Shown here: positions 1 to 64,000 of the stretch, piece by piece
Layout of the letters: each line of letters starts with the position of its first letter
Position numbering within the stretch: the first letter of the stretch is position 1
DNA from: Calditrichaceae bacterium
Lineage (GTDB): Bacteria > Calditrichota > Calditrichia > Calditrichales > JBFXGD01
DNA length: 64,000 nucleotides
NCBI GenBank assembly: GCA_050173015.1
Contig: JBFXLE010000004.1
Span: 96,001-160,000, forward strand
Direction: 5' to 3'
Program-made: the position numbers and the translations under genes
Notes under the pieces: model-generated
What the model was told of the DNA's origin: nothing
The model's database searches: none
What the model saw: the letters and a program-made list of their open reading frames with translations, nothing else

Positions 1-2028
1 TACATGTGCCAGGTCTTCAGTAATCCGGAATCCACCCTCGGATTGCTGAGAAGCGAGCAGTGACATCAACACATCAGTTGTGCCGATTTTATTATAGGAA
101 GGGGAAGAACTGAAAAGTTTATTCAATGTGTGAATTTCAGGAATTTGACACATATCAACGCTGCGAGTGGCTGGTAGATCGTTGATATTCATATTTTCAA
201 TAAATCTATCTTTAATTATTTTCATTCGCGCGGTTTTTACATGATCGTGCCAACCGGTGGTAACCATGGTTGGGACCAGCGTGAGTTCGACTTCGCCAAA
301 AGTTTTTTCGCTTTTCTTCCGTCTCTCTATTCCCAGAAAACTGGTATGTTTCGATAGGATACCGTATTCCTTTGAAAGTTCGATAATCATGTTGGTTGTT
401 TTGTCCTGCTTCCGTTCTTCCTGTCTGGATCCGGATCTTTGAGCCGATTCCTCCAGATCACGAATTCTTTCCCTCGCCCATAGCTGCGGCAGCGGCATGT
501 TTTCATGTGAAGTTTCGATCACCTCAAAATGCCATTCTTTCCTTTCCGCTCCGGCGCGGCCGTGTACAACTATTCGGGAAGGCAGGGAGGTCATTAATGC
601 TCCGCGGGCGAAAATTGTGGATACTTTATCGCCAAATAAAGTGGGATGAGCCGGCGCCTGTTCAATATCCTCGCCGTCCCAGGAAATACTTTCTATTTCC
701 AGTTCAGGAGCTATGATCCGGTCAAAGATTCTAAGCACTTTGGGTTCGATCCGTTCTCCGGGATAAACAAATTCCGCTGCTCCGTTGCCCGCGCGCGCCA
801 CGCCTTTGATCAGGTGTTCATTGGGTCCGCTACCGATGCCGATCGAGAAAACTCTCGTATGTGAGCGGTTGGAAGCCGCGAGATCGATGATTTCCTGTTC
901 ATTTCCGACTTCACCGTCGGTTAATAATAATATCGTTCGTCCGTTCTCCGCGGATTCTGAATAGATTTCCTTCAATGGTTCATAGATTTCAGTACCACCC
1001 AGGATGGCCTGGGTTCTTTCCAATTTGTTGAGAGCCAAAGTCAGTTTGTCTTCCGAGTAGTCTTGTGATTTGATGAAAAATGAATTAAACGATGACCCAA
1101 AACGATACACATTAAATTTGCATGCCTTTGGTAATGCCTTAAGGCAGATCTCCAATGCCTTTTTTGCTTCAAGAATCGAATCTCCCGACATAGACCCGGA
1201 ACAGTCCAGCAGAAAAATCACTTCCTTTGATCCGGTTTTAGGGGTGAAATAAATTTGCGGAATCGAAAAATCCAGTTGCCAGTAAGAATAATCACCGTCA
1301 TTGCAGCAATAGGCCGCGCCGGATTCACTCTCCCCTGGATCGATTACAAGGATAAAATCACGATCCATGTTCACTGAATCGCTGACAAATTCAACAGCTA
1401 CAAGTTTCTTCCGCAGTTTAATTCTGATAGGATGTGTGATGGATTCCACGGAGGCCAGACCGCCGTCATGATAAATGTTAAGTTGCAAGGATAAACCGTA
1501 GGGGACTTCCGGCGCGTAGGGTGGATTTACAATGTCATGAATTGGAATCCCCTGATCGTCAGGCATGTCGCCCGGGATATAACGAGGGGAAATAGTTGTG
1601 GGCAGCGTGAAACGATAGTTGTGACCTTCGCTGTCAAGCAGCATTACCAGCTCGATTTCAACAATTACCTCCATACCGGGATTCAAATTGCCGACAGACA
1701 GCGTAAAAATATTCGGCCTCTCCTCATCCAAAAGATAGCCGCCGTCGCCAGCCATTAATGCATCGTCGTAATTATCGAAAGCCTTGTCACGCTCTTCTAT
1801 CTTTCCGTCAATCCGCCTTTCCCCAACCCAGACCTGAAAACCGGTAATAGCGCTGCTTTCCGGTAACGGGAATTTATAAACAGCTTCAATGGCATTTTTT
1901 TCTTTATTACGGAATTTTTGCCGGATGATAATCTTTGCCCCGCGACCAAGCAATTCACCATTCACAGTAACACCTGTCAAAGGAACGGAATGGTTGTTTG
2001 TTGAGAAAAGACCCCAAAAAGCACTCAT
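1..2028 (-). CDS. VIT + von Willebrand factor A domain protein (partial, runs off window start)
   Basis: Absent from ORF track because it has no stop in the window. Manual translation from ATG 2028: MSAFWGLFST..IEAVYKFPLPESSAITGF..DEERPNIFTLSVGNL (VIT), EVIFLLDCSGSM (MIDAS), LLASQQSEGGF at the edge. ATGA overlap with upstream MerR stop. Confidence 0.88.
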   Translation of the reverse strand, partial: MSAFWGLFSTNNHSVPLTGVTVNGELLGRGAKIIIRQKFRNKEKNAIEAVYKFPLPESSAITGFQVWVGERRIDGKIEERDKAFDNYDDALMAGDGGYLLDEERPNIFTLSVGNLNPGMEVIVEIELVMLLDSEGHNYRFTLPTTISPRYIPGDMPDDQGIPIHDIVNPPYAPEVPYGLSLQLNIYHDGGLASVESITHPIRIKLRKKLVAVEFVSDSVNMDRDFILVIDPGESESGAAYCCNDGDYSYWQLDFSIPQIYFTPKTGSKEVIFLLDCSGSMSGDSILEAKKALEICLKALPKACKFNVYRFGSSFNSFFIKSQDYSEDKLTLALNKLERTQAILGGTEIYEPLKEIYSESAENGRTILLLTDGEVGNEQEIIDLAASNRSHTRVFSIGIGSGPNEHLIKGVARAGNGAAEFVYPGERIEPKVLRIFDRIIAPELEIESISWDGEDIEQAPAHPTLFGDKVSTIFARGALMTSLPSRIVVHGRAGAERKEWHFEVIETSHENMPLPQLWARERIRDLEESAQRSGSRQEERKQDKTTNMIIELSKEYGILSKHTSFLGIERRKKSEKTFGEVELTLVPTMVTTGWHDHVKTARMKIIKDRFIENMNINDLPATRSVDMCQIPEIHTLNKLFSSSPSYNKIGTTDVLMSLLASQQSEGGFRITEDLAHV

Positions 2029-2408
2029 TTTTTATCTCCTTTTAAAATCGATTTAGCTATACGAATAAGCTCGGTAATCCGCCGCCCTTTGTCCTGTTCT
2101 ACATCGCGTCGGATATGAATCTCGATTCCCGGGATAATGGGATATCTGACCCATATATCCCTGACAGACTCCGGTGTGTTTTCCAAATCGGTTTTTGTCA
2201 GTTCCTGAATAGCGGCTAATTTGATTCCCTGTTCCTGATTTGCCCGGATTTCTTGTAATTTATGCAGGTGACTGTCATAATAAAATCCACCGCGCCCTCT
2301 TCCGGCCGGCGGCTCAATAAGTCCTTGTTGTATATAGTATCTTATGGTACGTCGTGTGTATCCGGTTAGCTCAGATAACTGCTCAATGGTATATTTTTTG
2401 CTATTCAT
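2025..2408 (-). CDS. MerR-family HTH transcriptional regulator
   Basis: YTIEQLSELTGYTRRTIRYYIQQGLIEPP..GRGGFYY. Start moved to MNSKK (2408) because a -10 box sits just upstream. Confidence 0.85.
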   Translation of the reverse strand: MNSKKYTIEQLSELTGYTRRTIRYYIQQGLIEPPAGRGRGGFYYDSHLHKLQEIRANQEQGIKLAAIQELTKTDLENTPESVRDIWVRYPIIPGIEIHIRRDVEQDKGRRITELIRIAKSILKGDKK

Positions 2409-2414
2409 GGATTC

Positions 2415-2443
2415 ATAATAACAGTAAACTGTCATAAAAGCAA
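2415..2443 (-). promoter_or_regulatory. sigma70-like promoter TTGCTT-N17-TATTAT with dyad ATGACAGT-TT-ACTGTTAT in the spacer
   Basis: Read directly; the -10 box ends 6 nt before ATG 2408 (leaderless-like). Confidence 0.55.
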
Positions 2444-2679
2444 TAAGAAAATAAAATATTTTAATTCTGTTGGATCTATGCTTTTTGTTGGAGATTTTTG
2501 ATCATACTTTTGTTATGATCATTAAATATGATGATGTGTTCTTAAGAAGAATCATGGACCGGGAAGGGAAGCGGCTGATGGGGTGATTCCCGGTTCCTAA
2601 GTTTTCATAGTTGCAAATTCCATGATGCATCATTAATATGGTTGACAGTAGAATGTCATGAAAAGAGAAATTTAATCGC

Positions 2680-3024
2680 ATGAAGTCTGATATACCTGAT
2701 ATCAAAGTAAAAAAAGAGAAACGGGATAAAACAGTCCCAAAACTCATTCCGTTGTATCATGTGATTCTGCTTGATGATAACGATCATAGTTATGATTATG
2801 TCATCGAGATGCTGATGCAGATTTTTGGACACAGCCGTGAAAAATCTTTTCAGATGGCCAGGGAGGTTGATACAAAAAGTCGCGTGATTGTGGATACTAC
2901 CCATATGGAAAGGGCGGAGATGAAGCAGGATCAGATCCATGCATACGGAGCCGACTGGAGAATTCCGCATTGCAAAGGTTCCATGTCAGCCGTCATTGAA
3001 CCGGCGGAAAATCAGAACTCATGA
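2680..3024 (+). CDS. clpS: ATP-dependent Clp protease adaptor ClpS
   Basis: YHVILLDDNDHSYDYVIEMLMQIF..AREVD..SRVIV..ERAE ClpS core. Confidence 0.88.
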   Translation: MKSDIPDIKVKKEKRDKTVPKLIPLYHVILLDDNDHSYDYVIEMLMQIFGHSREKSFQMAREVDTKSRVIVDTTHMERAEMKQDQIHAYGADWRIPHCKGSMSAVIEPAENQNS

Positions 3025-3071
3025 TTCAAAGGCCTGAGAAATCGTGTAATGATGTTCACAGGGAATAGTCT

Positions 3072-3329
3072 ATGCCGAAAAAACCGGTAATATTTGAAAT
3101 AATTGATGTTGAGTGCTATCACGGTTATAAATCCAACGAACGGCCCTTGTCTTTCACCTATCGCGAACAGCGATGGAAGGTGGATGAAATCCTGGATCGT
3201 TGGTATGAAAGCGGTGTTGTGGCCGGACATCCGAATCTGGATTATTTTAAGGTGCGGACGGATGAAGGAGGGGTCTTTCTGCTACGCCATAACATCAGAT
3301 ATAAAACCTGGGCCATTCGTCAAATTTAA
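3072..3329 (+). CDS. small hypothetical protein, DUF6504-like
   Basis: ERPLSF..W.VDEILDRW..YFKVRT..FLL..W pattern. Confidence 0.6.
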   Translation: MPKKPVIFEIIDVECYHGYKSNERPLSFTYREQRWKVDEILDRWYESGVVAGHPNLDYFKVRTDEGGVFLLRHNIRYKTWAIRQI

Positions 3330-3436
3330 ATACGATTCCCACCGCGTAACCAAATAAATTCTAAATTTTCTATTGAAATTGAATTGTTGGTTTTTTATAC
3401 TGGTGTACATAAGTACAAGATTAAAATAAATTGATA

Positions 3437-4459
3437 ATGAACAATGCCGATCATTCCCTGCGCCTGATATTTTTTGCGGATACGCATCTCGGATTTGACT
3501 ATCCCATGCGCCCGCGAATTAATATCCGGAGACGCGGGCCCGATTTCTTCAAAAATTTTTATCAGGTCCTTGATTACGCGCGCGCTCACAAACCTGATCT
3601 GGTTATTCATGGTGGTGATATGTTTTTCAGAAGCCGGGTACCAGAGAAGATTGTTGACATGGCGTATCAGTCTTTGGCCGATTTAGCCGATTTCGGCATC
3701 CCCGTATTTATTGTTCCCGGAAATCACGAGCGATCGAGATTACCGGTATCGATATTTTTGTCGCATCCCGGGATAAAAATATTTTCAGTTCCGAAAACAT
3801 ACACGTTTGAGACCGTTCATGGTAAAGTGTCCATCTCAGGATTTCCGTCTGTTCGCGATAATATCCGTGATCACTTCAATACCGTTATCCGTCAAACCGG
3901 TTACGCTGAACACGAAAGCAAAATCAGATTGTTATGCATGCATCAGACCGTCGAGGGCGCCGTGGTAGGACCAAATTCATACACATTCCGTTCAGGGAAA
4001 GATGTAGTAAATATAGATGATATTCCTTCAAACCTTACCGCGGTACTATCCGGTCATATACACCGGAGTCAAATTTTGCGGACAGCAGATCATATACCTG
4101 TGATTTATCCGGGATCAACGGAACGAACCTCGTTTGCCGAACGCTCTGAAACAAAAGGATTCTATGATATCAGGATATGCGCCAATGACAGGAATGATCA
4201 ATTGGTCAAAACGGATTTTGTAAAACTGAATGCCAGACCGATGACGGATATTATGATTAATAATTCCATCACCGAAAATGAACTGGAGGGATATCTGGCT
4301 GAAAAATTTTCATCACTTCACCCTGAATCAATTGTGAGAATCAGGACATGCAACGCGATAGACCGAAAAATTAAATCAAAATTGACATCAGGCTTTTTGA
4401 GAAATATCGCTCCGGCCCGCATCAATATTCAGTTTGGTTCTGTCTTTGAACGCTTATAA
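3437..4459 (+). CDS. SbcD/Mre11-family metallophosphoesterase (DNA repair exonuclease)
   Basis: DTHLG, GGDMF, PGNHE, SGHIH and YPGSTERTSFAE motifs. Confidence 0.85.
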   Translation: MNNADHSLRLIFFADTHLGFDYPMRPRINIRRRGPDFFKNFYQVLDYARAHKPDLVIHGGDMFFRSRVPEKIVDMAYQSLADLADFGIPVFIVPGNHERSRLPVSIFLSHPGIKIFSVPKTYTFETVHGKVSISGFPSVRDNIRDHFNTVIRQTGYAEHESKIRLLCMHQTVEGAVVGPNSYTFRSGKDVVNIDDIPSNLTAVLSGHIHRSQILRTADHIPVIYPGSTERTSFAERSETKGFYDIRICANDRNDQLVKTDFVKLNARPMTDIMINNSITENELEGYLAEKFSSLHPESIVRIRTCNAIDRKIKSKLTSGFLRNIAPARINIQFGSVFERL

Positions 4460-4609
4460 AAAAGGAAAGTCATCTTGATTGGATTTTAGGTGTAATATTG
4501 ATCCCTTAAATGATCGAAAATTCTTCCAAAATCGACTATTTTATATTAAAACTCGTCCGATTAGTCGAATTTGATTAAACTCAGTTCAATAAAAACAATA
4601 ACTTACGAG

Positions 4610-4626
4610 TTGGTACGACATTTGAA
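4610..4626 (+). promoter_or_regulatory. sigma54-like -24/-12 element TTGGTACGACATTTGAA
   Basis: Resembles TGGCACG-N4-TTGC with a variant -12; IHF-like AACAATAACTTA just upstream; near-twin at 5361. Confidence 0.45.
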
Positions 4627-4670
4627 ATAGAATATCTTGAAAACAGTCCAACAACCCAAAGGAGTAGGAA

Positions 4671-5123
4671 ATGAAATTATTAACGACATTTTTAGTCATC
4701 TTTTTTGCAGCCCTTTCATTATACGGTCAGGAAGTGCAGGTAAAGGAGAAAGTTAAGACGGAAGCCAAAGAAAAAGTACAGATCAAAGAGCAGGCAAAAA
4801 CCGCCGAAAAAGAGCAAGTCCAGGTTAAGAACGAATTGAAAGAACAAGAACAGACTAAAAGCAAAGAAATGATTCAGACCAAAACCAAAAAAGAAGAGCA
4901 GGTAAAAGAAAAAGTTCAGGAAAAAGCGGAAGAAAAGGCGCAGATCAAAACAAAAGAGCAAACAAAAGAACAAACCGGATTTATTGATGAAGACGGCGAC
5001 GGCATCAATGATAAGTCAAAAAAGGATGAAGGAAGTCAGTTTAAGGAAACCAACCGAAATCATTCCGGTGAAGGAACCACAAGCGAAGACGCGGCTAAAC
5101 AGATTCAAAAAGGAAAGAAATAA
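4671..5123 (+). CDS. secreted low-complexity K/E/Q-rich protein with DxDxDG motif
   Basis: SD AAGGAG, signal peptide, KEQVQ/KEKVQ repeats, GFIDEDGDGIND. Confidence 0.75.
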   Translation: MKLLTTFLVIFFAALSLYGQEVQVKEKVKTEAKEKVQIKEQAKTAEKEQVQVKNELKEQEQTKSKEMIQTKTKKEEQVKEKVQEKAEEKAQIKTKEQTKEQTGFIDEDGDGINDKSKKDEGSQFKETNRNHSGEGTTSEDAAKQIQKGKK

Positions 5124-5163
5124 TCATCACGGAAGTTCTAAATCAATAAAACTGAATATAATG

Positions 5164-5188
5164 AAGGAGCAGAGATGCTCCTTTTTTT
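5164..5188 (+). terminator. intrinsic terminator
   Basis: AAGGAGCA-GAGA-TGCTCCTT followed by a T run. Confidence 0.75.
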
Positions 5189-5360
5189 GTTTTAAATATC
5201 TTTATTGAGTCTTCCTGTTCACGCGCCTCAATGTGAATCCATTCTCAAAACTGCCAAATTTTTTCCCGTCATTCTCAAATTTAAGAGGAAAATCGGTTCA
5301 TTTAACATCATACTCCCTGATCGTATCATATTTCACAAGGATATGTCATCTAAAATTGTT

Positions 5361-5377
5361 TTGGTACGATTTTTGTA
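5361..5377 (+). promoter_or_regulatory. sigma54-like -24/-12 element TTGGTACGATTTTTGTA upstream of merR-psrABC
   Basis: Same TTGGTACGA-N3-TTG core as at 4610. Confidence 0.45.
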
Positions 5378-5431
5378 AATCTATATTGAAAAATGTAGAT
5401 ATTTCTACAATTTAAACTATAGGTTGTGAGG

Positions 5432-5887
5432 ATGGAAGAGAAAAAAGGCCAAAAAAATGTACTGTATCCCATAGGGATGGTCGCCAAAATTTTTGATATT
5501 TCTGTGGCGACGCTCCGGCTGTATGAAGCGGAGGGATTAATCATTCCACGCAAAAGTAAGGGAGGACATCGTCTGTTTACAGAGGTCGATCTTGACCGTA
5601 TCCACTGTATCAGGGATATGATTGATGAAAAAGGCCTGAATCTGGCGGGAATCCGCATGATGTTGTCGGCAATTCCCTGTTGGGAGTTAAAACCATGCTC
5701 CCTTGAAGAGCGCCAGAGTTGCGACGCTTATTATGAATCCAATTCTCCCTGCTGGATGGTCGAAAATAAAGCTGAAATTTGTGCTAATGAGGACTGTAGT
5801 CAATGTCCCGTATATACGCAATCAAACAATTGTACCAATATAAAAATGATTTTAAAGAAATATTGGAGGGCGAAAGGTAATGGCTAA
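5432..5887 (+). CDS. MerR-family regulator with Cys-rich two-CW-type C-terminal domain
   Basis: YPIGMVAK..TLRLYEAEGLI..GGHRLF HTH; PCWELKPC..C..PCW..C..CSQCPVY..C. Confidence 0.85.
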   Translation: MEEKKGQKNVLYPIGMVAKIFDISVATLRLYEAEGLIIPRKSKGGHRLFTEVDLDRIHCIRDMIDEKGLNLAGIRMMLSAIPCWELKPCSLEERQSCDAYYESNSPCWMVENKAEICANEDCSQCPVYTQSNNCTNIKMILKKYWRAKGNG

Positions 5888-8090
5888 GAAATTCGACAGA
5901 CGCGAATTTATCAAAATTATGGGTGTCGGTACCGGAGGGGTAATGGTCGGTTCATCCATGTTGCAAGCGCTGGATTTTGGTTCGCTTAATGCCGTCACGC
6001 AAGGGGCAATGGACAGAACCCCCACCTACTGCGAGATATGTTTCTGGAAATGCGCCGGATGGGTTTATAAAAAAGATGATAAACCATGGAAGATCGAAGG
6101 TAATCCGGATGATCCAAACAGCAACGGGCGGTTTTGTCCCCGTGGGACAGGCGGTATTGGCGCGTATAACGATCCTGATCGTTTAAAAACACCGCTAATC
6201 AGGGTTGAAGAACGTGGAAAACAGGTTTTCCGTGAAGCCTCCTGGGAAGAAGCGTTCGACTATATCGCTGAAAAAATGATTGATATTAAAGAAAATCATG
6301 GTCCGGAATGCGTGGCTTTGTTTACGCATGGTTCCGGCGGTGATTATTTTAAAACACTATTGCGGGGATACGGTTCAAACAACATCGCAGCTCCGTCATA
6401 CGCTCAGTGCCGCGGGCCGCGTGAAGAAGCTTACATGCTTACTTTTGGCGAGGCGGTCGGTTCTCCGGAAAGAACCGATATCGCTAACAGTAAATGCATC
6501 GTTCTGATCGGATCACATCTTGGTGAAAATATGCATAACGGTCAGGTACAGGAGTTCTCTGAAGCGGTGGCAAAAGGCGCGTCTGTTATCACGGTTGACC
6601 CCAGATTTTCGACGGCCGCCAGCAAATCAAAATATTGGCTTCCGATAAAACCCGGAACGGATATGGCCTTACTTCTTGCCTGGATACATGTCATTATAAA
6701 TGAAGAATTGTATGATAAAAAGTATGTGGAAAAATATACCTATGGATTTGAACAATTAAAGGCAGCGGTTAAGGATAAAACCCCGGAGTGGGCATACACG
6801 AAAACAACAATTAAACCGAACGTCATCCGGGAAACGGCCAGGGAAATGGCTAAAAACGCGCCTGCTACATTAGTGCATCCGGGACGCCATGTTACATGGT
6901 ACGGCGATGATACTCAGCGTGTCAGGGCAGGAGCAATCCTCAATGCGCTGCTCGGCTCCTGGGGACGCAGGGGAGGGTTTTATGTTCCAGCGAAAGCTCA
7001 TCTCGCCAAAGCCAAATTACCTCCGTTTCCGGCAACCAACAAGAGCTGGAAAGACGCGTTCCCCGGGAAATTCCCGCTGGCGAGCCTGGCCCTATCTTCG
7101 GGAATCTGTGACGCCACGATCCCTTCTCCCCAGCATGATTGTTCATTCAAGGGGTGGATCGTATACGGAACAAATCTGCCGCTGACACTTCCGGAACCGA
7201 AAAAAACATTGGAAGCGATTCAAAATCTTGAACTACTTGTGGCGATCGATATCATGCCCGCGGAGATCACCGGTTGGGCCGATGTTGTGCTTCCTGAATG
7301 CACATATTTGGAACGTTACGATGACATAAGAATATCTCCGGGACGCGTTCCGACCATTGCTTTACGCGCGCCGGCATTCGAGCCTAAGTATAATACAAAA
7401 CCGGCATACTGGATGGCCAGGGAACTGTCAAAACGATTGGGTCTTCAGCAATATTTTCCGGCTGAAACGATGGAAAAACATATTGATCAGAGACTCAAGA
7501 CAATCGGCAGCAGTCTGAAAGAAATGAAAAAGATTGGCGTTAAGCGGTTTGAAAACGAATATGACCTCTATTTTCTTAATGGAGAAGATTATGAGTTCGG
7601 CACGCCAACCGGTAAGATCGAATTATACTCAACCACACTAAGCGACGCGGGATTTGATCCAATTCCACAATATACCGCCCATGAGGAACCGCCTGCAAAT
7701 TATTACCGCCTTCTTTACGGACGGGCACCAATGCATACTTTTGGAAGGACAGCAAATAATCCTAACCTGAATGATCTGATGGATGAGAATGAAGTCTGGA
7801 TAAATCCTAAAGTCGCCAAAGAATGGGGAATCAAGAACAGGCAATATATTAAATTAGAGAACCAGGATGGTGTCATATCTAATAAAATTCGCGTAAAAGT
7901 GACTGAACGAATTCGTCATGATTCAGTCTATATGGTTCATGGATTCGGTCACACACAGAAACAAATGACCCGTTCTTATCAGAAGGGTGCAAATGACACG
8001 GGACTGATTAGCAGGGTTAAAGTTGATCCGATTATGGGAGGCACGGGAATGCGTGTTAATTTTGTCACCTTTAAGAGGGAGGTAGCGTAA
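5880..8090 (+). CDS. psrA: polysulfide/thiosulfate reductase molybdopterin subunit (PsrA/PhsA family)
   Basis: Tat signal DRREFIK; CEICFWKC..FCPRG 4Fe-4S; YAQCRGP probable Mo-ligand Cys; WADVVLP and molybdopterin dinucleotide C-domain. Confidence 0.85.
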   Translation: MAKKFDRREFIKIMGVGTGGVMVGSSMLQALDFGSLNAVTQGAMDRTPTYCEICFWKCAGWVYKKDDKPWKIEGNPDDPNSNGRFCPRGTGGIGAYNDPDRLKTPLIRVEERGKQVFREASWEEAFDYIAEKMIDIKENHGPECVALFTHGSGGDYFKTLLRGYGSNNIAAPSYAQCRGPREEAYMLTFGEAVGSPERTDIANSKCIVLIGSHLGENMHNGQVQEFSEAVAKGASVITVDPRFSTAASKSKYWLPIKPGTDMALLLAWIHVIINEELYDKKYVEKYTYGFEQLKAAVKDKTPEWAYTKTTIKPNVIRETAREMAKNAPATLVHPGRHVTWYGDDTQRVRAGAILNALLGSWGRRGGFYVPAKAHLAKAKLPPFPATNKSWKDAFPGKFPLASLALSSGICDATIPSPQHDCSFKGWIVYGTNLPLTLPEPKKTLEAIQNLELLVAIDIMPAEITGWADVVLPECTYLERYDDIRISPGRVPTIALRAPAFEPKYNTKPAYWMARELSKRLGLQQYFPAETMEKHIDQRLKTIGSSLKEMKKIGVKRFENEYDLYFLNGEDYEFGTPTGKIELYSTTLSDAGFDPIPQYTAHEEPPANYYRLLYGRAPMHTFGRTANNPNLNDLMDENEVWINPKVAKEWGIKNRQYIKLENQDGVISNKIRVKVTERIRHDSVYMVHGFGHTQKQMTRSYQKGANDTGLISRVKVDPIMGGTGMRVNFVTFKREVA

Positions 8091-8627
8091 ATGTCTCGAT
8101 ATGCAATGGCTATAGATACAAAACGATGTGTGGGTTGCGCCGATTGCGTTGTTGCCTGCCAGACGGAAAATAATGTTCCGATAGGATACTGTAAAGACTG
8201 GATTGTTGAGGAAATGACCGGTGTCTATCCGGAATTACAGCTTGAAATCCGCTCAGAACGATGCAATCACTGTGAAGACGCGCCCTGTGTGCGTTCCTGC
8301 CCGACCAGCGCCAGTCATTATGAAGAAGGTGGCATTGTTCTGGTGACTCATGAGGAATGTATCGGTTGTAAGGCGTGTATTGCTTCCTGCCCTTACGATG
8401 CAAGATTTGTTCATCCTGAAGGCTATGTGGATAAGTGTACATTTTGTATTCACAGAGTTAAAGACGGAAAAGATCCGGCATGTGTCAGCGTCTGTCCGAC
8501 ACACGCGATGATTTTTGGAGATCTGGATGATCCGAATAGTGAGATCTCAAAAACAATCCGTACGAGAAAAAATAAGACACTCATCCCGGAAGCAGGTACA
8601 AAACCTCATGTTTATTATCTGCTGTAA
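8091..8627 (+). CDS. psrB: 4Fe-4S electron-transfer subunit (PsrB/NrfC/DmsB family)
   Basis: CVGCADCVVAC, CNHCEDAPCVRSCP, CIGCKACIASCPY, KCTFC..PACVSVCP. Confidence 0.9.
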   Translation: MSRYAMAIDTKRCVGCADCVVACQTENNVPIGYCKDWIVEEMTGVYPELQLEIRSERCNHCEDAPCVRSCPTSASHYEEGGIVLVTHEECIGCKACIASCPYDARFVHPEGYVDKCTFCIHRVKDGKDPACVSVCPTHAMIFGDLDDPNSEISKTIRTRKNKTLIPEAGTKPHVYYLL

Positions 8628-8677
8628 AATATGAACCGGTTTTTAGGATTTGTAAATAAAATTTCTGGAGAATCAAA

Positions 8678-9631
8678 ATGAAAGAAATAACCATCACATC
8701 AGGGAGAATGAATCCGGGTATTGATCCGGTGCTTCATGCATGGGGTTGGGAAATCCCTGTTTACCTGTTTCTTGGAGGGCTTGTTGCCGGTATTCTGTTC
8801 TTCTCAACTCTATATTATATCCGCGGCCGACAGAATGACTACCCGACAGCGGTGAAAATCGCGCCGTTATTTGTCCCCGTGTTTTTATCAATCGGATTGC
8901 TGGCGTTGTTTCTCGATTTGTCGCATAAACTCTATTTTTGGCGACTGTACACGACAGTCCGGTGGGAGTCACCGATGTCCTGGGGCGCGTGGACGCTTCT
9001 TTTAATCTTTCCGCTCTCCATACTCTGGATCGCAACATGGATCGAGGATGTATTTCCTAAATGGAACTGGAAATATAAAATATTAAAAATCAGCGCGGAT
9101 TTACTAAAAAATTACCGCAAACTTCTGGCCTGGTCGGTTATGATCCTCGCGCTTATTCTCGGTATGTACACAGGTATTCTGCTTTCCGCCTTTAATGCGC
9201 GTCCATTCTGGAACACATCGATACTCGGGCCCTTATTTCTGGTTTCCGGTTTATCCACAGGAACGGCGTTCATCATTTTGCTGTCAAAATCTCATGAAGA
9301 GAAGAAAAGGTTCAGTCAGATTGATTTAACCCTGATTGGTGCGGAGCTGTTCTTAATCGTTCATATGTTTATGGGATTTCTGGCCAGCACCGAGGTCCAT
9401 ATTCAGGCCGCGGAACTTTTCCTCGGCGGACCGTACACCGCTGTATTCTGGACATTTATCGTCGGATTAGGGCTGGTGATTCCGCTTATTGTAGAGCTTC
9501 TGGAACTTCGCGGCGTGAAGATTCCTTTGCAAATTCCGGCATTGCTTGTGCTTATGGGCGGATTTATTCTGAGATTCATTGTTGTTGACGCCGGGCAGAC
9601 TTCGAGATGGCTGTATAAGTTTTTGGAGTAG
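8678..9631 (+). CDS. psrC: NrfD/PsrC membrane anchor
   Basis: WGWEIPVYLFLGGL, SPMSWGAW, YTGILLS..RPFW; multiple TM helices. Confidence 0.88.
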   Translation: MKEITITSGRMNPGIDPVLHAWGWEIPVYLFLGGLVAGILFFSTLYYIRGRQNDYPTAVKIAPLFVPVFLSIGLLALFLDLSHKLYFWRLYTTVRWESPMSWGAWTLLLIFPLSILWIATWIEDVFPKWNWKYKILKISADLLKNYRKLLAWSVMILALILGMYTGILLSAFNARPFWNTSILGPLFLVSGLSTGTAFIILLSKSHEEKKRFSQIDLTLIGAELFLIVHMFMGFLASTEVHIQAAELFLGGPYTAVFWTFIVGLGLVIPLIVELLELRGVKIPLQIPALLVLMGGFILRFIVVDAGQTSRWLYKFLE

Positions 9632-9641
9632 GGAGGAAGAA

Positions 9642-10178
9642 GAAGTAGGAAGTAAGAAGTAGGAAGTAGGAAGGTTAAGAAAAAAGAAAAAAGAAAAAAG
9701 AAAAAAGATTAAGAACGGTCTGAACCTGGATTAAAATGATTAAATGATTTGGATGATTAAGAAATTGGAAATCAGAGTTGTCATTTAATCAGTCGAATCA
9801 GAGTTCAGACAAAGAAGTAAGAAGTAGGAAGTTGGAAGTGGGAAGTGGGAAGGTTAAGAAAAAAGAAAAAAGAAAAAAGATTAAGAACGGTCTGAACCGG
9901 GATTAAAATGATTAAATGATTTGGATGATTAAGAAATTGGAAATCAGAGTTGTCATTTAATCAGTCGAATCAGAGTTCAGACAAAGAAGTAAGAAGTAGG
10001 AAGTAAGAAGTAGGAAGTGGGAAGGTTAAGAAAAAAGAAAAATGAAAAAAGATTAAGAACGGTCTGAACCGGGATTAAAATGATTAAATGATTTGGATGA
10101 TTAAGAAATTGGAAATCAGAGTTGTCATTTAATCAGTCGAATCAGAGTTCAGACAAAGAAGTAAGAAGTAGGAAGGTT
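9642..10178. repeat. tandem array: three 93-bp imperfect inverted-repeat units at 172-bp period, separated by purine-rich heptamer runs
   Basis: Units GTCTGAAC...GTTCAGAC at 9718-9810, 9890-9982 and 10062-10154; linkers of GAAGTNN and AAGAAAA heptamers. Confidence 0.95.
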
Positions 10179-10279
10179 TAAAAAAAATATTGGGTGAGGA
10201 AGTCCGTGCCCAAAGAAAAAAGTGGATCTTAAAATAAATATAAAGAATAATTCCGGGTTTTAACGAGAGGAATCAAAAG

Positions 10280-10783
10280 ATGAAAGAACAAAAGTATTGG
10301 TCACCCTATTTATCAGGAATTGGCCTGGGGATTACACTCTTGCTGGCTTTTGTGATTATGGGGCGGGGACTTGGCGCTTCCGGTGCCATGATGAGGTTTG
10401 AAGTCTGGTTTCTAAACCTGTTCGCAGCCGATCATGTGGCGGCAAATCCTTATTTTAGCAAATATGCAAATAATCCTTTGTCAAACTGGCTGATTTTTGA
10501 AGTAATTGGTGTCATTATCGGCGGATTTTTATCAGGGGCTCTCGCGGGACGCCTGAAATTTAAAATCGGCAAAGGTCCGAATATTTCAAACAAAGGGCGT
10601 TTAGCTCTTGCTTTTGGTGGAGGCGCCTTAATGGGATTCGCCGCGCGTTTGGCGCGAGGATGTACCAGTGGTCTTGCGCTTACCGGTGGGGCGACGCTCG
10701 CTCTTGGAGGCTGGGTTTTTATGCTGATGATCTTCGCGGGTGGATACATGACCGCATATTTCGTCCGGAGACAGTGGTTATAA
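10280..10783 (+). CDS. YeeE/YedE (TsuA-like) sulfur/thiosulfate transporter, half 1
   Basis: GLGASG, FGGGALMGFAARLARGCTSG. Confidence 0.88.
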   Translation: MKEQKYWSPYLSGIGLGITLLLAFVIMGRGLGASGAMMRFEVWFLNLFAADHVAANPYFSKYANNPLSNWLIFEVIGVIIGGFLSGALAGRLKFKIGKGPNISNKGRLALAFGGGALMGFAARLARGCTSGLALTGGATLALGGWVFMLMIFAGGYMTAYFVRRQWL

Positions 10784-10859
10784 ATCAATGATCGTCAAAG
10801 GGAATATGATCTGATAAGAATTTTAGATCTTCTCGGAAATTTAAATGATGGAGAAAACT

Positions 10860-11450
10860 ATGGCACCCTTTTTTAAAATGGGATTTTTTGGAGAGCAGAC
10901 AAGTTTTATAATCGCTCTGATCCTTGGTATCAGTTTTGGTTTCTGGCTGGAAAGAGCCGGTTTTGGCGACAGCCGTAAATTAGCCCTTCAATTTTATTTT
11001 GAAGATATGACGGTCCTGAAAGTCATGTTTACGGCCATACTGGTGGCGATGGTAGGAATGATGTATATGACCTTGTTTGGCTATCTCGATATTGAAAAAG
11101 TATATATCAATCCGACATATATCTGGGCTCAGACAATCGGCGGACTCGTTTTGGGAGTCGGTTTCGCGATCGGCGGATATTGCCCGGGTACCTCAGTTGT
11201 GGGCGCGGCGACTGGAAGAATTGACGGTTTTGTGTATATTTTGGGAGCTCTGTTCGGGATGTTCGTGTTTGGGGAGATGTTCCCGTTCATCGAAGAGTTC
11301 TATTATGCCGGTTTCATGGGTAACGCGAAGCTGACCGACTTTTTTGGTCTTTCCACCGGTGTGGTGGGACTTCTCGTTATTCTGATGGCCGTGGGTATGT
11401 TTTACGGCGGTGAATGGTTGGAGAGAAAGTTCAGGAAGGAGACTGTATAA
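10860..11450 (+). CDS. YeeE/YedE sulfur transporter, half 2
   Basis: FGFWLERAGF, DMTVLKVMF, GFAIGGYCPGT. Confidence 0.88.
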   Translation: MAPFFKMGFFGEQTSFIIALILGISFGFWLERAGFGDSRKLALQFYFEDMTVLKVMFTAILVAMVGMMYMTLFGYLDIEKVYINPTYIWAQTIGGLVLGVGFAIGGYCPGTSVVGAATGRIDGFVYILGALFGMFVFGEMFPFIEEFYYAGFMGNAKLTDFFGLSTGVVGLLVILMAVGMFYGGEWLERKFRKETV

Positions 11451-12076
11451 TGACATTTTCAAGCAAAACTCTCGGTTTTGGTTTGTTGGTTTTATTGGGT
11501 CTGATTCTGGCATTCTCACCCGTGGATAAGATGAGCCGGAAGCCGGTTACAGCCGAACAACTGATCAAAGAAATCACGACAAAAAAAGATTTTGTTCAGC
11601 CGGAAGACCTGGCGCACTGGATTATTGATAAAGATCCGGGTTTTCAGGTGATTGATGTCCGGTCAAAGGATGACTATGCAAAATATCATATTCCCGGAAG
11701 TGTCAGCATTCCGCTTGAGAAATTGGTCGATTCAGAGAGCAGGGACTATATCTATGCGAATAAAATGTTGATTCTTACTTCAAACGGAAACACAAATGCA
11801 TCCCAGGCCTGGATTTTTATGAAGCAATTGGGATATAAGGAAGTTTATATTCTTTCGGGCGGAATGAATTACTGGGTAGATGTTTTTAGCAATCCTAATC
11901 CTCCGGAAGGTAGCTACACGGACGATGAACTCTTCACTTACCAGTTCCGAAAAGCGGCTGGGCCGGTGATGATGGGAACGGCGGTCGCTACTTCATCCGA
12001 AGTAACAATTGAAGCGCCGGCTCCTGTAAAAAGAGCAATCAGGATGCCAAAGAAAAAGCGTGATGAGGGATGTTAA
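11450..12076 (+). CDS. membrane-anchored/exported rhodanese-domain protein with C-terminal Cys
   Basis: N-terminal hydrophobic helix, VIDVRS..YHIPGS, LSGGMNYW; ends KKKRDEGC. Confidence 0.85.
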   Translation: MTFSSKTLGFGLLVLLGLILAFSPVDKMSRKPVTAEQLIKEITTKKDFVQPEDLAHWIIDKDPGFQVIDVRSKDDYAKYHIPGSVSIPLEKLVDSESRDYIYANKMLILTSNGNTNASQAWIFMKQLGYKEVYILSGGMNYWVDVFSNPNPPEGSYTDDELFTYQFRKAAGPVMMGTAVATSSEVTIEAPAPVKRAIRMPKKKRDEGC

Positions 12077-12085
12077 GATTACCTG

Positions 12086-12120
12086 AAGCAGGGCAGATAA
12101 TTTCTGCTCTGCTTTTTTTT
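12086..12120 (+). terminator. intrinsic terminator between the convergent operons
   Basis: AAGCAGGGCAGA-TAATT-TCTGCTCTGCTT followed by a T run. Confidence 0.75.
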
Positions 12121-13759
12121 ATTTGTTGAATAGTTCTTCTATGCCGTCGTTTTTAAATGCCCTTGTCCGCCACTTTTTGTAATCCGCCGATTTTTCCAAC
12201 AATCTTCGTTGTTCCTGACTGTTTAATAAACGGCTTCCCGGTATAACAGGTTCGGTCGGCAGAGTTATTGAATTTGAAACGGAGTTCGAAAAAGCATTGC
12301 GAATTCCCAATCCGGCGGCTTTGGTATTACCGTGACAGCTTTCACAGACGCGCCCACTCTTCCCGGTTGTGTGGGGTGTGTACGCATCCCATGACCAACC
12401 GGGGCGCCCGTCAGATCTTTTCGGGATGACCGAATCAAGCCATAAATTTTCACTGGAATCCACATACGTTATAAAATACTGATGTAGCGGTCGGATAATT
12501 GAGTATTTTCCATTGGAATTTACTCCCAGCACGGGATCTTCCCATCGTCTGAACGACCAGCCTTTATACCAGATTCCGGTTGATTCCACACCTGTTAAAC
12601 GATTGGGCGAATGAGCGGTTGGCCGTACTGTCGGATCAATCAGAAACATATCGGTCAATAAATTGATAACGGATTTATCTCCCTGCCAAATCAAATTTTC
12701 CCATATTTCATAATGTTTGGTTTCATCCAGAAAAAGATGAAGACCGTAATCCTGGTATGACCATTGCGCGTGACACGAACCGCAGGTTAAATCCGCGTGA
12801 AAATCCATATGTGATATGATGTCTTTATTAAATTTTATTACATCTTTTTTATTTGGAGCTTGTTTAAATCCGCCGTGGCAATTTTCGCACCTGATATCCG
12901 AAGGCTGCTCTCCAAATTTTCTATTTCGGAAATCACCCATGACACTCTGTGAAGTGTGACAGTCAAGACATGTCATACCCGCATTCTGATGCACATCGGT
13001 AGCGAGACGGTGCTGATAGGCGCCGAAGAAGGGTTGGCTTCCGTAAGGCGTCGCGTATTCCTGATGATAGTCATGTTCAAAATAACCATAATAGTCACCA
13101 CCGATATGATTATTTGAATGACAAGTCAGACAGGTTTTATCCACAACTTTTTTCTGCATTTTATGACCATGCAGGGGCTCACCATTTTTCTGATCGAAGG
13201 GAATATGACAAGATGCGCATCCGCCGGCTCTTATTTTACCAGGCTGCTCATCCTTCCCTGAAGCGTTAAAGTGACAGGAAAGACATTTTTTTGCCAGCAG
13301 ATTGTCCACGAGCTCCGGAGGGGTCGTACCTGTGGCGCGTCCTGTTCTGCCCAGCAGTTTCCATTGATCGGGATCAGGATTCGTAACAAGCGTTTTGTCT
13401 TTTCCCCAAAGATATCTGGTCTGTGAGATCATTCCCCCGGCAGAGTAGTGAAGGCTGTTTTTAAATTGAGTGATTTCTTTTTGATGACAGCTGAGACATT
13501 TTTCACGCCACCATTTTTCTAATGAAGGATTTTGTATCACACGCGAATGACCTGCCTGATCGGGTTGAAAATCAGCGTTTGGTGAGGAATGACAGTCCGC
13601 GCAGGTAATATTGCAGCTGGATTCAATACCCTTATGACAATCAACGCAGTTCTCGCCCGCGTATCCGGCGGACACGACCATGAGCAATAAAACCTGAAGG
13701 CTTATTTGTCGGATTAACCTCACAGAATAACAACTCTTAATCATCAATTTTTTCTGCAT
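12119..13759 (-). CDS. multiheme cytochrome c (10 CxxCH)
   Basis: Counted CVDCH, CADCH, CLSCH x2, CASCH, CLTCH, CLDCH, CENCH, CGSCH, CESCH; signal-like N-terminus. Confidence 0.9.
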   Translation of the reverse strand: MQKKLMIKSCYSVRLIRQISLQVLLLMVVSAGYAGENCVDCHKGIESSCNITCADCHSSPNADFQPDQAGHSRVIQNPSLEKWWREKCLSCHQKEITQFKNSLHYSAGGMISQTRYLWGKDKTLVTNPDPDQWKLLGRTGRATGTTPPELVDNLLAKKCLSCHFNASGKDEQPGKIRAGGCASCHIPFDQKNGEPLHGHKMQKKVVDKTCLTCHSNNHIGGDYYGYFEHDYHQEYATPYGSQPFFGAYQHRLATDVHQNAGMTCLDCHTSQSVMGDFRNRKFGEQPSDIRCENCHGGFKQAPNKKDVIKFNKDIISHMDFHADLTCGSCHAQWSYQDYGLHLFLDETKHYEIWENLIWQGDKSVINLLTDMFLIDPTVRPTAHSPNRLTGVESTGIWYKGWSFRRWEDPVLGVNSNGKYSIIRPLHQYFITYVDSSENLWLDSVIPKRSDGRPGWSWDAYTPHTTGKSGRVCESCHGNTKAAGLGIRNAFSNSVSNSITLPTEPVIPGSRLLNSQEQRRLLEKSADYKKWRTRAFKNDGIEELFNK

Positions 13760-15522
13760 GGCAGGTGGCTCTCATTCCGGTACCTTTCGATACTTTGTTC
13801 AAAATTTCTATAAATGGCGTCATTATAGGTATCATGACAGGTGATACAAAGACTAACCCTGTAAATGTTTTTGATCTCTTTCATGTCAAACGGGCGGGCG
13901 GTGAGTCTTGACATGCGTTGGGTCAGCCTGCCCTGACCATCGGTCATCATCTCAAGGCTAGTTTTCCCAAGGCCGGCCGTTTGCGTATCGTACAGTTGCT
14001 GTGTTTCGAAACCATTTTCTCGCGGTTTCAGAAATCCTTCTCCCATTCCTAGACGCTTGATATTACTGTGGCAATCTATACATTCCGGCACTGATTTTCT
14101 TGTAGAATGCGGATCAAACGGGGCCATGGTCAGCCAGGTTTTTTGCTGTCTGATCTGCAAAGAGTCATTCAGTTCGGTTAAATACACCTGGCATCCGGGA
14201 GCGAAGGGCATAACCCGATCCAGATTGTCCACACCGAGTGTGGGTTTTTCATAGCGCAGGTATGAGCGTCCCTCACGCCAGTGGCCGAATGTTTCCTCAT
14301 TGCTGACTTTGTCAAGCTGTTTTTTGGTGGGATCGTAAATATCATGACAACCGTAACACTGCGGCGTATAAGCGGAGTGACAGGACTGACATCCCATCCT
14401 ATCATGTCCCTGAAAATTACAGGCTTCATTATTTTTGTTTTGCGGAATTTCCAGCTCTTTACCGTCAAGTTTTCTGGTCAGCACGGGCTTTCCCGACCGC
14501 ATTTCTACATTGGCGTAAAATGAACCGCGGGTTGTTCTTGCCAACAGGGAATCATCCGGCATCATAAGATTTTGGTTGACAGATATAATTTTCCATACAA
14601 TATTATCCGCGGGAGGACGTTCAAATTCCGCGTCATGACAGTCTTCACATTTGATATGCACCTGCTGTTCAAGGTGCTCGTATCTTTTGCCGTCTCCCAT
14701 GATATCTTCCGCGACATGGCAGTCGATACAGGTCATTCCCGCGTCAAAATGGACATCCGCTGTTATATGATAGTAAAATCTGCCGCCTGAGAGTTCCATT
14801 TGGGAAGTATTTCCGCCCTCATAGGGTGTGCCGTATCCTTCTGATTCAAATTTTCCCTGATAGGTCAGCGCTGTTCTGTTGGAGCGGTTATGGCATTTTT
14901 CACAGGTCGGGATATCGATTTCCACACTCAGCGTTGGATGTATTTTCAAATTCTCGTTTTTCACCAGGTGACAATCGTTGCATCCGCCACCGCGTTCTCC
15001 GATTTCTCCGGGGAAATCATTTTCGCGTTTATTGATATGACAACTCGCGCAAAGCTTTCGGAGATGCGAGGTCGCCAGCGAAGTGTCCGGAATGTTCTGA
15101 TCTATATGAAGCGTGGAATCATCGGGAGTTGATTTTTCATACCATTGATAGAGAGTTGACGCAACCAGTCCTGAATTTGAAGTCATTATGGAATTTTTAA
15201 CGGAATGCGCCAGATCGGAATGGCATTCGCTTTTACCGCAGGTTTGGTCAACCCAGTGTAGATCGGATGGATTCCTGACCATGCCGTAGTGCGCGTTTCT
15301 TTCATCGGCTGCATCCGGATTTCCGAGATGACAGGTGTAACATCCAAAGATTTTATTTGGGTGTGAAGAACTCATATCCTTCTCATCAGCATGACAGGAA
15401 ATACAGCGGTCAGGCCGATTAAGGGCGTTTATGTTATCATTCGTGCCGTTATTCTGTATGGTTAAAATGATAACCAGAAGAAGAATCAAAATTGAAAGAA
15501 TTAAATATGTCCGGGGTTTCAT
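13744..15522 (-). CDS. membrane-anchored multiheme cytochrome c (11 CxxCH + one CX4CH)
   Basis: CISCH, CYTCH, CGKSECH, CASCH, CNDCH, CEKCH, CIDCH x2, CEDCH, CQSCH, CYGCH, CITCH; N-terminal TM helix; start MKPRT overlaps the cytochrome b stop. Confidence 0.9.
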   Translation of the reverse strand: MKPRTYLILSILILLLVIILTIQNNGTNDNINALNRPDRCISCHADEKDMSSSHPNKIFGCYTCHLGNPDAADERNAHYGMVRNPSDLHWVDQTCGKSECHSDLAHSVKNSIMTSNSGLVASTLYQWYEKSTPDDSTLHIDQNIPDTSLATSHLRKLCASCHINKRENDFPGEIGERGGGCNDCHLVKNENLKIHPTLSVEIDIPTCEKCHNRSNRTALTYQGKFESEGYGTPYEGGNTSQMELSGGRFYYHITADVHFDAGMTCIDCHVAEDIMGDGKRYEHLEQQVHIKCEDCHDAEFERPPADNIVWKIISVNQNLMMPDDSLLARTTRGSFYANVEMRSGKPVLTRKLDGKELEIPQNKNNEACNFQGHDRMGCQSCHSAYTPQCYGCHDIYDPTKKQLDKVSNEETFGHWREGRSYLRYEKPTLGVDNLDRVMPFAPGCQVYLTELNDSLQIRQQKTWLTMAPFDPHSTRKSVPECIDCHSNIKRLGMGEGFLKPRENGFETQQLYDTQTAGLGKTSLEMMTDGQGRLTQRMSRLTARPFDMKEIKNIYRVSLCITCHDTYNDAIYRNFEQSIERYRNESHLPCRKN

Positions 15523-16430
15523 CTGTTTAAAAATTGCCATCCATCCCCTCGAAAATATGTACCAATGATGCTTTCAATCATATAAATAATAATCATAAGG
15601 AGTATAAAATACAGCACGGACTTTTCAAATTTCTTTACTACCGGTAACAGAAAGAAGGCGATGAGTATCAGCGAGGGGAAAACAACACCAGCGATCGAAA
15701 CCGGCAGCCAGGCAAGAAGTTCCTGCAATCCGATGAAGTACCAGGGTCCTTTTACAACTTCAATAACCGCGTCCGGTCTGAATCCCAGTTTTGCGGGAAA
15801 CAAAATTGCAAAAAGTGAGATCAATATGATTGTATATGCAAACGCGTACCGCTCCGATTTTAATCTGTGAATATGAATATAGGTAAGAATCACGGATAAG
15901 ATTGAAAAAGTGGCCGCGTGATGCGTATAGATTACCGCCAGCGGTGTTGTTGAACGTTCCGACTGCAGGAGAAAGTTTGACAGAGTATTCCCAAGCGCGG
16001 GAAGCGTTTGCAGGATTCCGTCAAAGATATGCACCGCGGAAAAACTTTCCTTGCTGCCGATACTTAAAAATCCGCTGAAGACGGTAAGAATGGAGATTAC
16101 GAACAGAATGATAAGCAATCCCCATGATTTCATGGTATAGCTTTGATAAGTTTTTTTTAAAAGATATTCAATGATATGGATGACTGTTGAAATTAGAAAT
16201 ATATCACCCGCGTAAGAATGGAAACCGTGTAAAAAAGCACCCATATAGCCGGCGCTGATGAATTGACTGACACTCCGGAATGGATCGTCGCCGGAAATAT
16301 AGAAGGGTATGAGCATTAATCCTGAAATCAGGGCTAATACAAGGCTGCTGAGTGAAATTTCCCCCCAGCCCGGCATCCACAATGTTTTTTCAAAAAAGAC
16401 TGATCGGTTCAAGATTTTATCCATTTTCAA
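15519..16430 (-). CDS. cytochrome b of a Rieske/cytochrome b complex
   Basis: His pairs FHSYAGDIFLISTVIH and HHAATFSILSVILTYIH; KGPWYF at the PEWY position. Confidence 0.82.
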   Translation of the reverse strand: MKMDKILNRSVFFEKTLWMPGWGEISLSSLVLALISGLMLIPFYISGDDPFRSVSQFISAGYMGAFLHGFHSYAGDIFLISTVIHIIEYLLKKTYQSYTMKSWGLLIILFVISILTVFSGFLSIGSKESFSAVHIFDGILQTLPALGNTLSNFLLQSERSTTPLAVIYTHHAATFSILSVILTYIHIHRLKSERYAFAYTIILISLFAILFPAKLGFRPDAVIEVVKGPWYFIGLQELLAWLPVSIAGVVFPSLILIAFFLLPVVKKFEKSVLYFILLMIIIYMIESIIGTYFRGDGWQFLNR

Positions 16431-16436
16431 AAAAGA

Positions 16437-16832
16437 TCAAATAATTATCTCAATATCATTCGTTTCGTTGAGTTTATAATCCAGATCGGTCAGATTTTTT
16501 TTTGCCGGTCCGGATAAATAATTCCCTTCATTGTCAAATTTGCTGCCGTGACAGGGGCAGATGAACATTTTGCTGTTTTCGTTAAAATTTACGGTGCATC
16601 CCAAATGAGTACATTTTTTTGAAATGATGCGCAATTTTTGATGGTCAGTTCTGACAAAGAAAAATTCGGTTTCCTTCAGGTCTTTCAATTTTAATTTTAG
16701 AACATGTTTCTTTTGGGAAATACGATTTAAAAAACCGGAAAATGGAAAATACAAAAGACCTGCAGCCAGAAATAAAATTCTCCGGCCTAATGTATGTAAA
16801 AATGTGCGGCGTTTGTAAGTGTTTTCCGACAT
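16437..16832 (-). CDS. Rieske 2Fe-2S subunit
   Basis: KRRTFL Tat-like motif, CTHLGC, CPCHGSKF. Confidence 0.92.
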   Translation of the reverse strand: MSENTYKRRTFLHTLGRRILFLAAGLLYFPFSGFLNRISQKKHVLKLKLKDLKETEFFFVRTDHQKLRIISKKCTHLGCTVNFNENSKMFICPCHGSKFDNEGNYLSGPAKKNLTDLDYKLNETNDIEIII

Positions 16833-16872
16833 ATCAATTATTTTTTTGTGAGACTATTTTATATGATAAGGG

Positions 16873-18012
16873 TTAGATCCCCGATGAGTCATTCTTCTCC
16901 CGGACAGTTGTTTCGACTGTTAAAACCTGGATGAAGAGCTGTGTCATAAAACTGTCCAATCTCCTGATTCCCTTATTATCTCCGGATACGATCCAGCTTT
17001 GCCGGATAATTTGTTTAAATAAGGGGAACAATCCAATTATAGATTCAATTTCCGGCGAATAGTGTATTTTTTTTCTGCTCAAATATGACCTGAGTTTGTT
17101 GATCACTATCGGTCCTAATATAAAGTACCAGATAGTCATTATAAGAACGGATCTCGCTACCATTAATAAAGCTGCTGTTCCTTGGTTTTTCTCAAATACG
17201 GGAAAAATATAGGACAAAATCAGGATCGATGATATAATCACGAGTAGCATTATATTGGAAAATTTATGCCAGGGACGTTTTCTTTTCTTTTTTTTCGGAG
17301 GATTATCCGCTTTATCAGAATCCACAGTCAGATTCAACGATACCGGATTGTTTTTTAATTCGTTTTTTATTTTAACGCTAAGGATAGGCGCCCAAACACC
17401 TGCCGATACACCGGCCGCAACGTGAATGCCTACATATAGAATGATAAATAAGGCGCTGATGCTGAGTGGCAGGGAATCCGTTCCTGAAAGAAAAAGTTGA
17501 CCAAGAATATATTCTGTAAACAAGTCAATCGAATTCCACAGATTATTACCGAAAACAACGGTCAAAATGATGATTTTCTGAATTCCCGATTGAAACAAGG
17601 CCAGAGCTCCGAGGATGGGAGCGGCTATACCGGGGTATTTTATCCATCGGAATATAAATTCACCGAACAAACCCTGCAAACCCACGGCGATATACGCGGT
17701 AATCGGTGTGTGTGGACTGACAAGACCTTTCACAATTAAAACCAATAGAGTGGCGCGGAGAATGGTGTTTTTTTTATCCGAAAAACAAGCGATAAGCGTC
17801 ATAAATATCACAGCGCTGCTGCCGATTATCAATCCGGTGAACGGGATTTTAAATGCATGCAGAATGCCTCCGAGTCCTGCTTCGCTTAAGGCCCAAAGCG
17901 CTGTAATTCGGTCGATAGCTCTCGTACGGGAAAAGTAATACCCGGCCGGAGAATCATTGGTAATCATTGTATTTTTGATGGGATTATTCATTTTTCTTGC
18001 TTCAGGTATCAC
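16873..18012 (-). CDS. uncharacterised polytopic membrane protein
   Basis: 379-aa ORF with many TM segments (ALWALSEAGLGGILH..); 4-nt overlap with mobA. Confidence 0.7.
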   Translation of the reverse strand: MIPEARKMNNPIKNTMITNDSPAGYYFSRTRAIDRITALWALSEAGLGGILHAFKIPFTGLIIGSSAVIFMTLIACFSDKKNTILRATLLVLIVKGLVSPHTPITAYIAVGLQGLFGEFIFRWIKYPGIAAPILGALALFQSGIQKIIILTVVFGNNLWNSIDLFTEYILGQLFLSGTDSLPLSISALFIILYVGIHVAAGVSAGVWAPILSVKIKNELKNNPVSLNLTVDSDKADNPPKKKKRKRPWHKFSNIMLLVIISSILILSYIFPVFEKNQGTAALLMVARSVLIMTIWYFILGPIVINKLRSYLSRKKIHYSPEIESIIGLFPLFKQIIRQSWIVSGDNKGIRRLDSFMTQLFIQVLTVETTVREKNDSSGI

Positions 18013-18644
18013 TCTGTCTGATCAGGAAACTCATCTGTCTGCATCAATCTTGCCAGGTCTTCCCGGGTATTGACATTATAAAAGTATTCGGGTTTATACC
18101 CCGGCATATTATTGGGGATATCGACCTGAACGGCGTTTAAGCGTGAAAGAAGTTTGTGCAGACTGTAATTTCCCTCACGGATTGACTGTTCGACGATCCT
18201 TAATGCGTTGGCCGGCCAGATAGAGACCAAGGGCTCGATACCCTTATCGGACTTTGCGACAACTGCTTGATCGGCCGATCGGGAGTTCATCATATAATGA
18301 TACACTTTTGCCGAAAGGCGGGGCATATCACATGGCAGAACGGCAATCCATTGGTCCGGGAAACAGGCCAGCGCCGTATAGATACCGCCAATAGGCCCCC
18401 GGTCGGTAACTTTGTCCCGCACAGACCTGATGTGATCAAAATATTTGATCTCTTCCGGGCCTGAAACGATAACGATATTGTCCGCGATACCTTCAGCCAG
18501 CCCGGCGGCCCAGTCTATAAGTCGCTTATTTTTATAGACAGCTGTGACCTTCGAAGTACCAAATCTGGCGCTTTTTCCACCGGCAATGATCGCCGCGGAA
18601 AGTGCATTTATATTTTCCAAACATTTCTCATAGTAAATGATCAT
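18009..18644 (-). CDS. mobA: molybdenum cofactor guanylyltransferase
   Basis: IIAGGKSARFG, GPIGGIYTAL, VLPCDMP, IEPL, FYNVNT. Confidence 0.9.
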   Translation of the reverse strand: MIIYYEKCLENINALSAAIIAGGKSARFGTSKVTAVYKNKRLIDWAAGLAEGIADNIVIVSGPEEIKYFDHIRSVRDKVTDRGPIGGIYTALACFPDQWIAVLPCDMPRLSAKVYHYMMNSRSADQAVVAKSDKGIEPLVSIWPANALRIVEQSIREGNYSLHKLLSRLNAVQVDIPNNMPGYKPEYFYNVNTREDLARLMQTDEFPDQTE

Positions 18645-18738
18645 GTAAAACTATAAAGGTAATCAAAATATGAACTTAAACAAGTAAAAAGTTTGGGTTC
18701 AATTGAAGTTTGGCTGGAAAGAAAGAGATAAAGTAAAG

Positions 18739-18771
18739 AAAAAAGCCTTTCCCGGTGAAGGGAAAGGCTTT
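18739..18771 (-). terminator. intrinsic terminator
   Basis: AAAGCCTTTCCC-GGTGAA-GGGAAAGGCTTT with an A run on the left. Confidence 0.75.
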
Positions 18772-18787
18772 AAACCTGACGGTTTTG

Positions 18788-19417
18788 TTAAATGACGCCG
18801 CGTAATCTCATAATTTCTTCATGCAATGCCTGTTGTCCGTCGGAAGTACTGACATCCGCATTAAAACTGGCATTTAATTTCTGAACTTCAGTCAGGCTGC
18901 CATCGAAATCACCGAGCCAGAAATAATCCTGGGCCATACACAATTGTAAATCCTTGTAATCCAGATCGATTCCGATGGACGGAGAATTATAGGTGAATGA
19001 CCAGTTAGCCTCATTGCTGATTGCCATTGAGGCGTGCACAATAGAATTGTCATATAAACCGAGAACGAGTTCGGCAAAAGCCATACCTGCATACAGATCA
19101 TTGCTTGAAATGTTCAGGTCATCTGCGGAGTCAAAATAATCGTATGCCGTCGCGATTTCTCCCAATTTGGAATAACTCCAGGCAAGACCGAGATGGGCTG
19201 CAAATTCATTCGGGTTGTCAGAAAGGGCGGTATCAAAATATCCAATGGCTTCCTGATAATTTCCCGCCTTAAACGCATTCCAGCCACTAACGCTCGCGTC
19301 AGATATTGTCGTGCCATCGTCCTTATTGCTCGTAGAATCTGAACTGCAGCCGACAAATGCAATAGAAAATATTAATATCAGCCACAAATTATATAACAGA
19401 AGTTTTTTGATTTTCAT
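18788..19417 (-). CDS. TPR-repeat lipoprotein
   Basis: Lipobox FVGC; TPR-like GWNAFKAGNYQEAIGYF..AHLGLAWSY. Confidence 0.8.
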   Translation of the reverse strand: MKIKKLLLYNLWLILIFSIAFVGCSSDSTSNKDDGTTISDASVSGWNAFKAGNYQEAIGYFDTALSDNPNEFAAHLGLAWSYSKLGEIATAYDYFDSADDLNISSNDLYAGMAFAELVLGLYDNSIVHASMAISNEANWSFTYNSPSIGIDLDYKDLQLCMAQDYFWLGDFDGSLTEVQKLNASFNADVSTSDGQQALHEEIMRLRGVI

Positions 19418-19442
19418 AATAAAGCTCCTTATCCAATCTGTT

Positions 19443-22346
19443 TTATTTTATCAATATCATTTTTTTAGAAACTACCTGGTCGCCTGAAACAAGCTGGTAG
19501 AAATACACACCACTGGAAACTTTTTGTCCGGATGAATTGGTTCCATCCCAGCGGACTTTGAAAGTGCCAAAAGAATATTTTCCGCTGAACAAAGTTTTTA
19601 ATTTTTGTCCCAGACTGTTATACACGACCAGTTCGGTATTCTGAGGAACCTTATTTGCAATTGTAAACTCAATATCAGTGACCGGGTTAAAAGGATTTGG
19701 GAAATTCTGATTCAGGACAAAACTCTGAGGCATCGCGTTAGTTATTGCGTCACCTTCACCCAATTTATATGTACCGAGTTTGGAAGTGTTAATGACAAGT
19801 TCTTTGTTCGTCTTATCAATGTAGGTCTCTTGCTCTACCCATCCCGCCGCAGAACGATAATATACCTTAAGTCTTGATTCATCATATACCTGATTCTTGA
19901 TGAGCTCATCATATTTAAAGGTCAGAACAAATTCTTTATCTGATACGTAATCGGTCGGTCCAAATTGTATTTCTGAACCTTCAAACATACCCGATTCATT
20001 CCTGATGATATCTGATTTAAAGATTGTCATGAACATTTCATCTCTAACGGCATCTGCAGGGATAAACAGGCTCACATCACCATCGGGACTGTAGGCCAGT
20101 GTTTCTTCACCGGGTTTTAGCAGCTGAACTCCGAAGTCTTTTTCAAAGGATGCGTCCGGTCCGAAAACACTGATGGCATCCACGCTTAAATGGATAGTAC
20201 CGGAAGCCGTAAAATAAACTTTACAGCCATAATTGTAGAGGGAGATGTCATTCACTGTTAGATCTGCGCTTGATTCTCCGAGGGACGCGGTCACTTCAGG
20301 CGGCGCCATGAGAGGAATATCCGTGGTCATAAATATTTCGGCAAACATGGTGAATGCAGAATTCTGAACAAGGGAAATACCCAGATCAGGCGGATCCAGC
20401 TTATTTATCTGAATCATACGTTCGATGATTTTTGCGGGAGCGTTATCCGCGTCAACGGTGATGGTGTAAAAAAATACATCTCCGGCAGGAAGGTTGTCAA
20501 CATGAATAGGCCAGACAGTATAGTCACCGCCATTTGCCTGCATATTCCCAAATTCGGTAGTCGCGTTGCCTTCGACCAGGGAAAGACCGCTTGGGAGATT
20601 TATTGTGGCTGTGACATTTGTCGCTTCCACACCACCGGTATTGAACAGGCTCGCGGTAACTGAAAATGAAGTGGTCTGCGGTACGCTGTTTTCCACTTTT
20701 ATTGATGATATTGATGAAACCGATACCGATATTGGCGGCAGCAGGTCATCGTTTGGTATGACGAACCTATAAGCGATATTGTTTGAGCCGTTTGATTCAA
20801 CTACCACATCGTTTGGATCAATCTGAGCATAGATAGCGTGATAAGCTGGATTAGTAGGCACCGTCCAGTCGAATGAAAATGTATAGCTTGATCCGGCCTG
20901 GATTGAATCGACATACATGACTGCCGAGATTGGAATACCGCCGTCAGGGTCGCCGTCGAATAAGCGGATTCCCACATTCATCGCGGTGGCAAATCCATAG
21001 TTATGCACCGTTGTTTTGATGGTGATGGGATCACCGGCATTTCTTGTTTCAGTGTCAGGCAATAAAACAATATCACTTGCCGAGACAGCGAGATCGGGCA
21101 ATCCCAGCGCAAAATTCAGCGGCATAAAATCAGCGCCGGCCGCGCCACCAAATGAGCTTATAATTGATAAGTTTTTTGTCCCCGTTACATGATAAACGGT
21201 TTTAGTCGAATAAAAATAATAGCCTTCGCCTTCATTTAAAGTCCCTGTCCAGACGTTTGACTCTGTATTGGGATCATAAACCGTAATTTCATTTCCGTCC
21301 TCGTATGAGAAGATATTATAGTCGCCGGGAATAACGGGTGTATAGAAATTAGTACCTATCCCGCGTCCTGATTCATCCACTTGCCTTGTCAGATAGTAAT
21401 AACTACCTGAGTAATATGCATAGGGAGTATTACATACTGTCGCATTATTGCTGGTTTCGACTTCCCAGTAAGTATCTTCATATATGATGTCATAGGCCAC
21501 TTCGCCTTCATTTAACGTTCCTGATGAAATCACTTCCTGAGTTGTGGAGTTGGTCACCGTATAAGTGGTGTTATCTGAATATGCGGTAATGATGATTCCG
21601 TTTGGCCAGCCGCCCACATATCCGGCAAAACCATAAAAATGCGTACCGGTAAACAGACCGTTGGTAGCCGGTATAAAGTATCCCTGATCGCCATAACTCA
21701 GAGCGGATACCGGTTTGCTCGATCTGACACCAAGAAAAACACCATAATAACCGTCTAATTGAAAATGTTCACCCTCATTTAATATTCCGGCGGCAATGGT
21801 GTTTCCGGATGAGAGATCCCGGATAGTGAATTCTGTTCCGTCTTCATAACCGAATAGGATAAAATGAGCATAACCGTATGCATCGGGCATATATGTGTTT
21901 ATCCTTGTGGATAAGGCTCTGCCGGCTTCATCAACAGCGAAATAACCCATTACATAATTAGAAACAGGATCGCCAACAAGCAGAGTAAAGGAGTTAGAAC
22001 CTTCAACTCTATATACACCGGCGCCGGAAGTAAAAGCATAATATTCATCATTATTTAATGTGGTTGTGCCAATTAATTCACCCGCAGAATTAAAAAAGTT
22101 AAATGTTGTATTATCGAAGTAGCTAAAAACAATAAGATCTGAAAAGGTGTAAGAAGTAGTAGCAAAGACAAAATCCGCGGGTTTAAGCAAAGATTTCTCG
22201 ATTTGCGACGAGATCACGCCCTGCTGAAATCCGGGAGACGCGTTATCTGTTGTAAATCCGGGCGCTGCGCCCGGTATCTGCTGGGCAAACAAACTGCCGA
22301 CAGACAGATATAGAAGAATTAATAATACCGTAAACTTCTTCTGCAT
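19443..22346 (-). CDS. large secreted protein: four N-terminal repeats, CARDB-like Ig domain, FlgD-Ig/CTD tail
   Basis: Signal peptide; LPDLAVS..VHNYG..IDPNDVVVESNGSNN; QNFPNPFNP..SSGVYFY..KKMILIK. Confidence 0.8.
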   Translation of the reverse strand: MQKKFTVLLILLYLSVGSLFAQQIPGAAPGFTTDNASPGFQQGVISSQIEKSLLKPADFVFATTSYTFSDLIVFSYFDNTTFNFFNSAGELIGTTTLNNDEYYAFTSGAGVYRVEGSNSFTLLVGDPVSNYVMGYFAVDEAGRALSTRINTYMPDAYGYAHFILFGYEDGTEFTIRDLSSGNTIAAGILNEGEHFQLDGYYGVFLGVRSSKPVSALSYGDQGYFIPATNGLFTGTHFYGFAGYVGGWPNGIIITAYSDNTTYTVTNSTTQEVISSGTLNEGEVAYDIIYEDTYWEVETSNNATVCNTPYAYYSGSYYYLTRQVDESGRGIGTNFYTPVIPGDYNIFSYEDGNEITVYDPNTESNVWTGTLNEGEGYYFYSTKTVYHVTGTKNLSIISSFGGAAGADFMPLNFALGLPDLAVSASDIVLLPDTETRNAGDPITIKTTVHNYGFATAMNVGIRLFDGDPDGGIPISAVMYVDSIQAGSSYTFSFDWTVPTNPAYHAIYAQIDPNDVVVESNGSNNIAYRFVIPNDDLLPPISVSVSSISSIKVENSVPQTTSFSVTASLFNTGGVEATNVTATINLPSGLSLVEGNATTEFGNMQANGGDYTVWPIHVDNLPAGDVFFYTITVDADNAPAKIIERMIQINKLDPPDLGISLVQNSAFTMFAEIFMTTDIPLMAPPEVTASLGESSADLTVNDISLYNYGCKVYFTASGTIHLSVDAISVFGPDASFEKDFGVQLLKPGEETLAYSPDGDVSLFIPADAVRDEMFMTIFKSDIIRNESGMFEGSEIQFGPTDYVSDKEFVLTFKYDELIKNQVYDESRLKVYYRSAAGWVEQETYIDKTNKELVINTSKLGTYKLGEGDAITNAMPQSFVLNQNFPNPFNPVTDIEFTIANKVPQNTELVVYNSLGQKLKTLFSGKYSFGTFKVRWDGTNSSGQKVSSGVYFYQLVSGDQVVSKKMILIK

Positions 22347-22991
22347 AAAAACCTCCTTCAATAAGTTAGATTTGTAGATGGTGAAAAAAGTTGTTACAAA
22401 TATTATTAAAATCCCGGGCGGTATATTGACCGTGCCAGGTAAATATAATCATAATTCAACCTTCAATTTTGCAGGAGATAATCTCATATCGATTCGTACA
22501 CGGGTTAAAATTAAATGAAATCTTTTTTCCTTTGTCCGTTTACCAAAATTGTTAATCCGGGTTTAAATAAGAGCCCCGGGTCAAATCTGCTTCCCGATTA
22601 AAAAGGGAAGATGACTAAAACTATCAGGATATTTATCCAGTAACGCTGTAATGATAAATTAGTCATGTCCTTTTTTTGGTGAAAATTCTGAATAGTTTTG
22701 TGATATTTTAAAGGGGAATATAAACAATAATCATCGGGGAGCTTTGATCTACGTCAAAAGAATGGAGATTCATAACACTTTATTCTATAAAATTGTTAAT
22801 AAATATGGCTAAAAAATAGGGAAATGTTTAAAAATTGATAAATTTTACCGAATATTAAAGAAATAGTACTGTCTATAAATCATATAAAATTAATGACTTA
22901 CAAAAATTATACGGGAATATTTTGATATAAAACACATTTAATTTGATTTGGAATAAAAAAAAGACCTTTTTTAAGGCTTTTTTTTGTTTGC

Positions 22992-23984
22992 TCATTTCCC
23001 CGCGGAAATAATTTTTTCAAGTGTTGCATGATCCACATTCAGAAGTCCGTTTTTGACAATTCGCCTTGTCAGTTCCGCCCAGTTCTTATCTTTTTTAAAT
23101 ATTTCTTCGAACATGGGCAGGGCTTTGTCTAACATGCCAATGTTTACAAGTGAGACCGCGTGCCAGTATTTCATCTCGATGTTTTTCGGAAACATCGATT
23201 CAGCCGCTCCGTATTCCCGCAGCGCTCCCTGTTCATCGCCTTTTTCGATGGCCAGATCACCGTTGTTCATGTGTTCATAAGCGCGGTAAACTCTGAGAAC
23301 GCGTTCAATTTCATTAACCGCGTCGGGATGATCTTCAACTCTTAAATCAATTTTGCGGTCCTCCCAAAGATTACCCGTCGCTTTTCCTTTAACAACAAGT
23401 ATGGCCGCCGACTGTTGTCCGCGAATATCGCCTCCCGCTGCCTGTGCCGCTTTCAGAGCCGCCAGCATTCTTTCCGCGAGAGGGCCTGTACTCGATTCAA
23501 ATGCCTTGGACATGGCGGGGACAACTTTATCATTTAGCATCATGTTTGCCTGAACGGAATAATTTTTACCGGTAATATGTCCGGCGTCAGCTATACATTT
23601 CTCTCCGGTGTAAGCCGCGACCTGACCCTTTGTATTGATTATTGCCACCTGCCGAAAATCACGCCCCTCATCCGAGGCGATGAGATCATTGAGCGCTTCG
23701 GAAGATGATTGACCGGATTTTAGCAAATCGAGTCCGCGCGGGCCAAAAGAAGCGTTTACCATCGATTGTGTGGCTACTGCTCCAACGCCGGCCTCCGCCC
23801 ATGAAACAATCGATCCCACGGAAAACCAGTGTGACTGAACAGCCACTCCCAGTTCGCCTGTCTGTTCATCACGTGCTACGATTGAAAATGTGTGTGTAAA
23901 AGGTTCCCCGTTAAAAGTTTGCGCAAAGAGTGTTGATGCAAGGAAAAAAATAGTTAATGAAGTGAAATTAATAAATATTTTCAT
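22992..23984 (-). CDS. DUF1028 Ntn-hydrolase-like protein with C-terminal TPR
   Basis: HTFSIVARD..GVAVQS..GAVATQ..AGGDIRGQQSAA..DLRVEDH. Confidence 0.85.
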   Translation of the reverse strand: MKIFINFTSLTIFFLASTLFAQTFNGEPFTHTFSIVARDEQTGELGVAVQSHWFSVGSIVSWAEAGVGAVATQSMVNASFGPRGLDLLKSGQSSSEALNDLIASDEGRDFRQVAIINTKGQVAAYTGEKCIADAGHITGKNYSVQANMMLNDKVVPAMSKAFESSTGPLAERMLAALKAAQAAGGDIRGQQSAAILVVKGKATGNLWEDRKIDLRVEDHPDAVNEIERVLRVYRAYEHMNNGDLAIEKGDEQGALREYGAAESMFPKNIEMKYWHAVSLVNIGMLDKALPMFEEIFKKDKNWAELTRRIVKNGLLNVDHATLEKIISAGK

Positions 23985-24424
23985 AAAGAGCCTCCGGTTG
24001 AATGCTTATTGAGCAACATATGAATCAATTCCGTTTCGTCAGCCTTCATTTTTAGAGTGGCGGGATTAATAAAGACGATCTGTCTCCAATTATAAAAGAC
24101 CTTGTAAACTTTTAAATTTAAAATAAAATTTCTTCGGTTCAATTAATATTCCTTTAAAGAAATAAATTAGTTTAAGCAGAATTAATCCACAAGATTTTTT
24201 ATTCCTTCACTGATTTCGGATTTCAATATGGATGAATAATTCAAGGAATATGGGGGTTAGAGAATGACTTAAGGATATAAATATTCATTTCTTTGATGGT
24301 TTTTATTGTTTTAAGCGTTATTTTTAAATGTTTGTATTTAACGTTCAGAATATAGAATTTATAAAAATATATTAGTTAACGATGTGGGCGATATTGTCTG
24401 GAAATGTCTAACTAAGGAGTCAGC

Positions 24425-25723
24425 ATGCAATCAAGAAAAAATCATGCTCCGGGGGTTAACCTTAATCTTAATGTGAGAGGATTGCAGCAATCCGCGACAT
24501 TACGAATCAATGAAATCAGTGATAAAATGATTCGCGAAGGCCACCAGATTTTCAAGTTGGGACTGGGGCAATCGCCTTTTCCGGTGCCACAGGTCGTTCA
24601 GGATGAATTAAAAGCGAATACCCATCAAAAGGATTATCTGCCGGTCATGGGTCTCAGGGAACTAAGAGGCGCGGTTGCGGGATATCTGCATCGCGCCCAA
24701 GGTGTAGATTTTACTCCTGACAACATCATGATCGGTCCCGGTTCAAAAGAATTAATGTTTATTCTTCAACTGGTCTATTACGGCGATTTAGTTATTCCTA
24801 CGCCAAGCTGGGTTTCCTATGCGCCACAGGCGCATATTGTGGGACGGCACATAAGCTGGGTACCCACCAACGCCGGGGACTGCTGGCGTATCATGCCGGA
24901 AGAGTTTGAAAAGTTATGTAGTATGGATCCGGACAGGCCGAGGCTGGTGATACTGAATTACCCTGCTAATCCACATGGGTGTACCTACCGGATTGATGAA
25001 CTTAAAGCGATCGCGCATATTGCCCGTAAATACCATGTATTGCTTTTATCAGATGAAATTTATGGTGAATTGCACCACCTGGGACAGCATGTTTCCATCG
25101 CGCGGTATTATCCCGAAGGCACCATTATAAGCTCAGGCTTGAGTAAGTGGTGCGGCGCCGGCGGATGGCGTCTTGGTACATTCGCGTTTCCAAGATCATT
25201 GACCTGGCTGCGTGATGCCATGGCTGTTGTAGCCAGTGAAACATACACTTCCACATCAGCCCCTATTCAATACGCGGCAGTGAGAGCCTTTCAGGGCGGG
25301 CTGGAAATTGAGAGATATCTGTCGCAGTCGAGGCGGGTTTTAAGATCTCTAAGCGCGGTTCTGGTATCTAAATTAAGAAAGTCCGGGGTCAGCCTGTCAG
25401 AACCAAAAGGCGCTTTTTATCTCTTCCCTGATTTTAGCCCTTTCAGGGAGAAAATGATACAGAGGGGAATTTATAACAATGAACAGTTATGTGAGCGTCT
25501 TCTTGAAGAAACCGGCGTGGCTATACTGCCGGGGAGTGTTTTTGGAAGATCACCTGAAGAACTCACGGCAAGACTGGCTTATGTTGATTTTGACGGGGCG
25601 CGTGTCCTGACCGCCGCTTCTCAAATCGCCGAGGGAAAATCGCTTGATCATGTATTTCTCGAAACGTATTGCCGGAATTGCCTGACGGCTGTGGATAAAA
25701 TTTGTGATTGGTTAATCACGTAA
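24425..25723 (+). CDS. PLP-dependent aminotransferase class I/II
   Basis: LNYPANPHG, SDEIY, SGLSKWCGAGGWRLG, GAFYLF. Confidence 0.9.
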   Translation: MQSRKNHAPGVNLNLNVRGLQQSATLRINEISDKMIREGHQIFKLGLGQSPFPVPQVVQDELKANTHQKDYLPVMGLRELRGAVAGYLHRAQGVDFTPDNIMIGPGSKELMFILQLVYYGDLVIPTPSWVSYAPQAHIVGRHISWVPTNAGDCWRIMPEEFEKLCSMDPDRPRLVILNYPANPHGCTYRIDELKAIAHIARKYHVLLLSDEIYGELHHLGQHVSIARYYPEGTIISSGLSKWCGAGGWRLGTFAFPRSLTWLRDAMAVVASETYTSTSAPIQYAAVRAFQGGLEIERYLSQSRRVLRSLSAVLVSKLRKSGVSLSEPKGAFYLFPDFSPFREKMIQRGIYNNEQLCERLLEETGVAILPGSVFGRSPEELTARLAYVDFDGARVLTAASQIAEGKSLDHVFLETYCRNCLTAVDKICDWLIT

Positions 25724-25787
25724 ATTACTTTTTTAATTGAGCTGCAAATTTATATACTTAATCTTCACAAAAATCGGGGGATGTGGG

Positions 25788-26627
25788 GTGAGAAAAGTAT
25801 TTCTTTATCAGATTATATTGGCGCTTATTCTGTTTCATACAACGCTTTGCGCGACGGAAATCCAGAGGGATGAGAATGCTCCCGGCGCGAGAGCGGCCAT
25901 GGGGCTATTCGCCAATGCGTACAGTAAGTCACTAACTGCAAATGTTTTTAACCTTGAACCTTTATCGCTTAAAGGGCGGTTAAGCAGCCTGGCAATCGCT
26001 GCGGCAGGTTACCAGATGATCTCATATGACACGATGAAAGGTATTCAGCTTAATCCGTTTAAATTCAGGAAAGAATGGCATGGTTATTGGGAAGGATATC
26101 TCGCGGCAGAAGGATTGGATATTTTTCTCAGCATCGTCCGCAAGTATGACGGAGCAAAATTTATTGTCGCGTCTACGGTTCTCATATCGATGGGAATAAT
26201 TATTGCAAACGGTGAAGATGGCGATGGATGGCGAAATGCGGATGATGCGCCGCTGACGTTAAAAAACCTTTTTAAAAACCGGGATTCCTACTGGATTCAC
26301 TTTTCGGGGTCGGGGGGATTATACTGGGCAATCGCCAATCATACGGTTTCGAAAGAATCCGCTTTGCTTTATGCCGCTTCACTTGTTTGGCTTTGGGAAA
26401 TTAAGGATGGATATCTCAAATGGGAAGACGCAGGTTTTATTGGTGGAGACGGTTTCTCCTGGAGGGACGGGACAGCGGGGACGATTGCGGTTCTTGGCAG
26501 TTATGCGGTCAGCAAATGGATATTTCCCCGGGTAAAAGAGTTTCTGGGAAGATTTGGAGCGGATGGGATATCAGCAGACGCGGACAGAGACAGGTTCAGA
26601 CTAACAGTAAGATTCGATCTGCTCTAA
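25788..26627 (+). CDS. hypothetical exported/membrane protein, YfiM/DUF2279-like C-terminal half
   Basis: Signal peptide; WIHF..LWEIKDG..GFSWRD motif. Confidence 0.55.
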   Translation: MRKVFLYQIILALILFHTTLCATEIQRDENAPGARAAMGLFANAYSKSLTANVFNLEPLSLKGRLSSLAIAAAGYQMISYDTMKGIQLNPFKFRKEWHGYWEGYLAAEGLDIFLSIVRKYDGAKFIVASTVLISMGIIIANGEDGDGWRNADDAPLTLKNLFKNRDSYWIHFSGSGGLYWAIANHTVSKESALLYAASLVWLWEIKDGYLKWEDAGFIGGDGFSWRDGTAGTIAVLGSYAVSKWIFPRVKEFLGRFGADGISADADRDRFRLTVRFDLL

Positions 26628-26709
26628 AAACTTTCTAAAATATTATTTTGATGGTTTACCATAAATGCCATGATTATCTTAAACAATCAAAAAACAGTAC
26701 AGGTCTGAT

Positions 26710-27408
26710 ATGAAGAAGATTTTTATCACGGGATCAAACAGAGGAATTGGGATCGAGTTTGTCAGACAATATCTGGCGCGGGGTGATCATGTGTTTGCCG
26801 GATGCAGAAATCCCGATGCTGCAAACGGCTTAAAGCGGCTGATGGATGCCTGGCCGGAAAGGCTGAATATAGTAAAATTGGATCTCGGGGAGACGGATTC
26901 ATTTGATGTTGCCGTAACTGAGGTAAGCAGGGTGACCGGCAGTCTGGATATATTGATCAATAATGCGGGCATTTATATAAAAAATGAAAATCTGGACAAT
27001 CTGGATGTCTCAAAGATGTTGGCCTCATTCAGAATTAATTCTATCGCGCCGATTTTAATTGCCCGGAGTTTTATAAATTTGCTTGAAAAAGGCAAAGAGC
27101 CCAAAATCGTAAATATCAGTTCACAAATGGGGTCGCTACAAAATAAAACATCTGGTGGCGATTACAGTTACTGTTCTTCCAAAGCGTCTCTTAATATGCT
27201 CACACGGTCGTTGGCCTATGATGTCAGGCGCCGGGGAATTATCACGGTTTCACTTCACCCGGGATGGGTAAAAACAGATATGGGCGGATTCAATGCCATG
27301 ATCGAGCCGTCAGAGTCCGTTTATGACATGATCAAGCTCATCGATCGTTTAGAATTGAATGATTCATCAAAATTTTTTACGCGGGACGGCAGAATCCATC
27401 CCTGGTAA
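26710..27408 (+). CDS. SDR oxidoreductase (CsgA/C-factor-like)
   Basis: TGSNRGIG, NNAG, YCSSK, HPGWVKTDMGG. Confidence 0.9.
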   Translation: MKKIFITGSNRGIGIEFVRQYLARGDHVFAGCRNPDAANGLKRLMDAWPERLNIVKLDLGETDSFDVAVTEVSRVTGSLDILINNAGIYIKNENLDNLDVSKMLASFRINSIAPILIARSFINLLEKGKEPKIVNISSQMGSLQNKTSGGDYSYCSSKASLNMLTRSLAYDVRRRGIITVSLHPGWVKTDMGGFNAMIEPSESVYDMIKLIDRLELNDSSKFFTRDGRIHPW

Positions 27409-27637
27409 AAGTAAAAACTGTTTGGTTTTATATTTAAAGATAATTGTAACTCTATCTTGATATTAAATAAATATTATTTATGAATCGCTTTTTTGGTTCG
27501 ATATTAGAAAATAGAATGTGATGGTGTTTACCTACCGGTCATTTTGAATGATATACGCGTCTTTATACGTATATCTACTCCGGAAATATTCGTGAGAAAG
27601 GTAATAAAGAGACTTGAAGTCGAATGGGGGGAAAATA

Positions 27638-28078
27638 ATGGACACTAAAATACCTATTCCCGGGAAAGACGTGGATGAACAGGAAACCAGCGTTAAAAAT
27701 ACAAAACACAAGCGTATATTTATAGTTGAGGACGAAGAAATTATAAGAGACCTCTATAAAGATATTCTCGGAGAGAACGGATACGTGCTCCTGATGTCAA
27801 AGACGGTTGAAGAAGGGAAATCAAATTGGGGTGACGGAAATTATCATCTTGTGATTTGCGATCTGGGGCTGCCCGGCGAAAATGGCTGGGAGTTTATAAA
27901 ATTCGCGAGAGAAAAGAATCAAAGTATTCCTATTGTCGCGCTTACGGGTTGGGGAGATATGATTTCGAAAGAACAATCCGCAAAATTTAATATACAGCGT
28001 GTAGTCGCAAAGCCGGTTTCCGTGGGACAGTTATTGAAACTGGTATCAGAATTAACTTCCGACACACAGGCTATTTAA
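27638..28078 (+). CDS. single-domain response regulator (receiver)
   Basis: IFIVEDE, ICDLGLPGENG, LTG, AKP. Confidence 0.88.
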   Translation: MDTKIPIPGKDVDEQETSVKNTKHKRIFIVEDEEIIRDLYKDILGENGYVLLMSKTVEEGKSNWGDGNYHLVICDLGLPGENGWEFIKFAREKNQSIPIVALTGWGDMISKEQSAKFNIQRVVAKPVSVGQLLKLVSELTSDTQAI

Positions 28079-28308
28079 TGAACACATGGAGCCCTTTTGT
28101 GTAACGCCAATTGGCATCTTTAATCGGCTGGTTCTCCCGCGTGCGGATAAAACCCGGCATGAATACATCTATCCTCAGCACCCTCAATAAAGCCTTCTAT
28201 CCAATGAACTAAAAAAATGGATTCAAAATTTTTTGTTCGGATATTTTTAGATTGCAATATAATTTAATAATATGTTCGATTCCTTTAAACTCATAAAATG
28301 AGATAAAT

Positions 28309-29466
28309 ATGAAAATCAGCGGATTTGTAATATTTCTAACCATTATTCTTGCTATCTACGGTTCAGTTAATTTTTATATATTTCTGCGAGGCTGGGAGGC
28401 GCTGTCTCGATATCCCACTTTTAAAATATATTTTTTTATATTTTTCTGGTCAATCGCCGCGTCATTTATTGCCGGAAGGATTCTTGAAAAATATGGATTT
28501 TTCGCGGTTTCCAAAATTTTGATTCATATGGGATCCTACTGGCTGGCGATGATGCTTTATTTGTTTCTGATTTTACTGGTTATTGATCTGGTCAGGTTAA
28601 TAAATCATTTCATCCCATTTTTCCCGGACTATATCTATAATAATTATCATTCAGTCAAACAAATCACCGCGGTGTCCGTCGTCCTGTCTGCATTAATCAT
28701 TGTGTGGGCAGGGCATATCAATGCTGTCATTCCCGGAATCAGAACACTTGAACTCAAAATTGACAAACGTGTTGAAAATACAAAAAACTTAAATATAGTC
28801 CTTGCATCGGATATCCATCTCGGGACCATTATCGGTCGTTCCGAAATTGATAATATCGTGGCTATGATTAACAAACTTGAACCTGATATTGTTCTCTTGC
28901 CCGGAGATATTGTTGATGAGGATATCGGTCCGGTAATAAGACAAAATTTGGGAGAAGCGCTCAATAATATCCGGACTCGATACGGTGTCTTTGCCGTTAC
29001 GGGAAATCATGAATTTATAGGCGGTGTTGAATCTGCTCATCAATACCTTTCGGGACATAGAATAACCATGCTAAGGGATAGCGTCGCCAGGATTAACAGC
29101 GGTATTTTTATAGTGGGAAGAGAAGATATTTCTGTGAATCGTTTTATGGGAAAAAAACGGAAAACTATTGAGAAGTTATTAGAGAACGTGGATAAGGAGT
29201 ATCCGGTGATTTTGCTTGATCATCAGCCATTCAATCTGGATGAGGCTGCCGATAATGGAATTGATTTACAGATCTCCGGGCACACGCATCACGGGCAGTT
29301 ATGGCCGTTTAATTTTATAACTTCTAAGGTGTATGAAATAAGTCATGGTTATAAAAAAATCAAACACACACATTTTTATATCTCATCCGGGGTAGGGACA
29401 TGGGGGCCCCCGGTCAGGATCGGCAACCGTCCTGAGATTGTCAATATAAAACTAAGTTTTAAGTGA
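28309..29466 (+). CDS. membrane-bound metallophosphoesterase (YkuE-like)
   Basis: N-terminal TM helices; SDIHLG, GDIVD, GNHE, SGHTHHGQ, GTWGPPVR. Confidence 0.88.
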   Translation: MKISGFVIFLTIILAIYGSVNFYIFLRGWEALSRYPTFKIYFFIFFWSIAASFIAGRILEKYGFFAVSKILIHMGSYWLAMMLYLFLILLVIDLVRLINHFIPFFPDYIYNNYHSVKQITAVSVVLSALIIVWAGHINAVIPGIRTLELKIDKRVENTKNLNIVLASDIHLGTIIGRSEIDNIVAMINKLEPDIVLLPGDIVDEDIGPVIRQNLGEALNNIRTRYGVFAVTGNHEFIGGVESAHQYLSGHRITMLRDSVARINSGIFIVGREDISVNRFMGKKRKTIEKLLENVDKEYPVILLDHQPFNLDEAADNGIDLQISGHTHHGQLWPFNFITSKVYEISHGYKKIKHTHFYISSGVGTWGPPVRIGNRPEIVNIKLSFK

Positions 29467-29619
29467 CTGGAATCGATGGATTTAGTAGAAAATAACTGTG
29501 AGATCAGATCAAATATAGATTCCCGGTCGGGAAAATTGACCAGGCGGATAAGAATAAATGAAATTTAATGAATTTTTGCCGATGATATTTATAAGGATAT
29601 CTAACGCAGGGAGGCTTGT

Positions 29620-29946
29620 ATGAAAATATTTATCGGAAATGTGTCAAAATCCGTTGAAGCAAAAGAATTAAAAGAGGCGTTCCAGGCTTTCGGCCGACTT
29701 GAGTCGATCGAAATTAAAGAGCAGGAAGTAATGGGAAAAATGGAAACGTATGTTATTGTTGAAATGCCGGTTGAGTCCGAAGCAAGGAGGGCAATGGAAA
29801 GTCTGGACGGAATGGAGTGGATGGGAAACATCATCAGTGTCCATCCGGCAAGGGTAAACCTGGAAGACCGCCGGAAAAGTGGAAGAGGTGGTGGGCGCCG
29901 ATTTACTGATCATCACAGATCCGAGGTGTCCAAAGGGGGGAAATAA
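29620..29946 (+). CDS. RRM RNA-binding protein
   Basis: KIFIGNV (RNP2), degenerate RNP1, RGGG tail; SD GGAGG. Confidence 0.8.
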   Translation: MKIFIGNVSKSVEAKELKEAFQAFGRLESIEIKEQEVMGKMETYVIVEMPVESEARRAMESLDGMEWMGNIISVHPARVNLEDRRKSGRGGGRRFTDHHRSEVSKGGK

Positions 29947-30236
29947 TAACCGGTATTCACATCAGAATCGCCCATAACCGCATTTTTGAGTGCGATCCTT
30001 GTTTTCTGTACTGCCATCCCGGAGTAAAGTACTGTTTAATGTCCGGGAATTGGAAAGTGATCACCGATTTGTGGATGAATTTCATTGGCGCTTTTAGATT
30101 GCTAAATCGCTCCGGAATATATCCCTGATATACTGACTCCGGGTCAGATATATGGTCTGTAAATCGTAAAGAATGAATAAATCAAGACTGAAACATAAAC
30201 AGAAAACGGCCGTAGATTATAGAAAACTAAATTGGG

Positions 30237-30437
30237 ATGAAAATGGAAAAATTATATCGATCCAAAAAAGACAGAAAAATCGCAGGAATCTGTGGAGGAC
30301 TTGAGACTCTGATGGGAGTAGATTCAACAATAATACGGTTGCTGGCCATTCTGATCGGGATTGTCACCGGGATATTTCCGGTGCTCATCACTTACATTAT
30401 CGGCTGGATAATCATTCCGGAATCGCCGGAGTCGTAA
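30237..30437 (+). CDS. PspC domain protein
   Basis: KLYRS..RKIAGICGG..IIRL..YIIGWIIIP. Confidence 0.88.
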   Translation: MKMEKLYRSKKDRKIAGICGGLETLMGVDSTIIRLLAILIGIVTGIFPVLITYIIGWIIIPESPES

Positions 30438-30924
30438 AAACGCAATTTCCAGATTAGATTCACCAATTTCCGCCGAAGTTTTTTATTATATTTATGGAAT
30501 TGGCCTAATCCGCTCGTTTTGTCCGGAAATAATTTAATTCTTGATTATCGCATAGAACACATCTATTATATTCCTGTTCGGCCGGATTTTCAGCTGAGTT
30601 TCTCTGAAAATTATATGGACCGCACCACCGGTCGATCGGTCGTATTCTGATCATTCATTATTCATAAAAAATTGACAGTTTATCGAATGGGGGAGATTCG
30701 ATGTAAATATCAATTACCGGATAATGACACACCTGAAAAAATAATATTAAAGCACTTTCGGACCACCGCCTGTATCGTCGCGAGAGCGCCGATTTATTCT
30801 GCCAACAATAACGACACCATCCGCATCCTATCATCACGCGCTAAGAATAAATGAGATATCTTTTTGATAACAGGAAAATTAAATGCATGGAGGAAAGCGG
30901 TTAATCCATTTATTCGGAGGAACT

Positions 30925-33069
30925 ATGATAAAATCTTTCATGTTAGTGCTCGGACTTATCCTGATTAGCGCGGGACAAATGCCGGCGCAGGCTGTAACTC
31001 ACGGCCCGGTCGTTGGCGGGGTAACCTCTCAATCAGCGGAATTCGTCCTAAGAGTTGACGTAGCTGCTAAAATACAGTTGCAAATATCAACGAATCTTTC
31101 TTTTTCTCCATCCATCTTGTCCACGACGGTTTATGTGGATAATTCTACCGATTACTTCGGAAAAGTATCTGCCGCGGGACTTTCACCGGCAACACGATAT
31201 TACTACAGACCGGTTATTAACGGGATACCGCTTGAGACTGCCGCTGTCCGGACATTTAGAACTTTTCCGCCCTCCGGAAGTCATGCTGAATTCAAATTCT
31301 TAACAGGATCATGCCAACAGGCGGATCCGGATCCGAATTCGGGGATAGGAATGATTTTCCCAAAAATGGCCAAGGAAAACGCGCTTTTCCTTTTGCATCA
31401 GGGAGACTGGGGTTATCCGGATACAACTGATATAGAATCAGGCAATCCGGGCCATTATTTTGCCCTGGACTACGGTCGTGTTCGGGAGACTTATCGCGCC
31501 AGATATGATCCCACTTTTCCAATGGATGCCCTTTTAAAAGTGATGCCTGTCGCTTACACCTATGATGATCATGACATGGTTGACGACAACAGTGATTATA
31601 CCTATGCGGGGATTGCCAATTCAATAAAAGGGTACATGGAGATGTTTCCGGATTATCCCCTTCCGAATCCTGATGGCGGTATTTGGCATAAATTTAGCTG
31701 CGGCAATGCCGATTTCTTTATGCTGGATAATCGATCTCAGCGTGATCCTTCATTGGAGTCATTTTTCTCCCTGCCATCCAATAGTTTTCTGGGTGACGGA
31801 TATGTTATGTATAATCCGTCTCCGGAACATCGAATTCTGTCCGGGAATCCTTTTATGACGGGTGAGGATCAGATGACCTGGCTTCTCAGGGAATTAAGCC
31901 GTTCAACCGCGCACTGGAAATTTATATCGACCGGAACCCCTTTTAATCCTGCCCTGAGGGGCGGGCTGGAACTTGCCTTATTACTGCAGAATGAACCGCG
32001 CTTCAATCCGATTATAACACCGCAGGGATCATTTACTCCGCTGCAGATTGCCGGGGAATTTGCCGATAAATGGGCCGGTTATCCTGAAAGCATCATCCGG
32101 CTGCTCAATCATATCATTACAAATAAAATTGAAAATGTCATTTTTCTCAGCGGGGATACTCATACATCGGGCATTGATGACGGGGCCAATTCAATCATCC
32201 CCGAACTCATGGCCGGACCGCTTGACAGAACTAACAGCCGGATTGTCGCGCTGCTGGAGCAGTTTGGGGTGTTTATCTTCAATAAAGGCGGACAGACGAG
32301 CACGCAGACAGATTTTGGAAACGCGTACGGTCGTGTCAGCGTATCAGGTACCGAATTGGTCACCCTGGAAGTTGTGAGCGAAAGTGGAAATGTCATTGCA
32401 AGTCATGTTGTCAAATCAGGATTTCTCCCATCCCGTGTGGGGGGGCTTGTGGTTCCGGCCGGTCTGGCTTTTGGAGAATTGAATACAGGGACTATTGGAA
32501 CGCAGGCTATAGTGATTGTCAATACCAGTGTTGACCCGCTTGTTGTGTCAAATATTACAAGCAGCGATCCGCTCCATTTCAGGGTTTTTCCAAAATCCTT
32601 TACTGTTCTGCCCGGTACAGTCCGGCGCGCTGTAGTGACCTACTTTCCATTTGGTGCAGGAAAAACCCATCAGGCTCTTCTTACTGTACATACAAATGAC
32701 CCCGACGGACCGGGTTATGTTCAGGTGTCCGGATCCGCGGCGGCTGCTTTCGCAATGGTAGAGGAACAGAGCGCTGTATCCGGAATGCCATATCAGTTTA
32801 AACTGCATCAGAATCATCCAAATCCGTTTAATCCCCGGACAGATATTCAGTATAGCATACCGGAAATGAGCCAGGTTTCGATTACGGTGTTTAATGTTCT
32901 GGGTGAAAGGATAAAAACTCTGATTAACGAGGAAAAACAATCTGGAAATTATTTTGTTTCCTGGGATGGGACTAATGAACAGCAAATTCCGGTTCAAAGT
33001 GGTATATATTTTTATACGATAACAGCCGGAAAATTTAAAGAAACCCGAAAGATGATGCTCTTAAAATAG
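30925..33069 (+). CDS. secreted PhoD-like alkaline phosphatase with Ig and FlgD/CTD tail
   Basis: THGPVVG, GSC, QGDWGY, DDHD, LDNRSQR, LSGDTH; QNHPNPFNP tail. Confidence 0.85.
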   Translation: MIKSFMLVLGLILISAGQMPAQAVTHGPVVGGVTSQSAEFVLRVDVAAKIQLQISTNLSFSPSILSTTVYVDNSTDYFGKVSAAGLSPATRYYYRPVINGIPLETAAVRTFRTFPPSGSHAEFKFLTGSCQQADPDPNSGIGMIFPKMAKENALFLLHQGDWGYPDTTDIESGNPGHYFALDYGRVRETYRARYDPTFPMDALLKVMPVAYTYDDHDMVDDNSDYTYAGIANSIKGYMEMFPDYPLPNPDGGIWHKFSCGNADFFMLDNRSQRDPSLESFFSLPSNSFLGDGYVMYNPSPEHRILSGNPFMTGEDQMTWLLRELSRSTAHWKFISTGTPFNPALRGGLELALLLQNEPRFNPIITPQGSFTPLQIAGEFADKWAGYPESIIRLLNHIITNKIENVIFLSGDTHTSGIDDGANSIIPELMAGPLDRTNSRIVALLEQFGVFIFNKGGQTSTQTDFGNAYGRVSVSGTELVTLEVVSESGNVIASHVVKSGFLPSRVGGLVVPAGLAFGELNTGTIGTQAIVIVNTSVDPLVVSNITSSDPLHFRVFPKSFTVLPGTVRRAVVTYFPFGAGKTHQALLTVHTNDPDGPGYVQVSGSAAAAFAMVEEQSAVSGMPYQFKLHQNHPNPFNPRTDIQYSIPEMSQVSITVFNVLGERIKTLINEEKQSGNYFVSWDGTNEQQIPVQSGIYFYTITAGKFKETRKMMLLK

Positions 33070-33132
33070 TGTAAACCCGGAAAAATTTTAAACATGGTAC
33101 ATCAGAAAATGAAAAAGCCCGGATTAAATTTT

Positions 33133-33633
33133 ATGATGAAAAAGTTTCTAGTGATGAGCATAATAATTATGACGGGGGTAATGGCTTGTTCGCAGAAGTC
33201 GAAGCATTCGGAAAGGTCAAATGTGAAGTACAAAATCCAGAAATCGGACGAAGAATGGCGCAAAATTCTGACAAATGAACAATATATCATCACCAGAAAA
33301 AAAGGAACGGAATCGCCTTTTTCGGGAAAATATAACAACTTCAAAGAGCAGGGGATATTTGAGTGCGTATGTTGCGGAAATGAGTTGTTTAGTTCGGAAA
33401 CAAAATATAATTCGGGAAGCGGATGGCCGAGTTTCTGGGCTCCTTTCTCCAATGAAAAAATAAATAAGGATGAAGACCGAACTCTTTTCATGACGAGAAC
33501 GGAAGTGACATGCAGTCAGTGCGGGGCGCATCTCGGACATGTTTTTGAAGATGGTCCCGAACCGACCGGTCTCCGTTATTGCATAAATTCTGCCGCGCTA
33601 AAGTTTGTGGGGAATGAAGACGATAAAGAGTAA
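33133..33633 (+). CDS. msrB: peptide methionine-R-sulfoxide reductase, with lipoprotein-like signal
   Basis: GTESPF, CVCC, SGSGWPSF, CGAHLGHVF.DGP, RYCINSAAL; VMAC lipobox. Confidence 0.93.
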   Translation: MMKKFLVMSIIIMTGVMACSQKSKHSERSNVKYKIQKSDEEWRKILTNEQYIITRKKGTESPFSGKYNNFKEQGIFECVCCGNELFSSETKYNSGSGWPSFWAPFSNEKINKDEDRTLFMTRTEVTCSQCGAHLGHVFEDGPEPTGLRYCINSAALKFVGNEDDKE

Positions 33634-33699
33634 ATGACATACAAACCGTCATTGAAAATTTAATTGAACTTATCGGGATACGGTTTGTAAAATAAAATA

Positions 33700-33880
33700 A
33701 TTTACGCTGCGCGGGAAATTTAACAGGGAAATTTTCTGCGCGATGATTGATGCCCTGAAGCAAGGAGGTGATCCTATTAGTAGTCGAAGTATGAAAGGAG
33801 CCTCCGTCGAGATCTGCTAGCACCAGATCCGCGGGCTCCATAAGTAAAAGCCCCCGTTTGTTTACGGGGGCTTTTTTTTT
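33700..33880 (+). ncRNA. candidate small RNA with three hairpins and a perfect anti-16S-3'-end motif
   Basis: TTGAAC-N18-TAAAAT upstream; hairpins at 33709-33741 and 33797-33839; AAGGAGGTGATCC at 33762-33774; terminator. Confidence 0.45.
33846..33880 (+). terminator. intrinsic (probably bidirectional) terminator
   Basis: AAAAGCCCCCGT-TTGTTT-ACGGGGGCTTTT followed by more T. Confidence 0.85.
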
Positions 33881-33931
33881 ATTGAAGATGCCAGATGTAT
33901 TCAATTTATATCTATCGAGAAGGATGTATAC

Positions 33932-35746
33932 CTAGGAAAAAACCGTACTAAGCAGATTTTCTTTCTGCAAATACTTTTCGAACGCGCTGAGAGTCAATGG
34001 AGGACTGAATAAAAAGCCCTGAAACTTTGCGCAATTTTGGGACTCAAGAAGATAAAGATCTTCCAACTGTTCAATACCTTCTGCAATGACGTCCTTGTTC
34101 AAATCCATCCCCAGTTTGATAATTGAATTTACAAGTTCCATATGTTTGGGATTTGTGCTGATGTGTTTGATAAATGATTTGTCTATTTTAATGGTCTGGG
34201 CGGTGAATTTCTGAAGATAAACAAGTGAAGCATAACCGGTTCCAAAGTCATCGATCGCGAGCCTGAAGCCGAGTGTTGATAATTCATTTAGATTTCTAAG
34301 AACCTCAATATGATTATCCATATAACTCGTTTCGGTTAATTCAATTTGTACCATACCCGGATCCACATCCAGAATCCGCATCATTTTCTCGATTTTTCGT
34401 ATCATATTTGTCGCCTGAAGCTGCTTTGCCGAAAAATTGACGGAGACGTACAGGCGATCACTATGGCGCGAGATTATCTCTTTAAAATCCCGGCAAGCCT
34501 TATATAAAATCCATTCCCCGATAGTCGATATGAGATTGGATTGTTCGGCGATTGGAATAAATAGATCCGGATGAACAACACCAAGTTCAGGATGCTTCCA
34601 GCGTACCAATGCTTCCGAACCAATCGTTTTATATGAATTTTTTGAAATTTTTTCTACAATCGGCTGAAATAAGATTTCAAACTGACTTGAAAAATCGGCT
34701 TCATTTGAAACCCTTCTAAGCGCTTTTTCAATGTTTAATTTCCTGAGCAGTTGTTCCGTCATATTTCTTGAAAAGAACTGAAAATTGTTTTTGCCTTTCT
34801 TTTTTGCGTTATACATGGCTGTGTCAGCATTCTGGATGAGCAGTTCATTTACCATACCATCCATTGGAAATAATACAATCCCGATACTTATACTCAGGAA
34901 TGTAATTTTATGACCGGATATATAATAAGGATCGGCGACGTATTGTATGATTTTCTCAGCAATTTTTCCCGCATCATAATCCTGATGGATATTTTTGAGG
35001 ATAATGGAGAACTCATCACCGCCAACTCTGAATACAGAATCTGATTTACGAACACAAATGTTGATTCTTGATGCGACCTCTTTCAATACTTTATCGCCGA
35101 TATCATGACCAAACGAGTCGTTTATCACCTTGAAATTGTCCAGGTCACAATATAGAACAGCCGTTATATTTTCGTCGGTGTCTCTTTCCGCGTCCAGAAT
35201 GATCTGATTAACAACTTCGTAGAACGCGTACCGGTTTTTGAGTCCGGTGAGCATATCGTGATAGGCCTGATATTTTAGTTCTTTTTGCCCAAGGATTGTA
35301 GAGCTGAGATTGGTTCCAAACAGACAAATAGATGAAATTTTTTTCTGATCTTTATCAGCGAAAATGGGTTGATAATATCTTTTGTAATATAAGGTCTTTT
35401 TTTTATCAGGGATGTAAAGTTTTTCAGTGAATTTTACTGTTGTTTTTTCGGTTAGCGCGCGTTCAAAATGTGTTTTTCGTTTATTCCCCGATTCTGGTGA
35501 AATACCCATCATGGCAAAGTACACGCTGTCGTCTTTACCAATAAGCGCATCCCGGCCGAATTCATTAGGGCAATAATTTTCATTAATGAATTTATAACGG
35601 CCTTCAAGATCATAGACAGCGATCTCCATGGGAACATTTTTAAATATTTCGTACGCTTCGAGTAATTCTACACGACCGTTTTTAGAATGATTACTGCCGG
35701 AACTTTTCTGAGGGACCGCAATTTTTTTGAATAGAGACTGCATCAT
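33932..35746 (-). CDS. PAS-like/GGDEF/EAL c-di-GMP turnover protein
   Basis: HDMLTGL, DLDNFK, RKSD-x5-GGDEF, SEALVRW, IELTE, IDDFGTG. Confidence 0.93.
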   Translation of the reverse strand: MMQSLFKKIAVPQKSSGSNHSKNGRVELLEAYEIFKNVPMEIAVYDLEGRYKFINENYCPNEFGRDALIGKDDSVYFAMMGISPESGNKRKTHFERALTEKTTVKFTEKLYIPDKKKTLYYKRYYQPIFADKDQKKISSICLFGTNLSSTILGQKELKYQAYHDMLTGLKNRYAFYEVVNQIILDAERDTDENITAVLYCDLDNFKVINDSFGHDIGDKVLKEVASRINICVRKSDSVFRVGGDEFSIILKNIHQDYDAGKIAEKIIQYVADPYYISGHKITFLSISIGIVLFPMDGMVNELLIQNADTAMYNAKKKGKNNFQFFSRNMTEQLLRKLNIEKALRRVSNEADFSSQFEILFQPIVEKISKNSYKTIGSEALVRWKHPELGVVHPDLFIPIAEQSNLISTIGEWILYKACRDFKEIISRHSDRLYVSVNFSAKQLQATNMIRKIEKMMRILDVDPGMVQIELTETSYMDNHIEVLRNLNELSTLGFRLAIDDFGTGYASLVYLQKFTAQTIKIDKSFIKHISTNPKHMELVNSIIKLGMDLNKDVIAEGIEQLEDLYLLESQNCAKFQGFLFSPPLTLSAFEKYLQKENLLSTVFS

Positions 35747-36033
35747 ATGACCTACAATTCAAGAACCGTACAAATAAATATGATTTTTTTTTTCAGCGTG
35801 AATGTTTATATTAGAGATAACTCTACTATCGAATTGTTTCTTATGTTCTTTAAGGAATTTTTACCAATGAGCGTATTTTGACTATAAAAATGATAATAAA
35901 TATACCAAAAAAGTGCAAATTGTAAATAAAAAATGTACAAATTGAAAATGTAATGCATTTAGCGCTCCCGTTCCCGATGTTCCTTCTATCCCAATACACA
36001 TGCTTGTAGAGATAAGAAATAAGGGAATTTTGT

Positions 36034-36834
36034 ATGATATACCGTAGCCGCAAAATCATCCTGCCCTATCTGGTTTTCATTGTCTTGCTGTTGGGTAATT
36101 CGATCGTTTATGGACAGAAATTCCAATGGAAGGTTGGGGAAGAACTGGTTTACAAAGTGAAGTGGTCATTCATAAGACTCGGAACGGTCAAACTGCAAGT
36201 AGTGGATACAACAAAAATAGATAATGTGCCTGTTTATCATTTAAGATTTTTTATTGATTCCAATCCATTATTGTTTTTCGTCAATAATCACAGCGTGTAT
36301 AACAGCTTTTTTGATGAGAATTTTAGAATTCAGAAAACCTATTCACATGAAAAAATTGATAATGTGAATTACCGTTCCGAATACCTGTTCGATTACGCGG
36401 ACAGCATCATTCGTGTAATAATGACCGATATAAAGGATACGTCAAATACGATTCATAGAGAAATGGAGATGGAAAAACAGCTTTATGACGGTATTGGGAT
36501 GATCTTTTACGCCAGGGCAAACGCGGGCAAGACGAAGAATGATACATTAACATCTTTTTTTGAAACACAAAAAGGTCATGTCGTTATAAATTTTAAAGGA
36601 AAAAAAGAAGATATTAAAGTTGGTGTGTTTGATAAACCATATCAAACATACCCGCTGGATGGCAATATCAATATTAAGGGAATTGCCGGTGTAACCGGGC
36701 CTTTCGAAGGTTGGTTTGCCACTGACGGACAAAGACCACCTGTCAAAGCGAAGCTAAAAGTATTTATCGGAAACGTAATCGTTGAACTGGAAGAATGGAA
36801 GAACTGGGACCCCGGTGTAACGCGGAAGGAATGA
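36034..36834 (+). CDS. DUF3108 domain exported protein
   Basis: GEELVYKVKW..LG; W.ATD..RPPVKAKLKVFIGNV. Confidence 0.75.
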   Translation: MIYRSRKIILPYLVFIVLLLGNSIVYGQKFQWKVGEELVYKVKWSFIRLGTVKLQVVDTTKIDNVPVYHLRFFIDSNPLLFFVNNHSVYNSFFDENFRIQKTYSHEKIDNVNYRSEYLFDYADSIIRVIMTDIKDTSNTIHREMEMEKQLYDGIGMIFYARANAGKTKNDTLTSFFETQKGHVVINFKGKKEDIKVGVFDKPYQTYPLDGNINIKGIAGVTGPFEGWFATDGQRPPVKAKLKVFIGNVIVELEEWKNWDPGVTRKE

Positions 36835-37003
36835 ATTACACGCTAAACTGAATTTAACAGATGAATTCAATTTTATTTTGAACGTGATGAAGAATTTTGC
36901 CTTGTGATATTTAGTTGTCATTATTAGCTTTCTTTGCGATTTTATTGTAATATTTAAACGTATCAGATTCTGAATTGTTAGTAAACACTGAGGAGAAATA
37001 AAA

Positions 37004-37486
37004 ATGCCGTCATTTGATGTCGTTTCAGAAGTAAATATGCACGAGGTTCATAACGCGGTCGATCAGGCGAACAGGGAAGTCACTACCCGTTTCGATTTCA
37101 AGGGCAGCGGAGCGAATTTCAGCCTCAATGAGGATGTAATAACGATGTATGGCGAGAGTGATTTCCATCTCAAACAAATGCTTGATATCCTGTACGCGAA
37201 ATTAAGCAAACGAGGGGTGGATCTGGCGTGTATGGAAATAAACACCCCGGAAGTATCAGGAAAAGGCGCGCGCCAGGAGGTCAAAATCAGACAGGGAATT
37301 GACGCGCCACTTGCAAAAAAAATTGTAAAAATAATAAAAGACACAAAGCAAAAAGTTCAGGCCTCTATTCAGGGCGATAAAGTTAGGGTAACCGGCAAAA
37401 AAAGGGATGATCTTCAGAATGTCATCGCGCTGTTAAAAAATACCGAGCTGGAAATGCCGCTGCAATATGAAAATTTTCGTGAATAA
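37004..37486 (+). CDS. yajQ: YajQ nucleotide/c-di-GMP-binding protein
   Basis: MPSFDVVSEV..RFDFKG..KVQASIQGDKVRVTGKKRDDLQ..NFR. Confidence 0.95.
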   Translation: MPSFDVVSEVNMHEVHNAVDQANREVTTRFDFKGSGANFSLNEDVITMYGESDFHLKQMLDILYAKLSKRGVDLACMEINTPEVSGKGARQEVKIRQGIDAPLAKKIVKIIKDTKQKVQASIQGDKVRVTGKKRDDLQNVIALLKNTELEMPLQYENFRE

Positions 37487-37520
37487 CCGGGTTGTATGTC
37501 CATTGTAAAAAATCGGAGAT

Positions 37521-37955
37521 ATGATGAAGAATATGTTAATAAATACCATGCTTCTGCTCGCATCTGTCATCTTTCTTTCCTGGGTTAATACCGGTGGAAA
37601 TACAAATAAGAATGGCGCCAAAATTATTTTTGATGAGGAAATTTATGATTTTGGTGAGGTGGTTTCAGGATCTGTTGTGGAACACGTCTTTATATTCCGC
37701 AATGCGGGCGAGGATACATTAATAATAAAACGAATAGACGGTGGCTGAGGTTGCACGACCGCACTTCTGAGTTCAGAAGCCATCGCGCCCGGAGAATCCG
37801 GCCAGCTAAAAGCGATGCTGGAAACAAAAAACAGGATCGGAAAAACCAAAAAAACGATAGAAATATTTTCGAATGACCCATCGTCTAATTTAAAGGAAAT
37901 ATTCTTAATTGGTAATGTTGTACCCGACAGCAGCCTTTTTTTAAAAACAGAGTAA
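37521..37955 (+). CDS. DUF1573 domain protein with in-frame UGA (probable selenocysteine)
   Basis: YDFGEV..HVFIFRNAGEDTLII..GG-[TGA 37746]-GCTT..IAPGESG..GKTKKTIEIFSNDP continues in frame to TAA 37955. Confidence 0.8.
37764..37779 (+). promoter_or_regulatory. candidate bacterial SECIS hairpin CTTCTG-AGTT-CAGAAG
   Basis: 6-bp stem with a G-containing loop beginning 21 nt after the UGA. Confidence 0.55.
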
Positions 37956-37996
37956 ATATTGAACAGAATAAATTCTGAAGAAGAGATTGTTTTTTA

Positions 37997-38443
37997 ATGC
38001 AGTATTCGGATTCTGAAAACCTGATAATCAATGATGAATTGGCAATCGCGAATGCTGAAATAATCTATACCGCATCACGAAGCGGGGGACCCGGCGGACA
38101 ACATGTAAATAAGGTGAGCAGCAGGGTCACTTTGAGTTTTGACGTATTAAATTCTCATTCACTGAGTGAATATCAACGAAGCAAAATCGCGGGGAAGCTT
38201 TCAACCCGTATTAATAAGCTGGGCATATTGAAAGTTTCATCAGGGAAACACCGAAGTCAGTACGAAAACAGGCGCGCCGCAACTGAAAGGTTTAGAGAAT
38301 TATTGCGAAAGGCTCTGACAGACGATCCGCCGAGGCAAAAAACAAGGGTTCCCACGGCGGAAAAAAAACGCCGGCTTGAAGAAAAAAGGTTAAAAGCTAT
38401 TAAAAAAAGATCAAGATTCAGGAATATCGATCCGGATGATTGA
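37997..38443 (+). CDS. arfB: alternative ribosome rescue factor / peptidyl-tRNA hydrolase
   Basis: SRSGGPGGQHVNK, RSQYENR, basic C-terminal tail. Confidence 0.92.
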   Translation: MQYSDSENLIINDELAIANAEIIYTASRSGGPGGQHVNKVSSRVTLSFDVLNSHSLSEYQRSKIAGKLSTRINKLGILKVSSGKHRSQYENRRAATERFRELLRKALTDDPPRQKTRVPTAEKKRRLEEKRLKAIKKRSRFRNIDPDD

Positions 38444-38473
38444 TACTTCCTCTTATTTTAAAACTAAAATTTT

Positions 38474-38947
38474 TCACTTCCAGAATTCAGGATTCCAGCC
38501 CTTGTCCCCGTGGGTGTGAGCCGCATGCAGTTCCTTGCCGACAGAATCCAAAATAGTTTCATCAATATTTTCTTCGATAAATGTAAAATACTCCTTCTCT
38601 TCAAAACGAATATGCTCAATTAATCTAACCGAAAATTCTCTTAGATATTCAGGCAAACGTTTATTTCCTTTTTTTATTGCATGTATAGTTTTATCAAAAA
38701 ACGAGTGATCTTCCAAAACTTTTTCAATCAGCGCGGATGAAGATTCATTTTTCACAAGCACCGGATTGAGAATATCTTCCTCCTGTCTGAAATGGGCTTT
38801 AAGATGTTTCTCCCACATATCCACAATGTACTCAGAAATTATCTTCCAGTCGGTTTTATTCGACAATCCTCTTTGAATACGTGAAGCGATAACAAGCCCG
38901 TCGTGATGTTCCCAGGAGAGTGTTTCCAAATTGTGATTTCTTTTCAT
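38474..38947 (-). CDS. hemerythrin-like (HHE) domain protein
   Basis: LSWEHHDGL, HFRQEE, EDH, HIRFEE. Confidence 0.82.
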   Translation of the reverse strand: MKRNHNLETLSWEHHDGLVIASRIQRGLSNKTDWKIISEYIVDMWEKHLKAHFRQEEDILNPVLVKNESSSALIEKVLEDHSFFDKTIHAIKKGNKRLPEYLREFSVRLIEHIRFEEKEYFTFIEENIDETILDSVGKELHAAHTHGDKGWNPEFWK

Positions 38948-39103
38948 GTTCTTTTCCTCGATGAATAAATTAGTTTTAAAACATCCCGGTTCACCATAAG
39001 GTCTCCTATAGCCAGCCGGGATGTTGGAGGAGTTTATCTGTTTCAATCAAAAAGTTACGGGATCAGTATTTACGGTCCAGAGTGGCGGATAACTAATGCA
39101 AGT

Positions 39104-39616
39104 TTACCTCGTGATAAACGTCAGGTATGAAGTATCTGAATCATCCGCTTTTTTAATATGCACTTTGTAGTTCTGCTTCTCCATCGCGTCAATCAGCGGT
39201 AACGGTTCAAAATTTGTAGTCAGCAATATAACCTGCCCATTTTTAAAATCTTTCATCAGTTTGTTAATCAGACCAACCGGATGTTCCCCTCTGTCCAGCA
39301 TCTCAGAACCGTCGATCTCCACCTCAGGATTTTTCTTTATCCAATCCGGTTCATCGGTGTGAAAACTGATTTTTGTCTTTGTCGCCTCTTCAAGAGGAGG
39401 AAGTCCGACCCGCTGGCGGAGTGTATTTACAAAATCATCGGTATTCAGACCGCCGATCTGGGCCACTCTTTCCAGAGTTGCCAGTTTTCCGACTGTCCGC
39501 CTCAAAACGGGATTTTTTAAATTTTTAAACGGCGGAGCTATATTGATAATCTGACTCTCCAGGTCGGGATACTCCTCAAGGAGGTCAAATAATTTAGTAA
39601 GCGCGTTAAATTCCAT
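39104..39616 (-). CDS. DUF1858 + DUF2249-like domain protein
   Basis: DLLEEYP..FKNLKNPVLRRTV..ATL; GEHP..NFEPLPLID. Confidence 0.75.
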   Translation of the reverse strand: MEFNALTKLFDLLEEYPDLESQIINIAPPFKNLKNPVLRRTVGKLATLERVAQIGGLNTDDFVNTLRQRVGLPPLEEATKTKISFHTDEPDWIKKNPEVEIDGSEMLDRGEHPVGLINKLMKDFKNGQVILLTTNFEPLPLIDAMEKQNYKVHIKKADDSDTSYLTFITR

Positions 39617-39628
39617 AGTTGTTCTCCT

Positions 39629-40885
39629 TTATTTATCACCGGAGGGTGACTCATCATAATTCAAAAGGCGGCGTTCACCTTCGAGCTGACGGATCTCGCT
39701 AATTTCCTGGGTGACTTCCAGCGTACCCAGATAATTGTTTTTTTCATCGCGAACCGCGTAATAAACGATATAAACAAATTTTCCCTTAACATTTATCCAA
39801 AATCTCGCCTGATCCTGCCTGCCGGATTTGAAATCTTCGAGTATCTCAGTGACGATATGCATACTTGATGGTGGATGACAATATTGAACTTTTCGACCCA
39901 GGATCGCTTTTGTGCGGTCAAAGATGCGTTCCTTACCGAGACTGAAGTAACGGACGTTGTCATCCTTATCCACAAAAGTAAGGTCAAATGGCATGGTGTT
40001 GAGAATACCTGTTAATTCCTCCTGTGAAAGCGAGCCGGTGGGAAGCTGAATCCGGTCTTTTGAATCAAATGTTTTTGCTGTTTCTGAATTTCCCTGAAGT
40101 TCAGGTTTCCATTCTTTTTCCGGAACATAAAGACAATACCCGATTTCATCACTCTGAGTATATATTTCATACCATTCAATTTCTGTCAAAAGATCGATGG
40201 CTGTGGGGAACATGATTTTTTCCTCTTTATAGATCATCTCCTCCAGGGCCTCAAGTGCCGGAAAAACGGCTAAATTTATAAATGCCACCGCTTCATCTCT
40301 TTCAATGGCTTGAATACTGTGCAATCCCTCCTGGAGGACTTTCAGCATTTCTCTTGCCTCGTCATGTTTACCCCACATTACGGAAGGCGGGCCGGGCATA
40401 TTTTTCTTTTCAAAGTAAGGGAATAATAAGTTCTCCTTTCGCCTGTAATGTTTTTCCACATCCATGACATTATTCATTTGAAACTGGATAGCCCTGAATT
40501 TTGGCATAACGCTGATTTCTGCCGGAGAATTTTCAATTTCCTTTCCGAGATGGCGGATTAATTCGATCGTACGGTACAGGGCGATATTTTCCTGCACAAA
40601 GGTATCAATGGGATGCCCGGGTTCAGTTTGCGGTGTCTCCTGATCATTCAAATGTTTGCGCAGAACATTAGTATGGGTATCACATAGCTGCAAAATACTC
40701 TGTTCCGGAATTCCTTCCTCTATCAATTGCAGTTCCATTTTAAATACATCTGAATAATCCGCTTCATCCAAAAGCGATTCGAGCTGTTTTTTTACCGTTG
40801 ATGCGGCTTTTCCATCATGAAGCTGCCGGATTAAACCTTTCATTGTTTCAATCCGCTGATCACGGTTATTAATGAGCTCACTCAT
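39629..40885 (-). CDS. DUF438 / hemerythrin / PAS domain protein
   Basis: LCDTH, GHPIDTF, HYRRKENLLFP, VMWGKHD, DLTFVD..RIF.R..CHPP. Confidence 0.85.
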   Translation of the reverse strand: MSELINNRDQRIETMKGLIRQLHDGKAASTVKKQLESLLDEADYSDVFKMELQLIEEGIPEQSILQLCDTHTNVLRKHLNDQETPQTEPGHPIDTFVQENIALYRTIELIRHLGKEIENSPAEISVMPKFRAIQFQMNNVMDVEKHYRRKENLLFPYFEKKNMPGPPSVMWGKHDEAREMLKVLQEGLHSIQAIERDEAVAFINLAVFPALEALEEMIYKEEKIMFPTAIDLLTEIEWYEIYTQSDEIGYCLYVPEKEWKPELQGNSETAKTFDSKDRIQLPTGSLSQEELTGILNTMPFDLTFVDKDDNVRYFSLGKERIFDRTKAILGRKVQYCHPPSSMHIVTEILEDFKSGRQDQARFWINVKGKFVYIVYYAVRDEKNNYLGTLEVTQEISEIRQLEGERRLLNYDESPSGDK

Positions 40886-42587
40886 AATATATCCTTTCGT
40901 TGGGAATTATAATCTTATCTATACTTTCTTTTGGGTTGGCGCTTCCTGGAGTTTCCATTGTTTTTTTATTCTGAGTCGGTATTTTTCTTAATCTTCTTTT
41001 TATCATTTTTCGTTTTTGATATACTTTCAGATAAAACCAGTCAAATACGCCTGTTAAAATGATAAGAACAAAAAGCAAAGACCCGATGGGAGCTATAAGA
41101 ATGTACCATCCGCCGATAAAATCTTTAAAAATCCTGCCATTGTGCAATTCAAACATGTAATTCCACAAAGACATTCTGAAAGATTGGTTTATTTCGTCCG
41201 GCATCATGAACCGGCCTTCTGAAGTTGCTTTTACGATCGGCATTAACCCCTGTTCGTGAGCCGTAACAAACTCTTCACCCGCGGGGGTCCTGAAATACCC
41301 CGTAATCATTTGCTCAGCGGGACGGACAGAAGTGACATCACCCGGGCCCTTACCCGTCATTAAATCGATTATTTCTCCTGTTTTGCGATTCATTTTGTAA
41401 ATACCATTAAACGAACCTACAAGAAAATCTCCTTCATTGGTGACTTCAAAGACCGTCGCGCCCATTACAAAAACCGGGAAAGGAAAATCCTTTCTCACAA
41501 AGGGTTCACTAAAATCAGATTTTGCAATCCATAATCCGTCGGAACACTGCACAATGATTTGATCATCAACACGGTCATAAAGGGCATTTTGAATTTTTTC
41601 ATCCCAGGGGTTTTCTGAAAGCAAACCCGGATAAAGTTCAGCCGCTATGGTTCCCTCAGCGATTGCCGCGATAAACGGCGGGCGCATAAAGAAAGCAGTG
41701 ATGCCAATCATCAGAAGAAATACCGCTGACCAGATACCGAGTTTTAAATGATATTTGAATAAGAAACGATAAATTGAAAGTAGTTTCTTGTTCGCCGTTG
41801 TCTGCATGCCTGTTCGATGATATTTTTGTCTAAGCTTAAAATACCATGTATAGAGTGAAGACAAGCTCAGAAAGAAGAGCAGCAGGCCTATCAGATCGAA
41901 AAAGATTTTTCCGGGTAATCCCCATACATTGCCGTCATGAAGATCAAAAAATAGCTTGACGAGTGAAACCTGATGATCATCATCGAGCCGATCCATATGC
42001 ACATTTTTAAAGTTGAATTTCTGATTTACAGGGGAAATATAGACTTCTGAATCAGTAAATACGATCAGATTAAGATCCTTTTCGATAATCTTAAGAACAC
42101 GTTCTGTTCTTCCGCCCAGTTTGATGTTTTTCCATTTCCCATCAGACGTATTGGCGGCGTACAGACCGTTATCGGTTCCTGCCAACAAGACGGGTGGATT
42201 TGAATCCGACTCAAGTAAGAGAATATGATTTGTTTTACGATAGTATTGGGATTCCGGAAACCCATCGTTTAAGGCGTAGAAGCTCAAGCCGCCGTCATCT
42301 GTTTTCCATACACCCTGTTTACCGGCGGCAAAACCAATTGAAGGGTTTTGTTCCGAAAATATAAGCTGCCTCAGTGAACTGCGGTTCCAATTTTGAAGCC
42401 GGTATTGGGCCGGAACAAATTCACGAGGTACCGAAATTCCACTGATCAGTTCGGGATGATTCAAAAAAATTCCGGACAAACTCATCCAGGCAAGGAATAA
42501 TACCAGAATGATGCCGATATATTTATGAAGCCACTTTGACTTTTTGAATATCCGCTTCATCATATTTTTTTGAGTATCTTTATTCAT
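40878..42587 (-). CDS. PepSY-associated TM helix domain protein
   Basis: WLHKYIG..SGIFLNH, DLHDG, YHLKLG, ELHNGR. Confidence 0.8.
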   Translation of the reverse strand: MNKDTQKNMMKRIFKKSKWLHKYIGIILVLFLAWMSLSGIFLNHPELISGISVPREFVPAQYRLQNWNRSSLRQLIFSEQNPSIGFAAGKQGVWKTDDGGLSFYALNDGFPESQYYRKTNHILLLESDSNPPVLLAGTDNGLYAANTSDGKWKNIKLGGRTERVLKIIEKDLNLIVFTDSEVYISPVNQKFNFKNVHMDRLDDDHQVSLVKLFFDLHDGNVWGLPGKIFFDLIGLLLFFLSLSSLYTWYFKLRQKYHRTGMQTTANKKLLSIYRFLFKYHLKLGIWSAVFLLMIGITAFFMRPPFIAAIAEGTIAAELYPGLLSENPWDEKIQNALYDRVDDQIIVQCSDGLWIAKSDFSEPFVRKDFPFPVFVMGATVFEVTNEGDFLVGSFNGIYKMNRKTGEIIDLMTGKGPGDVTSVRPAEQMITGYFRTPAGEEFVTAHEQGLMPIVKATSEGRFMMPDEINQSFRMSLWNYMFELHNGRIFKDFIGGWYILIAPIGSLLFVLIILTGVFDWFYLKVYQKRKMIKRRLRKIPTQNKKTMETPGSANPKESIDKIIIPNERIYYE

Positions 42588-42656
42588 ATTCTATTTATAA
42601 GTTGTTTTAAATTTCATTATTTTATAGCAGTTAACTAAAATTTTTTTTGCCCCGAA

Positions 42657-43391
42657 TCAGATTTTTAATACCGCCAGTAAATTGTCGCTTTTTTCGGGAA
42701 TATAGGGATCCAGATTTAGCGAGCCATATAGCTGGACAGTTCCGAATCCAGCCTGTCGGGCGAGTGACATTATTTCTTCTGACCGTATCGGGTACAATAG
42801 ATTGATGATTTCCTTTTTGTTTTTAGGGTTAGAATGCTCCGTAACCCGTATCTTAAACTCAATGAACGGTTCTTTCGAATTATAAATTCGTTCAATCAAA
42901 TGAAGATCAGTGCTTTTAGTCGAAAGAACATAGTTGTCAAAGCTTTTTATCCGGGCATAATTGACCATCTGGAGAAATATATATCCATCTTTCTTGATAA
43001 GTTGTTTCATATTAACAACGGCCTGAAACTGTTCATCGGCACTCAGGAAATGAGGAAAAGTATTGCCAACCATAAAAACAGAATCGAATCTGCCGGAATA
43101 ATTTTCAGCGGCGGAATCGATTCCTGATGTCTCGAATTTTACTTTTTCCGGATATGGGTTGTTTTTTTGAGCCAGATCAATCATGGCTTTTTCGGGATCA
43201 ATCCCAACCATTTCATTAACTTTATCCGCCAGAACGTAGGCAAGGAAACCGCTTCCGCATCCCGCATCCAATATGGTTTTAGCGGGATATTTAGAGAGAA
43301 TGTTTAACCAGAGGGGTTTTTCTCTTACCATTCGTTTTTTTAATTCAGTCATCTCATCATAAAAAACCGCTGTTTCAGAATAAAAACTCAT
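42657..43391 (-). CDS. class I SAM-dependent methyltransferase
   Basis: ILDAGCGSG, VGID, GNTFPH. Confidence 0.88.
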   Translation of the reverse strand: MSFYSETAVFYDEMTELKKRMVREKPLWLNILSKYPAKTILDAGCGSGFLAYVLADKVNEMVGIDPEKAMIDLAQKNNPYPEKVKFETSGIDSAAENYSGRFDSVFMVGNTFPHFLSADEQFQAVVNMKQLIKKDGYIFLQMVNYARIKSFDNYVLSTKSTDLHLIERIYNSKEPFIEFKIRVTEHSNPKNKKEIINLLYPIRSEEIMSLARQAGFGTVQLYGSLNLDPYIPEKSDNLLAVLKI

Positions 43392-43413
43392 AAAATTCCG
43401 CTTTATTTTATAT

Positions 43414-43437
43414 ATATTCTACTAATTGGTAGTATAT
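43414..43437. promoter_or_regulatory. palindromic operator candidate ATATTCTACTAATTGGTAGTATAT
   Basis: 24-bp dyad sharing ATATTCTA-N8-TAGWATAT with 43865-43888. Confidence 0.6.
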
Positions 43438-43452
43438 TAACCCAAAAAATTT

Positions 43453-43866
43453 TTAATATCTGATATTCGGGTCATTTGCTAAATCAGCCAATGACACGTT
43501 GTAATACATCCCGTTGATATTGTCACGCAGAGGCGCCCAGTATTTATGAAGGGAACAGGGATTTGAGTCAGAACAGGAATCGAATCCCAGAATACAGCGA
43601 TCTGCGGTTTCCATACCTTCAACAATATCGACTATCTGGTAAAGGTAAATGGTTTTTTCATCCAGAATAAGCCGGTAACCGCCAACTTTTCCCTGTACAG
43701 ATTCAATAAAGCCGGCCGCGGCTAATTTCGACATTAGTCTTCCCAGGTATTTGTAGGGAATATTCAAAATCTTGTGCAGCTTATTTGTCGAATGTAAACC
43801 ATCTTTATGATTTGCCAGGTAAACCAGCACTCTGATGGCGTATTCTGATGTTTTATAAAGTCTCAT
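43453..43866 (-). CDS. Rrf2-family regulator with three Cys
   Basis: EYAIRVL, YL.RLM..L..AG..S.QG..GGY, CILGFDSCSDSNPCSLH. Confidence 0.92.
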   Translation of the reverse strand: MRLYKTSEYAIRVLVYLANHKDGLHSTNKLHKILNIPYKYLGRLMSKLAAAGFIESVQGKVGGYRLILDEKTIYLYQIVDIVEGMETADRCILGFDSCSDSNPCSLHKYWAPLRDNINGMYYNVSLADLANDPNIRY

Positions 43867-43888
43867 ATTCTATCTCCTGGTAGAATAT
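43865..43888. promoter_or_regulatory. palindromic operator candidate ATATTCTATCTCCTGGTAGAATAT over the rrf2 RBS/start
   Basis: Perfect 8-bp arms ATATTCTA/TAGAATAT. Confidence 0.6.
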
Positions 43889-44093
43889 AATATGTATTTT
43901 TCATGGTTGCAAATAAATTTGAATAAAAGTTGATATATAAATAACTTATGACTAATGTTATACGTAAAATTGTTTATAGGTTTTATGGGGGAAGTTGGAT
44001 TATTATAAGTAAACATTTTCTATAACAGGCTCCCGCAATTTAAATAATCAACAATGCCGATATCATAAAATTACATACTTCAGAGATAAATAT

Positions 44094-46070
44094 ATGAATT
44101 ATTCTGAATTATCCAAAGAGCATTTGATTGCAGAACTTATAAAAATGCAAAATCGTCTCGATGATTTGGAGGAACTCGAACTGGAATACAGATCCAGTTT
44201 TGAATCATTGAAAAGCGGAGAAGCGCGATATAGAAACATTGTTGAAGATCAGACTGAATTAATTTGCAGGTTTCAGCATGATGGGACAATTACGTTTGCT
44301 AACGATACATATTGTAAAACATTTAACAGAACCAGAGCCGAAATGATTGGTTCTAAATTTTTTCCGGACATTCCGGAAGAAGAAAGAAGAATGGTTAAAA
44401 ATGTTTTTAAAAAACTCAACCCTGAAAATCCCATAGTATCATATGTTCACCGGGTTGTTTTGGATAGCGGCGAAATCCGCTGGCACCATTGGACGCTTCG
44501 TTTGATTCTCGGGGCCAACAATCAGGTGAAAGAATATCAGGCGGTCGGCCTGGATATTACAACTCTGAAGAAAACCGAGAAAGAATTACAGTTTGCACGA
44601 GATCAGCTGAGAGCGGTTATCGACGCTGTTCCCGGACTGATAACCTGGGTTGATAAAGATTTAAAGTATATTGGAGCGAATCAATTTTTTGCCAATATTT
44701 TTAACATAAAACCGGAAGATATTGTGGGAAGAAGTGTCGGATTTTCGGGTGCCGATTCAGAGTACATAACGTTCGTTATTGAATTTTTTAAAAATTTCGA
44801 AAATACAGGCTCAAAAGAAACGGTTTCTGTTTTAAATGGACGGAAATATATCCATTTGATCGAAGCTCAGAAATATAATAATGGGAATGGGGCAGTCTTT
44901 GTCGGTATAGATATTACGGAAATTCGATCCACTCAAAAAGAACTCGATCACAGGATCAGGTTTGAAAAACTAATCACATCAATATCAACCCGATTTATCA
45001 ATCTGCCTCCTGAAAAAATTGACAGAACTATTGAAGATTCATTGAGAGAAATCGGTGAATTTGCCGGGATTGACCGTAGTTATGTGTTCCTTTTTACAGA
45101 TGACGGTAAATATATGGAGAATACGCACGAGTGGTGCGCTGATGGGATAGAACCGGAAATTGGTAATCTTCAAAAAATACCGGTCAAAAATTATAAATGG
45201 TGGATGCGAAAACTAAACAAATTTCAACACATACATATCCCCGATGTTGACAAACTCCCTCCTGAAGCGGAGGAAGAGAAAAAGATTCTACAGGCGCAGA
45301 ATATTCAATCGCTGATTGTTCTTCCAATGCGTTCCGGTTCTGCCGGGGCAGATAATCCTCTTGTCGGATTTTTGGGATTTGATCATGTAAAATCCATAAA
45401 CCCCTGGTCTGAGGAGAGCATTGCTCTGTTAACTGTTCTGGGTGAACTTATCGTTAACGTGATAGAGAGAAATAAGATGACCGTGGCCCTGGCACAGGCA
45501 AGGAAAGAAAATGAAATTTTGCAGAGGGAATTACATCAAAGCCATTCAGAGATAAAACTGCTAAACGATCTATCCGGTTTGCTGGAGACGTGCACTGAGA
45601 GTGAAGATGTCTTTTTATTGCTTCGAAATTTTCTGATCAAAATTATTCCTGACACCACCGGTGCCCTTTATCTGCTCAGCGATTCTGAAACGATATTTTA
45701 CATGGCTGTTGAATGGGGTGATGACATTAAATATGAGAATAAAATGATTATGAAAAAGGACTGTTGGGCGCTTAAACGATTACAACCGCATAAATTCAGC
45801 AATCCTGAATCAGATCTTGCATGTAAGCATGTGACCGGTGACAATGGCCATCATTATTTTTGTATCCCTATGATCGTGCAGGGAGAATTAATGGGGCTTT
45901 TTCATCTAAGAAGATCCTTTCCGAAAACAGGTCACATTAAAGGAACCAATAATCTGTTGAATGAATCCGACCTTCAGCTCGCCCGCGCTTTGGCGGGGCA
46001 TATCAGCGTCATTTTAAACAATTTGAGTCTCAAGAAAATGTTTGACGGTAAATTAGGTAAGAATAAGTAA
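44094..46070 (+). CDS. PAS-PAS-GAF-GAF sensor protein with no recognisable output domain
   Basis: YRNIVEDQTELICRF (PAS), IDRSYVF..THEWC (GAF), CWALKR..CIPMIVQGE (GAF). Confidence 0.8.
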   Translation: MNYSELSKEHLIAELIKMQNRLDDLEELELEYRSSFESLKSGEARYRNIVEDQTELICRFQHDGTITFANDTYCKTFNRTRAEMIGSKFFPDIPEEERRMVKNVFKKLNPENPIVSYVHRVVLDSGEIRWHHWTLRLILGANNQVKEYQAVGLDITTLKKTEKELQFARDQLRAVIDAVPGLITWVDKDLKYIGANQFFANIFNIKPEDIVGRSVGFSGADSEYITFVIEFFKNFENTGSKETVSVLNGRKYIHLIEAQKYNNGNGAVFVGIDITEIRSTQKELDHRIRFEKLITSISTRFINLPPEKIDRTIEDSLREIGEFAGIDRSYVFLFTDDGKYMENTHEWCADGIEPEIGNLQKIPVKNYKWWMRKLNKFQHIHIPDVDKLPPEAEEEKKILQAQNIQSLIVLPMRSGSAGADNPLVGFLGFDHVKSINPWSEESIALLTVLGELIVNVIERNKMTVALAQARKENEILQRELHQSHSEIKLLNDLSGLLETCTESEDVFLLLRNFLIKIIPDTTGALYLLSDSETIFYMAVEWGDDIKYENKMIMKKDCWALKRLQPHKFSNPESDLACKHVTGDNGHHYFCIPMIVQGELMGLFHLRRSFPKTGHIKGTNNLLNESDLQLARALAGHISVILNNLSLKKMFDGKLGKNK

Positions 46071-46395
46071 TCCGGATGACTATAAAAATAAAAGATAATA
46101 CTGATTCTACAGAGAAATATTACCCGCTATTTTCATAAATTGCATGCCTTTTCCGGGATAGAAATTTACGATTTAAAAAAATATTCACATTCTAAAAGGC
46201 CATAATTGAATTCCGGTCAGATTTGTGTCCGACAAGGATAATGTCTTTTGTATTTCACGGAGAGTAAATTAATCAACAAATGAAGTTGAGTGAATCGAGC
46301 TAATTTCTAATATGAATTTTTGCTTTAAAGCCGGCGGGAATATATATTCATCATTTACTTAAAGTAATCTTTTTGAATTTTTAAAGGAATCTGAA

Positions 46396-47103
46396 ATGAG
46401 CAGCGGAGATATTCAGGGTCTGGTCCTGACGTACGCGAGTGTATTCTTAGTCTTGTTGACTGTCGAGAAATTCAGAAAAAAATTTAACTGGCCGCAGTAT
46501 CTGACCAGAAAAATTGTTCATATTGCGGGGGGCATGTGGATTTGGGTCATTTTGTATTTTTTTGATCACTGGTATATGGGACTTATTCCGTTTGGATCTT
46601 TTATCTTTTTGAACTATATCTTTCACAAAAAACATACTTTCAAGTCTATTGATGACAAGGGGTCAACGCCGGGAACAATATATTTTTCGTTTTCTATCAC
46701 GCTTTTGCTTCTTGTGTTTTGGAGAACGGACGGGAGCCCTGACCGGGTTCCGATCGCGGTAGCGGCGATCATGGCTATGACCTGGGGTGATGCGTTAGCC
46801 TGTCTGGTTGGTGAAAGATGGGGAACCAGAAGAATAGAGGTTTTCGGAAATGGTTTTACACCGGAAGGTTCGATAGCGATGTTCATCTTCAGTTTTATCA
46901 GTATGACCCTGACCCTGTTTTTGCTGTCAAATTCAATATTGAGTCCATACAGCGATACGATGACTCTGACGCGGGCGACCGCTCATTCGTTAATTGGCGC
47001 GTCTGTCGCCCTTACCGCAGAAATGTTTTCGGCCGGTGGAACTGACAATCTTTCCGTTCCTCTGTTCACGGGACTTACACTTTGGATCCTAAGTGTGTTA
47101 TAG
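46396..47103 (+). CDS. phytol/dolichol kinase-like CTP-dependent polyprenol kinase
   Basis: RKIVHI, GTIYF, MTWGDALA.LVG..WG, EGS.AMF, DNLSVP. Confidence 0.82.
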   Translation: MSSGDIQGLVLTYASVFLVLLTVEKFRKKFNWPQYLTRKIVHIAGGMWIWVILYFFDHWYMGLIPFGSFIFLNYIFHKKHTFKSIDDKGSTPGTIYFSFSITLLLLVFWRTDGSPDRVPIAVAAIMAMTWGDALACLVGERWGTRRIEVFGNGFTPEGSIAMFIFSFISMTLTLFLLSNSILSPYSDTMTLTRATAHSLIGASVALTAEMFSAGGTDNLSVPLFTGLTLWILSVL

Positions 47104-47145
47104 AAAAATTCTTGGAATAATGAAAAATATATCCGGAAAGGCTGA

Positions 47146-47604
47146 ATGAAACTAGCAACATTATGTTATATCCGTGACAAAGATAAGACTCTCATGCTTC
47201 ATCGAATAAAAAAAGACAACGACATACATGAGGGGAAGTGGAATGGTCTTGGAGGCAAACTGGAACCCGGAGAAACTCCGGAGGAATGCGTGATACGGGA
47301 AGTAAAGGAAGAATCGGGTTTAGACATCATCAGCCCGGTCCTAAAAGGCGTACTAACTTTCCCGGAGTTCAGCAAAAGTGAAGACTGGTATGTGTTTCTA
47401 TTCGTGGCGGACAAATTTACCGGTAAGTTAATGGAGTCAAATGAGGGTCATTTGCAGTGGATTGACAATAAAATGATTAAGGACTTACCCTTGTGGGAAG
47501 GGGATCACCTGTTCCTTGATTGGCTTGAGCGGGACCGCTTTTTTTCCGCGAAATTTGTTTATCGTGATGATCAGTTGGTCGGGCACGGTGTAACATTTTA
47601 CTAA
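47146..47604 (+). CDS. NUDIX hydrolase, 8-oxo-dGTP diphosphatase-like
   Basis: WNGLGGKLEPGETPEECVIREVKEESG. Confidence 0.9.
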   Translation: MKLATLCYIRDKDKTLMLHRIKKDNDIHEGKWNGLGGKLEPGETPEECVIREVKEESGLDIISPVLKGVLTFPEFSKSEDWYVFLFVADKFTGKLMESNEGHLQWIDNKMIKDLPLWEGDHLFLDWLERDRFFSAKFVYRDDQLVGHGVTFY

Positions 47605-50012
47605 AATTTATAACCTGCTGTAAAGTAAGCGTTTGTTCTATACTGATCCGGATAGTAAACGCTTTTTGATCCGCGGCTGATGATAAATTCAAGCGGACCG
47701 ATAAGCGATAAAAATTTTACTCCGATTCCATACCCAAGAAGTAATTCTGTCTGAGATAATCCTATGTTTTCATCTTCACGGAACATGGCGGCATTTGAAA
47801 TTATCGTAAAAAAGATATCTTTTTTGAATTGATAACGATAGTCAAACCTGAGAAATCCGTACTTTGTGCCGGTAAGCTGTTTATAATCCACGCCGACAAA
47901 TGAATCGGGACCGCCCTGATAACTGTATTTATAAATGGGTATGTCATCAATTCCCCAGCATTGAAATCCTTTTACTCGTAATGTATGTCTGTTAAAGATT
48001 GTATGATAGATATCCATGGAAACATCAACACGGTTATAGTTGAGATCGGAATATAGATCCGTCATACTTAATTCATAATTTGCTTTTAAGGAAAATCCGT
48101 TTTTTGGCAATAACACATCATCGAGTAAATCCATTGTTAATGATGCCTGTATCATCCGTAGTTTATCTTTCCAACTGGGGAATAAATCAGGATCCGGATA
48201 AGAGATATTGGGATCTATATCCATATACTCATGCCTATATTCCGCTTCAGCTACTAAAATATTACTCAATAATATCCCGATACCGATCCCAAACGCATGG
48301 GAGCGGTCGTTATATGTAGCTATTTTTTTACCGTCTTGTTCATAAATATCGACAGGAATATCTTTGAAATCGTAACGAATATATGGGTAAACCGGGAAGT
48401 CAAGAGTTCGCGAAGGGTACAATGTTTTAGACTGAATTCGGGTTAAACCGGCAAATTGCAATGTCAGCTCGTTTCTCAAGCCGGGGATAAAAACATTTGT
48501 CGCCTGTAATCCGACGATACCGACGGCGTTGTAGAAATTATCATACCGGAAACCGATTCTAATCTTGCGTAAAGGCTTTTCTTTGACTCTGATTACCAGC
48601 CGGATCCGTTTTTCCGAATACGGTTCAACCTCGTAAGTGATGGTTTCAAAATAACCCAGACTGTAAAGTTGAGTCACTCGTTCCTTCAATTTCTCCTGGT
48701 CGAAAGACTCACCAGGAATAATGCCAATCACCCGGTAGATAAAAGTGAATGGAAGCGATTCATTGCCCTCGATTGAGATCCCTTGTATGAGCGGTGTTTG
48801 ATGTTCTCTGATATTGACCGTAATTTTTACATTGTTTTCAGTAACTTTTTCGGCATCGCAGTCAATATACTCATATCGGCCGGAGGATTTTAATTGCTCG
48901 ATGTTCCTTCTGAGTTCGTCAGGTTTAAACGTTTTTTCCGGATGAATATCAAGTAAATCGGATATATACTTGAAGGGTAATGATGATTGACCCACATAAC
49001 TGATACTTTGAATGTACAATTCTTCTTTCGAGTGAGTAAAAGGATCAATATTCATTTCATCCTGGGCGAAATGTTTTTTCTTTAGTTCAATTAACTGTGA
49101 TTTTAGATCACTTGCCGCTTCGTCTCCGATTTTAATAATCTTCTTAACTCTTTCAGATTCAAAATCAGCTGAAGTAAAACCTTCCAGGTCTGGGGTAATC
49201 AGAATATCGGTCTTCGCGATATTTTCCTTTTCTTTTTGAAATCCGGGGATATTGATCGACTGATCCAATATCTGTAAGAGAGATTTCAGGTCTTCCCTTT
49301 TTTTCAGCGGGGTGCCCACATTGACCGCGATGACTAATTCGGCCCCCATATCGCGGACTACATCCACGGGTAGGTTGTTGAGCAATCCCCCGTCAATTAA
49401 CAAAGAGTCGCCCCAGGTGACCGGACTAAATACACTTGGGATAGACATGGTTGCCCTCATGGCCCTTGAGAGTGATCCTTTTTTTAAAATAACCTCATTA
49501 CCCGTAATCAGGTCAACAGTCATACACCTGAATGGTATGGGCAGCTCGTCAAAGTCATTGATAGATTCCACAGGCACCGTCAAACTTGAAAAAAACAGGG
49601 AGATCTTTTGTCCGTTAATCACGCCGCTGGGAACGACAGGCGTAAATCCTTTCAGTCCGAATTCAATTTGGTAAATGCCGTCGTCTTTTTTTTGCAGATA
49701 TGGGAGGTTCTGCCGCGAAGGCTTATCGCTTAAATACTCCAACCAGTCCGATTCCAAGGCTAGTTTTTCAATTTCTTTCCCTGAATAACCGGTGGAATAC
49801 AAGGCTCCCATAATCCCGCCCATGCTTGTCCCGGCAATATAATCGATCGGAATTTGCAAAGAATCAAGCATTTTTAATGTGCCGATATGGGCAAAGCCCC
49901 TCGCCCCGCCTCCCGCGAGAACGAGTCCGATTTTCGGACGATCAATTTCTGCGCCGATAACATTGGTTATGACCAAAGAGGTGAGAAGCCATATCAGGAA
50001 AATTTTTTTCAT
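47601..50012 (-). CDS. patatin-like phospholipase fused to POTRA domains and an Omp85-type barrel (PlpD-like)
   Basis: GGGARG, GTSMG, DGG; POTRA-like segments; C-terminal GYKF. Confidence 0.88.
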   Translation of the reverse strand: MKKIFLIWLLTSLVITNVIGAEIDRPKIGLVLAGGGARGFAHIGTLKMLDSLQIPIDYIAGTSMGGIMGALYSTGYSGKEIEKLALESDWLEYLSDKPSRQNLPYLQKKDDGIYQIEFGLKGFTPVVPSGVINGQKISLFFSSLTVPVESINDFDELPIPFRCMTVDLITGNEVILKKGSLSRAMRATMSIPSVFSPVTWGDSLLIDGGLLNNLPVDVVRDMGAELVIAVNVGTPLKKREDLKSLLQILDQSINIPGFQKEKENIAKTDILITPDLEGFTSADFESERVKKIIKIGDEAASDLKSQLIELKKKHFAQDEMNIDPFTHSKEELYIQSISYVGQSSLPFKYISDLLDIHPEKTFKPDELRRNIEQLKSSGRYEYIDCDAEKVTENNVKITVNIREHQTPLIQGISIEGNESLPFTFIYRVIGIIPGESFDQEKLKERVTQLYSLGYFETITYEVEPYSEKRIRLVIRVKEKPLRKIRIGFRYDNFYNAVGIVGLQATNVFIPGLRNELTLQFAGLTRIQSKTLYPSRTLDFPVYPYIRYDFKDIPVDIYEQDGKKIATYNDRSHAFGIGIGILLSNILVAEAEYRHEYMDIDPNISYPDPDLFPSWKDKLRMIQASLTMDLLDDVLLPKNGFSLKANYELSMTDLYSDLNYNRVDVSMDIYHTIFNRHTLRVKGFQCWGIDDIPIYKYSYQGGPDSFVGVDYKQLTGTKYGFLRFDYRYQFKKDIFFTIISNAAMFREDENIGLSQTELLLGYGIGVKFLSLIGPLEFIISRGSKSVYYPDQYRTNAYFTAGYKF

Positions 50013-50290
50013 TTTAGTTGACCATATAAAGGATTTTTTGGATAATTTTTTAATTCAGCAAAATAAACTTAATCTTAATTTAGATTTTGGCATAAATCCA
50101 AATAAAAAACAAGATTTATTAAAAAATTCGTTCTAAATCGTTCAAAATTGTTTTTTTGTTGTATTCTATGGATAAATTTTTATATATTTTTTTGTCTTTG
50201 AGATATTCATTATTCCAATTTATCCATTTTTAAACAATATTTATTATTCTGACAAATTATATGTTACCGGAATTTATCGCGGGAGAGACC

Positions 50291-52495
50291 ATGAAAAAAA
50301 GTTTTATTCTCATGGTGACGCTAAATTTTGTCACCTTAACCTTTTCCAGTGGCATCGCTCAGATACTCCTGACATCAATGGATACGCCGATAAATATAGA
50401 TTTCACAAGTTACGATGGCAGCGGATTTACTTCGACACCGGCCGCAGGCCAGCTTGACTCCGATAATTGGGCCGCGACAGGAATGTCAGATGGTAACCTT
50501 GATTTTGGGGGTACAATGACCACGGGGGATTACGCCCGGGGCGTAACGACAGGAGCGGTTTCAACAGGAGGATTTTATGCTCTGAACGATAATGCTGATA
50601 TAAGATTTATGATACAGCCGGCCGGATCTGACTGGACCCCGGGAACAATCATTTTGAAAATACAAAATGTAACCGGTGAAACGCTGACTAAGATTGATGT
50701 ATCATACGATCTTTTTATAAATAATGATCAGGACCGGTCAAATTCATTAAATTTTTCCTGGTCTGTCGATAATTTGAGTTACCATAATGAATCCTCCGCG
50801 GATTATTCTTCTCCTGAACTTTTTGATTTAAACGGATTTGTATCTGCGGGCACTATGAGTATCAGTGTGACCGGAATTAATATCGTAGATGGTGATTATT
50901 TTTACCTGAAATGGACGGGTAATGACATAGGCGGAAGCGGCAGCCGGGATGAATTCGCGCTGGATAATATTCAAATAACCGCGGTGAGTCCGCCATCAAA
51001 CACCACTGTTCGATTTTTATTGGCGTCAGATATAGCGAGTGAAGGGGATGGAATTTATGATATCACCGTTTCAATCACCAATCCTGATCCATTAAATGAC
51101 ACATACGCGGATGTGGTCTTAATCAGCGGGGATGCGGCGGATATTAATAATTTTATATCTCAAACTGTTACATTCCCCGCCGGAAGTTCCGCTGACCAGA
51201 CCGTTTCAATAACCATAACAGATGATATGGTCTATGAAAAAACGGATACATTGATATTTGATCTGCAAAATGTTTCCGGAGGGGATGCCGCCTCTGTTTA
51301 TTTTCCGGATCAGTTTGAGCTGGATATTTATGATGATGACATACCGCGGATTATGGTGAGTGAAATTATGCAAAACCCGGCTGCGGTTGCGGATACGGAT
51401 GGGGAATGGTTCGAATTATATAACCATGAAGATTACGCGGTGGATCTCAATGGATGGGTGATTAAGGATGACGGCACAGATTATCATGTTATCAATAGTC
51501 CGGGGCAGGCGGTGATACCGGCGAAAGGCATATTTGTCCTTGGCATCAACGGTGACACCGGACTCAATGGTAACTATACAACCGATTACGTATATAGCGG
51601 TATTACCTTAGCAAACGGCGCAGATGAGGTCGTTATTTTATTGAGTGACGGAATCACTGAGGTGGACCGGGTGGCCTATGACGGAGGGCCGGTTTGGCCG
51701 GACCCAACCGGAGCGTCAATGGTATTCACAGGGCTTCCAATCGATAATAACAATAATGGCGCCTTCTGGTCCATTGCCACATCCCGCGAGTATTCTTATG
51801 TGGGAGTCACAGGTGATTTTGGATCTCCGGGATCAATCGGTGTCGATCAGTCACTGCCGGTGGAATTATCATCATTTACGGTTGCAGAGGTCGATGAGAC
51901 CGCTGTATTGCGCTGGGAAACTCAATCGGAAATTGAAAATCTGGGATTTGATGTTCTGCGTTCGATGATAAAAGATGGAGAATATGAAGAGATTAGCTCA
52001 TATTTATATGACAGTTCTCTAAAAGGAGCAGGCACGACATCAACAAAATCAACATACTCATATACGGATCGATTTCTATCCAACGGCGTAACATATTGGT
52101 ATAAACTGGTTGATGTTGACATAAACGGTATTCGAACAGAACACGGCCCTGTTTCGGCAACCCCTCATCAGTCCGTACTTATGTCCGGGACAGGCAGTAT
52201 CCCCCTGAGTTTCGCGCTTCACCAGAATTATCCGAATCCTTTCAATCCATCAACTCGGATCAGTTTTGATATTCCATCCAATGGAAAAGGTGCTGTTAAT
52301 GCTGAACTTATGGTTTATGATGTCCTCGGAAGAAAGGTAAGAACCATTGTTTCAGATTCCTTTATGCCGGGAACATATGAGATGGAATGGGATGGAAAAA
52401 ATGATCAGGCGATTCCGATGTCATCAGGAGTGTATTTTCTTACTCTAAAATCAGATTCCTATGCTTCAACACGCAGAATGATTTTGGCAAGATGA
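50291..52495 (+). CDS. secreted protein with Calx-beta-like, lamin-tail and FlgD/CTD domains
   Basis: SEIMQNP..GEWFELYN (LTD), LPVELSSF..W.TQSE.ENLGF, QNYPNPFNP. Confidence 0.82.
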   Translation: MKKSFILMVTLNFVTLTFSSGIAQILLTSMDTPINIDFTSYDGSGFTSTPAAGQLDSDNWAATGMSDGNLDFGGTMTTGDYARGVTTGAVSTGGFYALNDNADIRFMIQPAGSDWTPGTIILKIQNVTGETLTKIDVSYDLFINNDQDRSNSLNFSWSVDNLSYHNESSADYSSPELFDLNGFVSAGTMSISVTGINIVDGDYFYLKWTGNDIGGSGSRDEFALDNIQITAVSPPSNTTVRFLLASDIASEGDGIYDITVSITNPDPLNDTYADVVLISGDAADINNFISQTVTFPAGSSADQTVSITITDDMVYEKTDTLIFDLQNVSGGDAASVYFPDQFELDIYDDDIPRIMVSEIMQNPAAVADTDGEWFELYNHEDYAVDLNGWVIKDDGTDYHVINSPGQAVIPAKGIFVLGINGDTGLNGNYTTDYVYSGITLANGADEVVILLSDGITEVDRVAYDGGPVWPDPTGASMVFTGLPIDNNNNGAFWSIATSREYSYVGVTGDFGSPGSIGVDQSLPVELSSFTVAEVDETAVLRWETQSEIENLGFDVLRSMIKDGEYEEISSYLYDSSLKGAGTTSTKSTYSYTDRFLSNGVTYWYKLVDVDINGIRTEHGPVSATPHQSVLMSGTGSIPLSFALHQNYPNPFNPSTRISFDIPSNGKGAVNAELMVYDVLGRKVRTIVSDSFMPGTYEMEWDGKNDQAIPMSSGVYFLTLKSDSYASTRRMILAR

Positions 52496-52505
52496 TATGC
52501 AACAC

Positions 52506-52535
52506 AAAAAAAACCCGCTACTGGCGGGTTTTTTT
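52506..52535. terminator. bidirectional intrinsic terminator
   Basis: A8-CCCGCTA-C-TGGCGGG-T7 between convergent genes. Confidence 0.85.
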
Positions 52536-52545
52536 ATATTTATAG

Positions 52546-53478
52546 CTAAAGTATAATTGAAATCCCAATCCCAACACAGAACAGAACGAAGAAAAGCAGA
52601 TGGATTTGCACATTCATTTTTGCCGCCACTTTGAGAACGTCAGGATTTGAATGATTGGCCTGGACAATAAGCCAGGTTTTTGGAAAAATCACAATATATG
52701 GTATAAGCGCCAGAAGAATTAACCAGCTTCCGGAAGTGAAGAAGATAGTTAAAACTATAATATCAACAACTAAAGCCGTTTGAATTATCAAGTACAATTT
52801 TGCCGCAAATCCTGTGCCCATTCTCGCGGCGACACCCAATTTTCCCGTTGCCTGATCGGCCGGCAGATCAATCATCTGACCCAGGAGCAAAATCGACAGA
52901 GTGCTGATACCTGTGGCCGGCATCGCCGCCAGGATGACCGGATGAAATCCGATATTCTGACTGACGGCGGCAACCATGATTGCCATTGGTCCAAACGCGA
53001 ACCAGACCGAAACTTCCCCAAGGCCGCGGCTCGCCAGTTTTACGGGAGCCGCGCTGTAATATTTACTAAACCATGCGGAAAGAATGTACAATCCCCATAA
53101 AAGAGGCCAGAGATTCCTATCAATCACAAAAGTGAGACCGACTGCCGCAAAAAACGCGATGATTAGGCTGATTCTGGCGATGAAGAACATTTTCCCCTGC
53201 AATTCCGGGTGATCCAGAAGGACACCGGAGCCGCCGCTGAATTCATTACGGTGAACATTTATTTTGTCTGTCCCCTGTAGTGTATCGTAAATATCGTTAT
53301 ATACGTTGGTGGCTGAATGAAGCCCCAGACCCATGATCAGGACAAGAAAAAATCCGGCAGGACTAAATGTATCGCTTATTAATACGCTTAACAACGTCCC
53401 CGCGATAAGGGGTGATAATATGGATGAAAAAAACGGAGCGCGGATCATCTGCAAAATACCCGGTTGTTCTTTTGTCAT
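52546..53478 (-). CDS. UbiA-superfamily prenyltransferase, MenA-like
   Basis: RAPF, NVYNDIYD..GTD, GGSG, LASRGLGE, DLPAD..GK; start MTKEQ with SD GGGAGG. Confidence 0.82.
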   Translation of the reverse strand: MTKEQPGILQMIRAPFFSSILSPLIAGTLLSVLISDTFSPAGFFLVLIMGLGLHSATNVYNDIYDTLQGTDKINVHRNEFSGGSGVLLDHPELQGKMFFIARISLIIAFFAAVGLTFVIDRNLWPLLWGLYILSAWFSKYYSAAPVKLASRGLGEVSVWFAFGPMAIMVAAVSQNIGFHPVILAAMPATGISTLSILLLGQMIDLPADQATGKLGVAARMGTGFAAKLYLIIQTALVVDIIVLTIFFTSGSWLILLALIPYIVIFPKTWLIVQANHSNPDVLKVAAKMNVQIHLLFFVLFCVGIGISIIL

Positions 53479-53683
53479 TAAGTCCTCCCTTTCTCTCGGT
53501 TTTAAATTGTTGTCAAACAAACATGAATACACCGGCGCTTGAACATTATAGTTGAAATAATCATTACCGCCAAGCAATTAATATTATTGGGTATGAGGAA
53601 TAAAATATAAACTATTGCCATTTTGATCGCATATAACTTAATTTTTACAAGAATTATTTTACCGAACCTAAAAGGCGGAAAAA

Positions 53684-54661
53684 TTGAGTATCTGGAAACC
53701 TGAAGTTTATCATGGAACCGGGAAAAAGAGGAAGTTTTTTGAAGGTTGGTTTTATAAATTTGTCGATAAAACAGCGGAATACGTTTACGCTGTGATTCCG
53801 GGAATTTTTATTGCCGACAATCCGCAAGATTCGCATTCTTTCATCCAGGTACTCGACGGGCAATCTCATCAGGCGACCTATCATCGTTTTTCGGTTGAGT
53901 CTTTTAGCGCCTCCGCGGACAGGTTGGTTATCAATATTGGAAAAAATCATTTTTCTGATACATCAGTAAAATTAGATATCGCGGATGATCTTCGACCGAT
54001 AAAGGGTAAAATAAAGATGGATAAGCTCAATCCCTGGCCGGTCAGTTTTTTTTCTCCGGGTGCGATGGGATGGTACGCGTTTGCGCCATTTATGGAATGT
54101 TACCACGGTGTTGTGAGTCTGGACCATAAAATAGACGGAAATCTCCTCGTGAATGGCAATCAAATTTCATTTAATAAAGGCAAGGGGTATATTGAAAAGG
54201 ACTGGGGGAAGTCATTTCCTTCTGCTTATGTCTGGATTCAGTCAAACCATTTTCAAAGACCGGGTACAAGCCTGATGGTTTCAGTGGCAAGAATACCATG
54301 GCTCACCGGTGATTTTCGTGGTTTTATCATCGGATTTAAGTTAAACGGTGTTTTGTATCGGTTTACAACATACACCGGAGCCCGACTAAGCCACCTGAGG
54401 CTCACGGATACACACGTAAGTCTTGAAGTAACTAACCGGAGGTTCAGATTGCAGGTTGAAGCTGTTCGCGCGGAAGGAGGGCTGTTACACGCTCCGTACG
54501 AAATGTCAATGATCATGAGAGTCGCGGAGACGCTCAGATCACAGGTGCATGTCAGATTGGAGAGATTGGAGAATGGGGGAGGCGGGATAATTTTTGATGG
54601 ATCCGGAGATCCCGCAGGGCTGGATGTGAACGGAAAATTGGAAGAAATTGTGTATGGTTAA
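53684..54661 (+). CDS. tocopherol cyclase family protein
   Basis: FFEGWFYK, MGWYAF.PFMECYH, GYIEKDWGKSFPSAYVWIQSNHF. Confidence 0.88.
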   Translation: MSIWKPEVYHGTGKKRKFFEGWFYKFVDKTAEYVYAVIPGIFIADNPQDSHSFIQVLDGQSHQATYHRFSVESFSASADRLVINIGKNHFSDTSVKLDIADDLRPIKGKIKMDKLNPWPVSFFSPGAMGWYAFAPFMECYHGVVSLDHKIDGNLLVNGNQISFNKGKGYIEKDWGKSFPSAYVWIQSNHFQRPGTSLMVSVARIPWLTGDFRGFIIGFKLNGVLYRFTTYTGARLSHLRLTDTHVSLEVTNRRFRLQVEAVRAEGGLLHAPYEMSMIMRVAETLRSQVHVRLERLENGGGGIIFDGSGDPAGLDVNGKLEEIVYG

Positions 54662-54700
54662 ATAACAGCCTTAGATTTCATTACATCTCACTCATCCGCA

Positions 54701-55489
54701 TCAATTTGTCCGCGTGAGCCAATCAACGACATCCATAACCGAATCAATTATTTCGTCGGCATAAACAATTAAGTCAGCTGAACGGTGAAAAATATTTTTT
54801 AACGCCAGACATTTTATTCCTGCCGCCTTCGCGCTTCGGACGCCCGCTATCGAATCTTCAATCGCCAAACAATTCTCCGCCCGCATATTCAAAGCCTTTA
54901 ATGCATTAATATAAATATCCGGCCCGGGTTTCTTATTTTGCACATCATCCCCGGCAATAATCGTGGTGAAAAAGTCGCTTAACCTAAAGGCGTGGTCAGG
55001 ATGATGTGAAAGATTTTCCAGCACCGCGTCAATTTGTGACCGTACGGATGATGATGCCAGCGCCATCCTGATGCCGTAATTATAACAATAGTCGATCAGC
55101 TCCGGTATCCCGGGGATTGTGGATAACTGTATTTTATTGATAAGCTGAAGATAGATCTCATCACGACGATTTATGCCCTGGTTGACCGATATTTCACTTC
55201 CCTGAAGATACACACGATTAATTGTCTTTATATTTTCATCAACCGAATAACCAATCAGCGACCTTAGAAATTCTTCCGTATAGTCAACGCCGAGTTCATC
55301 CAGAAACAAGCGGAAGGATTCCATGTGAATCGGTTCCGTGTTTACCAGAACACCGTCCATATCAAGAATAATCGCATCCGGCACCGAAAAATTTATCACA
55401 AAAGATTTCCTCATTTTAAATACAGGCTCATCCAAAAATTTATCGGAGTTTGAGTCAAAAATCAATTCGCGTGGCATGTTAATTTTCAA
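54701..55489 (-). CDS. HAD-family phosphatase
   Basis: LDMDGVLVNTE, ASSS, KKPGPDIY, IEDS..G; start uncertain. Confidence 0.88.
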   Translation of the reverse strand: MKINMPRELIFDSNSDKFLDEPVFKMRKSFVINFSVPDAIILDMDGVLVNTEPIHMESFRLFLDELGVDYTEEFLRSLIGYSVDENIKTINRVYLQGSEISVNQGINRRDEIYLQLINKIQLSTIPGIPELIDYCYNYGIRMALASSSVRSQIDAVLENLSHHPDHAFRLSDFFTTIIAGDDVQNKKPGPDIYINALKALNMRAENCLAIEDSIAGVRSAKAAGIKCLALKNIFHRSADLIVYADEIIDSVMDVVDWLTRTN

Positions 55490-55504
55490 TTAATAATTGG
55501 ATTT

Positions 55505-55873
55505 CTAAAACATGAGTTTCATAAAAGAAAGAATAATAAGTCCTGTGGCGCTGACCCATGCCATAAATATTAAAAGCAGTACTATCTGCGGAAAATTGGG
55601 AGTACGGATAACATGACTGAATCCATAGTAATTATAAAGAAATTCAATAATTCCGTAAACCAGCATTGACTGATCGGTAAATTTAATTCTCAGCATCACC
55701 ATGATGATCAATGCGCTGGGCAGACCGTAATAATAAATTTTCCGAATCAAAAAATACCTGGATCTGAAATTCGGGGGGAGAAATGATATGCCCTGTTTTC
55801 TGCGTTTATGATGTGAAAAAATAATGAGAAGCAGGAAACATAAAGTGAGCAACTGACTATATTGAATATTCAT
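55505..55873 (-). CDS. hypothetical membrane protein
   Basis: 122-aa hydrophobic ORF co-oriented with the HAD gene. Confidence 0.5.
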   Translation of the reverse strand: MNIQYSQLLTLCFLLLIIFSHHKRRKQGISFLPPNFRSRYFLIRKIYYYGLPSALIIMVMLRIKFTDQSMLVYGIIEFLYNYYGFSHVIRTPNFPQIVLLLIFMAWVSATGLIILSFMKLMF

Positions 55874-56123
55874 TTCCGGTCCAACATGACAGTTTAAACG
55901 CGTTAAAGATTGACATGGGAATACGGAAATAATATATCTAAAATCAGATGAATGACAAAGTGTTTTTTAAAAAGCGGGCCTTCTGGCGTTATAAATGAGA
56001 ACGCGCGGTTGATAGTTTGATCCTTAAGTATATTGTCATGATAAAGGTTGATTCGAGAAAATATTTGTATTGCGGGCGGTTCTTTTTAAATTAATTCCAT
56101 AAAACGCTTGTTGGAGAAAACAG

Positions 56124-56906
56124 ATGTTTTCCTATGTGAATACAGGGATTGCCAATATTTACAAAAACCCCGATTTCCGCAGTGAGTTGGTTTCTCAGGC
56201 GGTGCTATGGGAACAACTACGCTGCTCGGAGCGTGAAAATCATTTTATACGCGTTATCTCAGAAGACGGATACAGCGGCTGGATCAATGAATTTCAGTTG
56301 ACGGAACGGGTTCAAAATCCGGACTTCGAATTTAAGGTGATTACAGCGCCGGTAGTTTATTTTTATTCAAAGCCAGGGGATGACTGTGCCATCGTCCGGG
56401 ATGCGACTTCAGGAGTACGTATTCCGGTTCTTGGGGAAAACAACCATTGGTATCAAACTGTTTTTCCGGATGGGCAGACCGGATGGATCAAAAAATCGTT
56501 TTTTGAAGATGTGCCGTTAAATGAACGAGGCGATTTAGTGAAGACAGCAAAAAATTTGATTGGAATACCATATTTTTGGGGTGGGAAAACACCAAAAGGA
56601 TTTGATTGTTCCGGCTTTACCCAATTTGTTCACAAAATGTCCGGAATTAATCTGCGCAGGGATGCATGGATGCAATTTGATGATGCGTGTACAGTTTCGA
56701 CTGATCCGCAGAATGGAAAACCCGGGGATCTTTGCTTTTTTTCAGAAAAAGAGAATCATATTTCTCACGTGGGAATCTGCGTGGCTCCGGGTAACATTAT
56801 CCATGCAAGAGGTATGGTGCGAATCAATTCCTTAAATGCGGATGACCCGCTTTTCGACCGGTCTCTGTTGGATGCATTCACTGAAATTCGCAGTTATTTT
56901 GATTAA
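56124..56906 (+). CDS. SH3 + NlpC/P60 peptidase (YkfC-like)
   Basis: PYFWGG..GFDCSGF, RDA, GDL.FF, SHVGI, IIHA. Confidence 0.9.
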   Translation: MFSYVNTGIANIYKNPDFRSELVSQAVLWEQLRCSERENHFIRVISEDGYSGWINEFQLTERVQNPDFEFKVITAPVVYFYSKPGDDCAIVRDATSGVRIPVLGENNHWYQTVFPDGQTGWIKKSFFEDVPLNERGDLVKTAKNLIGIPYFWGGKTPKGFDCSGFTQFVHKMSGINLRRDAWMQFDDACTVSTDPQNGKPGDLCFFSEKENHISHVGICVAPGNIIHARGMVRINSLNADDPLFDRSLLDAFTEIRSYFD

Positions 56907-56939
56907 AAAGTATATCAGGAAATTATCCCGGGGTAAAGG

Positions 56940-57446
56940 ATGACATTAAACAGACATGTTCTGGTACTCAATCAGAATTTTGAACCGCTTCTCGTGTGTA
57001 ACGCAAAAAAAGCGATTGTATTGATTTATCTCTCCAAGGCGCAGTTGCTTGAACATTATAATATGGCTGTTCATTCGGTTTCAATGAGCATACCGTATCC
57101 GAGTGTAATTCGACTCAATCATTATGTGCGTAAACCTTACAAACGTATTGTTATGAACAGAAAAAATATTCTGCGAAGGGATCACAATACTTGCCAGTAT
57201 TGCGGTAAGAACAGTCAGCCGATGACAATTGATCATGTCATTCCGAAAAGTTACCAGGGTGATGATACCTGGGAAAATCTTGTATGCGCCTGTCTGAAGT
57301 GCAATACAAAAAAGGGCAACCGTACGCCGGAGCAGGCCGGAATGAGTCTTCTGAAGGTTCCCGGCAAGCCGAGCCATCTGTTTTTTCTGCAATATTTAAC
57401 AGGAAAAATTCCTCCCGCCTGGAAACCATATATGTTTTTAAATTAA
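56940..57446 (+). CDS. HNH endonuclease family protein
   Basis: VLVLN, PSVIRL, RD..CQYC, TIDHVIP, WENLV.AC..CN..K. Confidence 0.9.
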
Positions 57447-57643
57447 AACCAAAGTTTGAAAACTTTGTTTGATAGACTAATCTTGTTTTTGTAAATTAGT
57501 TTCTCAGTTAACGTCTTGCTTTATCCCGGTAATAATTGAGATTTCCCGATACCGGAGAAATTTAATTTGAACGGATAAATAAATAAGTATAAATGTTACC
57601 GATTCACATCTGAATCGGTTTCTTCAATGAACAGGGAATCCGA

Positions 57644-58657
57644 ATGAATAAAGAAACCATCCTGACCGGTATTACCACCACAGGAACGCCGCATCTTGGG
57701 AATTATGTAGGAGCCATCAGGCCGGCGATTATGGCGAGCCGCAATCCGAATGTGTCGTCATTTTATTTTCTTGCTGACTATCACGCTCTGATAAAAAATC
57801 GTGAACCCGAACGTTTGAAACAATCAAGTCTGGAAATAGCGGCTACCTGGCTCGCGCTGGGCCTGGACACAAATACATCCATATTTTACAGACAATCGGA
57901 CATTCCGGAAATTCTGGAACTTACATGGATTTTGACGTGCATGACCGCCAAAGGGTTAATGAACAGGGCGCATGCTTATAAGGCTGCCGTCGCGGATAAT
58001 GAGTCAAACGGTTCAAAGGATCCGGATCACGGTATAACGATGGGACTGTTCAATTACCCGATACTCATGGCGGCTGATATTCTCATGTTTAAAGCGGCAA
58101 AGGTACCCGTGGGCAAAGATCAGATACAGCATATTGAAATGACCCGGGATATCGCGGCCAGATTCAACCATTATTACGGCGATCATTTTGTGCTTCCAAA
58201 CGCGGTAACGGATGAAAACACCGCAATATTGTCCGGACTCGATGGCAGAAAGATGAGTAAAAGTTATGATAATACGATCCCCCTGTTTGAGCCGGAGAAA
58301 AAGCTTCGGAAGCTGATTATGAAAATCAAAACAAACTCTCAGGAACCGGGTGAACCAAAAGACCCTGAAACTTCAACTCTTTTTGAGATTTACCGCGCAT
58401 TCGCGACAAAAGAAGAGACGGAAGCCATGCGAAAACAGTATGAAGATGGTATCGCATGGGGTGAAATGAAACAGTTGCTTTTTGAATACATCAACGCTCA
58501 GCTTTCAGAACCGAGAGAACGTTATAACGAACTGATAAAGACACCGGAGTTCATAGAAAAAGTATTACAGGAAGGAGCGGAAAAAGCGCGGGAAGTTAGT
58601 ACGCCATTCCTGGGGGAAATACGAAAAGCAATTGGTTTTCAGGCGATTGGATCATGA
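57644..58657 (+). CDS. trpS: tryptophan--tRNA ligase
   Basis: [28 protein letters not shown]. Confidence 0.96.
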
Positions 58658-58709
58658 TGATTATGCTCCGGATAAAAACTATAGACAATGTTTACTCAGG
58701 TTAATAACA

Positions 58710-59438
58710 ATGGGATATCGTGTAAAAATAGATGTGTTTGAGGGACCCTTCGATCTTCTGCTTTTTCTGATTCGGAAGAATGAGGTGGATATCTATGACA
58801 TACCAATTGCTTCTATCACCGATCAGTTTCTGGAATATCTGGATGTGATGAATGTGATGGATCTTGATATTGCCGGTGATTTTATCGAGATGGTGGCCAT
58901 TTTGATGCATATAAAAGCGCGGATGCTTCTTCCACAGCAATACGGTGTTCCTGAAGATGAAATGGAAGATCCCCGCACCGAACTCGTCGAAAAACTTATC
59001 GAATACAAAAAGTTTAAAGAAGCAGCCCTGGATATGGAAGAGCTTGAAGATAAACGCCGCCTTCTGTACAGCCGCCAGTATTTCAAGTATCTTCCGAGAA
59101 CAGAAGAAATTACAGATGAACAGTATCTTGAGAATGTAACATTGTTTGATCTGATACTTGCCTTTAAAAAGGCCATGGACAGTATGCCTAAAGTCCAGTA
59201 TCATGAGGTCAGAAAAATCGAAGTCACCGTAGAACAGCAATCGGAATATATTCTTGAGAGAGCTGGGAAAGTTAAGGTATTGCTTTTCCAGGATTTGATG
59301 AAGGAAATACGCGAAAAAATTGTCCTGATAGTCACCTTTATGGCTATGCTGGATTTAATTCGAAGCGGAAAAATATACGTACGGCAGTCCGATGTGTTCG
59401 ATGATATCAGAATTCAGACAAAATCAGAAGCAGCATAA
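58710..59438 (+). CDS. scpA: segregation and condensation protein A
   Basis: FEGPFDLLL.LI..IYDIPI, DPR.ELV..L.EY, VTF.AMLDL. Confidence 0.92.
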   Translation: MGYRVKIDVFEGPFDLLLFLIRKNEVDIYDIPIASITDQFLEYLDVMNVMDLDIAGDFIEMVAILMHIKARMLLPQQYGVPEDEMEDPRTELVEKLIEYKKFKEAALDMEELEDKRRLLYSRQYFKYLPRTEEITDEQYLENVTLFDLILAFKKAMDSMPKVQYHEVRKIEVTVEQQSEYILERAGKVKVLLFQDLMKEIREKIVLIVTFMAMLDLIRSGKIYVRQSDVFDDIRIQTKSEAA

Positions 59439-59453
59439 AGCAGCAGGGAAAAA

Positions 59454-60233
59454 ATGGTCATAGAAGACAAACAAATTATTGAAGCGCTGATTTTTGCAAG
59501 TGATCAGCCGATACCCGCCCGGAAGATCAAAGAAATCCTTCCGGATTATGGTGAAAAGGATATCAAGAAATTAATCGGGGAAATTAATCAGAAACATGAA
59601 GATTCCCGTTCTCCATTGCAAATTATTGAAGTTGCCGAAGGATTCCAGATTGTAACAAGAGGGGAATACGCAACCTGGATCGCGCAGCTTTATAAAAGCC
59701 GTTCAGCTTCCAGACTCACTCAAAAAGGTCTCGAAACGCTTGCGATTATTGCTTACAAACAGCCCATTACGAAACAAGAAATGGAGAGCATCAGAGGCGT
59801 TAATGTGGATGGTGTTGTCCGCACACTCGTTGAGAGAAATCTGATTACTGTTAAGGGCAGGCAAAAAGCTCCGGGAAATCCTTTGTTGTACGGGACCACA
59901 AAATATTTCCTTGAATATCTGGGATTAAAAAATTTAACGGATCTTCCTAAATTAAAAGAAATTGATGAGCTCCTGAAAAGTGATGATAAATTCCTTGAGA
60001 GCCTGGACCAGGTGGCGCTCGAACAAATGCTGCCTGAAATGTTAGGCATAAGAAGTATGGCTGAAGGAAATTCTGATGAGCAGGAAACCATTGATCAGAA
60101 TGGCAGTGACAAAGATGATAAGCAGGAGCGTATAAAATTTACGGATGATCCTGAATTAAAAAAAACGGAAACACATACGCGTCTTCCCGGGGATGATGCG
60201 GAAACTGAAGTGGAAAATGATGAGACTGAATAA
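59454..60233 (+). CDS. scpB: segregation and condensation protein B
   Basis: IEALIFAS, LETLAIIAYKQPIT..IRGV, PLLYGTT..FL. Confidence 0.93.
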   Translation: MVIEDKQIIEALIFASDQPIPARKIKEILPDYGEKDIKKLIGEINQKHEDSRSPLQIIEVAEGFQIVTRGEYATWIAQLYKSRSASRLTQKGLETLAIIAYKQPITKQEMESIRGVNVDGVVRTLVERNLITVKGRQKAPGNPLLYGTTKYFLEYLGLKNLTDLPKLKEIDELLKSDDKFLESLDQVALEQMLPEMLGIRSMAEGNSDEQETIDQNGSDKDDKQERIKFTDDPELKKTETHTRLPGDDAETEVENDETE

Positions 60234-60939
60234 ATATTTATCAAATGCAGGAGTAGCATCACGCCGCAAATGTGATGATCTCATAAAAGCCGGTCAGATT
60301 AGGGTTAACGGTCAGGTCGTTAACACTTTGGGCGCGGTAATCGATGAAAATAAAGATGTGATTGAATACAATGGTAAAACAATAAAGCCAAAAGTTAAAT
60401 ATGTTTACATTTTACTAAATAAACCCACCGGTGTTGTTGCTTCCGCTGATGATGAATTTGACCGGCAGACGGTTGTGGATCTGGTACCGGTGGAAGAACG
60501 GATTTACCCGGTCGGACGCCTGGATTATGATACGACAGGGGTGCTGCTACTTACCGATGACGGAGAACTGACAAACCGACTGATTCACCCGAATTACAAA
60601 GTCATTAAGGTGTACCGTGTTCTTCTAAACAAAAAAATCAAACCGATTGATCTGCACCATCTTAGAAACGGAGTGATGCTGGAAGAAAAGATGACCCAGG
60701 CATGTGTTATCAATGAACTTCGTATAATGGATAATCAAAGCTATCTTGAAATAGAATTAAAAGAAGGGCGCAACCGCCAGATTCGAAAGATGTTTGCGCT
60801 TTTTGGTTATTCTGTAGAACAATTAGATCGTGTTTCATTTGCCGGATTTACCTCAAAAGGCTTGCGGCAAGGGGAATGGCGCTATCTGGACGAAATGGAA
60901 ATCAGACTTCTAAAAGAAGGAGTGGATTATGGAGATTAA
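60217..60939 (+). CDS. rluB: 23S rRNA pseudouridine synthase (RluB/RsuA family)
   Basis: RLNKYL..GVASRR S4 domain, PVGRLD, EGRNRQIR. Confidence 0.88.
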   Translation: MMRLNKYLSNAGVASRRKCDDLIKAGQIRVNGQVVNTLGAVIDENKDVIEYNGKTIKPKVKYVYILLNKPTGVVASADDEFDRQTVVDLVPVEERIYPVGRLDYDTTGVLLLTDDGELTNRLIHPNYKVIKVYRVLLNKKIKPIDLHHLRNGVMLEEKMTQACVINELRIMDNQSYLEIELKEGRNRQIRKMFALFGYSVEQLDRVSFAGFTSKGLRQGEWRYLDEMEIRLLKEGVDYGD

Positions 60940-62632
60940 GGGTAAGAAGGTTCTCGTATTAGGCGGTTGGGGACTCGTCGGTCTCGCTGTCTGTAAGAGA
61001 CTTATTCAACAGGAAGCGGGGGAGATTGTTATTCTATCTCTGGAGAAATGGCAGGCGGAAGACGCGGTTAACACGGTTAAGGAACTTGATCCGAAAATTA
61101 AAGCCATCGCGGAATGGGGTAACATCTTTGTCCGCAAAAGCATCAAGGACCTTAACAGAGATCAAATATTGGAAGATGCGAAAAATCGTGAAATTGTTAT
61201 GAATGACGTACTCTCCGATTTAACAGATGAGACATTGAATGAATCCTTTTTGTATCAGGTTATCTCAAAACATAAACCCGATATTGTGATTGATTGTGTT
61301 AATTCCGCAACGGCTCTAGCGTATCAGGATATTTTCAGGAGCGGGATAGAAGTGCGTAAGGCCATTAATAATTTTAAAATCAATTCTAAACAGGATGGTA
61401 TGGTTCCAACCATTGAGAAATTATTGATTACGCAGTATGTTCCTCAATTAATCCGCCATATCCAGATTATTTATGAAGCAATGAGAAAAGCAAAAACGAA
61501 GGTATATGTCAAAATCGGAACAAGCGGTACAGGTGGTATGGGTTTGAATATTCCTTATACCCATAGTGAAGAAAAACCTTCCCGAATGCTGTTAAGTAAA
61601 TCAGCCATCGCCGGAGCCCACACCCTGTTATTATGGCTGATGGCGCGCACACCGGATGGGCCCATCACTAAGGAGATCAAGCCAACGGCGGCGATCGCCT
61701 GGAAAAAAATTCAGTACGGAGAGATAAAAAAACGTGGAAAATCGGTAAGATTGTATGATTGCAAACCTGAAGAAGGACTTAAACTTACCGACAAGATTTC
61801 CATCTGTATGGATGAAGGCCCGTGGCAGGATATGGGTGATAACCTAAAAAAAGTGTTTATAGACACGGGTGAAAACGGTATATTCAGTTTTGAGGAATTC
61901 ACGGCAATTACTTCGAGAGGACAAATGGAATTTGTCACGCCGGAAGAAATCGCCAACAATGTAATCTATGAAATTATTGGCGGAAACACGGGACACGATA
62001 TAATCAACGCGCTGGACAATGCGACAATGGGACCAACTTACCGTGCCGGCTATCTGCGGAGCAGCGCCCTGCAGAAGATGGAGCGTTTGCAAAAAGAGCA
62101 TAAATCAGACAGTGTGGCGTTTGAATTGCTCGGTCCGCCCAAACTCAGCAAATTGTTATACGAAGCATATCTTTTAAAACGTTGTAAAGGTACGATGGAA
62201 GCTGCCATACAAGCATCTCCCAAAGATCTTGCGGCAAGTGTAGAAAAGCTGATCAAAGAAGATCAGGCCCTCCGGTCAGAGATTCTCTCCATCGGCATTC
62301 CCATGCTGATGAGCGACGGAAAGACCTTTTTACGAGGTCCGGACATGAAAATTCCGGCCTACAGAGGCAGCAACGAGCTTGATGTTACTGAAGAAAATAT
62401 TGAAAAATGGACAAATGAAGGCTGGATTGATCTGCGCGAAAAGAATTTTCAAACCTGGATCGAACGATTTAAGAAAATTAATGAGGAGATCCAGTCGGTT
62501 CCCATGGATGATACCAGCTCTGAGTATGATCGTGACCGTGAATACTGGATGGAATCAGAAAAAATTGAACCCGGAAAAATAATTGGCTGGCTGTTCCTCG
62601 ATGAAGAATTAGGCCACAGAATGAAGGAATAG
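60929..62632 (+). CDS. uncharacterised 567-aa Rossmann-fold protein
   Basis: VLVLGGWGLVG dinucleotide-binding start; remainder not recognised. Confidence 0.7.
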   Translation: MEIKGKKVLVLGGWGLVGLAVCKRLIQQEAGEIVILSLEKWQAEDAVNTVKELDPKIKAIAEWGNIFVRKSIKDLNRDQILEDAKNREIVMNDVLSDLTDETLNESFLYQVISKHKPDIVIDCVNSATALAYQDIFRSGIEVRKAINNFKINSKQDGMVPTIEKLLITQYVPQLIRHIQIIYEAMRKAKTKVYVKIGTSGTGGMGLNIPYTHSEEKPSRMLLSKSAIAGAHTLLLWLMARTPDGPITKEIKPTAAIAWKKIQYGEIKKRGKSVRLYDCKPEEGLKLTDKISICMDEGPWQDMGDNLKKVFIDTGENGIFSFEEFTAITSRGQMEFVTPEEIANNVIYEIIGGNTGHDIINALDNATMGPTYRAGYLRSSALQKMERLQKEHKSDSVAFELLGPPKLSKLLYEAYLLKRCKGTMEAAIQASPKDLAASVEKLIKEDQALRSEILSIGIPMLMSDGKTFLRGPDMKIPAYRGSNELDVTEENIEKWTNEGWIDLREKNFQTWIERFKKINEEIQSVPMDDTSSEYDRDREYWMESEKIEPGKIIGWLFLDEELGHRMKE

Positions 62633-63316
62633 ATGGATAAGCGGATTACGATTGCGATTGACGGGCCGGCCGCGTCCGGTAAAAGCACAACAGCCCGGCT
62701 TCTGGCAAAGAAGCTGGGCTATATTTATATCGATACCGGCGCGATGTACCGCGCGGCGACATTAGCTGTTCTCGAACAGAATGTTGATATCGACGACGAA
62801 AGCGCGGTTGAACAGGTTGTAAGGATGAGCCGAGTAACCATTGCCCTGGCCGATGATGGTCAGCGTACTTTTTTAGATGATAAGGATGTTACACATTTGC
62901 TGAGATCTCCGAAGATTGATAAAGCAATCAGCGCTGTTTCATCATATGCCGGCGTGAGGCGGGTTATGGTTGAACAGCAGCGTGAACTTGCCGGAGAGGG
63001 CGGCGTTATTATGGACGGCAGGGATATTGGTACGGTAGTCCTGCCGGATGCTGATCTCAAAGTTTTTATGATGGCTTCGATTGAAGCGCGCGCAAACCGC
63101 AGAGTAAAAGAACTTATGAAAAAAGGCGTTCCGGTAGATGCGGATGAAGTCAGGAATGATATATCACGCCGTGACAGGCTTGACAGTACAAGAGATCAGT
63201 CACCGCTAAAAAGAGCTGATGATGCCAGAGATTTGGATAACTCGGGTTTATCAATTGATCAGCAGGTTAATATCATTTTGGAATGGGCGATGGAACTTCT
63301 AAAACCGGTAGCCTGA
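62633..63316 (+). CDS. cmk: cytidylate kinase
   Basis: IAIDGPAASGKST, DTGAMYR, DGRDIGTVV, RD..D..R..SPL. Confidence 0.96.
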   Translation: MDKRITIAIDGPAASGKSTTARLLAKKLGYIYIDTGAMYRAATLAVLEQNVDIDDESAVEQVVRMSRVTIALADDGQRTFLDDKDVTHLLRSPKIDKAISAVSSYAGVRRVMVEQQRELAGEGGVIMDGRDIGTVVLPDADLKVFMMASIEARANRRVKELMKKGVPVDADEVRNDISRRDRLDSTRDQSPLKRADDARDLDNSGLSIDQQVNIILEWAMELLKPVA

Positions 63317-63652
63317 CAGTTTTTTACAGTAATGATTGGATTTGGCGTCATATCGATCATTAATTTTCTGAGATTCAAACACGAAGTGCCGCATATTTTT
63401 CTGCAGATTCTCACTATAAAAAATTCTTAGGATCAATAAAAAATATAATATTGAATATTTTTTAAAAATGTTACGTTTATAAATTAAAGGAACTACCTAA
63501 TACCCGCGAAATAATTCTGATTTACGGAAGTCATGGAACATGATTCTCTACCGGTAAATCATCCTTCACTACGATTCAGGGACTGATGTGACAGCTTGAT
63601 GACGGGAATAAGTGTTTTTCGTCACTGAATTTATCATACAGTGAGAAGTGTT

Positions 63653-64000
63653 ATGACGCAATTTAATCGTCAGTTCCAGATAGCTCTGCTATTGTCAATA
63701 TGCTCCATTTTAATCGCCGGTGAATCAATCCTTAAGGGCAAGGTTCGTCACGCTAACACCTACAATGAAATCCCGGATGTAAATATCTATATCGAAAACT
63801 CCGGCATCGGCACGGTCTCTGATTTCGGAGGTGAGTTTCTTCTCGAAACAGCTAAGATTCCGGGTGACGCGCTCATTGTATTTAAGCATGTCGCATTCGA
63901 TTCCCTAAAGATATCACTCTCAGAAGCATTGAAAGTATCAAATTTTTATCTTGAGCCGCGCATCATTCAGGCGCGTAATATTCTCGTTGAAGCGGAAAAA
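63653..64000 (+). CDS. N-terminus of a probable TonB-dependent receptor (carboxypeptidase-regulatory-like domain), partial
   Basis: Manual translation MTQFNRQFQIALLLSIC..LKGKV..IPDVNIYI..GTVSD.GGEF, open to the window end. Confidence 0.65.
   Translation, partial: MTQFNRQFQIALLLSICSILIAGESILKGKVRHANTYNEIPDVNIYIENSGIGTVSDFGGEFLLETAKIPGDALIVFKHVAFDSLKISLSEALKVSNFYLEPRIIQARNILVEAEK

Follow-up and report, generated by a model that had tools for sequence, protein, structure and literature searches.

A convergent locus in a Calditrichaceae bacterium places a PsrABC-type molybdoenzyme beside a 22-heme relative of the Geobacter Ext bc complex

In Geobacter, the Ext proteins are described as a 12-heme cytochrome (ExtM), a 10-heme cytochrome (ExtN), a Rieske protein (ExtO), a cytochrome b (ExtP), a membrane protein (ExtQ), and a rhodanese (ExtH) (PMC5877670, PMC2825233). 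Together with ExtH, the cluster is reported to include ExtKL, since renamed MccSep, a heme/selenocysteine enzyme that acts as a periplasmic polysulfide reductase and is essential in S0 respiration; its gene (extKL) lies directly upstream of gsu2935 (extM) (bioRxiv 10.1101/2025.11.18.688581). A role for ExtMNOPQ itself in S0 or selenite reduction is no more than hinted at, as “preliminary studies”. In C. abyssi, the sole Rieske and cytochrome b genes (Cabys_2558/2557) were assigned to the Nap locus, and psrABC (Cabys_1269-1267) is distant from them by gene number; S0 or thiosulfate respiration was not found in that organism (PMC5317091).

Here we describe a locus in a 64,000-nucleotide stretch of DNA from a Calditrichaceae bacterium (contig JBFXLE010000004.1, positions 96,001 to 160,000), referred to below as the window. 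Open reading frames, together with Pfam and NCBIfam matches, define two operons that converge between 5426 and 18644 (Table 1), with gene identities assigned by homology. The plus-strand arm runs from a MerR-like regulator through PsrA, PsrB, the NrfD-type PsrC, and two YeeE half-proteins to a rhodanese; the minus-strand arm runs from MobA through a 379-aa membrane protein, a Rieske protein, and a fused cytochrome b to a 12-heme and then a 10-heme cytochrome c. All of the gene names given in an earlier note on this DNA (PsrABC, the YeeE pair, rhodanese, Rieske, cytochrome b, two multiheme cytochromes, and MobA) hold. The MerR regulator, the 379-aa protein, and a 172-bp tandem repeat had not been named there. 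From mobA through the last cytochrome, successive genes either overlap or are spaced by no more than 40 nt, and a terminator-like hairpin precedes mobA, in agreement with the proposal that this gene heads its operon. The two operons had also been said to meet at one terminator. A hairpin does lie between the stop codons of the two arms (12076 and 12119), but the sequence gives no clear sign of termination in both directions, because the T-run 3′ of the hairpin is found on the plus strand alone. The remainder of the window consists of housekeeping or miscellaneous genes.

Table 1. Features of the convergent locus, in window coordinates
Feature	Position	Strand	Evidence
MerR-family regulator, Cys-rich C-terminus with two C-W motifs	5426..5887	+	Pfam MerR_1, E 1e-17
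PsrA/PhsA/SrrA-lineage Mo-bisPGD catalytic subunit, predicted Tat-exported	5880..8090	+	Pfam Molybdopterin, Molydop_binding, Fe4S4
PsrB-type four-cluster iron-sulfur subunit	8091..8627	+	Pfam Fer4_11 and related families
PsrC, NrfD-type quinol-oxidising membrane anchor	8678..9631	+	Pfam NrfD, E 2e-46, residues 21-308 of 317
Tandem repeat, 172 bp x 3.1, filling the psrC-yeeE gap	9640..10175		TRF score 972, 95% matches
YeeE/YedE half-protein 1 (RGCTSG motif)	10280..10783	+	Pfam Sulf_transp, E 4e-24, C-terminal profile half
YeeE/YedE half-protein 2 (GGYCPGT motif)	10845..11450	+	Pfam Sulf_transp, E 2e-14, N-terminal profile half
Single-domain rhodanese-fold protein, membrane-anchored or secreted	11450..12076	+	Pfam Rhodanese
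Intrinsic-terminator-like hairpin (12085-12115) and T-run	12085..12123	+	13-pair stem, 6 GC pairs; top terminator-like match
10-heme periplasmic cytochrome c (546 aa), ExtN counterpart	12119..13759	-	10 CXXCH, signal peptide
12-heme cytochrome c (598 aa), N-terminal membrane helix, ExtM homologue	13744..15540	-	11 CXXCH + 1 CX4CH
Cytochrome b, fused b6-like and subunit-IV-like parts (ExtP plus ExtQ)	15519..16430	-	Pfam Cytochrome_B
Rieske 2Fe-2S protein, 131 aa, RRTFL leader	16437..16832	-	Pfam Rieske
Polytopic membrane protein, 379 aa, overlapping mobA by 4 nt	16873..18012	-	No family match
MobA-like molybdenum cofactor guanylyltransferase, first gene of the minus-strand operon	18009..18644	-	Pfam NTP_transf_3, E 2e-28
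Terminator-like hairpin parting upstream TPR and T9SS genes from mobA	18742..18771	-	12-pair stem, T-run

Judged by sequence, the minus-strand arm is distantly homologous to the ExtM/N/O/P/Q “bc complex” of Geobacter, and the likeness to ext/cbc clusters suggested previously is borne out by comparison with profile models. The 12-heme protein matches the NCBIfam ExtM model at 311 bits (E 1e-92, residues 41-579 on profile positions 17-586 of 599; cutoff 800), the 10-heme protein matches ExtM at 153 bits and ExtN at 104 bits, and the cytochrome b matches ExtP best (68 bits) and ExtQ at 25 bits, all of these scores, like those for PhsA and MobA below, being exceeded by the NCBIfam equivalog cutoffs. 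The heme counts of 12 and 10 equal the published counts for ExtM and ExtN, and the length of the Rieske protein is in line with the 14 kDa of ExtO (PMC5877670, PMC2825233). The two cytochromes are paralogues (27% identity, E 1e-39) with 22 heme motifs in total, as anticipated by the estimate of more than 20, and all 22 are conserved. None of the 12 motifs of the 12-heme protein varies among 77 sequences, and of its non-motif cysteines C450 is kept in 76/77 and C595 in 69/77. The 10-heme protein has eight conserved non-motif histidines for its 10 hemes. One invariant His of this protein is aligned to M119 of the 12-heme paralogue, which probably carries at least one His/Met-type heme. Across 29 sequences of cytochrome b, four histidines (71, 85, 171, and 186) and the G-P-W motif (228-230) are invariant, as are C74, H76, C79, C92, C94, and H95 across 25 sequences of the Rieske protein.

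In the plus-strand arm, the merR and psrA reading frames overlap by 8 nt, and a MerR gene is kept 5′ of psrA in survey loci L006, L008, and L009; eight cysteines, seven of them in the C-terminal domain, are invariant in the four sequences. PsrA has a leader of the twin-arginine type (RREFIK) and aligns over its full length with Thermus thermophilus PsrA (2VPW) at 718 bits, with conservation of the Cys of the C..PRE motif. Its best NCBIfam match is PhsA, at 495 bits (cutoff 694, not reached), and PhsA was likewise the best family for all seven neighbouring Mo subunits tested (481-521 bits); PsrB matches DsrO, NrfC, ArrB, and TtrB-like models, each under its own cutoff. The phylogeny of PsrA, which had been proposed as a check, cannot resolve the substrate: PsrA, PhsA, and SrrA are reported to be intermixed in trees (PMC12949373). 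In the YeeE half-proteins, C128 of the first and C113 of the second are invariant in eight sequences, and the halves match both selenium-linked YedE models and TsuA in NCBIfam. The sole Cys of the rhodanese is its C-terminal residue (..KKKRDEGC); exactly one Cys is present in 86/88 relatives, and a Gly-Cys end in 86/88. Its AF2 model (pLDDT 81.5) has an unstructured tail past residue 174, and Foldseek returned 141 rhodanese-type PDB matches. An alternative upstream ATG for this gene lies at 11414.

The linkage of the two arms was surveyed in 80 loci with the cytochrome pair, in which Rieske and/or cytochrome b genes were called by BLASTP, and Psr was called from a PsrA-like gene of at least 35% identity in the covered flank or, for L004, as a contig-end case. 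Rieske/cytochrome b genes were present in 30 loci, and a Psr/Phs-type enzyme adjoined 11 of these 30 compared with 0 of the remaining 50 (Fisher p 5e-6, for loci that are not independent). In a phylogeny of 77 ExtM-like sequences, Psr-linked loci fell into three clades, making up 6/18 of the Calditrichota clade, 1/4 of a clade of high-GC MAGs, and 5/7 of a clade of Campylobacterota plus Desulfurellaceae. The layout is convergent in the window, L004, L006, and L009; divergent in L065 and L078; and co-directional in L034, L072, L075, and L076, as well as in L008, which is a single string MerR-PsrABC-YeeE-YeeE-Rhd-Rieske-cytb-cyt-cyt. The YeeE pair and rhodanese accompany the Mo enzyme again in Calditrichota, L034, and L078, and L012 has two Mo-enzyme/YeeE/rhodanese cassettes, one with a cytochrome b561-type and the other with an NrfD-type anchor. 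The Campylobacterota loci carry a TorD-like chaperone, an NrfD protein of ~390 aa, and a tandem rhodanese. Given these proportions, the three deep clades, and the several layouts, the adjacency of the two arms is not due to chance; rare co-occurrence of the arms, which had been named as what would refute a joint reading, is not what these loci show. The same pairing of a Mo polysulfide-type reductase with a 22-heme Rieske/b complex recurs in several distant bacterial lineages. Nor is the pairing obligatory, since full-flank loci without Psr exist and gene numbers separate the arms in C. abyssi (PMC5317091): 19 of the 30 Rieske/b loci have no Psr in the covered flank, including five of the eight with at least 5 kb on each side (L014, L018, L022, L036, and L023, the last with rhodanese only). 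The neighbours of the Rieske/b module vary, from T9SS proteins to a histidine kinase with sigma-54 regulators, or an NHL protein with another cytochrome. About 45 Desulfobacterota loci have the cytochrome pair beside pheST, infC, and rplT but lack both Rieske/b and Psr, so that neither need be present for the pair to function.

We put at about an even chance the proposal that the island works as a single unit in periplasmic reduced-chalcogen respiration, made up of two menaquinol-oxidising complexes and a sulfur-handling set. Its substrate is most likely elemental sulfur/polysulfide, with thiosulfate, tetrathionate, or selenite as less likely alternatives. PsrC would draw electrons from quinol and PsrB would relay them to the Mo-bisPGD site of PsrA, which would cleave S-S (or Se-O) bonds, while the two YeeE halves would assemble into a membrane channel for a sulfur anion. 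The rhodanese would be tethered to the membrane through its N-terminal helix, with its lone thiol at the tip of a basic, disordered stretch of ~30 residues in a geometry resembling a swinging arm, and this thiol may shuttle sulfane sulfur (persulfide or polysulfide) to or from the reductase and channel, the carrier role of Sud, the partner of Wolinella Psr. The second arm would oxidise quinol at a Qo-like site with its G-P-W-[YF] motif and pass electrons through the Rieske cluster to the membrane-anchored 12-heme cytochrome, in place of cytochrome c1, and on to the soluble 10-heme paralogue, supplying a periplasmic chalcogen species or carrier-bound intermediate with a gain in proton-motive force; the arms may also touch directly. 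In Geobacter MccSep stands beside the bc complex, whereas in the window the Mo-type PsrABC is in its place, possibly as a non-orthologous replacement. In this genome, mobA in the minus-strand operon might couple PsrA maturation to expression of the second arm. As a link between the arms mobA is nevertheless weak: outside the window it turned up in just two of the surveyed loci, the closest relative L001 and, at another place in the locus, L009. The MobA score in NCBIfam is 118 bits, under the cutoff of 164.

For a Rieske-type Q cycle, the acceptor must normally have a potential well above that of the quinone. Polysulfide lies below quinone, making polysulfide reduction by the second arm thermodynamically awkward; the acceptor of this arm would have a higher potential than that of Psr. 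Moreover, nothing requires the second arm, because PsrABC is self-sufficient in quinol oxidation. A shared quinone pool, as put forward in the earlier note, holds for any two quinol-linked complexes and does not amount to a mechanism. Its further suggestion of disproportionation or insoluble acceptors gains nothing from the window, in which we found no porin, outer-membrane cytochrome, terminal reductase, or outer-membrane conduit and, among all window ORFs, none with at least two CXXCH beyond the two island cytochromes.

The two arms might instead be independent modules, the Rieske/b-multiheme set being a general quinol:periplasmic-cytochrome oxidoreductase that serves any periplasmic reductase at hand (Nap, epsilon-Hao, or others) and is simply prone to lie near respiratory genes, and PsrABC-YeeE-rhodanese an ordinary, self-contained polysulfide/thiosulfate reductase locus. 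The Psr-free full-flank loci, the varied neighbours of the Rieske/b module, and the quinol site that PsrC provides for Psr all point this way, as does the C. abyssi report of Rieske/b genes in a Nap-Hao locus with psrABC elsewhere (PMC5317091). No operator shared by the arms was found either; a merR-proximal palindrome is nowhere near the second arm and in 0/80 loci. We nonetheless regard independence as unlikely: Psr-type genes flank 11/30 Rieske/b loci and 0/50 others, when a random 20-kb flank should only rarely contain one, the linkage outlasts inversions across three deep clades and includes the five co-directional strings, and Geobacter is reported to have separately clustered the complex with a polysulfide reductase and rhodanese (PMC5877670, bioRxiv 10.1101/2025.11.18.688581).

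A reading in the oxidative direction has Psr reversed, as a sulfide/polysulfide dehydrogenase feeding menaquinone, from which the Rieske/b Q cycle would pass electrons over the 22 hemes to a periplasmic terminal reductase or external acceptor, with YeeE and rhodanese trafficking oxidised sulfur. Potentials rise from sulfide through menaquinone to the Rieske cluster and c hemes, making this a thermodynamically natural, complete chain, and a His/Met-type heme in the 12-heme protein would suit it. In Epsilonproteobacteria that carry more than one copy of psr, Psr has been suggested to work in reverse (cited in PMC6896113), and the C. abyssi module is reported to adjoin Nap and Hao (PMC5317091). 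The sequence, however, gives no sign of direction, the Geobacter precedent is described as reductive (bioRxiv 10.1101/2025.11.18.688581), and the window lacks the terminal reductase or conduit required; this direction looks distinctly improbable. Least probable of the alternatives weighed here is selenite/tellurite respiration or detoxification, with an Srr-type Mo enzyme, the Ext-like complex as a high-potential, energy-conserving route, and YeeE/YedE and the thiol-tailed rhodanese handling selenium. Selenite/Se0 is a high-potential couple that fits a Rieske complex, the Ext families carry the NCBIfam name “selenite/tellurite reduction operon”, and the YeeE halves match selenium-linked models besides TsuA. 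Loss of extI is reported to impair selenite and tellurite reduction (PMC5877670), and Srr, the one known respiratory selenite reductase, is described as belonging to the PsrA lineage, with a chaperone and rhodanese-domain proteins also encoded in its operon (PMC12481199, PMC12949373), exactly the additions seen in the Campylobacterota loci. Against this, PsrA, PhsA, and SrrA are reported to be indistinguishable by sequence (PMC12949373), the Geobacter cluster enzyme is now assigned to S0/polysulfide with selenite as a second substrate (bioRxiv 10.1101/2025.11.18.688581), and neither the chaperone nor any selenium-utilisation gene was found in the window.

Neither Pfam, with the threshold relaxed to E 5, nor NCBIfam gave a match for the 379-aa protein; its Atlas matches are all unnamed Bacteroidota-type clusters (0.96-0.98), and among the 80 loci it occurs in L001 only. 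The 172-bp repeat between psrC and yeeE is absent from relatives, in which psrC abuts yeeE, and has no Rfam match. Its three copies are 90-100% alike, each unit comprising a purine-rich tract followed by a hairpin of ~93 nt, and a single unit has a folding energy of -31.7 kcal/mol (z -4.1).

The ORF list, the translations, and Pfam and NCBIfam searches resolve the island into two tight gene strings, a + string (arm 1) and a - string (arm 2). The earlier note had described two convergent operons, and this description is correct. The parts that it named were recovered; the regulator, the 379-aa membrane protein, and the repeat, which it had left out, are added here. The convergent stop codons are 42 nt apart, and the hairpin between them (12085-12115, 13 pairs) is the strongest terminator-like structure of the region and has a T-run on the + side only.

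Features of the two gene strings of the island
Feature	Coordinates	Strand	Remark
MerR-family regulator	5426-5887	+	
PsrA	5880-8090	+	
PsrB	8091-8627	+	
PsrC, NrfD-type	8678-9631	+	
Tandem repeat, 172 bp x 3.1	9640-10175		fills the 650-bp psrC-yeeE gap
Two half-size YeeE/YedE proteins	10280-10783 and 10845-11450	+	
Rhodanese-fold protein	11450-12076	+	start overlaps the stop of the preceding yeeE
MobA-like gene	18644-18009	-	
379-aa membrane protein, no family	18012-16873	-	4-nt overlap with mobA
Rieske protein	16832-16437	-	
Cytochrome b	16430-15519	-	
598-aa cytochrome c	15540-13744	-	
546-aa cytochrome c	13759-12119	-	

For comparison, one genome per species was scanned with an alignment of the 598-aa protein, a 12-heme cytochrome, and the best 80 of 315 relatives were taken as loci (L001 to L080), in which the window proteins were compared with all six-frame ORFs by BLASTP (E < 1e-6) in 10-kb flanks. 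Identities of 97% and 88% were found for the closest relatives of the 598-aa cytochrome, the second of which is named as Calditrichaceae; locus L001, at 88% identity, has the layout of the window. The first gene of arm 2 encodes a protein that scores 118 bits against NCBIfam MobA, under the equivalog cutoff of 164, and matches the Pfam MobA-like NTP transferase family (E 2e-28), and we call it MobA-like. Among these best 80 of 315, mobA is near the island only in the window and L001, and in L009 in another position. The 379-aa protein is polytopic, has a central poly-Lys loop, and is translationally coupled to mobA. It matches no NCBIfam family and no Pfam family even at E 5, is placed by Atlas with unnamed Bacteroidota-type clusters (0.96-0.98) and a weak Trep_Strep lead (0.76), and recurs in L001 only among the best 80 of 315.

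Just upstream of the Rieske operon (18788-22361, - strand) are genes for a TPR lipoprotein and for a 972-aa T9SS-sorted protein with CARDB and DUF11 domains. Homologues that are 39-43% identical to the 972-aa protein are encoded close to the Rieske operon of L008, L014, L016, and L018, with three copies in L018, and in L016 and L018 one of them is immediately upstream of the operon on the same strand. The protein could be a surface partner, or could represent only an abundant paralogue family. Just upstream of arm 1 (4671-5123, + strand), a 150-aa secreted protein of no family consists almost entirely of Lys/Glu/Gln-rich repeats, with a terminator-like hairpin (5163-5184) after its gene.

The MerR-family regulator that precedes psrA in the window, L006, L008, and L009 has seven invariant cysteines in its C-terminal domain, with two Cys-Trp pairs, and is a putative metal-cluster or persulfide sensor. 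At 5394-5409, 17 nt ahead of the merR start, lies a perfect 6-4-6 palindrome. We considered an operator common to both arms and dropped it, because the palindrome has no counterpart near arm 2 (the window holds three matches with up to two mismatches, against 1.4 expected) and was found in none of the other loci (0/80, best 80 of 315). The unit of the repeat between psrC and yeeE consists of a purine tract, (GAAGTRG)n and (AAGAAAA)n, followed by a hairpin of ~93 nt (z -4.1), and each copy contains a promoter-like TTAAGA-17-TAAAAT site. There is no further copy of the 172-bp repeat within the window, and Rfam gave no match at E <= 1 over window positions 1-26000, the repeat included. Relatives lack the repeat, and there psrC abuts yeeE.

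The catalytic subunit encoded in arm 1 has Fe4S4, Mo-bisPGD, and dinucleotide-binding domains (Pfam) behind an RREFIK Tat leader and aligns end to end with Thermus thermophilus PsrA (2VPW) at 718 bits; PsrB and an NrfD-type PsrC accompany it as in T. thermophilus PsrABC (PDB 2VPW-2VPZ). The cysteine of its C..PRE motif, which we take to be the Mo ligand, aligns with the cysteine of the same motif in 2VPW. Cysteine is the Mo ligand listed for the Psr/Phs/Srr lineage in Table 1 of PMC7331816. Among NCBIfam families PsrA scores best against PhsA, with 495 bits where the equivalog cutoff is 694, and it therefore belongs to this lineage yet is no equivalog of Salmonella PhsA; PhsA was also the best family for 7/7 neighbouring Mo subunits tested. 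PsrC matches Pfam NrfD over residues 21-308 of 317 (E 2e-46). By the criterion set out in PMC12949373, in which an NrfD-type eight-helix anchor marks Psr and a heme-b PhsC marks Phs, the enzyme is therefore Psr-like, not Phs-like. According to the same source, PsrA, PhsA, and SrrA intermix in trees and are separated by operon content only, and a phylogeny of PsrA would therefore leave the substrate unsettled.

The two YeeE proteins, of 167 and 201 aa, contrast with the single TsuA/YedE polypeptide of about 330 aa. Jointly they span both halves of the Pfam profile, with one invariant Cys motif apiece, and their best NCBIfam scores (about 50 and 30 bits) fall below the TsuA/YedE cutoffs of 200-645. 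The rhodanese-fold protein that follows belongs to a small family, 88 proteins at E <= 0.001, whose source-named members are all Calditrichota. Exactly one cysteine is present in 86/88 members, and 86/88 end in Gly-Cys (DEGC in 76), one further member ending in GGCS; a Lys/Arg-rich stretch precedes the terminal cysteine. The AF2 model (pLDDT 81.5) comprises an N-terminal helix and a rhodanese domain, the fold of which has 141 PDB matches at E <= 0.001, and has no structure past residue 174. Catalytic sulfurtransferases such as GlpE, PspE, and Sud carry an active-site cysteine inside the rhodanese domain, and the window protein does not; with its sole cysteine at the C-terminus, it lacks the classical active-site residue and carries its one thiol on a flexible tail.

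This family is a candidate for a new sulfur carrier. A rhodanese family of this kind, with its cysteine at the C-terminus, was not met with in a literature search that covered few subscription journals and so does not prove absence. In the SoxY-type swinging arm, a single cysteine beside a glycine at a flexible C-terminus shuttles sulfur between periplasmic enzymes. The fold of the window rhodanese is unrelated to that of SoxY, its ..DEGC-COOH end follows a Lys/Arg stretch, and its carrier role is putative; no Sox genes are present. In Wolinella succinogenes, Psr has as its sulfur carrier Sud, a periplasmic rhodanese-fold helper beside the enzyme. The window locus likewise encodes a rhodanese-fold helper beside the enzyme, but the sole thiol of this helper is outside the rhodanese domain, at the very end of a disordered basic tail. 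The locus further has the YeeE pair and a regulator of MerR type and faces the Rieske/b operon. A complex prediction for both YeeE halves with the rhodanese scored 0.22 against a mark of 0.32 and weighs neither way. To see whether the terminal cysteine extends to tandem, ExtH-like rhodaneses, we took the tandem rhodanese of L023; among the 120 relatives listed for it, three end in GC and two in GGCE, and none is a Geobacter protein.

Of the arm 2 proteins, that of 598 aa is an end-to-end match to NCBIfam ExtM; its 311 bits (E 1e-92) compare with an equivalog cutoff of 800, and it is therefore an ExtM homologue, not an equivalog. The 546-aa protein has 10 CXXCH motifs and scores 153 bits against ExtM and 104 bits, over part of the profile, against ExtN (cutoff 200). 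The two cytochromes are paralogues (27% identity, E 1e-39) with 12 and 10 hemes; the larger has 11 CXXCH and one CX4CH, which aligns with a normal CXXCH in its paralogue. All 12 motifs are kept across 77 sequences and all 10 across 61. For cytochrome b, ExtP is the best family (68 bits) and the C-terminal third resembles ExtQ (25 bits), both below cutoffs. Across 29 sequences its four b-heme histidines do not vary, nor does a G-P-W-[YF]-F motif at the PEWY position, and the Rieske boxes are invariant in 25.

The 12-heme protein has an N-terminal membrane helix and therefore probably occupies the position of cytochrome c1. Met119 of the 12-heme family aligns with an invariant histidine of the paralogue, which suggests, from the alignment, a His/Met heme. 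Two cysteines outside the heme motifs are largely conserved, C450 in 76/77 sequences and C595 in 69/77. An axial-ligand role for position 450, taken from the histidine of the window paralogue, was weakened by the corresponding column of the paralogue family (Y 47, F 7, H 6). The AF2 model of the 12-heme protein has a mean pLDDT of 67.8 with a poor heme-rich N-half, Foldseek of this model against the PDB gave 0 matches at E <= 0.001, and a PDB sequence search with both cytochromes gave only marginal NrfA/NrfB matches (E 0.008 or worse), so that there is no structural lead for the 12-heme protein.

Among the best 80 of 315, the cytochrome pair is present nearly everywhere, and Rieske and/or cytochrome b genes are directly upstream of the cytochromes in 30 loci. 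A PsrA-like gene (at least 35% identity; L004, where the contig ends inside psrC, is counted) lies in the flank of 11/30 of these Rieske/b loci and 0/50 of the others, with a Fisher p of 5e-6 for loci that are not independent. L054, in which a 28%-identical Mo enzyme follows a cytochrome pair without Rieske/b, was left out of this count. Grouped by flank length, the Rieske/b loci with Psr number 3/8 where each side spans at least 5 kb, 6/13 where one side is long, and 2/9 where the flanks are short. In a tree of 77 ExtM-like sequences (quick IQ-TREE search, SH-aLRT support only; L002, L077, L079, and L080 were too short to include), the Psr-linked rows comprise 6/18 Calditrichota, window included, 1/4 of a high-GC MAG clade, and 5/7 of Campylobacterota plus Desulfurellaceae, with none among the 43 Desulfobacterota or 5 WOR-3 rows. 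The arms are convergent in the window, L004, L006, and L009, co-directional in L034, L072, L075, and L076, and divergent in L065 and L078, and in L008 they form a single co-directional string from merR through the last cytochrome. Adjacency that outlasts rearrangement over such distances indicates selection for linkage of the two arms. Counting against a tight two-arm unit, PsrABC has its own quinol site; Psr is also missing from 5/8 of the full-flank Rieske/b loci. The absence of a shared operator, the scarcity of mobA among the loci, and the Desulfobacterota and C. abyssi arrangements given below count against it as well.

In L012 (Calditrichaceae, 13670-21784), two cassettes, each of a Mo enzyme, a YeeE pair, and a GC-tail rhodanese, lie back to back. 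They differ in their anchors, which are of the cytochrome b561 type (PhsC-like) in the cassette that directly follows the cytochromes and of the NrfD type in the second, convergent one. In about 45 Desulfobacterota loci (L025-L064 and others), thrS-infC-rplT-pheST and a small MerR gene precede the cytochrome pair, near which there is neither Rieske/b nor a Mo enzyme, a housekeeping context that is odd for a 22-heme pair. In L076 (Campylobacterota), a PemK/MazF-like toxin ORF (8468-8872) separates the Rieske gene from that for cytochrome b.

The closest described counterpart of arm 2 is the ext cluster of Geobacter. As described in PMC5877670 and PMC2825233, this cluster encodes ExtM (12 hemes), ExtN (10 hemes), ExtO (a 14-kDa Rieske protein), ExtP, and ExtQ, together with ExtH (rhodanese), ExtI (porin), ExtJ, ExtKL, and ExtS; it is common to all Geobacter genomes examined there, carries the old label "bc complex," and has been tied to selenite and tellurite reduction (PMC5877670). 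In G. sulfurreducens, extHIJKLMNOPQS is GSU2940-2930. A November 2025 preprint (bioRxiv 10.1101/2025.11.18.688581) shows ExtKL, now MccSep, to be a periplasmic pentaheme selenoprotein polysulfide reductase that is S0-induced and essential for Geobacter S0 respiration, its gene lying immediately before extM; the preprint also draws a mechanism for selenite. The portions of this literature that were covered assign no sulfur-reduction role to the Geobacter ExtMNOPQ "bc complex," and those of the preprint name no electron donor for MccSep; the preprint as a whole never uses the word Rieske.

The ext cluster and the window share cytochromes with 12 and 10 hemes, a Rieske protein of ~14 kDa, and cytochrome b with a small membrane part, and both combine, within a single locus, a polysulfide-reducing enzyme with a member of the rhodanese family. 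They differ in gene order (Rieske-b-12heme-10heme in the window, M-N-O-P-Q in Geobacter), in the fusion of ExtP and ExtQ in the window, where every Ext score is below its equivalog cutoff, and in the reductase, a Mo-dependent PsrABC with its own quinol anchor as opposed to MccSep. The window rhodanese, 208 aa in a single domain and ending in cysteine, contrasts with the 49-kDa ExtH, and the YeeE pair is extra. The window lacks ExtI porin, ExtJ, ExtS, and the pentaheme selenoprotein, as judged from ORFs with at least two CXXCH motifs, of which it has none beyond the two cytochromes, and from Pfam, which gave no porin-like neighbour.

Partial likenesses exist in other systems. According to secondary sources (PMC12481199, PMC12949373), SrrABCDEF of Bacillus selenitireducens is of the PsrA lineage with an NrfD anchor, its operon adding a chaperone, SrrD, and two rhodanese-domain proteins, SrrE and SrrF. 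The window has a single atypical rhodanese and, by Pfam, no chaperone of the TorD/NarJ type (SrrD-type). The Campylobacterota strings resemble Srr in their additional TorD-like chaperone and tandem rhodanese; they also include an NrfD protein of ~390 aa and, in L078, the YeeE pair. In Caldithrix abyssi, of the same phylum as the window, the only Rieske/b genes described in PMC5317091 (Cabys_2558/2557) are in a Nap-epsilonHao locus, about 1,300 gene numbers from psrABC; that report found no sulfur or thiosulfate respiration and proposed electron transfer from Rieske/b to periplasmic multiheme cytochromes. C. abyssi and the window share a Rieske and cytochrome b pair without monoheme c1; in C. 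abyssi, unlike in the window, the pair is linked to nitrate and nitrite reduction. A C. abyssi protein is 59% identical to the 12-heme protein.

An ExtMNOPQ-type complex, a rhodanese, and a polysulfide-type reductase thus recur together, the reductase being a heme/Sec enzyme in Geobacter and a Mo enzyme in Calditrichota and Campylobacterota, and we therefore give an even chance to the reading that the island encodes a respiratory unit that reduces chalcogens and comprises two branches that oxidise quinol and a sulfur carrier with a thiol tail. Energetics weakens this reading: an acceptor above the quinone potential is normally required for a Rieske Q cycle, so that arm 2 more plausibly has as its acceptor a higher-potential species, for instance selenite, tetrathionate, or an intermediate bound to the carrier, or the chain as a whole is oxidative. 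Both stand as rival readings. It is improbable, in our estimate, that both arms constitute one carrier-based sulfur respiratory machine in which a single chalcogen chain is reduced in two potential steps. Such a machine would use the lone C-terminal thiol of the rhodanese as a swinging arm, which would take sulfane sulfur from the YeeE channel or polysulfide and offer it successively to a sulfur-reactive heme in the Ext-like cytochromes, for which C450 and C595 of the 12-heme protein could provide His/Cys ligation, and to the Mo site of PsrA, with the upper potential step coupled to the Q cycle. If true, it would be a reductive counterpart to Sox carrier logic and would account for the role of ExtMNOPQ beside MccSep in Geobacter.

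Every part of the respiratory unit that we propose belongs to a known kind, with variation in how the parts are combined and in the carrier. Linkage of an Ext-type Rieske/b complex to a Psr-type enzyme is undescribed in the literature searched, which covered few subscription journals and does not prove absence. Calditrichota, Campylobacterota, and two other lineages have an Ext-type complex with a Mo-dependent polysulfide-type reductase and a rhodanese. The occurrence of this complex beside differing reductases argues that it is tied to the chemistry of periplasmic chalcogen reduction, not to a single enzyme. The linked lineages supply organisms and gene strings in which the role of ExtMNOPQ in sulfur reduction can be tested, and for annotation, the "Psr" loci and "bc complexes" of Calditrichota should be read jointly. 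In the context of annotation, NCBIfam NF040968 (FeS_ExtO), a model of 416 positions, matches the multiheme cytochromes over the ExtN stretch and not the Rieske protein, and may describe the wrong gene.
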